Source of the DNA: a virus
Lineage: Duplodnaviria; Caudoviricetes
Direction: 5' to 3' (one strand)
Length of the DNA: 37,102 bases
Virus record (IMG/VR): IMGVR_UViG_3300036546_000129
Coordinates: 1-37,102 of that record
Shown: one piece after another, positions 1 through 37,102 of the stretch
Layout of the letters: each line of letters opens with the position of its first letter
Position numbering within the stretch: the stretch's first letter is position 1
Notes under the pieces: model-generated
The model's database searches: none
Told to the model about the DNA's origin: nothing
Seen by the model: the letters and a program-made list of their open reading frames with translations, nothing else
Made by a program: the position numbers and the translations under genes

Positions 1-412
1 AGTGGGGAACGTCGAAGCCTGACGTGTCCACAGTAGGATCACTGTTCGCCCCTTTAGGGAGGCGGACTTTATACTGTTGACCGTTTATTTCCACCGTACG
101 GTTCCCGTACACGGCGTTGACGGCGTTAATGTGATCCCAACTGAGACTGTGTCGCAAAGGACGCTTTGCGATTAACAGCTCTTGACCGTCTAACCCAACG
201 TGCAACCAGCCTGCATCAGAGTGCTGAGCCGTGCCTGCGGTTAATCCTAACAGGTTAGCTAAAGCTACCCCATCTACAAAGTCGGCTACTATAACCTCTC
301 CATACCAGTCCACTCCCCCATCACTGGCTAAAATGGGTCGGTTAAATAAACTTCTAGTTTCACTCTTTCCTTTCCCTCCGGCTGTACCGGAGAGTAACAT
401 TCTCTCAAACAT
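1..412 (-). CDS. Virion structural protein, phiKZ gp131/gp135-like tail-associated paralog family (runs off the window edge)
   Basis: Not in the ORF track because it is open-ended. Manual translation from ATG 412 gives MFERMLLSG...WYGEV...LANLLGLTAG...WLHVGLDGQELLIAKRPLRHSLSWDHINAVNAVYG...YKVRLPKG, matching the motif pattern I recall for this jumbo-phage family. Confidence 0.7.
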   Translation of the reverse strand, partial: MFERMLLSGTAGGKGKSETRSLFNRPILASDGGVDWYGEVIVADFVDGVALANLLGLTAGTAQHSDAGWLHVGLDGQELLIAKRPLRHSLSWDHINAVNAVYGNRTVEINGQQYKVRLPKGANSDPTVDTSGFDVPH

Positions 413-427
413 TTTTATTACCCTATT

Positions 428-1258
428 TTATTTACCACCAACAAAGGTCTTCTCTAACTGACTCACAGTATCGGTGACTACACTCACCAATTCTTGTACC
501 AAATACCCTGTAGCAGAATAATGTTCCAACTCCTTACCCAGCGCAAACGACTGTGACGCCAGAGTAGCAATAGTGGTCCCTGACATTTTGTACGTTTCGG
601 GATCTTCTTCAATTCGGACAATCAGTCGATTTAGCGCATCCGTTGTGTCCTCGACCATTTGTAAAATAGCTTTACGGTCAGTGGAGCTGAATCGATTAGA
701 CAATTCGTTAGTTCGGTCTATAATCACCGACCAATCTTTATTGCGGGTCACCAGTTTACTGTAAAGGTGTTTTTGTTGATTTGAAAGTGGGTCAACCTGT
801 TTGGTTAACGTGTCCCGTATTTTATCCAACTCGGTCAGTTTGTCTTTACCGACCAACGGGTGTTGGCGCACACTCTGGAGGTTTTCAGGAGTCGCCAATA
901 ACAAGGTCACCCAATTCATAAACGGGCCTAAGACCTTGTCCTTGAGGTCTTCTGCGTGCTTAACCGCACCTTCTACGGCATCCAGGTAATCAATGTACGT
1001 CCCTTTGATGCCTTTAGGGCCATAGACTTGCATTTTACGCACTGCTGCGTAATCAACGTCTTTTAAAACCTTTTCCAACTTACCTGCTTTTACGAGTCCT
1101 ATTGCAGGTTCGTTTTTGGTTACCAAAATTGTGTTGTAGAACTCGGTAACACTGTTAACAAAGTTAGGTAACAGTTCTTTCATCGCTTTAACACTTGCTT
1201 TGATGTTAAAGGCTTCTAAACCCAGTGCGTCGGCTTGTAAGGTAGTGACATTATCCAC
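428..1258 (-). CDS. Putative head (virion) protein with short propeptide, gp153-like position
   Basis: ORF 428..1321. The likely start is GTG at 1258 (AGGAG 8 nt upstream). N-terminus MDNVTTLQADALGLE|AF contains a G-x-E head protease site. Divergent from uvsX, as I recall for phiKZ. Confidence 0.6.
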   Translation of the reverse strand: MDNVTTLQADALGLEAFNIKASVKAMKELLPNFVNSVTEFYNTILVTKNEPAIGLVKAGKLEKVLKDVDYAAVRKMQVYGPKGIKGTYIDYLDAVEGAVKHAEDLKDKVLGPFMNWVTLLLATPENLQSVRQHPLVGKDKLTELDKIRDTLTKQVDPLSNQQKHLYSKLVTRNKDWSVIIDRTNELSNRFSSTDRKAILQMVEDTTDALNRLIVRIEEDPETYKMSGTTIATLASQSFALGKELEHYSATGYLVQELVSVVTDTVSQLEKTFVGGK

Positions 1259-1403
1259 AATAAATACTCCTAACGGGTTACACGTTAATATTGTCAAGGT
1301 GTGAGCTATACAATTCCACATGATTGGGTTAATTTTTTACTGGGTCTCAGTATAGTTTGAAGAGTCACCGTTTCGTTTTTCCTAAACGACTAAAAGGTTT
1401 TGA

Positions 1404-2834
1404 TTGATTATGAGAATGAACGATTTTTTTAACCCGGCCCCTAAGATCCGTCCTTACTTAAACCTGGGTTGTTTGTTTGATATCCCGACAGGTCGTTATC
1501 ACACGGGCATTCACGGTGAGAGCATACTGAACGGTGGTCTGTCGTACTTCACCGGGATTGGTGGTCGCGGTAACATGTTCAAGTCTGTATTGGCGCATTG
1601 GATGATCCTTCGGGTAATCTCCCGCATCAGTATCGCCAATGGTAACCTGTATGACACCGAAACGACACTGACCATGGAGCGTATCCATCAATTGGCCGCT
1701 CAGTTCCCAGACCTGGTGGATGTTGACCTGGAAGAAATCGGTCGTTTGGTTCTGACCGATAACACCGTGTACAGTGGGAACGAATGGTTTGCTAAATTCC
1801 GTGACTTCGCCAACCAGAAGAAGAAGGGGTCCAAAGATTGGATGGCGGAAACACCGTTCCTGGACAAAGACGGTAAGAACATCAAGAGCATGGTTCCTAC
1901 GCTGTTTGAGATTGACTCACTGAGTATGTTCAGTACCGATTCAGTGGAAGCCATCTACACCAAGAACGAAATTGGTGACTCCGGTGCTAACACAGACGCT
2001 CTGCGCTCAGCGGCTGCCAAAAACCAAATGTTGATGCAGCTCCCCACATTGACGGGTTCCTCCAACAGCTATATGATTGCGACAGCGCATGTAGGGGACA
2101 AGCACCAATTGGACCCGTATGCACCCAATGTTAAGAAGTTGTCATTCTTGAAAGGGAATGCTACCTTCAAGAACGTACCTGAAAAGTTCAGCTTTTTGAC
2201 CAACAACCTCTGGTACTGTTTGAACGTCAGTGTGTTACAGAACCAGTCCACTAAAGGACCGGAATTCCCGAAGAATCCGAATGACACACTGAAAGGGGAT
2301 ACCGACCTCCAAATCCTGACCATCCAAAACCTTCGAGCCAAAGCAGGTCCCACCGGGATGCCATTTGAGTTGATCATCTCTCAGCGGGAAGGGTTGCTGG
2401 TAGGGCTGTCAGAATTCAACTACATCAAATCGTTTAACCGTTACGGTTTGGGTGGACATGATCGGGCGTATTACCTGGAGTTGTGTCCTGACGTCAGTAT
2501 GCAAAGAACCACGGTCCGTTCAAAGATCGATGAAAATCCCAACGTTCAACGTGCACTTGAAATCACCTCTGAAATGTGTCAGATGGAGAACCTCAACTTC
2601 CAGCAGGCACAGGGTTACTTGTGTGAGCCTAAAGAGTTGTACGAGAACCTTAAAGCAAAAGGCTACGATTGGGACATCCTTCTGAATAGTCGCGGTTACT
2701 GGACATTCACTGGACTCGAACCCGAACAGCCGTTCCTGAGCACGCTCGACCTTCTGAAAATGAATAAGGGTGAGTATCATCCTTGGTGGTACAATAAAGT
2801 GGCGAAGGAACTCGGGAAGGCTGAAATAAAATGA
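1404..2834 (+). CDS. uvsX: UvsX/RecA-like recombinase (phiKZ gp152-like)
   Basis: 476-aa ORF with Walker A-like GRGNMFKS, YDTE motif and Walker B-like FEIDSLS. The true start may be ATG 1410 or 1416. Confidence 0.85.
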   Translation: MIMRMNDFFNPAPKIRPYLNLGCLFDIPTGRYHTGIHGESILNGGLSYFTGIGGRGNMFKSVLAHWMILRVISRISIANGNLYDTETTLTMERIHQLAAQFPDLVDVDLEEIGRLVLTDNTVYSGNEWFAKFRDFANQKKKGSKDWMAETPFLDKDGKNIKSMVPTLFEIDSLSMFSTDSVEAIYTKNEIGDSGANTDALRSAAAKNQMLMQLPTLTGSSNSYMIATAHVGDKHQLDPYAPNVKKLSFLKGNATFKNVPEKFSFLTNNLWYCLNVSVLQNQSTKGPEFPKNPNDTLKGDTDLQILTIQNLRAKAGPTGMPFELIISQREGLLVGLSEFNYIKSFNRYGLGGHDRAYYLELCPDVSMQRTTVRSKIDENPNVQRALEITSEMCQMENLNFQQAQGYLCEPKELYENLKAKGYDWDILLNSRGYWTFTGLEPEQPFLSTLDLLKMNKGEYHPWWYNKVAKELGKAEIK

Positions 2835-3100
2835 AATTCCTGACAAAAGAAGACCGGTACGACGTGTTTACAGTCCCCTCCAAAGGGGGACTTAAAGGGA
2901 TACACAAATCTGTTTCCTTGAAAAGGATACTGAACCTTATAAAGCTCTACGGGGAAATGCGTGTCCTTATCTACCGTGTAACGACGACTAAGGCGTTTGG
3001 AGTTACTTTACGTAAACGCTATTACTTCAAACCCATTGACCCCCTCAATTTACTGATTAGTTTAGCTACTAAAGGTTTACTTAAAAATGAAACTCCGTGA
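2831..3100 (+). CDS. Hypothetical basic protein (89 aa)
   Basis: Overlaps the upstream stop and the downstream start, as in an operon. No recognised motif. Confidence 0.5.
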   Translation: MKFLTKEDRYDVFTVPSKGGLKGIHKSVSLKRILNLIKLYGEMRVLIYRVTTTKAFGVTLRKRYYFKPIDPLNLLISLATKGLLKNETP

Positions 3101-3389
3101 AAAAGTCGCGCAAATACTGCGCCAACATAATGAAACTTTGGCCACCCTCTGGTTACAACATTTCTGGGTAGGGGAAGTTGAGAACTTTGAAGAAGAAGTT
3201 CAGCACATCAACGGCTACCTGCGTCACCAGTTGGGTCTTTTACCGGTTAACACCATTCATGAGCGAGAATGTCTCAAGGACACGGTGGATGAAAAGGTGT
3301 GGTTGTCTACATTTGAAAGTGAAGTAGCGCCCTCCATTGCGATCCACGGGTTACCTTCCTGGCACGGGATTCCTTCCAATACCCCGTAA
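3087..3389 (+). CDS. Hypothetical protein (100 aa)
   Basis: ATG ORF in the same-strand run between uvsX and the RNAP fragment gene. Confidence 0.7.
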   Translation: MKLREKVAQILRQHNETLATLWLQHFWVGEVENFEEEVQHINGYLRHQLGLLPVNTIHERECLKDTVDEKVWLSTFESEVAPSIAIHGLPSWHGIPSNTP

Positions 3390-3425
3390 ATGGTATAGCG
3401 TAACCATTAAACGAGGAATTGGATT

Positions 3426-4091
3426 ATGGGTAATCGAGAAAAGGCTACTAAAGAGATCTTAACGTATATCGACAAGATTCTCCCCGGTAGCCCCAATACC
3501 AAAATGTGGGAGACCCAGTTAGCGGCGCTGTCGGACAAAGCGTTTGACACGTTCATGAAACAATTAGAGGCCGGTGAGGAAACGCTATACCTGGTGGTGC
3601 CTAACCTCACCGACTTTAAGATTGATGTTCAACGTAATATTAAGATAGCGCGCGAATTGGGTCATGATTTCTTTGAGCGTTTGTGGTTAACTGATCCTAC
3701 AACGGGTCAGGAGTATTTAAGTCCTGTTAAGTATCTGGTGGTGGACTTACCCCTGCGTCGACAGGTTCAGTTGTTGGTTAAGAAATCCAGTATTCCAGAT
3801 GACAATTATCACGTCGACGAGTTGACAGGTCAGCCTACTGGGGACTCTAAAGGGTCTAAGATTTCTTTTCCTGAGTTACAGGTGTTGTTCGCACAGGGTC
3901 AAGAAAACGTCATTTTGGAATTGATTAAGTTTCGAGGCGGGGACGAGAAGGCATTTAACGCCATGAACCGCTCTATAATCGAGACAGGGGGCGTTACGTT
4001 GGAATCCTTAGAGAAGGTACCCACTAAAGTAAAAGCCGTCACAACGCTCAGTACGCTGCTTAAGGCGATGCATTTGGATAACACCCTTTAA
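3426..4091 (+). CDS. rpoB: Virion RNA polymerase beta-like subunit, C-terminal fragment (phiKZ gp149-like)
   Basis: GAGGA RBS. VDELTGQPTGDSKGSKISFPELQVL...ILELIKFRGGD aligns by eye to the bacterial beta C-terminal motif [23 protein letters not shown]...LQEMLTVKSDD. Confidence 0.85.
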   Translation: MGNREKATKEILTYIDKILPGSPNTKMWETQLAALSDKAFDTFMKQLEAGEETLYLVVPNLTDFKIDVQRNIKIARELGHDFFERLWLTDPTTGQEYLSPVKYLVVDLPLRRQVQLLVKKSSIPDDNYHVDELTGQPTGDSKGSKISFPELQVLFAQGQENVILELIKFRGGDEKAFNAMNRSIIETGGVTLESLEKVPTKVKAVTTLSTLLKAMHLDNTL

Positions 4092-4105
4092 TAGGAACCG
4101 GTAGA

Positions 4106-4600
4106 ATGGAAAGTCACGCACTGTTTGAAAAAGCGCAATTGTTGGTAAATGAAATTGTTGAACGGAAACTGAATGAGTTTTTGGTTGACTCTGTGGGGGA
4201 GAAATTACTGAAGCCCCTTATGTCCATTCGGTATGAAAAACGCCTTTGGTTGTTTAACAGTGTAGAGGACCTGCAGGATTTTTGGGAACTTATTCGTAAA
4301 GACAGTGAGTTTTGTGACTTCATTCTTACGTCCACTATAGAGTTTAAAGTGCGTTTAACCAGTGAACCTCAGGCGTATAGCCTTTTCGTCAAACACCTCT
4401 CCAATAGCGCCACGTGTTTTTCGCCACATTATCGGGAAGGGTTATTAGCCATGGACGATGACTTATACGATCGCCTACCTGAACCTGAAACGTTTCAACA
4501 TCTGTTAATCGCTAACCCGTGGTTTGTATTCACACTGGTACTGACCTTATCCCCCCTCAGTGTCTTAACTAGTCTGTTAAACAGACTTAATGAAGGTTGA
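4106..4600 (+). CDS. Hypothetical protein (164 aa)
   Basis: AGGA RBS, ATG start, operon context. Confidence 0.75.
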   Translation: MESHALFEKAQLLVNEIVERKLNEFLVDSVGEKLLKPLMSIRYEKRLWLFNSVEDLQDFWELIRKDSEFCDFILTSTIEFKVRLTSEPQAYSLFVKHLSNSATCFSPHYREGLLAMDDDLYDRLPEPETFQHLLIANPWFVFTLVLTLSPLSVLTSLLNRLNEG

Positions 4601-4603
4601 TCT

Positions 4604-5323
4604 ATGGAACAACAACGTTTACTAGTAGACCTCGACGTGATCCTCGATACACGATTGGGGGCGATATCACAAGCCAATGACCTGGCTGCACAGTTTCTGG
4701 TTAAGACCAATTACCAAAATCGGTTATCAGACGATTTTGAAACGCTGACCGGGGGTATCATCACCAACGAACAATTCAGGGAAGCGTACCTTAATCGGAA
4801 TAAGGAAACCTTAAAGCGGTCCTTAGTGACCGCGTTTCCTTTGGCGCTGAAGAGTATAGTGGGTGGGTTGGTCACCTTGGCGGAAAACACACCCATTGTT
4901 GATGAAGTAATCCTGGGTATTAATTATTGGCCGTATCATCTCACACGGGATGAGATTGAGTTGTTTAAAATGGCCATTAACAATTACGTAGGATTGGAAC
5001 TCAGCTACACGTGTAAGTTTGTTCGTATTCCGCCTCACGATTTCGACCCCTATACGTTCTCAGTTAATTGGGACGGTTACGTCACCTACGACTATGACCA
5101 ATGGATAGTGGATCACACCCAAGCGTTGATCAACAAACCGATACCCCAGTATACTTTAATAGGACCAGCACTTTCTCGTAAAGTCTTTATTGAAAACGCT
5201 AAAGTAAATGTGGACGAAATGGGTGAAGTCGACGCCTTTGAAGGAATTGAGTTTCTGATGACGGCGTTTGTGGGTCTGGAACTATTGGACGCAAAATACT
5301 TTTCAGTTTTGAAATTGGTATAA
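4604..5323 (+). CDS. Conserved jumbo-phage protein with HAD-like N-terminal DxD motif (gp147-like)
   Basis: LLVDLDVILDT resembles HAD motif I. Ends at a terminator. Confidence 0.6.
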   Translation: MEQQRLLVDLDVILDTRLGAISQANDLAAQFLVKTNYQNRLSDDFETLTGGIITNEQFREAYLNRNKETLKRSLVTAFPLALKSIVGGLVTLAENTPIVDEVILGINYWPYHLTRDEIELFKMAINNYVGLELSYTCKFVRIPPHDFDPYTFSVNWDGYVTYDYDQWIVDHTQALINKPIPQYTLIGPALSRKVFIENAKVNVDEMGEVDAFEGIEFLMTAFVGLELLDAKYFSVLKLV

Positions 5324-5354
5324 AAAGAGTCTCTCCCAAGGGAGAGACTCTTTA
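5323..5354. terminator. Bidirectional intrinsic terminator
   Basis: AAAAGAGTCTCTCCC-AA-GGGAGAGACTCTTTT perfect inverted repeat between convergent genes. Confidence 0.9.
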
Positions 5355-5411
5355 TTTGTTTATCTGACCTGTATAGTTTTACATGATCGTTCAATGTTAT
5401 GTCAAGTACGG

Positions 5412-5828
5412 TTACTTGTCTTTTTCCATATCGTCCATGAATTCATCGTACTTCAATTCGGATATCCCTATCCCGGTTTCACCCGGTACAGGATTGGCTT
5501 TAGGGAGTTGGTCCAACACAGGAGTAGGTGGAATGACTTCACCGTCAACAACACCAGTCGCTTCAAACGGTGACCGTGCACCAAACTGGCGGTTGATCTT
5601 CAATACGGCATCAGCGACCAGACGGTCCGACTCAGCCAATTTCTCAGCCGCCCCGATACGTTTGTTGCCCAGTGCGGTGCGATCCATGTCACCCAGTGCT
5701 TGTAACAGCACTGTTTGGTCATCCTTGGTGACGGGTATACCGTCCTCTAACAGCTTATCGACCAACTCACGCCGTTTACTCTGTGTAAAGCGAAGGATGT
5801 CGTCATCCGTTAATTGGTACTCTGACAT
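5412..5828 (-). CDS. Hypothetical protein (~138 aa)
   Basis: ORF 5412..5861. The likely start is ATG 5828 with AGGAG upstream. Confidence 0.7.
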   Translation of the reverse strand: MSEYQLTDDDILRFTQSKRRELVDKLLEDGIPVTKDDQTVLLQALGDMDRTALGNKRIGAAEKLAESDRLVADAVLKINRQFGARSPFEATGVVDGEVIPPTPVLDQLPKANPVPGETGIGISELKYDEFMDDMEKDK

Positions 5829-5857
5829 ATCTGTGTCTCCTGGTACTGAAAAATAAT

Positions 5858-5878
5858 TCAAGTATATATTATTTAAGC
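5858..5878 (+). promoter_or_regulatory. Putative early (vRNAP) promoter
   Basis: TTCAAGTATATATTAT matches the copy at 30599-30614 and resembles the phiKZ early consensus TATATTAC. Located in an AT-rich divergent intergenic region. Confidence 0.65.
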
Positions 5879-5907
5879 GAATAGCCTTACGGTGGAGTTA
5901 TTAAATT

Positions 5908-6468
5908 GTGTTTATCAAACGCTGGCTAGGTAAGAATCGCTTCAAACGGTTCAAAGAAAAATACTTTGACACAACCCTGAACACTTGGGACATACATTAC
6001 ACGTCGGTACATGAACTTGTAACGCTGGTGTTAACCAGTGACTTGACCCAGTATTGTGCCCGTTCAGGTTCCACAGTAAGGATACGTGTCGCCCACAACA
6101 ATATTTACGTCTTGTTGGGACTGTTGGACGAAGCGTTAGACGTGCTCAACAGTGACCGCGATGTATCAAAAGCGATTCAGAAACCCCGTAACGCTGAAAC
6201 GTTATTCACTATACGATTAGACGACTATTTAGTCACTAATGACAATATCCCGTTAAAACCAAAGGAGTTTATTCATGCTTTACACACCCTCATTCACAAC
6301 CTGACCAAGGCGCTCAACACAGTGAAGAATAAAAACCCGCGTAAGTACGACTATTACGTGAGACACTTTACACACCTGATTGAAGAGACGTTCGAAGTCC
6401 TTCTTGGGTTAGTTGAGGTCGATCAACATGCGAGAAAACAAAGAAGTCGAAAGGATGTTATCCTCTAA
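5908..6468 (+). CDS. Hypothetical protein (186 aa)
   Basis: GGAG RBS, GTG start, downstream of the putative early promoter. Confidence 0.75.
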   Translation: MFIKRWLGKNRFKRFKEKYFDTTLNTWDIHYTSVHELVTLVLTSDLTQYCARSGSTVRIRVAHNNIYVLLGLLDEALDVLNSDRDVSKAIQKPRNAETLFTIRLDDYLVTNDNIPLKPKEFIHALHTLIHNLTKALNTVKNKNPRKYDYYVRHFTHLIEETFEVLLGLVEVDQHARKQRSRKDVIL

Positions 6469-6925
6469 TACCAAATTGGTAGAAGAGGCTACAGGGGCGC
6501 TAAGTCGTCTCTTTCGACAAATCCTGCTGGATGCTAATGTAGGTAAAATGCTTTGGGGTGCGCTGATGGATCGCTACCTTAAAGACCCCCGCAACCGGAT
6601 CGCTCAAGTCCCTAAAGACATCTCCAGTGCACGCGGTAACCTGGCCAAAGAGTTGGTCCGCACCGACATGACCTGGAAAGTCTTTAATAAGGCCATCCGT
6701 TTTTTAAATCCAAGGAATGTTAAAATCAGTGTCACTATTGAGTGGCAACGCGGTCGCACCACCGTACACGAAGTTCAGATTTACAAATCGTTAACCACGC
6801 TGGGTAACGACCCTAAACTGAATCGTGATGCAGTAGGGGAGGGCCTCTCCCCCATAACAGTGGCGTTAGACAAAAATCTGGAAGCCTTCAAAGCGTACCA
6901 AAAAGGTACGGGCGAGAAAGAATAG
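6428..6925 (+). CDS. Hypothetical protein (~165 aa)
   Basis: ORF 6413..6925. The likely start is ATG 6428 with GAGG upstream. Followed by a terminator. Confidence 0.7.
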   Translation: MRENKEVERMLSSNTKLVEEATGALSRLFRQILLDANVGKMLWGALMDRYLKDPRNRIAQVPKDISSARGNLAKELVRTDMTWKVFNKAIRFLNPRNVKISVTIEWQRGRTTVHEVQIYKSLTTLGNDPKLNRDAVGEGLSPITVALDKNLEAFKAYQKGTGEKE

Positions 6926-6929
6926 TAAT

Positions 6930-6959
6930 GGGTCCCCTTAAGGGGACTCTTTTTTTTTT
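6930..6959 (+). terminator. Intrinsic terminator
   Basis: GGGTCCCC-TTAA-GGGGACTC followed by a T10 run. Confidence 0.9.
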
Positions 6960-6998
6960 CGTTATTTTGTGACTATGTTTTTATTAAGGAGCCTTAAA

Positions 6999-8003
6999 AT
7001 GGCCGGTAAAGTTGCCAATACCCTGTTTCACAGTGGACCAGATGATGATCTGTTGACTGTCGACGCCTACCAGATTTCAGATAACTCTCCCAAGAATAAC
7101 TTCTTTGAACCGTTCAATGTTACCTCTGCTAACCTCATCGGGGAAGTCCGCAACAACCCAGCGGCGTTAGACGAAATAAAAAATGTTTTAGTAAACACCC
7201 GTACCAACACGTTAAATAAAGGGGAGGTCCTCTCTCAACTCGGTACTCAACTCAGTGGGATAAAACCTCAGTTAAAAACATTAACAGGTAGTTTAACCGA
7301 TACGTTAGTGAATGCATACAACACCGACCCAGCTCTAACGAATGGAGTAAGTGACGTCTCTGTGAAGTTGGGTGGTGCAGTACAAACATTCAGTGGGGTA
7401 ACCGCGAATGAGATGAGGGGATTACTTTCCCTGGCTGAAACACAGTTGGCAGGGGATGCTGAAATTGAACTCGTTGACTTGACATTACAATCCCTCGTTA
7501 CCAGTAGTTTGTTAACTGACTTGACAAATAAAGGGTTAGTCGATATAGCAACGTCCGTTATAGACGGAATCGGTAACCCTGAAGTCTCTAAAAGGTCTCT
7601 AATGGACTCTCTAGGAGGTTTTGTCGATAAAGGCATGTTACCACTGGTCGATCTTGTAATCGACCGTGTAGGGGCTAATACTGTCCTTTCTGAAAGACCG
7701 ACGTTGGTGTCCGATATTCTTAAAGGGTATCGACTACCAACCAATTTAGGCCCTAGCCAATACTTAACCGAAGAGACTCGCCTGCTGAACCTCCTGAATA
7801 AAATCGATCCACAATGGTCCGTGTTAAAGCGCAACATTGAATGGGTGTCAGATTTAACACCATTTGTTTTGGCGAGTAAAGACGCCATCACTCTATTCAC
7901 CCACGGCTCCCGTTATAAAACCGAAGCTTTAATCGCTAAGGATTACGGTGTAAAAAATCAAAAACAATTGGTTCGTAGTTTCTACCCTCGAATTGGTATT
8001 TAA
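6999..8003 (+). CDS. Probable virion structural protein (~334 aa)
   Basis: AAGGAG RBS before ATG 6999 (MAGKVANT). The function is inferred only from its position next to the gp182/gp181-like tail genes. Confidence 0.55.
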   Translation: MAGKVANTLFHSGPDDDLLTVDAYQISDNSPKNNFFEPFNVTSANLIGEVRNNPAALDEIKNVLVNTRTNTLNKGEVLSQLGTQLSGIKPQLKTLTGSLTDTLVNAYNTDPALTNGVSDVSVKLGGAVQTFSGVTANEMRGLLSLAETQLAGDAEIELVDLTLQSLVTSSLLTDLTNKGLVDIATSVIDGIGNPEVSKRSLMDSLGGFVDKGMLPLVDLVIDRVGANTVLSERPTLVSDILKGYRLPTNLGPSQYLTEETRLLNLLNKIDPQWSVLKRNIEWVSDLTPFVLASKDAITLFTHGSRYKTEALIAKDYGVKNQKQLVRSFYPRIGI

Positions 8004-8012
8004 GACAGCATA

Positions 8013-8044
8013 GACTGCTCCCCAAAAGGGAGCAGTCCTTTTTT
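8013..8044 (+). terminator. Intrinsic terminator between convergent genes
   Basis: GACTGCTCCC-CAAAA-GGGAGCAGTC followed by C and a T run. Confidence 0.85.
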
Positions 8045-10127
8045 ATCCCCCTTTTCCCATACCAACCGCAAAACCAGACAATAATCTGGCCGGAGGCGTA
8101 CCCATCAAGAAGTTAGCTGTATTTGCAACACTCGTCCAGGTATCGAAATCCGTAGCGCGTTTAACGGCTGATATTTTCAATCGTCTCCACGAATAGATCT
8201 GGTCAGTAAGTGAGAGTCCACCCAACACTGCCATGTAGTCAGTGAACGCATTATCGTCATCGAACATCCCTTTAGTGGCCAAGTTCGCAATAGTGGAGGC
8301 GGCAGCTGTAAGTGCATATCCACCACCGGTTGCTGCTGTTGCTAACGCACCTGCTGTTAATGACGCCACTTCACCCATGTCGTTACCTGCATGGATGGGT
8401 ACGTGCATAATCGTTGACAGGTCCACCACTGAGAAACTTACGTCAATCCCCAAAGGTTCCCCTTCAGGCGTCCACCCAATATTCCCTGAGCCTCTCGTGA
8501 TAGACAGTGATTCAATCATCCCCAACCGTATCTGGTTTTTACCCTGAGCATAGAGTTCACAAATAAACGGACTGGTGTACGATTGTTTACCAGTAGAGAG
8601 AGGTAGTGACCCTGCCAATAACATTGCCAGTGGGACATACAAATTCATAAAACGGGAGAGCTTGTTTCCATACGGTGAACGTAACTCGATTGTGTAGTCA
8701 GCTCGGGGTAGGTTAGCCGTTGACCCATCCCAAGTTTTAGGAATGTCCGCAAACGCCGCACCCGTAAAGGCCGTTAGGCCACTCAACGCCACACCGTCGG
8801 CCAAGCCCTTCAAAGCATTCCTACCGGCTTCTATGATGGCGTCAATCGGTAAAACCCCAGTATTACCGTCTGCAAAATTGAACCTCGCAGATCGTCCTGC
8901 ACTGGAGGCTGAATTTACTGTAGACGCTATGCCCGATTCCTTAGTACTGTTACTAAAGGACTCATTGAACGTTCCTGGGTTATCCACACGGAACGTTACA
9001 AATTGTGAACCGTCCTGGAACTCCGACTCCATGAAGCTTGCTAAGGCACTGGCTGACTCTGCAACACCATCGACCGCCTTACCCAGTTTGTCCCCTAGCC
9101 AGAAGGCAAACGTTTTAAGTGTCCCGTCCTCTTTAGTACCCGTTTCAATAGTCCCTAGTCGATCCGCAGTGGGTCCTTCGGAAGATTCTTCGTCATAAGC
9201 CGAATCCATCAGTGCGTAGTATGTGTCCCGGTAATCATTAAACGATAATTCTGGCGTGTTCTTTAACGTTTGACCTTTGTTCATGTATTCCAGGAGTTTA
9301 CGACTGAGTTCTTCGTTAGTGCCTTCTTCTTCCAGTATCCGTCTAACTTCTCTGCGTTGATCATTTGCCATGATCTGTGCGCGGTTAACAACCTTCAGGA
9401 TATCGATGGTACCACCCTCAGTCCAGAAGTCCATCGACCCTTTACTCATGGCGGCAATGTAGGGTTTGAGGTCTTCAGGCGTTAGGTGAGGCTCATTGGC
9501 GTAGAGTTCCTTCTCATCGGGTGTGGAGGCGTTCCTGGCTAACCCCATGTTAACAGCCAATGCGTTAACAATGGTCTGAACCGCATTCCAATACAACACC
9601 ATGGTCGGTTTAAGGTAGTAATACTTACTCAACGGTTTCTGGAGTAAGAAGTTTACAACACGGTTTGCCAATATAAACGGTTGAAATGGGATCGTGACGA
9701 CGTGTCCCACTGCTTTGGCTAAGGTATAAATGATCCCTTTACCACGGCCCGTGTTTGCCAAACTCGCTGCATGGGGGTTATAAAACCCACCAAAGAAAGC
9801 GGTCAGTGAGTTAAACTTAGGAACACCAAAACGCATATGCACTAGATTGGCGTTATTGTCGATCGCTTCACTGTAATAGCGACCCATTCCGCCACCGACT
9901 GCGCCGTTATTATTACTTAAGAATTTACTCTTTACAGGCAAGTCTGCCCATTGAGTGAATTGGGGTGGAGGATTAACCGCAAAGTTACCCCCCAAAGAGG
10001 AATCTGTAAATTTGACACTCGCATCTTTCATTGTGCGACGCACCGCGTCAATGTCGGATATGCTACCTGCTGGTAACATGAAGGATTGCCGTATCCATTC
10101 ATTATCTTGTAACTTTTTCACTTTCAC
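8043..10127 (-). CDS. Tail tip/baseplate-associated structural protein (phiKZ gp182-like)
   Basis: 694 aa, GGGAG RBS. Motifs KFTDSSLGGNFAVNPPPQFT, GMGRYYSEAID, Y.SPF.CELY..G...IRLGMIESLSITRG. Lies immediately downstream of the gp181-like gene. Confidence 0.75.
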   Translation of the reverse strand: MKVKKLQDNEWIRQSFMLPAGSISDIDAVRRTMKDASVKFTDSSLGGNFAVNPPPQFTQWADLPVKSKFLSNNNGAVGGGMGRYYSEAIDNNANLVHMRFGVPKFNSLTAFFGGFYNPHAASLANTGRGKGIIYTLAKAVGHVVTIPFQPFILANRVVNFLLQKPLSKYYYLKPTMVLYWNAVQTIVNALAVNMGLARNASTPDEKELYANEPHLTPEDLKPYIAAMSKGSMDFWTEGGTIDILKVVNRAQIMANDQRREVRRILEEEGTNEELSRKLLEYMNKGQTLKNTPELSFNDYRDTYYALMDSAYDEESSEGPTADRLGTIETGTKEDGTLKTFAFWLGDKLGKAVDGVAESASALASFMESEFQDGSQFVTFRVDNPGTFNESFSNSTKESGIASTVNSASSAGRSARFNFADGNTGVLPIDAIIEAGRNALKGLADGVALSGLTAFTGAAFADIPKTWDGSTANLPRADYTIELRSPYGNKLSRFMNLYVPLAMLLAGSLPLSTGKQSYTSPFICELYAQGKNQIRLGMIESLSITRGSGNIGWTPEGEPLGIDVSFSVVDLSTIMHVPIHAGNDMGEVASLTAGALATAATGGGYALTAAASTIANLATKGMFDDDNAFTDYMAVLGGLSLTDQIYSWRRLKISAVKRATDFDTWTSVANTANFLMGTPPARLLSGFAVGMGKGG

Positions 10128-10135
10128 GACTCCCT

Positions 10136-10166
10136 AAAAAAGGAAAGGGTGGGGTCACCCCCACCC
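10136..10166 (-). terminator. Hairpin/terminator after the gp181-like gene
   Basis: GGGTGGGG-TCAC-CCCCACCC, followed on the minus strand by TTTCCTTTTT. Confidence 0.6.
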
Positions 10167-10175
10167 CCTTCAACA

Positions 10176-13100
10176 TCAAATAGACCGTGAAAGATCAACA
10201 GGTGGTTTAACCCCTCCTATCTCCACGGGTCTAGCGCCCCTCTGAACATCCGGACTAGGAACATTTCCTTTACCGGCATCGGTTGAGCGCGTGTTCACTT
10301 CTATGGTACCCAATTTACCGTCAATGGATTTCAGGGTTCCATCCATGGACATCTGTACCTGAAGTTGTTTTTCCATTGCCTTCAGCATTACACTCATTGA
10401 GCGCTCAGACATCTCCTGGGTGAATTGTGTCTGTACCTCCGTTTCTTTTGCAGACCTTTCGGCCCTATCCCGAACATTCACCATCTCCTTATCGGTCCTT
10501 GTTAAACCGGACGAGTCGGTTATGTCAGGTTGTGAAACAGATCTAACCGACATTGCCTCACCCACACTGGTTCCCCGATACCGTGCTTTTCTGGTGGCCA
10601 GTTCTTCAAATATATCAGCAGAACGTTTATCACGGAAACGTCTGCCGTGGGCGTAGTAACTACCGTCAGGCTGAGGCCCTTCCTTGATTTCAGCCTCGAC
10701 TTTAGCGACCTCTGGAGTTTTACCCTCATTTGAAACGTCTGTCTCGGTTCCGGCAACAACTTCTTCTTTAACTGCGTCGGTGGCCTCCGGTGCTTGTACA
10801 GGGGTTTCAGCACCAACTGTTGGGTCCGAGGCGGTTTGGTTTTCATTAGCTGCAGCAATGGCCTGTTCTATCAGATTACCCGATTTTACCTTAGGTAAAT
10901 ACATACTGTACTTAGATTTACGATCCTGTAAACCGTTTGTACCGCCATTGATCAACTTCGTGGAACGCAATACGTCCCCTTCCTGGGCAGCGCTCCTTAG
11001 TCCTCTGCGGTTTTTCCACCACCACAAAGAAACTTTGGCTGCGTATTTTGGATCGGCCACCAAATCAGGATTACTGATAAAGTCAATCCCTAACGCTTTT
11101 GAGGCAGCTTCGTAGTTGGCGCGACCGGTCAAGTGAATGAACCCACGTCCCCTGAACTTCCACCCGTCACCCGGCTGCGTGTTACCCAAGTCACTGCGGT
11201 TTCCGTACACCCGATTAGCAATGGCTTCAGGTTTACCCGCAAACTGCTCTGCCTCCCCTGAGCGTTGGAAATATCGACCAAACACCCTTTTGAGGTTACT
11301 GGCCGAATACCGAAGGTTCTCTTCTAACCGCGTGAAGTTAGCCGACTCGTGCCCCAGCTGTGCTAAGACCATCGCCTGCTCTTCAGGGTCAGTAATCCCT
11401 TCCTTCACCAACGCTGCCGCAACCTTCGCCTCACCTTCCGTTTTAGGGATTGTCCTTTGTGGAGGAGCTGAGCCCGAAGCGCCCTGCAACTCAGGGGGTA
11501 ACGAGTCTTTATTCTCAAACTGGTTATTAACCGTTTTGAGGTCCTCGTTCGCATTAACGGTATCCCCTTTACTTAACCCTGGTGGTGGGGCTGGTGTCTT
11601 AGACGTTGTGGATGTAGCATTCTCTTCCAAGACTTTAGATGCATTGGGTGACTCGCTAGCTTTATCCCGTGTAAGGGGTATTTTGATTTCCTTATCAGTT
11701 GCTTTCAACTCCAACGACTTGTACTCGGCTTCGTATCCAACCGCTACGCTCACTACGTAATCAGGCCAGGGTGAAAACGTCCGACCCATTTGATTGGAGA
11801 TATTAGACAAGTCCGAAGCCACCAACCCTTTAGCCAATAGGAACTTCTCTTTATGACTAAACCGGTCTCGTGCATCGTAGATCGTTGACCGTTCCTTGGT
11901 CAAATTGATTACGGTAGCAAAGTCCAGGAAGATTGGTAAGAAGCGCTGTTTAAACCATTTTTCCCACTCCTCTTTGTGTCTAGTTCGAGCTTCCATTTTC
12001 AAGCCACTGGCGAATAGAGGACCCACTTCCTTGTACGCTTTAGAAGCCCCTTCATCGTAGACTACACGGAAACCATCCAGCACGGAGGTTTTGTCATACA
12101 CCCACTCCTCTAGACCCACCAACGCTTCAACCCTTTTGGGGTCAAGTTCGCGTAAACCGTACATTTTAAAACGCATGGCATCGACTTCGTCGTAACGTAT
12201 TTCTCGACGACGAAGAATGTTGGGGTCAATTTCAGAGCGAGTACGTACCTCGTCACTCGGTGTTGTAGACCCTTCTTTATCGGCACCCTTGACAACTTTA
12301 GGTTGATCCACATTAAGGTCTGACTCTGTTTCGGCGTAATCGTACTTCTTATAGATCTCCTTAACAGCTTCTTCCTTAGTGATTCCCTCCCGTGTAGCCA
12401 TCTTAGCAGCTTTGGTCTCAACTCGTTGACGATCTTTAGAAATTTTCAGTAAAGCATCCGAGTAACGCTCTTCGATGTATTCGGAGTCAACATCAATTTC
12501 GGTTTCATCCCCGAAAGGGCTGAACCGTTCGTCGAACACGTCAGCGAATTCTGACATCTTGACCGCTTTAAGGTAGTTGAGTTTGATGTGGGGGGATAGA
12601 CGATCATCCACGTCCAACAAGTCAACATCAGGTGCTTCTAGTCCCTTAAGTGCCATCACGTGAGTGGCCAGCACTGGTTTAAACCGTTTGTCGAACCACG
12701 CTGAGAACTTCATCACCGATTCACGGTTCTTGGTATCAAGTCCGAAGTTTTCAAGAATGGTGGGGATGTCAGCCTCCCGTATATCCAGGTGCGCTTCCCG
12801 CCCATCACCTTTCACTTTGTCCTGAAGTTGACTTTCTAACCACAAGACCTGCTTAGCTTGGTCCTCATTGGTGTACTCGATACCGTACTGGGCTAACCTC
12901 AAACGGGTGATGTGACCGACTTTGGAACTCTTATACTTCTTCCAAAGCCACCAACCACCAACACCAACAGCCGCTACCGCCGCTGCACCCAATACAACCG
13001 GCGCAGTTAATACAGCACCAGCCCCTGCTAATACGGCACCGCCCACTTTAGCGGCCCCAGCTGCGATGGCTGTTTTAAGGCCACCTAACGCAAACATCCC

Positions 13101-16100
13101 TTTTAGCCCCATAGCACCACGCGCTAACCAACCACCAGCTTTGGCAATCCTACCGGCGCCGGGTATTTTACTCCCCACTGACTTCAGCCAACCACCGACT
13201 TTACTACCACCACGTTTAGTGAGGTCCCACGCACGTCGCAAAAATCCACCCTTCCCTTTGGTTTTAGGACCTTTTCTTGGTTTGTCGCGTCCTGGTAAAT
13301 CCATTCCACCTAACGCATCCCCTGTAAGTTTTGCTCCGACACGAAGTTTAAAGAAGTCTAGAAGTGAACTGATCTTAGTACCGATAAACCCAGCGACCCC
13401 CATTAGGAGCCCCCCTAATTTACCCCACCAACTATCTTCCTTCTCTTCTTTCTCTTTCTTGACTTTAGGATCTTGTTCTTCCTCCTTCGCTTTTCGCTTC
13501 TGGAAGATGTCCTGCCAACTACCATCCCTGTCGCCGTCACCGTCCGAGTCGTGTAAACCTTTTGGTTTAAACTGATCCATTAAGACGTCACGGATGTCTT
13601 TTAAGACGTTAAGTTGGTCTTTGTTAACAGAGAGTAGTTCATCATCACGCTCACCTTTAAAACCTCCTAGCCCCAATTTGTCCAGGAAACCTAACAGGAG
13701 GTCCTTACCGCCATTAAAGACGCCACTGAGCGCGTCTTTCCCTAAATTGAATCCTTTCTTGGCAAGGTCAAACGGTTTCTTAAGGAGCCCCCCTATCTTG
13801 CCCATGATCGACTTCAAAGGTTTACCGTTGATGTCAACCAACCCTTTTTCAAAATCTTCAAGGGAGAGTTTGACGTTACCCTCAAGGTCAAGTATAGGTC
13901 CGTCAATTTCCTTCCAGCTGTAAATACGTTTCTGTGTAGTCTTTGAAACGTACCCACCTGCTTTCAAGACTCGTGCCAGCAACTTAGGGGTTTCCATGTC
14001 ATCGGGCGTATAGATATCCTTTTCTTGTTTAAGGAAGGCAACACCTTTATCCCACGCACCTTTAACCAGGTTTTTAGCAAACGAGAGTGGCTTGAGTCCC
14101 ATTCCCACTAAACTCTGTAACCCTTTAAAAGCTCGGGTGATTAAACCACCCTTCTGGTTAACGAGTCCTTCCTTAAACTCTTCCGCTGTTAGAACAATGT
14201 TTCCGTACTTGTCTTTAACAGCACCTTTGATGTCTTTCCAGTGGGCGATGAGCTTCCCGGTTTCAGCATCGAAGTATTCGCCCTCCTTCATTTTGTTCCA
14301 ATACAGGATTACACGGTCGGTCCCTTTGACTTTTAGATCTGACCTGAACTTATTCCATTTGTCCTTAACAAACCCAAACGTACCGCCCACAACTTTTTTG
14401 GCACCACGGTACGCGCCACCACCCCAACGTCCCATGCGTTTCAGATGGTTCTTGTTGAAGTCGTAGAAGCCTCGACCCATCTTCCCTAAACGTCCTTTGG
14501 CGCGTTTGAAGAACCCTTCTTTCTTAGGACCGGTCCCACCTGAGCCTTCGCCACCACCTTGTGACTGAAGTACTTGATAAATGTTATCTAAAAGTTCTAC
14601 GCTGTCAGCACTGAACTCCGTCTGTGCTTTAAGTGTTTCAATTAAAACCCCATTACCCTCTTCGTATGCGTCGATCAGGTCATCGATAGCACTCTGACGC
14701 ACCTCCTCTATTCGCGCTTCCTTGGCGGGTTGAGTGTCCGCAGCAGTAACAGGGGTAGGCCGAATATGATCAAACCCACCTCCGCGACCGACAATGCCAA
14801 CAGGAGTAAAAGGACCAGTCCGAGGAGCTTCAACTCCCTGACGAGTTCCTTCATTATACTGCTCTCCTTTGAGATAGGACCTGACTTTGTCCTGATTAAC
14901 TCTGTAGGTACCATTCTCCTCTTCATCAACCAAACCAAGTTCTAAGAGTTGATCAATGTTGCCTAAATCACTATACGCTTTAATACCTTCTTCCGATTTA
15001 GGGATATAACTCTGTATCCGTTTGAACCGGTTAAAGGTCTGATTACGTTTTTGTGTACTTTCAACCGTGTCGTTAAACCCGCGCTCTCGATCATTATAAC
15101 CAAGGGAAGACTTCATCCTGGCTATGATCGCTTTAGCGTCTTTCTCGGACACTCCTCTTGCGGTATAGGTTTTGGTGTCCAGGTAGCGTGTGTAACTACT
15201 GTCGAAACGCCCTTCCCGCGCCTCGTCCATCATCAGTTCGGTTAACGCATTGCGCTGATTCTCATCCATCTTCCCTTTGGGGTCAATTTTAGACAGGAAG
15301 TCTTTGTTGGCCTCATCCAGACCCTTACGGTCCTCTTTAGAGAAAAGTCGGTTCAGCATATCCTTTGCTGATTTGGACATATCCGTGAATTGACCACGGT
15401 CCACGTTGTAGACCATACGCTCAACGTTAGGGTCGCCTGTCCTCAGGATCATCAACTCGTGATGGATACGGGATAAGTAACCGGGTATAATGTCCGTAAT
15501 AGATTTACGGGTCATTTCGTTGAATGTGGCGGGCTCCATGGATTTATCAAAGCCTGCGTCAAAGGTATCGTCATTGGGCTTATTGGGAGCCGCACCAAAA
15601 ATAATATCTTTAGCGAAACGTTTCAGTCCCCCAAAACGACCTTCCGCATCCGTCTTCCCAGCGTCAACGTCTTCCTGTGTCAACACCACCTTACCTGAAC
15701 TGTCGACAACCGGCCCGCTTACGTCTTCAGGTCTTCGAATTTCCCTACCCGTTTCAGCATCGAAATACTCCCCCTTCTTAAACGCGCCAGATTCGTGGTC
15801 CATCTGCATATTGCGAAGGGCATAGGGGATACTGTTCGCTGCTAAAGCACTTTTATGTCCCCATTTAAGAACGTCAGGGTTCTCTTCAAGAACGGGTCGC
15901 AAACGTTTGATCAGTGACCCTACAATCTTGTCAGATACCGTACCCCCCAATTGCTGACCGGCCATTTCCCAGGGATCGATCTTAACATCCATATCCGATG
16001 TCATTTCGACCTGATCGGCAACTGTCATTAAGCTTTCGTTTATACTCCCCATAGTGTCTCTGAACTTACCGATAATGTTTTTACCGTAGTTCTTAAGATA

Positions 16101-16961
16101 GTCATTGGTGAAGTCGGAAGCACGACCTAAAAAGCGTTCACGAAAAACCTGTCCTGCTTGTTCACCCAACTTGATCTTTTCAGATTCGGGCAGTGCAGTG
16201 TTCTTTACAATGCTCTTTAAAAGGGCTGATGCTTCTTTACTGCTGGCTTTCGATAACTCGAAGAGGTCATGTGTGGTGTAATACTGACGGAACTGAAGTT
16301 CCAACGACTTCTTCTGATACTTGGCTGTGACCTGGTCTTGGTAACTGGTTAAACTACCAATACCTGCAGAGATATCCTTTAACGCCTCCAGTTCGGTTTG
16401 GAACTGATGGTCCTGTACCCTCTCACGGAAAAGGCGTTGAACGGTCTCTTCTTGGCGGTCTTCGTGGTCTTTGGTGATCTGGGTTTTAAAGATATCACCT
16501 AACTCTGTAGCTAGACCTTGTTCACGTACCTCTTGGGCGGAGGGTCCTCTGACATCATCGTCTTTGGCCCAGTCGTCTAGCTTCTCCCCCAACTTACCCG
16601 GTAACGCGTTTTTCAAACGCGGTGACACTTTACGCGTTAACCGTTTAAGTTGTATGGCAACAGGGCGCAGTTCTTCGGCGGCCGTATTGTATAGATCACG
16701 ACCAAAATCCGCTGCACTATCGACCGCTTCAAAGGCTGAAGAGTATTCTTCAGGCAGTGCTTCCTGCGCACGACGACGCATTTTGTCCGTGTCAATGAGG
16801 TCGTCTTTAACACCTTCCAGAAATGAACTGGCTACTTTGGAAACAGGTTTACGATCGTCTTTGGGTTCGTCGATACTAAAGTCGTCGTCCCCAAACCCAA
16901 AATCCAGATCGTCTAAGCCGTCATCAAAGTCCAACTCATTCTTTTTGTCTTTCTTTGCCAT
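10176..16961 (-). CDS. Large tail protein (tape-measure-like, phiKZ gp181-like) with C-terminal GH19 peptidoglycan hydrolase domain
   Basis: 2261 aa, AGGAG RBS. Gly/Ala-rich hydrophobic segment. GH19 motifs LAQLGHES..F..LEENL.YS, GDGWKFRGRGFIHLTGRANY and TKLINGGTNGL.DR at ~10895-11420. Divergent from the vRNAP beta' gene, as I recall for phiKZ. Confidence 0.88.
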   Translation of the reverse strand: MAKKDKKNELDFDDGLDDLDFGFGDDDFSIDEPKDDRKPVSKVASSFLEGVKDDLIDTDKMRRRAQEALPEEYSSAFEAVDSAADFGRDLYNTAAEELRPVAIQLKRLTRKVSPRLKNALPGKLGEKLDDWAKDDDVRGPSAQEVREQGLATELGDIFKTQITKDHEDRQEETVQRLFRERVQDHQFQTELEALKDISAGIGSLTSYQDQVTAKYQKKSLELQFRQYYTTHDLFELSKASSKEASALLKSIVKNTALPESEKIKLGEQAGQVFRERFLGRASDFTNDYLKNYGKNIIGKFRDTMGSINESLMTVADQVEMTSDMDVKIDPWEMAGQQLGGTVSDKIVGSLIKRLRPVLEENPDVLKWGHKSALAANSIPYALRNMQMDHESGAFKKGEYFDAETGREIRRPEDVSGPVVDSSGKVVLTQEDVDAGKTDAEGRFGGLKRFAKDIIFGAAPNKPNDDTFDAGFDKSMEPATFNEMTRKSITDIIPGYLSRIHHELMILRTGDPNVERMVYNVDRGQFTDMSKSAKDMLNRLFSKEDRKGLDEANKDFLSKIDPKGKMDENQRNALTELMMDEAREGRFDSSYTRYLDTKTYTARGVSEKDAKAIIARMKSSLGYNDRERGFNDTVESTQKRNQTFNRFKRIQSYIPKSEEGIKAYSDLGNIDQLLELGLVDEEENGTYRVNQDKVRSYLKGEQYNEGTRQGVEAPRTGPFTPVGIVGRGGGFDHIRPTPVTAADTQPAKEARIEEVRQSAIDDLIDAYEEGNGVLIETLKAQTEFSADSVELLDNIYQVLQSQGGGEGSGGTGPKKEGFFKRAKGRLGKMGRGFYDFNKNHLKRMGRWGGGAYRGAKKVVGGTFGFVKDKWNKFRSDLKVKGTDRVILYWNKMKEGEYFDAETGKLIAHWKDIKGAVKDKYGNIVLTAEEFKEGLVNQKGGLITRAFKGLQSLVGMGLKPLSFAKNLVKGAWDKGVAFLKQEKDIYTPDDMETPKLLARVLKAGGYVSKTTQKRIYSWKEIDGPILDLEGNVKLSLEDFEKGLVDINGKPLKSIMGKIGGLLKKPFDLAKKGFNLGKDALSGVFNGGKDLLLGFLDKLGLGGFKGERDDELLSVNKDQLNVLKDIRDVLMDQFKPKGLHDSDGDGDRDGSWQDIFQKRKAKEEEQDPKVKKEKEEKEDSWWGKLGGLLMGVAGFIGTKISSLLDFFKLRVGAKLTGDALGGMDLPGRDKPRKGPKTKGKGGFLRRAWDLTKRGGSKVGGWLKSVGSKIPGAGRIAKAGGWLARGAMGLKGMFALGGLKTAIAAGAAKVGGAVLAGAGAVLTAPVVLGAAAVAAVGVGGWWLWKKYKSSKVGHITRLRLAQYGIEYTNEDQAKQVLWLESQLQDKVKGDGREAHLDIREADIPTILENFGLDTKNRESVMKFSAWFDKRFKPVLATHVMALKGLEAPDVDLLDVDDRLSPHIKLNYLKAVKMSEFADVFDERFSPFGDETEIDVDSEYIEERYSDALLKISKDRQRVETKAAKMATREGITKEEAVKEIYKKYDYAETESDLNVDQPKVVKGADKEGSTTPSDEVRTRSEIDPNILRRREIRYDEVDAMRFKMYGLRELDPKRVEALVGLEEWVYDKTSVLDGFRVVYDEGASKAYKEVGPLFASGLKMEARTRHKEEWEKWFKQRFLPIFLDFATVINLTKERSTIYDARDRFSHKEKFLLAKGLVASDLSNISNQMGRTFSPWPDYVVSVAVGYEAEYKSLELKATDKEIKIPLTRDKASESPNASKVLEENATSTTSKTPAPPPGLSKGDTVNANEDLKTVNNQFENKDSLPPELQGASGSAPPQRTIPKTEGEAKVAAALVKEGITDPEEQAMVLAQLGHESANFTRLEENLRYSASNLKRVFGRYFQRSGEAEQFAGKPEAIANRVYGNRSDLGNTQPGDGWKFRGRGFIHLTGRANYEAASKALGIDFISNPDLVADPKYAAKVSLWWWKNRRGLRSAAQEGDVLRSTKLINGGTNGLQDRKSKYSMYLPKVKSGNLIEQAIAAANENQTASDPTVGAETPVQAPEATDAVKEEVVAGTETDVSNEGKTPEVAKVEAEIKEGPQPDGSYYAHGRRFRDKRSADIFEELATRKARYRGTSVGEAMSVRSVSQPDITDSSGLTRTDKEMVNVRDRAERSAKETEVQTQFTQEMSERSMSVMLKAMEKQLQVQMSMDGTLKSIDGKLGTIEVNTRSTDAGKGNVPSPDVQRGARPVEIGGVKPPVDLSRSI

Positions 16962-17051
16962 GACGATTTTACTCCTGGCAGAAAAAATAAATGTCGCTGT
17001 AAAATACTCGCACTATTTACAGTAGCTCTCATACTAATCGGGAGACTGACC

Positions 17052-18512
17052 TTGAAAATAAACAAAATTCCTTTCAACGTTCAACTGCTTGATACAAGCG
17101 CTCAACGCTTACGAGGACTGAGACCGACTACAAGTGGTGACATTATGGATGTCACTGGAGGAAACTTCCACGAGGATGGTTTGTTCTCCACGTTAACATT
17201 CGGTCGCGTTGGTGAAGAGGCGCGAGAACAGAAGTTTTCGTTCATCGATATCAAAACCCCTATCTTTCACCCCGTTGTGTTTAAAACGTTAACGCGTTTA
17301 AAAGGACTGTACCGTGACATCCTGTTAGGTAAGGCTTACGCCATTTGGGACCCTAAAGATAAAGACTTTCACCCGGCGAACGAGTTGACTGGTGAAACGG
17401 GTTACGCCTTTTTTATGTCCCATTGGAAAGATATCAAATTTAAGGAAACCAGCAGCGCCATTCGTGCTGAGCGTGTCAAGTTGATACAGAAGTATCAGGA
17501 CATCGCCACCACCAGTAAAATAATGGTGCTGCCAGCGGGACTGCGCGATTACGAGATTGACTCCAGTGGTCGAGGCACGCAGGACGAGATCAACGACTAT
17601 TATCGTAAGTTGTTAAACATCTCACGGGTTATTGCGGAAACAGATGACAGTAAAAACTCCCCTATCTTGGATAATACCCGACGGTTACTCCAAGAGCGCT
17701 TTAATGAGATTTATGAAATCCTGAAGAAGATGATCACTGGGAAAAAGGGTTTCATTCAAAGTAAATTCGGGGGACGTAAAATATTCAACGGTACTCGAAA
17801 CGTTATCACGGCGATGGATACCTCCACTAACGTGTTAGGGAGTCCTCGTGCACCCCGGTTCAACAACTCCTTGATCGGTTTATACCAGACCATTAAAGGG
17901 TGTTTACCCGTTGCCATCTACCAACTGCGTTCGAGCTTTATCAATGGAGCGTTTGGTAGTGGGGGGAGTGACACGGGTGCTTATCTGATAAATCCTAAAA
18001 CACTCAAACGGGAATACGTTGAACTGCCGATGGATGTTCGTGACAAGTGGGCGACTATCGACGGACTAGAGAAAGTCATCAATAACTTTGAAAACGTTGA
18101 CACTCGTCTTAAGCCGGTGACGGTGGGTGGTCATTATTTGGCACTGATCTATAAAGGTCCTGATAAAACCTTTAAAGTCTTTTATGACATTGCCGACCTA
18201 CCCGAAGGGTTTGATCCCAAATTTGTAGAACCCATCAATTATACCGAACTTCTATACCTCTCTGGGTATCGCCGTTGGAATACCCTTAAAGTGGTAATCA
18301 CCCGATACCCCATCAGTGATATTGGGAGTACGTACACGTCTGACGTGTATTGTAAAACTACGATAGACAGTGAAGAGCGCATGGAGTTGGGCGATGATTG
18401 GGAACCTATGGGTGGGGACCACATTGCTTTGGAATTTCCTAAGACCGGTAGTGACGAATTCTTCGATGCCCTTTCGGTATCCAGTTCACGTCTATCTGGT
18501 CTTGGGGCTGAT
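17052..18512 (+). CDS. rpoC: Virion RNA polymerase beta'-like subunit (phiKZ gp180-like), exon 1
   Basis: beta' motifs EDGLFS..FG, LPAGLRD, GKKGFIQ..FGGRK...GTRNVIT and TRYP. The frame reaches ...LSGLGAD and then departs from the catalytic motif. Confidence 0.9.
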
Positions 18513-20806
18513 AGTTCTATGATTTAATTGGTAAAAAAATATATAACAAAGTTTACCTATGTTATGGTAGTTCTCCAAATTTAAAAACATAGGTACACGG
18601 TTATGTTTGAAAAGTATTTAAAAGTGTCGGGGTTTATCCCATTTCCCCTTTCCGGTAACAGTTGTTACTTAGATGAAAACGGAAAAATAAAAAATGAAAG
18701 AGGTCAGGTTGTACCCCAAACCCTGGACTCTGATGGATACCCTCAGGTTTTCGCCGACCTGTGGGATGGGGTGAGACAATACCGCATCGTCGATCTCATG
18801 GCGATCGTCTTTAAAAGTGTAAAACTCCAATATAACCAGTGGAATGAAATCGAAGGTTTCTACATAGACGGTGATGTCAAAAATAGCCATGCTAGCAATA
18901 TTGGTTATCGCTTTCGTACTTTCCCTTTACAGTGCACACGCTTCCCTGACTTCTACCACATTCCGATGTTTAGTCGATACGGCATAAATCGTGAAGGGGA
19001 ACTCATTTCACTGTCTAGTGGTAAATTAAGATCAGATTGGTGCGTCACGAAAGGTAACTCTAAGAGAAACATAAAAGGCGGTTATCTGTATAACGGCGCT
19101 ATCATCGATACGGGTGGAAGTACTACTGTACTTAGGCATCGTCTCCTGTGTCTGGCGTTCAAACCCTACCCTGACAACGTGGATAAGATGGATGTCAACC
19201 ACATTGATGGTGTCCCTGGTAATGATGATCTAGACAACCTCGAATGGGTCACTCGGAGCCGTAACAACACACACGCGTATCAGAACAACTTAAAGCAACA
19301 ACATAAACGTGTATTAGCTCGTAATGTTCGAACGGGTGAGGTTACTGAATTCTACAGTATCTCTGAGTGTGCTCGCTGTTTAGGGTATCCTACGGACGAA
19401 ACAATACGAGTGCGATTAAATTCGACCTTTTCTCAGGTTTGGAAAGACGGTTACCAATTCAAGTTTTTGGATGATGCTCGAGATTGGGTAATCCCTGACG
19501 ATCCTGAAGAAGCGATACTCGACGCCACCCAAGCTATGGGTGTTCGTGTGCGAAATTGTCGCACACTTGAAGAGTGTTCTTACGACTCTATAGGGAGGGC
19601 TGGTGCTGTTTTGGGAATTGGTCACTCCACTATCCTTTATCGTTTAAAAAACGGTCTCACAGGTCCTCATAGGGGCTTTCAGTTTAAATACTGGGACGAC
19701 CTTTCAGATTGGGAACCGTTTACCTTAGAAGAACTCGAAGACACTGGGAGTGTTGCAAAGTCTGTAGAGGGTCGAAATCTGTTGACCAAAGCTACCTGTA
19801 GTTACCCTAGTGTTAAAAGTTGTTACTACGGTCAGAACAAACCTTACAATTTAATAGTAAACCTTCGTTCTGGAGAACAACGGGTTTACCCGGATGGTTG
19901 GCAATACAAATACGTTGATGACCAATGGATAGAGGTCGGCGACGTTCAGGAAGCCCTACTAGAGTCTAGCCGTAGGATTGTTGCGCGAGACGTATTAACA
20001 GGCGAAGTGTTTGCTGGTAAAGACTGTAAAGACATTAGTGAAAAACTAGAATTGCAAGCAAATGGAGTGCGGCGTGCAGTTCAGGAGTCCGGTAAGTCAG
20101 TTTACAACACTTATCAGTTTAAGTACGAGGGTGACCAAACCCCTTGGCCTGAGCTGCCTGAAGAAGACCTGGTTGCGCTAAGTAGTGGCGTAAACGTGAA
20201 AGGAACATACAAAGTCCTCACTGACATAAAGACTGGGGATAGGTTTTACTTCCCGAGTGTTTTAGATTGTGTCCGGTTTTTAAAAACAGTAAATTCTAAA
20301 CCCGTTTTCGAACGGCGAGTTAGGAGCGGCGAACTCCTAGACGGTAAATATAAATGCTCCACCTATACACTGGCGTCCCATCAACCTAGTGTGTAAAACG
20401 ATACTTTTCAATTACTCAATTAATTCATCGATGTCCCGTTAAAGGGTGACCTTTAACGTGTATCCCTCTAATTGCGGGAAACCCCTGAGAGCCTCTTAGT
20501 ACCCCTTACAGCCCGAAAGGGACTGTAATACTCCTGGCGTAATATTTCCAAGGAGCATGGTAAAAACCTAAGAGGATTGGGTAACCGACGCAGCGAAGTC
20601 CCTCTATGCTTAGGCAGTGGGATGAGTTCAACGACTAACCGGTAGCGCGGTGTAGGGGCCAAGTGGTCTCGAAATGGGGGACTTCTCACACACGTAGTGA
20701 TGAGAAGATGATATAGTCTCGACGTCCAGTGAAAGCTGGAGCAGCGCTGTAACACTGTGAAGCGTTACAGTGGCGGCTTGGATTAACGACCCAAGTGAAG
20801 GTTTCG
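18513..20806 (+). mobile_element. Group I intron 1 (HNH-encoding) in the vRNAP beta' catalytic motif
   Basis: The 5' exon ends in U (GAT) and the intron ends in G (20806). Core elements: AATTGCGGGAA (P4), AACCGACGCAGCGAAG (P4'/P6), TTCAACGACTA (P7) and GATATAGTC (P7'). Splicing restores GAD-FDGD. The P1 pairing is weaker than for introns 2 and 4. Confidence 0.92.
18603..20396 (+). CDS. Intron-encoded HNH homing endonuclease (597 aa) with tandem NUMOD1/IENR1-like repeats
   Basis: HRLLCLAF...VNHIDGVPGNDDLDNLEWVTRSRNNTHA (HNH_3 type). About five repeats of V..RN..TGE...F.S...A..LG...GYQFKY.DD...W. Confidence 0.9.
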   Translation: MFEKYLKVSGFIPFPLSGNSCYLDENGKIKNERGQVVPQTLDSDGYPQVFADLWDGVRQYRIVDLMAIVFKSVKLQYNQWNEIEGFYIDGDVKNSHASNIGYRFRTFPLQCTRFPDFYHIPMFSRYGINREGELISLSSGKLRSDWCVTKGNSKRNIKGGYLYNGAIIDTGGSTTVLRHRLLCLAFKPYPDNVDKMDVNHIDGVPGNDDLDNLEWVTRSRNNTHAYQNNLKQQHKRVLARNVRTGEVTEFYSISECARCLGYPTDETIRVRLNSTFSQVWKDGYQFKFLDDARDWVIPDDPEEAILDATQAMGVRVRNCRTLEECSYDSIGRAGAVLGIGHSTILYRLKNGLTGPHRGFQFKYWDDLSDWEPFTLEELEDTGSVAKSVEGRNLLTKATCSYPSVKSCYYGQNKPYNLIVNLRSGEQRVYPDGWQYKYVDDQWIEVGDVQEALLESSRRIVARDVLTGEVFAGKDCKDISEKLELQANGVRRAVQESGKSVYNTYQFKYEGDQTPWPELPEEDLVALSSGVNVKGTYKVLTDIKTGDRFYFPSVLDCVRFLKTVNSKPVFERRVRSGELLDGKYKCSTYTLASHQPSV

Positions 20807-20974
20807 TTCGACGGTGACACGTGTAGTGCCACCATAGTCTACTCGCAAGAAGCCATTTCAGAAGTTGACAATTACCTCAATTCTAAAGAGGCGTATTTAA
20901 GTCCACAAGGCGGCTTTAAAGCCAGTACCTCAGTGAATACCGTCAACCTCGTTCTCAAAAATATGACAGGTTAA
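20807..20974 (+). CDS. rpoC: vRNAP beta'-like subunit, exon 2 (FDGD...; 55 aa)
   Basis: TTC GAC GGT GAC ACG TGT... = FDGDTCSATIVYSQEAISEVDNYLNSKEAYLSPQGGFKASTSVNTVNLVLKNMTG*. The spliced product is 542 aa. Below the ORF-track cutoff. Confidence 0.92.
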   Translation, partial: FDGDTCSATIVYSQEAISEVDNYLNSKEAYLSPQGGFKASTSVNTVNLVLKNMTG

Positions 20975-20981
20975 ACAGCGC

Positions 20982-22625
20982 ATGATACTCTATCCGATTT
21001 GGTACCGTAAACACGGTATACGCAGACCGTCTGACCTTTTAGGTCCTAAGTTCAGTAAACTGTCCAACCTTGCTTTACCTAAAGAATCCGTACTCCACTA
21101 CTATCCTGAAGACGACATCGTGTATGGTCTTCCGGGTGATGACGTTATGATCAAGGCGGATGATCGTCCGGTGGTTGTAGAACATATTACAGAACTGGGT
21201 GATAACAAAGGAGCACCAAAACCACTGCCTGTGGTTCCGGCCAAAATGATCCGTGAGTATCATCGTAAAAACAAACGGGTACGTTGGCTTAAGAACCGTG
21301 AGATTGCTTTCTCCAACCCTAAGACGTTGGTCGTTGAGAACTACGCACTCTTGAACCACATGTACCGCTACACCACTAGTTTCTTTGCGAACTACTACCG
21401 CTGGTATAACGTCCGGGCGGCGTTATGGAAAGGTGTAAACAGGATCGCTAAAGAAAGTGAACGTCAGCAGTACATTAAATGTACGTTACCTGATACACTC
21501 CCGTCTTTGGCTGATTTACGTAAACTTGAGAAGCGTTTAGATCGCACCACCTTGGATAAGTTCAAGGGGACTGAAGAGTATAACCTGGCCGACTTCTGGA
21601 CTTGGTTAGGTGATAACCGCGCTAACTCGGTTATGTCGTTAGTGGATACCAAACACCTTGATAACCTTAACATGGTGTGGGTGTGTCAAGATCGTTGGTT
21701 TGTGTTGAACCTAGGTATGCTGAACGATTGGCGTGCCACTGAAGTCGCTAAGGAAGGTACCACTGAGGGGATCAAACCGATCAGTTTACAGAAACGCGTC
21801 ATGCGTTTATTGATGTCACTTTACGAAACCAAGACGGTGAGTGAAGACGAAGCAAAACCTGTTCGTGAGAAAACCAATAAAGAAGCAGAAGCACTTCCGG
21901 ATACAAAAGATGAAGGGAGTGTGGATGAACTCCACCGCGAGGGCGAGCTCCTTCTGAATGAAGACATCACACTTTTCCAAAATGAGCAGGACGAACTGGA
22001 TCTGGATTCAGAACTGGACGCACTGAATGATCTTCACAAGAAACTGGAAGCACAACAAGAAGCGGAAGCCAGTCCCACTGAAGTGAATGAAAGTATTCGA
22101 GCGTCTGAAGTCGATCTTTCACAACCGGTGATTGAAAAAGCGAACCAGTTAGCGGATAGCGGGATGTTGTCAGCCGCTGAATACCGTCGACTGAACAAAT
22201 TAGCTGAAGTTCACAAAACACTCAAAAACCCTTATGGAGATGGGTTGCTGGTGGATGAGGCTAAAGTAGACCCCAAAGCCGTAACACTGGAGACCGTTAC
22301 CCAGTTCCCTGACAGTCCCTCAGTCCTAGACAAAAGTATGCTTCAAAACAGTGTTGTTGATTTCGACACACGGTATATCAAACACGTTTTGAAAAAGGAC
22401 GTGTTAGGTAGCGTACTGAACCTGCAAAATGCGGGGGTATCAGTAACGGGGTATGATGTTGATCGTGTGGACGGTCCGTTGGGGAGCTATGAAGTTCACA
22501 AGGTTAAGGTGGTACCGGTTAATGGTTCGCCTAGTACGCTGAATTTCCGTTTACCTGTAATAGAAGAGAACGGTACTTATGTAGCCAATGGCGTAAAATA
22601 TAGATTAAGGAAGCAACGAGGGGAT
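20982..22625 (+). CDS. rpoB: Virion RNA polymerase beta-like subunit (phiKZ gp178-like), exon 1
   Basis: Ends with the beta motif LPVIEENGTYVANGVKYRLRKQRGD, then TAA as the first intron triplet. Confidence 0.88.
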
Positions 22626-23188
22626 TAAAGCCGCTACTCTCGATAACTGTATCTCATGGTATTAGTTTTAGTCGAGACGTAATGGATGATTAACAAAGCA
22701 GTGGGTAAAAAACCCAGTCCAAAAAGACTCGGTACAGAAACCTTTATTGAAAATGTCTGTAAAGAAAAAGTCTGGATTGGAAACATTGTTTTAGTGTTAA
22801 TTAATGGTCCCCGTGTCTTGGTAACAAGGCACTAGAAAACCTACCTAATTGCGGGAAAACGTCTATAATCTTTTTTGACTACCACTTACAGGTGGAAACA
22901 CACTGTAATACTCACCCCAGTAATGGAAGCGGTGAGCATGGTAAAAACGTCGAAAAGAGACGCAACCGACGCAGCGAAGTCCCTAAGGTCTACTTACTAG
23001 TGGGCTATGGGATGTGCTCAGAGGCCATCGAAAGCTACGGTCAGTCCCCCAATAAACTGACTCAATGACACCTGTATAAAGTCAGGTGGTCACACTGGTG
23101 ATTAAAGCGAGTAGAGTAGGGACAGTATGGTTCCGAAACGGTAGGCTTCCCTCTGGGAAGAAGATATGGTCCATTTTGGATAGGAATG
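22626..23188 (+). mobile_element. Group I intron 2 (563 nt, no intact endonuclease)
   Basis: The 5' exon GGGGAU pairs with IGS GUCCCC (~22807-22812) with U-G at the splice site. P4 AATTGCGGGAA, P7 GGCCA/TGGTC, terminal G 23188. Splicing gives QRGD-LPIRK. Confidence 0.85.
22686..22835 (+). pseudogene. Probable homing endonuclease remnant (49-codon ORF in intron 2 P1 loop)
   Basis: MINKAVGKKPSPKRLGTETFIENVCKEK...NGPRVLVTRH*. Same position as the endonuclease genes of introns 1 and 3. KRLGTETFIE resembles the K-K-L-T-T-E-E-F-I repeat of some phage endonucleases. Confidence 0.45.
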
Positions 23189-24625
23189 CTACCTATCCGT
23201 AAAGTTTCCCCCTTCCGTGTTGCCCTGACCAGTTATTATGGTAAAATGTTTGTCGAACGTTCCCAGCGCAGTGCGAATAACTACGGGAAGTGGTTAGAGA
23301 ACCAATTGATATTGAAAGCTCTGGATGAGAATGATCCCGATATCCTGGAATCACGTACCTCTAACATCTTCAAGGCAACTAATAAAACTCCCCGCATTTA
23401 TGCACTGTTGGCTAGGACGTTTAAAAGCTTCGGCACCCCTAAGTACACATTCTACTTGGACTTTGAAAAACGCGAAGAGGTCTACGGGAAAGACTTCGTA
23501 ACGAAAGCGGAAAAGGAAGGGGGCGTTGTTATAGGTCACCTGAAGTCCAACAAGAAAACACTTATTGTTGTCGATGACCAAGATACGTTTTACGAACACA
23601 GTGAAGGTGGACTCAAACCCATCGGTAAGTTGGAACAGTTGCTTAACATCGATATCGCTGGTGCACCTGTTGAATTGGCTGAACTGAAGGTCTTCAATAA
23701 GTTCATCCCGATCGGTGTGGTGTTAGGCTACTATATCGGACTTGAACGCCTTTTAAAACTGTTAAAGGTCGAGTACCGTAAAGTGAATGTGGGTGAGCGC
23801 GCGGAATTGTCCCCCACTGAATTCTCCGTTCGTTTCATTGACGAAGTGTTAATCTTCGATCGTGACGATCGACTGTCTAGCATGGTTGTCGGCGGGTTTA
23901 ACCTGTATCACCGTAGTATCAAGAGTTATAGTGTTTACGATTTTGACAAACCAGACGTGTACGGTAGCGTCCTAGACGCTAATAAAGTAGGGGCACGTTA
24001 CCTGAGGGAATTGGATCTCTTGAAGGATATGTTTGTCGACCCTATCACCCGTGATCTTTTGGTAGAGATGGAAGAGCCAACAGACTGGTTAGGTCTTCTC
24101 TTGCGGGCGAGCGAATTACTCTTGACCGACTATTCCCCAGCAGAAACCGACATGGAGTGGATGCGCATCAAGGGCTATGAGCGTGTAGCCGGTACCGTAT
24201 ACGGAGAACTTGTTAAATCAGTTCGCATGTTTAATGCACGGGGAGGGGGCAAAAATAACCGTGTAGAACTTTCACCCAGTGCCGTATGGCAGACGTTACA
24301 AGAGGACCCCTCCAAAGGACTGGTAGAGGAACTCAACCCTGTTGAGAACTTACGTGAGAAGGAGGCTGTCACATACAGTGGTCATGGTGGACGCTCCCGT
24401 AGGAGTATGGTTAAGTCCAGTCGTGTATTTACGGAATCGGATATGGGGGTGATCTCTGAAGGTACAGTGGATTCAGGGGACGTAGGTATTGTCAGTTATC
24501 TGAGCGCTGACCCTAACTTCACCAGCCTTCGTGGATTGGCACGTAAAAGAGATTTTGATAAAGATGGTCCGGCTACATTCCTGAGCACAGCAGCGATGCT
24601 TTCGCCAGGTGCTGATCGTGATGAT
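23189..24625 (+). CDS. rpoB: vRNAP beta-like subunit, exon 2
   Basis: beta motifs ELNPVENL...VTYSGHGGRS, R.F..SDMGVISEGTVDSGDVGIVSYLS. Ends ...PGADRDD followed by TAA. Confidence 0.9.
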
Positions 24626-25742
24626 TAATAAATGTTTATTGAAGTTTATACTCCTATCTTATAACTAAACGGTTATAAGGAAAATAGGTGTGTTAAATTT
24701 AAAAGGGTTTAAAAGTATACCAGGATATAGTGACTATGTTGTTAATGTAGACGGTGTAGTCGTTAGTTTAAAAACTGGTCAAGTTTTAAAAGCTTCTAAA
24801 AATGGTTCAGGGTATTTACAAGTTACAGTTAATAGAGACAATGGTCAACGTCAAGGTTTAGGTATACATCGTGCTTTAGCATTGACTTTTATACCTACAG
24901 ATGAAGACAAAAATTCTTTAATTGTAAACCATAAAGATGGTGATAAACTTAATAATAGTTTAGATAATCTTGAATGGTGTACTTATGTGGAAAATAGCGA
25001 ACATGCGGGTAAATACGGTCTTACAACAAAATGTAAACCGATATCTATCCGCGATAAAAATGGTTTAATAATATCTTTTCCTAGTTTTGTTAAGTGTGCT
25101 CGCTTCTTAGGTGTTAGCAAAGACGCTGTAATTTGGCGAGTAAAAACTAAAGGCAAAATTCGTTTTAAAGATGGTTATCAATACCATGAAGGTTACGACG
25201 TTACTGATTGGCCAGAACCAATTAATAAAACAATAGTGGTTAAAGATCTTGAAAAAAATTTATTTTATATTTTTGATAAGAAACAAGATGCCGCTAAGTT
25301 TTTAAAAGTATGTCCATCAACAATAACCTTTCGCTTAAATGAATCACATGAAAATATTTACCCAGACAAAACCCAAATTGGATATTTATCCGACTTCAAT
25401 AAACAAAATGGTCCAACCATAAAGCAATTTATGGATTGAGTGTTCCTTAATTGCTGGGACGCCCTAAAGCTATTCTACTACTGCGAGTCGAAAGACAAAG
25501 CCAAAGTTTAAAAAATGAATAGATATTACAATGGGTAATCAGCAGCGAAGCTTCTACGGAGTGTTGTGAAACACGCTAGGGAGAACGTTCAACGACTAAC
25601 CCCTCATCAGGGTGTAGGAATCAAGTGATTCCGAAACAGGAACCTTCCTACTGGGAAGAAGATATAGTCTCCTCATCTAGTGAAAGCTAGAGCAGTGGTT
25701 AAGACCACGGGCTAGGTGTAACGAACCTAGTTGAAGATAAGG
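24626..25742 (+). mobile_element. Group I intron 3 (HNH-encoding, 1117 nt)
   Basis: GAT|TAA 5' end. Core AATTGCTGGGA/AATCAGCAGCGAAG, TTCAACGACTA, GAAGATATAGTC, P9 GAAA-loop hairpin. Terminal G 25742. Confidence 0.9.
24690..25439 (+). CDS. Intron-encoded NUMOD4-HNH homing endonuclease (249 aa)
   Basis: N-terminal FKSIPGYSDYVVN..G.V.S (NUMOD4-like), IHRALALTFI...VNHKDGDKLNNSLDNLEWCT..ENSEHA, and two C-terminal NUMOD1-like repeats. Markedly AT-rich. Confidence 0.92.
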   Translation: MLNLKGFKSIPGYSDYVVNVDGVVVSLKTGQVLKASKNGSGYLQVTVNRDNGQRQGLGIHRALALTFIPTDEDKNSLIVNHKDGDKLNNSLDNLEWCTYVENSEHAGKYGLTTKCKPISIRDKNGLIISFPSFVKCARFLGVSKDAVIWRVKTKGKIRFKDGYQYHEGYDVTDWPEPINKTIVVKDLEKNLFYIFDKKQDAAKFLKVCPSTITFRLNESHENIYPDKTQIGYLSDFNKQNGPTIKQFMD

Positions 25743-25753
25743 CCAAAACGAGT
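25743..25753 (+). CDS. rpoB: vRNAP beta-like subunit, exon 3 (11-nt micro-exon, P-K-R-V)
   Basis: CCA AAA CGA GT follows the terminal G of intron 3. It restores the frame and gives DD-PKRV-NFIGIQ. Confidence 0.85.
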
Positions 25754-26133
25754 TTTAACGGCTCATTGACATCTAATTGCGGGAACGCCCTTAGAGCCTC
25801 TTAGTACCACTTACAGGTGGAAACACACTGTAATACTCCTGGCGTAATATTTCCAAGGAGTATGGTAAAAACCTAAGAGGATTGGGTAACCGACGCAGCG
25901 AAGCTCCTACCGTTGACTACCGTCAACCACGGAGTTGGTTCAACGACTATCCCACGGACGTGAAATTCGTCATTAGGAGTAGGGCTCAAGTGTGAGTGGG
26001 TGAGAACCCCTTAAATCGAAATGGTGTCCGTCCTTAAAAAACTAAAGGGCGAAGATATAGTCTATTCTTTGGTGAAAGCCGAAGCTGTACTTTAAGTACG
26101 GGTGGAGACTCACGACCTCCATCGAATATAAAG
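25754..26133 (+). mobile_element. Group I intron 4 (380 nt, ORF-less)
   Basis: P1: exon GAGU (25750-53) pairs with GCUC (25761-64) with U-G at the splice site. Complete core (AATTGCGGGAA, TTCAACGACTA, GAAGATATAGTC). Terminal G 26133, phase-2 junction GT|C. Confidence 0.9.
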
Positions 26134-27244
26134 CAATTTCATAGGCATCCAGCACCACTCGGGCATGGCCGCTAAAGGTTACCAATTAACCCCCTTGAGA
26201 ACTGGGTACGAGTACGTTGTCGCTCAGCGTACCGACGACCTTTTTGCTTACACGGCCAAAAAGGAAGGGAAAGTGACATCCGTTACCGATAAGACGGTAA
26301 CGGTTGAATACAAGGATGGTGAAATAGTCCATATCGAGATCGGACGGCGTTACGGTACCGCTGCCGGGTTTATATACCCACACAGCGTAACCACTGATGT
26401 GAAGGAAGGGGATAAGGTTAAACCAGGGGATGTTATCACGTATAACTCTGATTACTTTAAACCGAACCCTCTAAACCCTAAAGAAGTGGTGTGGAAAGCA
26501 GGGGTGTTGGTGAAGACGGCTATTTTGGAGTCTCCTGACACGCTTGAGGACTCTTCAGCTATTTCACAAAAGGTAGCAGAGGCACTCAAGACACGCTCCA
26601 CTAAAGTGCGGGACATTACCCTGACGTTTGACCAGTCAATACGCAATATGGTTAAAGTCGGACAAGTGGTTGAGACTGACACAATCCTGTGTTTCATAGA
26701 GGATTCAGTGACAGCCGATAATGATTTGTTTGACGAGAGTTCAATCGACCTGTTACGTCTGATGTCAGCCCAAGCCCCTAAAGCCAAGTATGCGGGCACC
26801 GTTGAGAAAATTGAAGTTTTCTATAATGGTGATAAGGACGATATGTCTGAATCCCTCAGGACTTTAGCCAATGCGTCTGACCGTGAACGTAATAAACTGT
26901 CGCGTTCGCTAGGTAAAGCCACTACTGACGGGAGCGTTGACGGAACATTACGGGTGGGAGGTGACCCACTGAACATGGATAGTTTGGTCATCAAGGTCTA
27001 CATAACCGGTGAAGAACGTGCGAGCGTGGGCGACAAAGGCGTGTTCGGTAACCAGATGAAAACTGTATTTGGTCGCGTTATGACAGGTCGTAACGAAACC
27101 GAAAACGGTGAAGAAATTGGTGCCCTCTTTGGTCTAGCAAGTGTGAGTGACCGACAGGTCCACAGTCCTTTTATCATCGGTACGACCAATCGCCTATTAA
27201 TCTGGCTTTCAAAACACGTGGTCAAAGTTTATAACGAGGGATAA
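26134..27244 (+). CDS. rpoB: vRNAP beta-like subunit, exon 4
   Basis: The frame is open upstream of the listed ATG 26165 (NFIGIQHHSGM). beta motifs TPLRTGYE, EDSSAISQ and VGDKGVFGNQMKTV. The spliced total is 1400 aa. Confidence 0.9.
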
Positions 27245-27246
27245 AT

Positions 27247-27292
27247 AAAAGAACCGCAAGTCTGGTTAAACCTTTAACTTGTGGTTCTTTTT
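27247..27292 (+). terminator. Intrinsic terminator
   Basis: AAAAGAACCGCAAGT...ACTTGTGGTTCTTTT stem with G-U pairs and a T run. Confidence 0.75.
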
Positions 27293-27345
27293 CTGCGTTT
27301 TCCTATGATGATCCCAACCCTTTTAAAATTTTGAGGTTTAGTATA

Positions 27346-27540
27346 ATGGACCCAGTTACTAAAGCTAACTTAACAACGTTAGCACACGCCAATGAATTGG
27401 CAACCAATGTCATTCTTAAAGTGGCGGGTGAAGAGGTGGCGAATACCCTTCACGGTGAATTTGTTAATGCCGACCAGATTCGTGATGCAGTGGCCGCCAA
27501 GATGCAGGCCGTTCTGGTGCGTAAAGCGGGAGTTCTGTAA
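27346..27540 (+). CDS. Small hypothetical protein (64 aa)
   Basis: GAGG RBS before ATG 27346. The stop overlaps the next start (TAATG). Confidence 0.7.
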   Translation: MDPVTKANLTTLAHANELATNVILKVAGEEVANTLHGEFVNADQIRDAVAAKMQAVLVRKAGVL

Positions 27541-29009
27541 TGTTAACTGAAAACACTTTAAATGCCAACATTGTATTGGCTAGCACGTTTGCAAAGCGAG
27601 GGCTGGTACTGTCAGCCATCGAAGACACACCCGTTAAGCAGTTGATTAACGTTGCATACTACCCTGAACCCGTTCGTGGAGTAGACAGTGAAGTGGCACC
27701 GATGGATGCGGCTGAAGTCATCATCAAAGGCTCTCTCCACAAAGACCCTCAAGGTATCTGTCAACATGACATGGTGATGGATGAAGTGGTCGAGTGTGTT
27801 GCAAAGACTGTTCAGGTGAATCTGGATATGGCGCGTAATCGTGTCAACCCTATGATCAAGGAGATTGTACACCGCACTCAGGTGGGTCTTGACGCGTTGG
27901 AGTCTGTAGGGGCGGCTAAGGTTAACATCGTTCCACGTACCTGGCACGCTATTTGGAACAATAACATCCTGGGTGAGTTCATTGACCGGTATGACGAGGT
28001 TCCGGTTGACAATCTTAAACTGGACCTTTTGATTCCAGCACCTTCAGACTACTCTGGTTACCTGGACCTTTTGAAGACGGGTGTTGCCCGTTTTGACCGT
28101 GACTTGGAAAACCTGTTTGCTGAACTTCCTGAAAACTTTGTTCGCTATGTTTTCGGTGAAGTGTTCGGTGACACCCTTTCTAATGAGAACCATGTCAATA
28201 ACTTGACGGACATCATCAGTCACTTCAACTCCAGCAACATGCACGCAGTTAAAGTGTTGTTGATTCACCTCTTTGCCCGTAAGTTGTTGGACAACATTCC
28301 TGAAGGGGTTAACCGTCCCCTGGAAGAATACCGCGCCTACATGTCCACCATGCTGGCTCAGTCTGGTCGTTCTTTGAACCGCATCATTGACCGTCGTTTC
28401 AAGAACCGTCAAAACAAAGTGCTGGTTCCTCGCTACCCTGATAAAGTCGGTATCGTTGGATATGAAGACACTGCCATCGAAGTGAATGGTGACGTCTACG
28501 GGGATTGGTTGGCAGCTGGCGGTGAACCTGAATGTATCTTGGGTGCACTGGTCTCTGATCAGGAAACAGGTTTCCAGTCGTTAATCGATAAGAAAGCAGC
28601 TTACAAAACAGCATGGCAGAAACACGAGCGGATGTTAAACATCCGTGTCCAGAATGAACGTCACAACAATGCCGTTGAAGCGTTCAAAAAGGCAGTGCTT
28701 GAATCCTTAGCTGAATTGGATGAAGGGGTGCGTATGGCACCTGACGCCATTTATCGCCAGCGTTTACTCGATTGTGTTTCACGCTTGGACCAGGGCTGGT
28801 ATAACGACTTGTATCGTTGTACACGTAAGATAGTGTGTGAAGTATTCTTCCCCCACACTGACGCTTATCAGATCCTGTGTGCGATCGACCAGGCGGCAGA
28901 AGCTAACCCAGGGATCGAGGTGCGTGAAGCAGGTTACCTGGCGGTGATCAACATTGTCTCTGAATGGGTCGCCAAACTGATCCAAGTGGAACCTGCATCA
29001 GAAATCTAA
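27540..29009 (+). CDS. Conserved jumbo-phage protein (phiKZ gp177-like position)
   Basis: 489-aa ORF. The assignment rests on synteny between vRNAP beta and the head protease. Confidence 0.65.
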   Translation: MLTENTLNANIVLASTFAKRGLVLSAIEDTPVKQLINVAYYPEPVRGVDSEVAPMDAAEVIIKGSLHKDPQGICQHDMVMDEVVECVAKTVQVNLDMARNRVNPMIKEIVHRTQVGLDALESVGAAKVNIVPRTWHAIWNNNILGEFIDRYDEVPVDNLKLDLLIPAPSDYSGYLDLLKTGVARFDRDLENLFAELPENFVRYVFGEVFGDTLSNENHVNNLTDIISHFNSSNMHAVKVLLIHLFARKLLDNIPEGVNRPLEEYRAYMSTMLAQSGRSLNRIIDRRFKNRQNKVLVPRYPDKVGIVGYEDTAIEVNGDVYGDWLAAGGEPECILGALVSDQETGFQSLIDKKAAYKTAWQKHERMLNIRVQNERHNNAVEAFKKAVLESLAELDEGVRMAPDAIYRQRLLDCVSRLDQGWYNDLYRCTRKIVCEVFFPHTDAYQILCAIDQAAEANPGIEVREAGYLAVINIVSEWVAKLIQVEPASEI

Positions 29010-29029
29010 GTTAACTGAAGGAGTAACGA

Positions 29030-29755
29030 ATGGACCCGAAACGGTTGGTTCGTGATCCTAACAAAGTCCAGTCTGTTTTAAAACCCATGGGGGACGGTAG
29101 CATCATGTGCGTTAAACCGTGCAAGATCTATATCCCCTGTCGGTTTGCTGAACAACAATTGGCGTTTGTAGGGTCGGAAACACAAATCTCTGGTATCTTC
29201 GCCATCGTAGTGGAAGACAAGTACTATGGCGTTTCACTTGTTAACGCGATGATGCGCATTGATCCTACAGACACCAAAAAGGTGATGGTCCAGGACGTCG
29301 AGAACTATGAGTTTTCGTTTGCAGCGGGCAGTAAGGTCATCCTTAACCGTAACCTTGAGAAATCGGACACTTTCATTTATTACATCTATAATGAAATTGT
29401 TGCCACAGGACACGTTCCTTGGTTTTTCTCGTATGATGATCTAGGTCGGTTATTTGAGTCTGGGGGACGACACGCGGGAATGAAGGTGGGTGCCAGTCAC
29501 GTTATTCCTGAAATGATTGCAGCTGCTATTTCACGCGATCATAAAGACCGGACCAAATATTACCGTCAGGTCATTAAGACAAAAGCGGATCTGGTTCAGA
29601 ATCCACCGGAGTTCATTGCCCTTCGAAGTGTTATATACGGGGCCACTAACACGACCGCTAAACTGATGGGTGCTTATTTCGATGATGGCTTAACCAGTGC
29701 GTTGGTGAACCCTTCTGAGAAAGTGGAACCCATTGAAAACTTATTGAGACAGTAA
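29030..29755 (+). CDS. Conserved virion protein (phiKZ gp176-like; proposed vRNAP-associated subunit)
   Basis: AAGGAG RBS, 241 aa, directly upstream of the protease. C-terminal ATNTTAKLMGAYFDDGLTSALVNPS. The function is recalled and inferred. Confidence 0.6.
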   Translation: MDPKRLVRDPNKVQSVLKPMGDGSIMCVKPCKIYIPCRFAEQQLAFVGSETQISGIFAIVVEDKYYGVSLVNAMMRIDPTDTKKVMVQDVENYEFSFAAGSKVILNRNLEKSDTFIYYIYNEIVATGHVPWFFSYDDLGRLFESGGRHAGMKVGASHVIPEMIAAAISRDHKDRTKYYRQVIKTKADLVQNPPEFIALRSVIYGATNTTAKLMGAYFDDGLTSALVNPSEKVEPIENLLRQ

Positions 29756-29767
29756 CGGAAGTTCTCT

Positions 29768-30532
29768 ATGAATAATCAACGAGTGATGTTTTCCTGTACA
29801 GCGTTACAGGGAACCAATAAAAGAGGGGCGTTAACCGCTGACGAAGACGGCTACTATACCGTTGTATTGGGTGGCCTTAACGTGTACAACAGTGCTGGTG
29901 CTTTTTACCCTTTGGATAAAGCCAAAGCTTTATTTGAAGAGAGTTCGGTTTTCATGCGGCGTGTGAAAAGTGGGTGTCTGAAGTCTGAGTGTGGCCACCC
30001 TAAAAAATCGCCTGCCATGACCATGCGTGATTACTTGAACCGCATCAGGCAAGTCGAAGAAACCAATGTTTGCTGTCACATCGCTGAAGTTTGGTTAGAC
30101 CATGAAAACGTCAAAGACGAAAATGGACGTACCGTGGTAGCGATCATGGGTAAGATCCGTCCTTCCGGTCCTCGTGGTGAGGCATTGAAAGATGCTTTGG
30201 AAAATGGTCGTGAGAACGTATGCTTCTCCATTCGCTCTCTGACTGACGATCGTATTGAAGGCGGCGTGTTAACTAAACACATTAAAACTATCCTTACGTT
30301 TGATTGGGTAACTGAGCCGGGCATCTCTTTCGCTAAGAAGTACCACTCACCGGCCCTGGAGAGCCTCACAGAGACCGTTTTCACTGAGGAGCACTTCCTA
30401 TTGGCAGAAGAGTATTCTAGCGCTCACACAGGCGTAGGGTTCGAATCAGTCGGTATTAGCTTTGAAAGTCTCCGTGACGAGTTAGGGTGGACAAAGAAAC
30501 CCCAACCCATGCCCGCCAGCATTAACTGGTGA
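29768..30532 (+). CDS. Prohead/head maturation serine protease (phiKZ gp175-like)
   Basis: ECGHP (catalytic His), CFSIRS (catalytic Ser) and TFDWVTEPGI. C-terminal tail with ALE|S, GFE|S and SFE|S self-cleavage-type sites. Confidence 0.88.
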   Translation: MNNQRVMFSCTALQGTNKRGALTADEDGYYTVVLGGLNVYNSAGAFYPLDKAKALFEESSVFMRRVKSGCLKSECGHPKKSPAMTMRDYLNRIRQVEETNVCCHIAEVWLDHENVKDENGRTVVAIMGKIRPSGPRGEALKDALENGRENVCFSIRSLTDDRIEGGVLTKHIKTILTFDWVTEPGISFAKKYHSPALESLTETVFTEEHFLLAEEYSSAHTGVGFESVGISFESLRDELGWTKKPQPMPASINW

Positions 30533-30540
30533 GTGACGGT

Positions 30541-30570
30541 AGAGTCCCTTAATTGGGACTCTTTCTTTTT
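30541..30570 (+). terminator. Intrinsic terminator
   Basis: AGAGTCCC-TTAATT-GGGACTCT followed by TTCTTTTT. Confidence 0.88.
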
Positions 30571-30598
30571 ATGTCGCTAAAACTTGATTTAAAACATT

Positions 30599-30619
30599 TT
30601 CAAGTATATATTACTTGAA
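30599..30619 (+). promoter_or_regulatory. Putative early (vRNAP) promoter
   Basis: Exact TATATTAC at 30607-30614 (phiKZ early consensus), just after a terminator and upstream of small accessory genes. Confidence 0.75.
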
Positions 30620-30698
30620 TGAATCTTCTACAATAAGTAAACGTAATGTAGACGTTCTATTGTAGTAAAAAACCTCAAAGTTCTTAGGAGAACTAGAA

Positions 30699-30962
30699 AT
30701 GAACAAACTAATCGTACAGATGGGTAATCACGGTACCCACAACCGGGCTCACGACGAAGAAACTTTGGTCCTTCGGTGGGTGAATGATAACATCTTCTAC
30801 GCCGTTGCGCGTGAAGGTGTTGCACTGGTTAACGCGGTGAGTGGGCGTTATATCTCCACCCACCTGATGCCCTGGTCCTACGCTGATTGGATTCAACGTA
30901 ACTGGGGTATCGAAATCACTGAAGAAATGCGCGAACAATCACGCTCTCTTCGTAAATTTTAG
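30699..30962 (+). CDS. Hypothetical early protein (87 aa)
   Basis: AGGAG RBS, first gene after the early promoter. Confidence 0.8.
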   Translation: MNKLIVQMGNHGTHNRAHDEETLVLRWVNDNIFYAVAREGVALVNAVSGRYISTHLMPWSYADWIQRNWGIEITEEMREQSRSLRKF

Positions 30963-30981
30963 GCTGAACCGGAGATCTGCC

Positions 30982-31024
30982 TAACGACGGGTGTAGGTGT
31001 CCGTCGTTAAACCCAATACCTACA
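30982..31024 (+). promoter_or_regulatory. Predicted H-type RNA pseudoknot in a long intergenic leader
   Basis: S1 30982-30990/31001-31009 (9 bp) and S2 30992-31000/31016-31024 (9 bp, one G-U). Loops of 1, 0 and 6 nt. Confidence 0.55.
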
Positions 31025-31128
31025 ACACTTTTCTTTACTGTATTCATGGTAAAAAAATACCGGTACGGTGGATACAATGACGAAGAGCACGATCGTTTAA
31101 CGTTAAACAACCTTAGTAAGGAATCGAA

Positions 31129-31581
31129 ATGTCCGACATCAAAGAAAACATTCTGAAACTGGCCGAGAAGCTCAAGGCCGACATGACCCTCACCGAAGAC
31201 GGCGTCGTCAAAGTCGGTGAAAACACCTTCGAATCCACCCTGCCGGAAGGTCTGGACATGCAGATCATTAAGGCGGTGCAGGACCATACCGCCGATCTGG
31301 TATCCGCTACCGGCTACGCCCTGGGCCAGGTGGGTGTGGAAGCGTTCCAGAAGGACAAACGTCTGGAACAGGTGAGCCTGGAATACGCCGCCGGTAAGGA
31401 CTCCATTGGCGGCGTATTCCAACGCTCCAAGGAAGTTCGGAACCCGACCGATGGCTCCAGCTCCACCAAGTATGGCATCCTCTCCATGAAAGTTGGTGTG
31501 AACGCTCACGCCAACAAGGGCTCTCTGAAGAAGGTGCGTACCGCACTGTCTCAGATGGCTATGGATGCTCTGAGCAAGTAA
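31129..31581 (+). CDS. Hypothetical protein (150 aa), probably highly expressed
   Basis: TAAGGA RBS. Strong codon bias (CTG, GCC, ACC, AAG, TCC, GGC) unlike its neighbours. Confidence 0.85.
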   Translation: MSDIKENILKLAEKLKADMTLTEDGVVKVGENTFESTLPEGLDMQIIKAVQDHTADLVSATGYALGQVGVEAFQKDKRLEQVSLEYAAGKDSIGGVFQRSKEVRNPTDGSSSTKYGILSMKVGVNAHANKGSLKKVRTALSQMAMDALSK

Positions 31582-31759
31582 TAAGAAAACGGTGTCAGGA
31601 AACCAATTACGGTCGAGGGTAATTCTCCTGACACCTTTTAAACCCGACAAGCTCGCAGTGGATTATCGGGAACGGGGTGTAATACTTAGAACTAGCGGTT
31701 ATTGATAGGTTGTCTGTAGGTGACACCGACCTGACAATCATTGATAACGAAACTGTACT

Positions 31760-31785
31760 CGGTGGGGTTAACGCCCCACCGTTTT
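31760..31785 (+). terminator. Intrinsic terminator
   Basis: CGGTGGGG-TTAACG-CCCCACCG-TTTT. Confidence 0.75.
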
Positions 31786-31826
31786 ATAACGTCTTTATTT
31801 TTTTGTTTTCCAAAGGAGGGATTCGG

Positions 31827-32195
31827 GTGTTACTCTATACTGCGCAGATGGCTAAACATCGGAAAGCTAAAGAACTTAACCTATTCTTCCTGGACACTAC
31901 CGTGAAATCAGGTCACCCTGCATTTGCCCCTACATGGGACATGGTACTTGGTTTTAAAGAACACAGGTTAACGTGGGAAGGGTATACACAACTTTACACG
32001 GAGCGAATGCGAGAGAGCTGGAGTATCAACAAAGACGATTGGAAATGGTTGATGTCACAAGAGACTCTAGTCCTAGCATGTTATTGCAACGATTTGGTTA
32101 CGTGTCACTGTCATCGTTTCTTACTCAGGGATATGGTTAAGGTGATAGGGGAGCGTTATGGGATAGAGGTCATCGACAGAGGGGAACTCCAATGA
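31827..32195 (+). CDS. DUF488-like protein (~122 aa)
   Basis: AAGGAGG RBS before GTG 31827. Pattern D.TVKSG...FAPTW.MV..FK...WE.Y...Y...M...LVLACYC...CHR.LL resembles DUF488. Confidence 0.6.
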   Translation: MLLYTAQMAKHRKAKELNLFFLDTTVKSGHPAFAPTWDMVLGFKEHRLTWEGYTQLYTERMRESWSINKDDWKWLMSQETLVLACYCNDLVTCHCHRFLLRDMVKVIGERYGIEVIDRGELQ

Positions 32196-32341
32196 ATCAG
32201 TTTCTGGTTATCTCGATTCTAGCGTTGTTATTAGCCTCAGTTAATTGGAAGTTATTCGCTATCCTACTTTCCATTTACGCTGTTTACAAACTCGTGGTTT
32301 TTTGTTCAGTTAAAGTACATCACCCCACCCATAAGGATTGA
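32192..32341 (+). CDS. Small membrane protein (49 aa)
   Basis: Below the ORF-track cutoff. ATGA overlap with the upstream stop. MNQFLVISILALLLASVNWKLFAILLSIYAVYKLVVFCSVKVHHPTHKD. Fills the gap to the next gene. Confidence 0.65.
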   Translation: MNQFLVISILALLLASVNWKLFAILLSIYAVYKLVVFCSVKVHHPTHKD

Positions 32342-32348
32342 GTAGACT

Positions 32349-32789
32349 ATGGATTTTCAGATTGTACCAGAAAATGACGGCGTTGACCACATCAACGTGT
32401 ATTCTAAAGGATTGACACAGTTAGGTCGCGACCTTTCTAACTTTGCACCCATTGGATTTAATCATCCCCAATACGGTTGTTTTGCGTCCATGGAAGCGTA
32501 TTACCATTGGGTTAAAACAGGGATGGTCTGTGAAGAACTGCGCCCCCTGTTCGGATATTGGGCTAAGCAGGCAGCTAAGGATCTCCCAGTTGTTCCGCAT
32601 GACAACTTTGAAAGTATCATCTCGGAAGGCTTACGTTGTAAAGTGTTACAGAACGATTTTTTGGCCGAGTCATTGAAAGCATCCACCGCACCACTTGTAC
32701 ACTATTACAATTACGGTGGACGTGTTGTTACTCCTAAAGGACAGGACTATCAGATGCGAGTGCTCACTGAACTCAGGGATGAGCTGTAA
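32349..32789 (+). CDS. NADAR-like protein (T4 gp30.3/YbiA-like)
   Basis: LSNFAPIGFNHPQYGCFASMEAYYHWVK and CKVLQNDFLAESLKAS resemble NADAR motifs LSNF...F.S.E.Y.Q..K and K..QN..L...L..T. Confidence 0.6.
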   Translation: MDFQIVPENDGVDHINVYSKGLTQLGRDLSNFAPIGFNHPQYGCFASMEAYYHWVKTGMVCEELRPLFGYWAKQAAKDLPVVPHDNFESIISEGLRCKVLQNDFLAESLKASTAPLVHYYNYGGRVVTPKGQDYQMRVLTELRDEL

Positions 32790-32863
32790 GCTCCTATAAT
32801 GTCTCTATACGCTCCGTTTAACGTTATTCTGTAGAATGTATCAAAGTTGAACTAAAATGGCGT

Positions 32864-33289
32864 GTGGGCTTAAATAGAGGTATTCCTGTGGGTGTTGTCA
32901 TTAAATACGAAGAGGGTCTTTTTCTAAGGGCTTTGTGTAACGCTGTTCTGAAGGGGTTGCAGGGGTCGCCGCTGATTGAACTAGAATGTACTTCGCTCTT
33001 TAAAGGGGACGTCCCTACCTTTACTGTTACTCACATTGCGCTTGACCCTACCTGCGAAACCGGTTCAGCTGAAGAACACGTAGAACGTTTTCTCGATCAG
33101 TTTGAGGTAGTCTACCGTACCCACCAAGATACAATCAAACAGTACATCGACATTAAATTCAAACTACTAAATACATCCCGAAGTGAAGTGACCCTGGGTA
33201 TAAAAGAACGTTACTTTACAACTAAGCGAATGTATACACTTAAACACAGCACCTGTCTGAACTACCTCCCATTCTCTCGATTTCGTTGA
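32864..33289 (+). CDS. Hypothetical protein (start uncertain)
   Basis: 141-aa ORF ending just before the terminator. An alternative GTG start near 32888 has a GAGG RBS. Confidence 0.55.
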   Translation: MGLNRGIPVGVVIKYEEGLFLRALCNAVLKGLQGSPLIELECTSLFKGDVPTFTVTHIALDPTCETGSAEEHVERFLDQFEVVYRTHQDTIKQYIDIKFKLLNTSRSEVTLGIKERYFTTKRMYTLKHSTCLNYLPFSRFR

Positions 33290-33297
33290 AACGACAT

Positions 33298-33333
33298 AAA
33301 AAAGAGTCTCCCTAGGGAGACTCTTTTTTTTTT
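33298..33333. terminator. Bidirectional intrinsic terminator
   Basis: AAAAAAGAGTCTCCC-TA-GGGAGACTCTTTTTT between convergent genes. Confidence 0.9.
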
Positions 33334-34618
33334 ACTTCACCCGTTTAACGGCGCGACGAATGTAAATCGTGGCACGGCTGAGTACGAAGAGTACGCGTTC
33401 GATTTCCCAGTTAATGGGTCGGGTCTGCTGCTTCCTCAGAAACTTTGTGAACCCCATCAACTGTTTCAGCAGTGCTGTCCCGGTTTTATCCAGGTTAGCT
33501 CCAGAGACTTTAGCCACTTCCGTTAGGTAGCGGTTGAGGTCCTTGTGTACTTTCATCACGCTTTCAAACTCATTACCAAACCAAATGATGTCATCGCAAT
33601 ATTTTTCCAGGCTGTCAAGAATACTTTCAACATCCTGGTAACTCAGTTCGATGTCATCAAATACGTGAAGTACCAAAAGGTTTTTACGCATTTGATTATC
33701 TCGGGTTATCATACGCTCAGTGATGACGTCATTGAATTTCTTAAATTCGACACCATTACCAAGGGATTTCTTAGTTTTAGGTTTTTTGATATACCAACCC
33801 ACATTCGTCAATAAGATAGGTTTATCAACGATGAGTTTTGAATCAAAAACCTCACTGGCGTTACCAAGATCCCCGATTTTCTTAATGACCGTTTTTACGA
33901 TTTCGTCTTTACTATCAAAACGACCAGACTTGATAATCGACCCAACATTTTTAGTGTATCCTGACATCTTCTTAGTGAAGTCCACTAAAACTTTATTTGC
34001 TAACACTTGGTCTTTGCTGAGCGCAGAACTCGGATCATTGTCCAACTTGTTATCGTGTCTAAACGCGATGTAAATGTCCTTACCGGCGTATGAGGACAGT
34101 ATGCGTTTACTGTTTATGGCATCCTTCTTACCTTTCCATAAGGAGCGCGTTTCCTGTATGCGTTCCTTAAAGTGTCGAGCACTGTTAACCCGTCCGGTAA
34201 ATAAGCGATGCATAGTGTCGTAAAAACCTACGAAGTCGTTACTGAACACCTGAATCAAACGACCCACAAAGTCAGAAAGTTCCTCAACACTGACATTGTA
34301 GTAATCTCCTACGGATTCAATACTTTCTACAGAAACCCGTTCACGAGTCAACCCTAAAGTGTCAGCCAGGTCCGTCAGTTTTGCGTCCAATTCCTGGAGA
34401 CTTTCCATGGATGGTGTCTTGTTTTCTTCCATGAAAGTGTACGCGGAGCGCACGTCGTCCATGAAACTTTCAAAACCGTTATACAAGGTGTCTGATAGTT
34501 TTTCAGTTTCGATGAGGTCGCGTCGGTAATGTTCTACGCCGATAGCCTCATCAATCGGGTCAAAATCGTTCTCTTCGGTTTCTTCTACCGTCAAGTAATC
34601 TTCGAGTGAAATACCCAT
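33332..34618 (-). CDS. Putative internal head/ejection protein with acidic propeptide
   Basis: Acidic N-terminal ~110 aa with many S/A/G-x-E sites (SLE, GVE, GFE, SME, SVE, SIE, SVE) followed by a basic mature region. This is typical of substrates of the gp175-type protease. Confidence 0.7.
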   Translation of the reverse strand: MGISLEDYLTVEETEENDFDPIDEAIGVEHYRRDLIETEKLSDTLYNGFESFMDDVRSAYTFMEENKTPSMESLQELDAKLTDLADTLGLTRERVSVESIESVGDYYNVSVEELSDFVGRLIQVFSNDFVGFYDTMHRLFTGRVNSARHFKERIQETRSLWKGKKDAINSKRILSSYAGKDIYIAFRHDNKLDNDPSSALSKDQVLANKVLVDFTKKMSGYTKNVGSIIKSGRFDSKDEIVKTVIKKIGDLGNASEVFDSKLIVDKPILLTNVGWYIKKPKTKKSLGNGVEFKKFNDVITERMITRDNQMRKNLLVLHVFDDIELSYQDVESILDSLEKYCDDIIWFGNEFESVMKVHKDLNRYLTEVAKVSGANLDKTGTALLKQLMGFTKFLRKQQTRPINWEIERVLFVLSRATIYIRRAVKRVK

Positions 34619-34644
34619 CTCTATTCCATACCCTTTAAATGTAT

Positions 34645-34678
34645 AAAAGAGTCCCCTTAAAGGGGACTCTTTTTTTTT
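34645..34678. terminator. Intrinsic terminator after the tail tube gene
   Basis: AAAAGAGTCCCCT-TAA-AGGGGACTCTTTT inverted repeat with A/T tracts on both sides. Confidence 0.88.
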
Positions 34679-34686
34679 ACCCTTGA

Positions 34687-35550
34687 TTAACTAACAGTGT
34701 TGTTAGCCAAGTCCTGGAGTTGGTTGGTGTAACCATTAGAGTCTGTATCGACGTCAGAGTCAATCTTTTCAATGAAAGCGTTACTCTGGTTCGGGTTCAG
34801 ACCTTCTTTGGTCATGTTAGCCAGAATGGTTTCGGCGAACTTTTTCACCCCTTCCCCTACCTGTGTCAGCGCAGTGAATTCAACGGAGTAATCAACCCCT
34901 TCACCCGCCGCTGTCAGGTCACGACGACCTGTGATCTCAGCGACAGTACCATTCGGACGCATGTTGGTACACAACCAAGCTTCACTGATCTTGGTGAACG
35001 TCGGGTCCGGTTCAAAGAACAAAACCGTCATGCCAGTGTAATCAGGAAGCAGGTCAGCAACGTCCACAGTCCCATTACTAACGACTGCCGGGTACTTAGT
35101 GATCGGGTCCATGATCAGGTTAGTAACCCAACCGTTCAGGAAGACAGAAATCGGCTTACCGTATTTCTCATTCCAAGTAAAGGTCGGTGTTGAACGAGCA
35201 CGGGTAACGTTGGAGATGTCCTGCTGCATTTCACCTGCACCACCAACCGCATTTTCAATGTGCTCTACGGTAAGGGTGGACTGGAGACCTTCGATGCTCT
35301 TGGCGTGAAGTTCAACCAGCGCTTTCAGTGTTTCAACCCAGTACGGTGATTCCTGAAGGTCCTGGAACCCTCGGGGCGCTTCGATCAGAACGGCCACAAC
35401 GTTACGTTTAACGTACGAGCTATTGGAGACGTAGCTACGGAAATCCGTAGCTGCGCCATTCTGACCACCGTTACGCACATCCACCATCGGACCTACATTA
35501 CCGGTGTTAAATCCTTTCTTTTCAAGGATCGTATCTTTTAAACGTGTCAT
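34687..35550 (-). CDS. Tail tube protein (phiKZ gp30-like)
   Basis: 287 aa, overlapping the sheath stop. Motifs YVKRN..AVL.EAPRGF, W.EKYG.P and FFEPDPT...AWLCTNM.P. Confidence 0.85.
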   Translation of the reverse strand: MTRLKDTILEKKGFNTGNVGPMVDVRNGGQNGAATDFRSYVSNSSYVKRNVVAVLIEAPRGFQDLQESPYWVETLKALVELHAKSIEGLQSTLTVEHIENAVGGAGEMQQDISNVTRARSTPTFTWNEKYGKPISVFLNGWVTNLIMDPITKYPAVVSNGTVDVADLLPDYTGMTVLFFEPDPTFTKISEAWLCTNMRPNGTVAEITGRRDLTAAGEGVDYSVEFTALTQVGEGVKKFAETILANMTKEGLNPNQSNAFIEKIDSDVDTDSNGYTNQLQDLANNTVS

Positions 35551-37102
35551 ACTTCAAGATCCTCGCGTCGACGGGAGATGATGGTGAAGGAGCCCACGGT
35601 CTTCATGTTATTACCGTACATGATGATGTTACATCTCCAGCTATAACCGCGCTGGTCATCATTCGGTGTCAGGAAGGTTTCAGCTTCGATGATCACACGG
35701 GAGTCAAAACGACCACGGGTGCGTTGTTCAATCAAACGGTTACTGCGATCGATGAACTGCTGGTTAGTCAGACTGGTGATACCTGTGAGGTCGCGCCACA
35801 CACGTTCAACCACCTTCTCCAACTCAACTGCGATCATCATGTTCATAACCGAGTTCAGGATAGAGCTGTCATCGTCGTAGACAGTCTGGAACGCCGGGAA
35901 GAACAGTGAACGACGGTCGTAAGACTGTGCCCACACCAGACCGTTTGTCCAATCGCGTGTACGTACGTTCACCGGTTTAAAGGTGTTGTTGACGTCACGG
36001 AACATACTCACCTGGTTCAGAGGCGGCATGTCGAAGCTCCACTTGGAGTTCCAGATACCGGTACCAGAACCCATGTAACGTGCACACTTCTGTGCAAACT
36101 CCAGGGTCAGCGGTGTCAGGTTTTTCCAGCGAGAGTTAACCAGGTAGCCGGAATGACCGATTACGATGGCGCGACAAACCGATGTACCGTAAATCTCTGA
36201 TTCCGGATACAGTCGGGCAGCGGTGCGCAAAGCAATCGCCAGACTGGATTCTTCAGACGTGCTGTTCTGCGGTGTAGAAACGTCCTGTGTGGACAGTACC
36301 ACATACATGTCTTTACGCTTACCGATGACGGTCAACATCTTCTTCTTAGTTTCCAGTGAGAAACCAGAATCATAGATAACAGACTGTGGGTAAACCGCTG
36401 TGTCCATGAACGGGATACCCAGTTCACCGTAATTGGCGCACTGGTTAGCTACGAGCGCATCAAACGTTTCAAAGTTCATCGTACCGTCAGAACCACCCAT
36501 GGCATAGTGCGTGGAGTTTTCTGACAGCAAGATACCATCGCTAGCCGGACCTTCAACCTGATAGGTGAAGTACGGTACGTTGTTCAGGTCATGACCAGAG
36601 AACAAGTTGAAGATGTGTTTGTCTTCAGCAGTCTCACCCACAGTACCGTAAGGAAGTTCTTCTGCATGTACCATATCCAGGACATCACTGATATACTGGT
36701 GGTAAACATACATTTCGTTGAACGGACCCACAGTTTCAGGGAAACCGTTAGAAGCCGGTTTATTCCAAGCCTGAAGTAGCGCGTCTTCCACAAAGAGTTC
36801 TTTTTCAGTGCGAGGGTTGATCACACCTTCTTTGTAGGAGAAGTCAACATAACGCTCACCGAACAGTGTCTCGATGACGTTCGGGCTGACCATATCTTCC
36901 GGACGCTCCACGAACTGGATGCGGTACAGGTACGCACTCTGCTCCATAGCTGTGGTGTCGTCTACCGGCTGGCTGGACAACGTAGTGGGGGCAGAAAGAC
37001 GGATACCCATTCGGGAGCCGTAAGAGCCCTGGGAAGAGACCTTGAACTCGTGAATCGGATACAGCGTAGACTGTGTACCGTCCTGGGAAACCAGACCACC
37101 CG
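35547..37102 (-). CDS. Contractile tail sheath protein (phiKZ gp29-like), C-terminal part; starts outside the window
   Basis: The frame is open to the window edge. Motifs GGSDGT, YDSGF.LETK, YPES..YGT..CR and FFPA.QTVY.DD.S.L. Confidence 0.88.
   Translation of the reverse strand, partial: GGLVSQDGTQSTLYPIHEFKVSSQGSYGSRMGIRLSAPTTLSSQPVDDTTAMEQSAYLYRIQFVERPEDMVSPNVIETLFGERYVDFSYKEGVINPRTEKELFVEDALLQAWNKPASNGFPETVGPFNEMYVYHQYISDVLDMVHAEELPYGTVGETAEDKHIFNLFSGHDLNNVPYFTYQVEGPASDGILLSENSTHYAMGGSDGTMNFETFDALVANQCANYGELGIPFMDTAVYPQSVIYDSGFSLETKKKMLTVIGKRKDMYVVLSTQDVSTPQNSTSEESSLAIALRTAARLYPESEIYGTSVCRAIVIGHSGYLVNSRWKNLTPLTLEFAQKCARYMGSGTGIWNSKWSFDMPPLNQVSMFRDVNNTFKPVNVRTRDWTNGLVWAQSYDRRSLFFPAFQTVYDDDSSILNSVMNMMIAVELEKVVERVWRDLTGITSLTNQQFIDRSNRLIEQRTRGRFDSRVIIEAETFLTPNDDQRGYSWRCNIIMYGNNMKTVGSFTIISRRREDLEV

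What the first reader, a model, noticed from the sequence alone, without database searches (positions are those of the whole stretch)
17052..27244. Four self-splicing introns in one vRNAP operon, at different life-cycle stages
Seen: about 4.35 kb of this 10.2-kb locus is intron. Two introns have intact HNH genes (1, 3), one has an apparent remnant (2) and one has none (4). Introns 1-3 insert after a GAT codon in phase 0, and every intron has an in-frame stop within its first five codons. Inference: the locus captures the gain, decay and loss cycle of homing endonucleases, and vRNAP output depends on four splicing events. Established precedent: an RNAP-intron HNH of PhiPA3 (gp210) interferes with co-infecting phiKZ. 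This locus could be a stacked attack-and-immunity array against related phages.
Basis: partly seen in the sequence, partly recalled or inferred. Interest (0 to 1): 0.8.

Follow-up and report, generated by a model that had tools for sequence, protein, structure and literature searches.

The report
Four-intron jumbo-phage RNA polymerase operon
Two neighbouring RNA-polymerase genes of an uncultured giant bacterial virus are cut by four introns of the self-splicing type, two of them only 11 bases apart, and near-identical relatives carry the same introns with, without or with a broken DNA-cutting gene, which likely records the ordinary gain-decay-loss cycle of selfish introns rather than a purpose-built weapon array.

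Summary
There are four Rfam group I cores and 4,354 nt of intron in gp180-like and gp178-like virion-RNAP genes of a phiKZ-like phage. Intron-less DNA alleles in relatives fix the boundaries, and introns 3 and 4 flank an 11-nt exon.

The life-cycle reading is well supported. Close relatives show the sites empty, nuclease-bearing or nuclease-deleted. Intron 1 is 97-98% identical to its copy in a phage whose exon is 75% identical, the signature of recent homing. Intron 3 sits at the PhiPA3 gp210 site and encodes a gp210 homologue. Intron 2's lost nuclease was not an HNH.

The 'attack-and-immunity array' is not supported as a unit. Nucleases are deleted repeatedly, a fifth site is empty, and two other phages also carry four introns here.

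Less ordinary features:
- The 11-nt exon recurs in an unrelated phage.
- Intron 2 lacks a P9 hairpin and its tail pairs with the downstream exon, with covariation (this scan reported that earlier on other DNA).
- Introns 1, 2 and 4 have swapped P4-P6 modules.

No RNA or enzyme data were available. New variant of a known kind; interest 0.45.

The parts
17052..18512 (+). gp180-like virion RNAP beta' subunit, exon 1 (ends ...GLGAD)
   Evidence: phrog_2986 E 1.7e-190; spliced 542 aa is 43% identical to PhiPA3 gp212 and HPP-Temi gp180-like proteins
18513..20806 (+). Intron I1, group I, splits the AD|FDGD catalytic motif, phase 0
   Evidence: Rfam 82 bits; exact empty allele 18512>20807 in X9
18603..20396 (+). 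HEG1: 597-aa HNH endonuclease with NUMOD-like repeats; the putative ribosome-binding site lies in a predicted 9-bp hairpin (not significant)
   Evidence: Pfam HNH_3; motif alignment; hairpin z -1.2; deleted in L004, L005, X2, X3, X6, X9
20807..20974 (+). gp180-like exon 2 (FDGD... to stop)
20982..22625 (+). gp178-like virion RNAP beta subunit, exon 1 (ends ...RKQRGD)
   Evidence: phrog_3148 positions 1-574
22626..23188 (+). Intron I2, group I; P1 guide GUCCCC at 22807 closes around the former nuclease gene; only 16 nt from P7' to the terminal G
   Evidence: Rfam 60.6 bits; empty alleles in X2, X3, X9
22686..22794 (+). Remnant of HEG2: first ~23 and last ~10 codons of a ~421-aa DUF723-repeat endonuclease that is intact in L005
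23178..23198 (+). Predicted 7-bp helix between the I2 tail (23178-23184) and exon nucleotides +4 to +10 (23192-23198), in place of P9
   Evidence: cognate 7.1 vs non-cognate 4.7 pair score, 0 of 100000 permutations; P9.0 covariation
23189..24625 (+). gp178-like exon 2 (LPIRK...ADRDD)
   Evidence: phrog_3148 positions 575-1050
24626..25742 (+). Intron I3, group I, at the PhiPA3 gp210 / 201phi2-1 site (DD|PKR)
   Evidence: Rfam 76.7 bits
24690..25439 (+). HEG3: 249-aa NUMOD4-HNH-NUMOD1 endonuclease, gp210 homologue; 31% GC (GC3 18%); ribosome-binding site in a predicted hairpin
   Evidence: 37% identity to gp210; best cultured hit; GC; hairpin z -4.5
25743..25753 (+). 11-nt micro-exon (P-K-R plus two bases of V)
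   Evidence: X6 letters; X1 contig 25535-25799 spans it; same arrangement in L089
25754..26133 (+). Intron I4, group I, ORF-less, phase 2; P4-P6 region is a mosaic of I1-type and I2-type modules
   Evidence: Rfam 58.6 bits
26134..27244 (+). gp178-like last exon
   Evidence: phrog_3148 positions 1065-1422
27029..27040 (+). Fifth intron site (GD|KG), empty here with a GAC codon; occupied in relatives
   Evidence: L067, L074, L078, L089; joints or loose ends at 27027-27035 in X2, X6, X9, X10

Best explanation
These are four independent group I introns at conserved homing sites of two virion-RNAP genes of a phiKZ-like jumbo phage, each predicted to self-splice and each likely at its own stage of the homing-endonuclease cycle. 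How it works, with each step marked: (1) A nuclease-bearing intron enters an empty site by cut-and-copy gene conversion during co-infection. Shown for I1 as a sequence signature; the enzyme step is inferred from gp210. (2) The nuclease gene is then lost by deletion. Shown by alleles in relatives. (3) The ribozyme stays, because only exact loss restores the essential gene. Inferred; exact empty alleles are seen. I3 is likely the newest arrival and landed 11 nt upstream of a resident ORF-less I4. Each intron is predicted to splice on its own: I4's P1 uses the last four micro-exon bases, I3's P10 at most the first six, and the four P3 helices and P9.0 pairs differ. I2 belongs to a site-specific lineage whose P9 is predicted to be replaced by a tail-exon helix. 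Neighbouring cores have likely exchanged P4-P6 modules by ectopic conversion. Damage to intron-less co-infecting phages by HEG1 or HEG3 is a plausible side effect, as for gp210.
For: Rfam cores; open spliced frames. Allele series in close relatives. HEG1 is 96.7-97.9% identical between the window and L004 while exon 1 is 75.5%; the first 60 exon bases downstream are 98% and then fall to 87% and 82%. Flanks of I2 are locally divergent from L005 (82-90% against 97-100% further out). HEG3 is 31% GC against 46-48% in the exons. All 41 of 41 phase-0 introns follow GAT, while I3-less alleles use 37 GAT and 28 GAC. Occupancy among 75 non-redundant states: 14, 13, 16, 8. An I3-site intron has two spliced reads in 201phi2-1 (PMC11512511 passage; site checked). 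Module swapping: 33 of 115 columns differ between window I4 and L005 I4 in P4-P5 against 11 of 273 elsewhere, and 32 of the 33 match window I1 or I2.
Against: No RNA from this phage was seen and no enzyme was tested, so splicing and cutting here are inferred. Intron counts per genome are mildly overdispersed (permutation p 0.04 without the window's cluster), which could mean that some lineages gain from carrying many introns. HEG1 shows 5 amino-acid against 11 silent changes over 203 codons, so it was under purifying selection until recently; this fits homing and a competitive benefit alike. Double occupancy 11 nt apart is hard to make by ordinary co-conversion, and the route is not shown. The P4-P5 window was chosen after seeing the alignment, and module sharing within a genome is not general outside this clade (p 0.43).
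Confidence: 0.8

Rival explanations
1. Stacked attack-and-immunity array: the set is kept by selection in phage-phage competition. HEG1 and HEG3 kill intron-less relatives across separate phage nuclei, and ORF-less I2 and I4 are kept as shields against nucleases that circulate in the population.
For: I3 and HEG3 match the gp210 system in site and catalytic His. All 7 close relatives with a listed joint at this site lack I3 (L004, L005, X2, X3, X6, X9, X10). The I2 nuclease is intact in ~95%-identical phages (L005, X6), so the window's ORF-less I2 would block it. 4 of 5 relatives tested encode a chimallin homologue; the fifth is a 30%-complete fragment. The window is the only 4-of-4 state among 75.
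Against: Repeated independent nuclease deletions. I1 was transferred between phages with 75% exon identity, that is homing rather than killing. The fifth site is empty. I3 and I4 co-occur 2 times against about 1.7 expected (from one search counts). No nuclease-bearing I4 was seen among close relatives. Retention of ORF-less introns needs no benefit.
Confidence: 0.2
2. Regulatory splicing: the introns, especially the I3/micro-exon/I4 pair and the I2 exon helix, tune vRNAP output. Skipping the 11-nt exon would give a frameshifted 1040-aa beta fragment.
For: The skip product stops 13 codons after the junction. Exon skipping is reported for Twort orf142 (23-nt exon) and SIOphi polymerase (47%) (passages of PMC10136302 and PMC11878797). 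The 11-nt arrangement recurs in L089.
Against: Close relatives do without I3, I4 or both, and 41 of 75 surveyed states have none of the four introns. P1, P3 and P9.0 elements differ between I3 and I4, which should disfavour skipping (PMC10136302).
Confidence: 0.08
3. Assembly artefact: repeats among intron cores were mis-joined, creating the I3-micro-exon-I4 tandem or the I4 mosaic.
For: Contigs of the likely source run break inside the shared core tracts. A 42-nt tract shared by I1 and I4 is longer than the 31-letter words.
Against: One X1 contig (25535-25799, no differences) spans the I3 end, the micro-exon and the I4 start. An X5 contig matches 25740-25938 exactly across the mosaic. L005 has I4 at the same place, and L089 has the same tandem.
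Confidence: 0.03

Closest known systems
PhiPA3 gp211/gp210/gp209 intron (Birkholz et al. 2024, PMC11620839)
   Same: Same gene (phiKZ gp178 homologue), same insertion point after Asp-Asp, homologous HNH (37% identity, catalytic His kept), similar hairpin over the nuclease start.
   Different: PhiPA3 has one intron in this operon. Here there are four, HEG3 is about 80 aa shorter, and a second intron follows 11 nt later. No activity was tested here.
201phi2-1 gp273/274 intron
   Same: Same I3 site; two spliced reads reported (PMC11512511, passage).
   Different: ORF-less and single.
AR9, MarsHill/Madawaska/Machias and Jug jumbo-phage introns
   Same: Multiple group I introns in RNAP and other core genes, variable among close relatives (bioRxiv 2020.12.14.422802 passages; PMC12880540 passages: 18.5 introns per genome on average).
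   Different: Other phage lineages. I saw no analysis of micro-exons or module exchange in the passages read; the MarsHill intron table is an image and was not seen.
Staphylococcus phage Twort orf142 (three group I introns, exon skipping)
   Same: Tandem group I introns around very short exons (23 nt per PMC10136302).
   Different: Twort introns 2 and 3 are highly similar. I3 and I4 share at most 13 identical bases in a row, so a chimeric ribozyme is less likely. The original paper was not held.
T4 td/nrdB/nrdD introns and the Goddard-Burt cycle
   Same: Intact and deleted nuclease alleles (T4 I-TevIII deleted, RB3 intact), and RNA hairpins over the ribosome-binding site (PMC2988022 passages). 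Domain shuffling between T4 introns is recalled (Bryk and Belfort 1990) and was not found in the library.
   Different: Here five sites in one operon are polymorphic among ~92-96%-identical phages.

Membership tests
Group I intron | Catalytic core P3-P7 with conserved P, Q, R, S elements | tested here: met
   Rfam RF00028 above gathering score for all four; elements located
Group I intron | U at exon -1 paired to a guide G (P1) | tested here: met
   U at -1 in all four. Guide clear for I2 (6 bp) and I4 (4 bp). For I1 and I3 the guide was only read by eye and is weaker.
Group I intron | Terminal G and P9.0 | tested here: met
   All four end in G; P9.0 of the I2 lineage covaries, 24 of 24 cells paired
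Group I intron | Intron-internal P9 hairpin | tested here: not met
   Met for I1, I3 and I4 (70-87 nt after P7'). Not met for I2 (16 nt), where the tail is predicted to pair with the exon instead. This lowers 'canonical', not 'group I'.
Group I intron | Guanosine-dependent self-splicing at the predicted junctions | not testable with these tools
   No RNA holder listed
HNH homing endonuclease, I-HmuI/gp210 type (HEG1, HEG3) | HNH motif with catalytic His plus NUMOD/HTH DNA-binding repeats | tested here: met
HNH homing endonuclease, I-HmuI/gp210 type (HEG1, HEG3) | Nicks the intron-less allele near the insertion site | not testable with these tools
   Only indirect: co-conversion signature at I1
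HNH family (the lost HEG2) | HNH motif | tested here: not met
   The L005 copy has Pfam DUF723 and CxxC repeats and no HNH hit. PHROG 559 is labelled HNH. The C-terminal D..D...E-x-(N/Q)-G motif looks PD-(D/E)xK/Vsr-like (my reading, recalled).
Chimalliviridae (nucleus-forming phage) | Chimallin gene | tested here: inconclusive
   Not tested on the 37-kb contig itself; 4 of 5 relatives at 59-60% RNAP identity have a homologue of PhiPA3 gp53
Chimalliviridae (nucleus-forming phage) | phiKZ-type virion module (gp178/gp180 RNAP, gp175 protease, tail sheath and tube, internal head proteins) | tested here: met
   synteny with PhiPA3, 201phi2-1 and LucasX
gp210-type interference weapon | Lowers the yield of a co-infecting intron-less phage without intron transfer | not testable with these tools
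   Sequence shows that transfer did occur for I1

The most novel reading that the evidence does not exclude
A jumbo-phage operon works as a modular ribozyme array. Co-resident introns trade whole P4-P6 folding modules by ectopic conversion while keeping private P1, P3 and P9.0 address elements, which lets two ribozymes share an 11-nt exon without skipping it. One intron lineage has handed its P9 helix to the downstream coding exon, forcing silent and even amino-acid changes in the RNA polymerase to covary with the intron tail. Nuclease-free introns persist as selected immunity alleles against nucleases still circulating in 95%-identical competitors.
Probability: 0.25. Interest if true: 0.72.

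Novelty: new variant of a known kind. Interest (0 to 1): 0.45.

Why it matters
The selfish-versus-weapon question for intron nucleases rests on one phage pair. This clade offers five polymorphic sites in one essential operon among near-identical phages, in empty, armed and disarmed states, so target cutting, immunity and transfer can be tested allele by allele with synthetic targets. The exon-borrowing intron 2 and the 11-nt exon are direct in-vitro tests of how little 3' structure and exon length group I splicing needs. In practice, gene callers report these two genes as about six fragments and miss the micro-exon.

Tried and rejected
RNA evidence: no RNA holder listed. All joints come from contigs of runs guessed to be DNA (X9's kind is not on record), so they show alleles, not splicing.

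I4 as a copy of I1: the whole-core tree groups them (support 0.99), but the 3' halves do not (I1 is not among I4's eight nearest). The grouping comes from the swapped P4-P6 region, so I rejected it.

General within-genome homogenisation of cores: not seen outside the window/L004/L005 clade (18 pairs, p 0.43).

Order-encoding pairing between I4's guide and I3's tail (lead from e1-5664581): not found; the guide pairs within the micro-exon.

GAT and early stops as special signals: rejected. 41 of 41 have GAT because of the U-G rule, 32 of 41 have a stop within five codons, and PMC3073962 states the rule.

I4 as a shield excluding I3: co-occurrence is at chance. Clear co-conversion upstream of I3: not seen (83-97% throughout).

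Hairpins over the HEG1 and HEG2 starts were not significant (z -1.2 and -0.8). No solved structure was found for HEG2. The weak Pfam VasX_N and M-box hits are below cut-off and were ignored.

Literature: searches found no description of an exon-replaced P9, and none of a phage micro-exon of this kind. The library lacks most subscription papers; the Twort 1999 paper was not held, and AR9 (Lavysh 2016) was not read.
Full report
WHAT IS THERE. The window is a 37-kb fragment of a phiKZ-like jumbo phage. It carries tail sheath and tube, a gp175-type protease, an internal head protein and a UvsX-like gene, in the gene order of PhiPA3, 201phi2-1 and LucasX. Four of five related genomes tested encode a homologue of PhiPA3 gp53 (chimallin by my recall; the record calls it similar to phiKZ gp054). 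The fifth is a 30%-complete fragment. A nucleus-forming life cycle is therefore likely but not shown. The finding spans two genes 7 nt apart: a gp180-like beta' subunit and a gp178-like beta subunit. Rfam finds four group I cores above the gathering score. The introns are I1 18513-20806 in AD|FDGD, I2 22626-23188 in RGD|LPIRK, I3 24626-25742 in DD|PKR and I4 25754-26133 in V|N. They total 4354 nt, and in-silico splicing gives open 542-aa and 1400-aa frames. I3 and I4 flank an 11-nt exon.

BOUNDARIES FROM NATURAL ALLELES. L005 (about 95% DNA identity) lacks I3 exactly and has I4. L004 (73-78%) lacks both and reads ADREDPKRTNFIGIQ. I laid 8 of the 18 listed runs; the tables were truncated, and X1 is probably the source. 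X9 joins 18512 to 20807 (I1 absent). X2, X3 and X9 lack I2. X3, X9 and X10 lack I3. X2 (short side, 22 letters) and X6 lack both I3 and I4. X14 was uninformative, and X5 gave short identical pieces.

LIFE-CYCLE STAGES. I1 nuclease: intact here; an in-frame deletion removing the HNH domain in L004, joined at a shared TAGTGG; near-total loss in L005, X2, X3 and a minor X9 allele; another deletion in X6. I2 nuclease: intact (about 421 aa) in L005, with 1172 extra letters at the same place in X6; cut to a remnant here; cut differently in L004. It is a DUF723-repeat protein without an HNH hit. I3: present only in the window among the 7 close relatives with a listed joint, with a 31% GC nuclease gene, so probably the newest; low partial depth over HEG3 in X2, X10 and X14 may be minor strains or other HNH genes. 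I4: ORF-less here and in L005; HNH-bearing introns occupy this site in L030, L032 and L042. A fifth site at 27034 is empty here but filled in four surveyed loci and, by joints or loose ends, in X2, X6, X9 and X10. Recent homing is visible: HEG1 is 97-98% identical to L004's remnant while exon 1 is 75.5%, with a one-sided 60-nt co-conversion tract.

HOW UNUSUAL. The survey used 95 loci plus the window: the best 80 of 204 viral matches, 10 genome contigs, two close relatives and three cultured phages, two of which were picked for having an intron. These gave 77 clusters at 97% identity; 3 were dropped as incomplete, and the window/L005 cluster was split, leaving 75 states. Occupancy, entered by hand from tblastn breaks, is 14, 13, 16 and 8; the I1 class lumps sites a few bases apart. 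41 states have none, and the window alone has all four. L074 still has four Rfam cores in this operon and L045 has four introns (three by Rfam, one by profile and motif). Overdispersion without the window's cluster is mild (p 0.04, no phylogenetic correction). L089, about 55% identical in the last exon, has ORF-less I3 and I4 around the same 11-nt exon. All 41 phase-0 introns follow GAT against 37 GAT and 28 GAC in I3-less alleles, as the U-G pair of P1 requires; 32 of 41 stop within five codons, a rule stated in PMC3073962.

INTRON 2's 3' END. Only 16 nt separate P7' from the terminal G, against 70-87 in I1, I3 and I4. All 13 I2-site introns of the survey have 14-17 nt. In the 12 tested (L005 left out as identical to the window there), the tail pairs with its own exon (+4 to +10) at score 7.1 against 4.7 for other exons, 0 of 100000 permutations. 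P9.0 shows U-A, C-G and A-U covariation. A pattern scan gave 29 hits, of which 10 were this site (4 new) and all paired; the pattern itself favoured such tails. Against generality, and a useful control: Vibrio phage Yong XC31 has an intron at this site with an ordinary internal hairpin at the same position.

MODULE EXCHANGE. Window I4 and L005 I4 are 95% identical in the 3' half but 82% in P4-P6. 32 of 33 differences in the P4-P5 region match window I1 or I2 (post-hoc window), with exact tracts of 42 and 34 nt shared with I1 and 34 nt with I2. Hairpin variants reassort among I1, I2 and I4 in three genomes. An X5 contig matches the mosaic exactly, which argues against mis-assembly. P3 halves stay distinct: 6 of 7 positions pair in cognate combinations and 3-5 across introns, though the script picked a wrong P3 partner for I3. 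The effect is not general in other lineages.

MECHANISM AND RIVALS. Best reading (0.8): independent homing introns in a Goddard-Burt cycle. Allele states and the I1 transfer are shown; splicing and nicking are inferred from family knowledge, gp210 (PMC11620839) and two spliced reads at the I3 site in 201phi2-1 (PMC11512511). The attack-and-immunity array (0.2) has a real foothold: HEG3 is a gp210 homologue at the gp210 site, targets abound, and HEG2 still circulates. But repeated nuclease loss, successful transfer, chance co-occurrence of I3 and I4 and the empty fifth site argue against a selected unit; the two readings are not exclusive. Regulatory skipping (0.08) would give a 1040-aa truncation. 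Artefact 0.03. Unexplained: how two sites 11 nt apart came to be filled together, twice.

PAPERS SEEN. PMC11620839: main text parts 1-3 of 6, figure-legend passages and supplement passages. PMC11878797, PMC10136302, PMC12908238, PMC12880540, PMC3073962, PMC7598289, PMC2988022, PMC3984707, PMC11512511 and bioRxiv 2020.12.14.422802: search passages only; bioRxiv supplements are closed and the intron table there is an image, which may bear on whether these sites are already listed. Landthaler and Shub 1999, Lavysh 2016, Goddard and Burt 1999, Bryk and Belfort 1990: not seen, cited through other papers or recalled.

VERDICT. Real and well resolved, but mostly a rich example of known biology; the scan's own index lists 172 findings on such introns. 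The added value is the population snapshot, the recurrent 11-nt exon, the exon-borrowing intron and the module swaps. New variant of a known kind; interest 0.45.

Noticed in passing
L045 3698-4706: Two group I cores in tandem at the DFDGD motif of the gp180-like gene; L009, L074 and L078 have introns at sites 1-2 nt downstream of the I1 site.
   Followed up: partly
L078 7918-9983: HNH-bearing intron a few codons upstream of the I3 site (after ...PCAD), a sixth site in this gene.
   Followed up: no
L074 7151-7347: Extra ~195-nt break in the gp178-like gene near residue 630; not examined.
   Followed up: no
L024 and L030 (I4 site): Near-identical introns (127-nt exact tract) without and with a 361-codon HNH frame inside the core: another nuclease-loss snapshot.
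   Followed up: partly
L128 (Vibrio phage Yong XC31) 820-5318: Unannotated introns in both RNAP genes of a cultured phage; the I2-site intron has a normal P9 and an apparently split DUF723-type nuclease.
   Followed up: partly
L086-L095: Jumbo-phage RNAP loci lie on large contigs (mostly 140-490 kb) inside bacterial genome records (Paraburkholderia, Caballeronia, Rhodoferax and others); binned phages or phage-like replicons.
   Followed up: no
window 10176-16961 (-): 2261-aa phiKZ gp181-like tail protein with a GH19 chitinase/endolysin domain, divergent from the RNAP operon.
   Followed up: no
L012, L013, L018, L039, L048-L050: An extra ~1.2-1.4 kb lies between the gp180-like and gp178-like genes, possibly a free-standing nuclease like phiKZ gp179, which is a weak hit to HEG3.
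   Followed up: no
window 33298-33328: A 31-nt stretch matches L005 on the opposite strand, suggesting a palindromic, terminator-like element between convergent genes.
   Followed up: no
L090 5785-5794: The gp180-like gene shows a frame break near residue 369.
   Followed up: no

Follow-up and report, generated by a model that had tools for sequence, protein, structure and literature searches.

The window, i.e. the whole stretch of 37,102 nucleotides analysed here, is a fragment of a phiKZ-like jumbo phage known from a virus record. PHROG and Pfam searches located genes for a tail sheath, a tail tube, a peptidase S80 and a large tail lysozyme as well as split RNA polymerase genes; a phiKZ internal-head-type protein is also present, its Pfam score being below cut-off. 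Rfam returned four group I introns, one in a gp180-like beta' gene and three in a gp178-like virion beta gene. The latter matches PHROG 3148 over positions 1-1422, is split into three called open reading frames (ORFs), and has neighbours matching PHROG 3201, 2986 and 3014, which reproduces the gp181-gp180-gp178-gp175 neighbourhood. Together with a KTN4 homolog annotated as virion-associated, the full-length profile match and the gene order confirmed that this is, as first proposed, the phiKZ gp178-like virion beta subunit. Below, L-numbers refer to relative loci and X-numbers to contigs of eight sequencing runs, recorded as DNA or of unknown kind; a look for RNA runs containing the stretch returned none.

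Table 1. Exons, introns and associated elements of the virion beta gene in the window
Feature	Position	Strand	Evidence
First exon of virion RNAP beta	20982..22625	+	PHROG 3148 positions 1-574
First intron of beta gene; group I, no ORF, very short 3' end	22626..23188	+	Rfam 60.6 bits
Second exon; ends in conserved DD codons, U24625 = 5' splice site	23189..24625	+	PHROG 3148 to position 1050
Upstream group I intron; 1117 nt, IA2-like, phiPA3 gp210 site	24626..25742	+	Rfam 76.7 bits; P3, P7
Putative HNH_3 + NUMOD1 homing endonuclease; 249 aa, 31% GC	24690..25439	+	Pfam; phiPA3 gp210 top match
11-nt exon; P, K, R and two bases of V	25743..25753	+	Intron-less homologs
Downstream group I intron; 380 nt, no ORF, no P2, IA2-like	25754..26133	+	Rfam 58.6 bits; P1, P3, P7
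P1 of downstream intron; U25753-G25761 pair	25750..25764	+	Conserved U-G, double-sided changes
Candidate competing 4-bp helix, 25741-44 with 25760-63, across upstream 3' splice site	25741..25763	+	Folding only; energy marginal
Last exon; opens with third base of V codon	26134..27244	+	PHROG 3148 positions 1065-1422; open frame to stop

Results

A predicted 11-nt exon restores a conserved polymerase motif

Two introns of the beta gene lie 11 nt apart, with coordinates that matched the original prediction to the base; only the numbering needed amendment, the window's third and fourth introns being the second and third of this gene (hereafter, the upstream and downstream introns). GATGAT closes the preceding exon at 24625, the upstream intron opens with TAA at 24626 and ends at G25742, and the terminal base of the downstream intron is G26133. 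Both introns conform to the rule of a U at the exon end and a terminal G in the intron (U24625/G25742 and U25753/G26133), and intron-less alleles confirm these boundaries. When joined, the exons read DD-PKRV-NF in frame, as anticipated, and match intron-less homologs. The four joined exons form an open frame of 1400 aa, of which residues 1-1399 align to the intron-less LucasX protein at 45.8%. Near the sites, 13 sets of junctions keep an open frame and satisfy the U-before-intron and G-at-end rule, and one of them yields DDPKRVNF. Between the two called ORFs on either side, 14 positions of the PHROG 3148 profile (1051-1064) are uncovered, and the spliced model fills this gap with 14 residues. 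That gene callers would overlook the exon also held true, beta being called as three fragments.

Alignment with intron-less homologs, proposed along with the prediction, revealed four residues between DD and NF (or the equivalent) in all 59 of 59 loci, with DD-PKRV-NF itself in 37 of them. The R of the exon was invariant in 28/28 aligned homologs. A correspondence to the HDDANR segment of bacterial beta subunits had been claimed as well, and a profile built from 28 intron-less homologs bore this out, aligning DDpkrvnf with HDDANRAL of Thermus beta; hence, the exon carries an invariant Arg that is R557 of Thermus beta by alignment count. We take R557 to have a role in binding substrate phosphates. 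With the last exon alone, no solved structure was matched, while a profile did reach bacterial beta subunits. A twintron, with zero exon between the introns, was considered too; we rejected it, given that the four residues are required in intron-less homologs.

The upstream intron sits at the phiPA3 gp210 site

Both introns exceed the curated RF00028 cut-off of 50, with cores at 25374-25692 (76.7 bits) and 25705-26084 (58.6 bits). In the upstream intron, the core helices P3 (25442-47/25638-43, 6/6) and P7 (25594-98/25665-69, 5/5) pair fully, and so do P3 (25768-73/26023-28, 6/6) and P7 (25945-49/26058-62, 5/5) in the downstream one; P4, P6, P8 and P9 were found in both. Each intron further contains two extra stems before the 3' strand of P3 and three hairpins in the P9 domain. 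This agrees with subgroup IA2, taken here as having P7.1 and P7.2 between P7 and the 3' strand of P3, along with P9.1 and P9.2 (partly after the accessible portion of PMC3984707).

The P1 of the upstream intron is weak: a bulged helix of 3+3 bp is possible, its U-G pair having a probability of 0.02 when folded in isolation, and the 5' end of the phiPA3 intron looks similar. The exon end at 24625 is identical in seven other loci that bear an intron at this site. The HNH nuclease encoded in the upstream intron had phiPA3 gp210 as its top match among 1720 matching phage records, with 37% identity over 246 aa and the VNHK motif kept. With its insertion after the DD codons of a gp178-like beta gene and an HNH gene inside, the upstream intron conforms to the gp210-type mobile intron. 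According to the available text of Birkholz et al. (PMC11620839), the gp210 intron sits directly after the same two Asp codons in phiPA3, and gp210 nicks the intron-less allele, with escape mutations falling in the second Asp codon.

The likely ribosome-binding site of the HNH gene lies within a hairpin at 24641-24700 (-17.8 kcal/mol). This hairpin resembles the translational repression to which T4 intron nucleases are subject. A scan for sigma-70 promoters remained at chance level (4 observed vs 4.6 expected).

The downstream intron has a predicted P1 with a U-G pair at the splice site

The downstream intron had been predicted to form a P1 with the splice-site U-G pair at 25753, and we indeed found 25750-25754 to pair with 25760-25764, U25753 lying opposite G25761. 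This U-G is kept in 4/4 aligned loci, and double-sided changes affect two of the five pairs (four sequences only). The same intron occurs in L035 at 88% identity. No P10 pairing with the 3' exon was found for either intron (at most 1/6 pairs upstream, three scattered out of 6 downstream); P10 helps splicing but is dispensable in some group I introns, so both still count as members of this class.

Two stretches, 20467-20598 in the beta' intron and 25772-25903 in the downstream intron, share 132 nt at 92% within the P4-P6 extension. The L035 copy of the downstream intron matches this stretch at 76% only, less than the beta' intron does. The likeness suggests gene conversion within the genome. 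In some phages, longer introns occupy the downstream site (L021, L401); that of L021 (L021:4639-5999) spans 1361 nt and contains an HNH-like frame recognised by eye, so a separate nuclease may be associated with the downstream site in other lineages.

Other polymerase introns were observed in passing. The beta' intron (18513-20806, boundaries by sequence), with a 597-aa HNH gene (18603-20396), splits the gp180-like catalytic motif GAD / FDGD; X2 and X3 contigs keep this intron without most of the HNH gene. In the first beta intron (22626-23188), only about 16 nt follow P7 up to the terminal G, without a normal P9 domain. The 3' end of this intron is common to L035, L004, L005 and L027, the L035 copy being about 1.1 kb longer, and the intron-less contigs X2 and X3 join across it. 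Further beta introns lie near residue 1331 of the window product and possibly near residue 630 (L027/L060, L229/L239), and the beta of L058 shows a gap from residue 253 to residue 389. In HPP-Temi (L034, PP968062.1), where a short ORF-less intron occupies the DD site, the annotation gives two beta fragments and a small hypothetical protein; the beta genes of phiPA3 and Serratia phage 2050HW (L062, L063) are likewise annotated as split fragments.

The two introns were likely gained independently

To describe natural alleles, we compared the locus with its closest relatives. L035, at 97% aa identity, is devoid of exactly 24626-25742 and retains the downstream intron. Contigs from X3, X4, X6 and X10 join 24625 straight to the 11-nt exon, and an X8 contig joins across both introns, carrying the identical 11 nt. 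Close relatives are thus downstream-only (L035, X3/X4, X6, X10) or empty (L004, X8 and probably X2); an upstream-only allele was not found among them (2 loci, 8 runs).

From 225 relatives in viral contigs, we took the best 80 and counted 59 empty, 15 upstream-only, 6 downstream-only and no doubly filled loci, in a set that is redundant and in which most upstream-only calls derive from the 3' end of the intron. The script's own classing was 53/10/17, and the 17 were reassigned by eye (6 empty, 5 upstream, 6 downstream). With independent filling, roughly one doubly filled locus would be expected among the 80; the window would accordingly be the expected rare coincidence of two independently filled sites. 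On a quick tree, upstream-only and downstream-only states are scattered, and L425 (with the upstream intron) and L426 (with none) have identical last-exon proteins. Neither the 80 alignment-found loci nor 23 of 27 metagenome loci examined included a further doubly filled locus. A degenerate pattern scan for double loci returned 119 loci from 20/64 viral-contig parts, none of which encodes a beta gene, and a downstream-site pattern returned 63 loci, four encoding a beta gene, three of these with the intron (two near-identical). A literature search, largely without subscription journals, returned no report of introns at both these sites.

Upstream and downstream introns were hence likely gained independently, the 11-nt exon being what would be left over between them. 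Because close relatives show downstream-only and empty but no upstream-only alleles, the downstream intron was probably gained first in this lineage, an order deduced from few, non-independent relatives, X3 and X4 perhaps being one data set and the three closest rows lacking resolution on the quick tree. An ORF-less downstream intron would have been present first, and a gp210-like HNH nuclease would then have homed the upstream intron into the DD site. If it homed into a downstream-filled target, the nuclease can probably do with little native sequence past the first 11 nt downstream.

Either splicing order appears feasible

Very probably, the locus consists of two likely independently gained introns, each predicted to self-splice, with the 11-nt exon kept in the mRNA. 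Each ribozyme would carry out the usual two-step, G-started reaction, the terminal G of the upstream intron defining the start of the exon and the downstream P1 holding its last 4 nt. Since P1 and terminal G hold different exon ends, either splicing order would be possible, perhaps leaning towards upstream-first. The original prediction had reasoned that an exon serving one ribozyme as 3' exon and the next as 5' exon may constrain the order. We found little to uphold this: only the last 4 of the 11 nt take part in P1, and no usable upstream P10 forms with the first 7, so the two roles need not overlap.

A stricter order could arise from competition between helices, which we consider unlikely. 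Here, the terminal GG of the upstream intron and the CC of the exon would pair with the downstream guide and block P1, such that the upstream intron must leave first. Folding of four precursor segments gave P1 a probability of 0.15-0.39 and the competing helix 0.17-0.50; P1 rose to 0.96-0.98 once the upstream intron was removed, and reached 0.91-0.92 in the downstream-only allele L035. However, the energies of the two helices lie 0.2 kcal/mol apart (-3.6 vs -3.4), and the folding takes no account of how P1 and the terminal G dock in the cores. Terminal GG occurs in only two of seven other introns at the upstream site, and the P1 that follows the 11-nt exon of phage AR9 forms at 0.95-0.96 with the upstream intron present, which argues against such a lock as a general property of these exons.

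It is distinctly improbable that such a lock forces upstream-first splicing and, in addition, the nuclease homes into a target shortened by the second intron, carrying the ORF-less intron along. If this were true, ordered splicing and stacked homing at the site exploited by phiPA3 against phiKZ could both be tested in one compact natural locus.

Exon skipping is expected to be a minor error

Omission of the 11 nt was predicted to shift the frame, and it does: the product reads DD-QFHRHPAPLGHGR-stop, with the stop 14 codons on. Skipping would probably be a minor error, after which the subunit would end at about 1040 residues, because the introns differ in P1 and P3. Their P3 strands cross-pair poorly (4/6 and 2/6), BLASTN between the two intron cores returned no match, and the upstream site UGAU is not matched by the downstream guide GCUC. 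The J8/7-P7 3' strands are identical in both introns, making an exon-skipping hybrid core sequence-compatible, and the upstream guide could form four A-U pairs with the last exon and at most one with the 11-nt exon; some skipping is therefore possible. For tandem introns in general, the consulted part of Ueda et al. (PMC10136302) describes a hybrid ribozyme or a distal 5' site as skipping routes, both suppressed by differing splice-site elements.

Skipping on a substantial and possibly regulated scale, by a hybrid ribozyme or by the upstream core capturing the downstream G, with the truncated subunit tuning polymerase output, strikes us as quite improbable. Besides the identical J8/7-P7 strands and similar 3' ends, precedents speak for it: Twort orf142 with a 23-nt exon and Coxiella 23S with 34 nt (excerpts of PMC10136302), and 47% skipping in phage SIOphi (excerpt of PMC11878797). 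The Twort pair is highly similar, though, whereas the window's cores are not alike by BLASTN or P3 cross-pairing. The early stop would moreover fall in a gene that phiKZ needs for progeny (per the available text of PMC11620839), and nothing points to a use of the truncated product.

As regards the integrity of the locus itself, contigs of X1, a run from which the window may stem, match it without difference over 22884-25563 and 25535-25799, the latter stretch showing that it is not a one-off misassembly, and X5 contigs match exactly over 25572-25722 and 25740-25938. Although the window's four introns share contig-breaking repeats and no single listed contig covers the whole region, an artefact (a chimera of repeats) is hardly credible in view of these agreeing contigs, and nor is a pseudogene, since all exons are open, the protein is 97% identical to that of L035 and the core helices of both introns pair fully.

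Discussion

Automatic annotation renders an essential virion polymerase subunit as three fragments and loses 14 residues, including the invariant Arg. Two details are new: another intron site, 11 nt away from that of phiPA3 gp210 and occupied by itself in several lineages, and one genome in which the two sites are filled together. The latter bounds the length of downstream target that a gp210-like nuclease can need. The locus also offers a convenient 1.5-kb substrate for studying how two unlike ribozymes share an 11-nt exon. It reveals no new mechanism, and the same exon size has been annotated in this gene in the AR9 record since deposition.

The original prediction implied that so small an exon is rare, which our survey and the AR9 record do not support. 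We scanned a viral collection for the 3' strand of P7 followed 95-125 nt on by the P4 of a next intron (105 in the window) and obtained 130 loci from 33/64 parts (about 240 estimated), a count of intron spacing and not of exon lengths. In a loose motif test 99/130 loci pass, the upstream motif also passing 237 of 1480 shuffles. Of 20 among the 130 loci examined with Rfam, 15 contain one or more group I introns, and in seven the junction is flanked by an intron on either side. Judged by these sequence patterns, back-to-back group I introns are common in viral contigs. In several loci (L261, L297, L268-L270, L272), four or more group I introns or pattern matches are crowded into about 3-4 kb. 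Jumbo-phage-type polymerase genes are described as frequently intron-disrupted in the accessible text of a preprint (bioRxiv 10.1101/2020.12.14.422802).

Comparison with phiPA3 is the closest for the upstream site. Its gp210 intron, in gp211/209, has the same insertion point after two Asp codons and a homologous HNH nuclease; in contrast to the window, phiPA3 is without a second intron 11 nt downstream (L441), and gp210 measures 330 aa vs 249 aa for the window's putative nuclease. Tandem phage group I introns around a short exon are known from Twort orf142 (23 nt; available parts of PMC10136302, PMC11878797 and PMC3073962), and a small exon in phiNIT1 was found by nanopore sequencing (available part of PMC11878797). 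As far as these texts extend, the Twort, phiNIT1 and SIOphi exons were tested by RT-PCR or long reads, whereas the window's exon is predicted from sequence. Skipping is described there for Twort, whose intron pair is highly similar, unlike the window's, and for SIOphi.

Mitochondrial mini-exons differ in that they reside in organelle genes. They too are below about 4 codons, are missed by automatic annotation and are said to be regular between self-splicing introns (consulted portion of PMC10352661). AR9 has an annotated exon of the same 11 nt. Organelle introns, for their part, are often spliced with the help of proteins.

In AR9, g189 (KU878088.1) is a GenBank join of six pieces, with five group I intron cores visible. 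Our exon model comprises 2796, 78, 11, 178, 220 and 911 nt, the 11-nt third exon lying at record positions 152162-152172 (L032:8768-8778). The deposited AMS01273.1 holds the residues of this exon and differs from the model at the start residue and at one residue, at the fifth junction. The AR9 genome paper is reportedly Lavysh 2016, and the Twort paper Landthaler and Shub 1999. That g189 contains an intron with g190 is stated in the available text of PMC5312081. AR9 and the window hence share an 11-nt exon between two group I introns in the same virion beta gene family. They differ in the motif concerned, TPDSD-KVGV-VRQL in AR9, where neither flanking intron is at the DD site, and in the location of the nuclease, which is encoded in the downstream intron in AR9 (g190) and in the upstream one in the window. 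With the AR9 exon already annotated in the same gene, the window represents a new case of a known arrangement.
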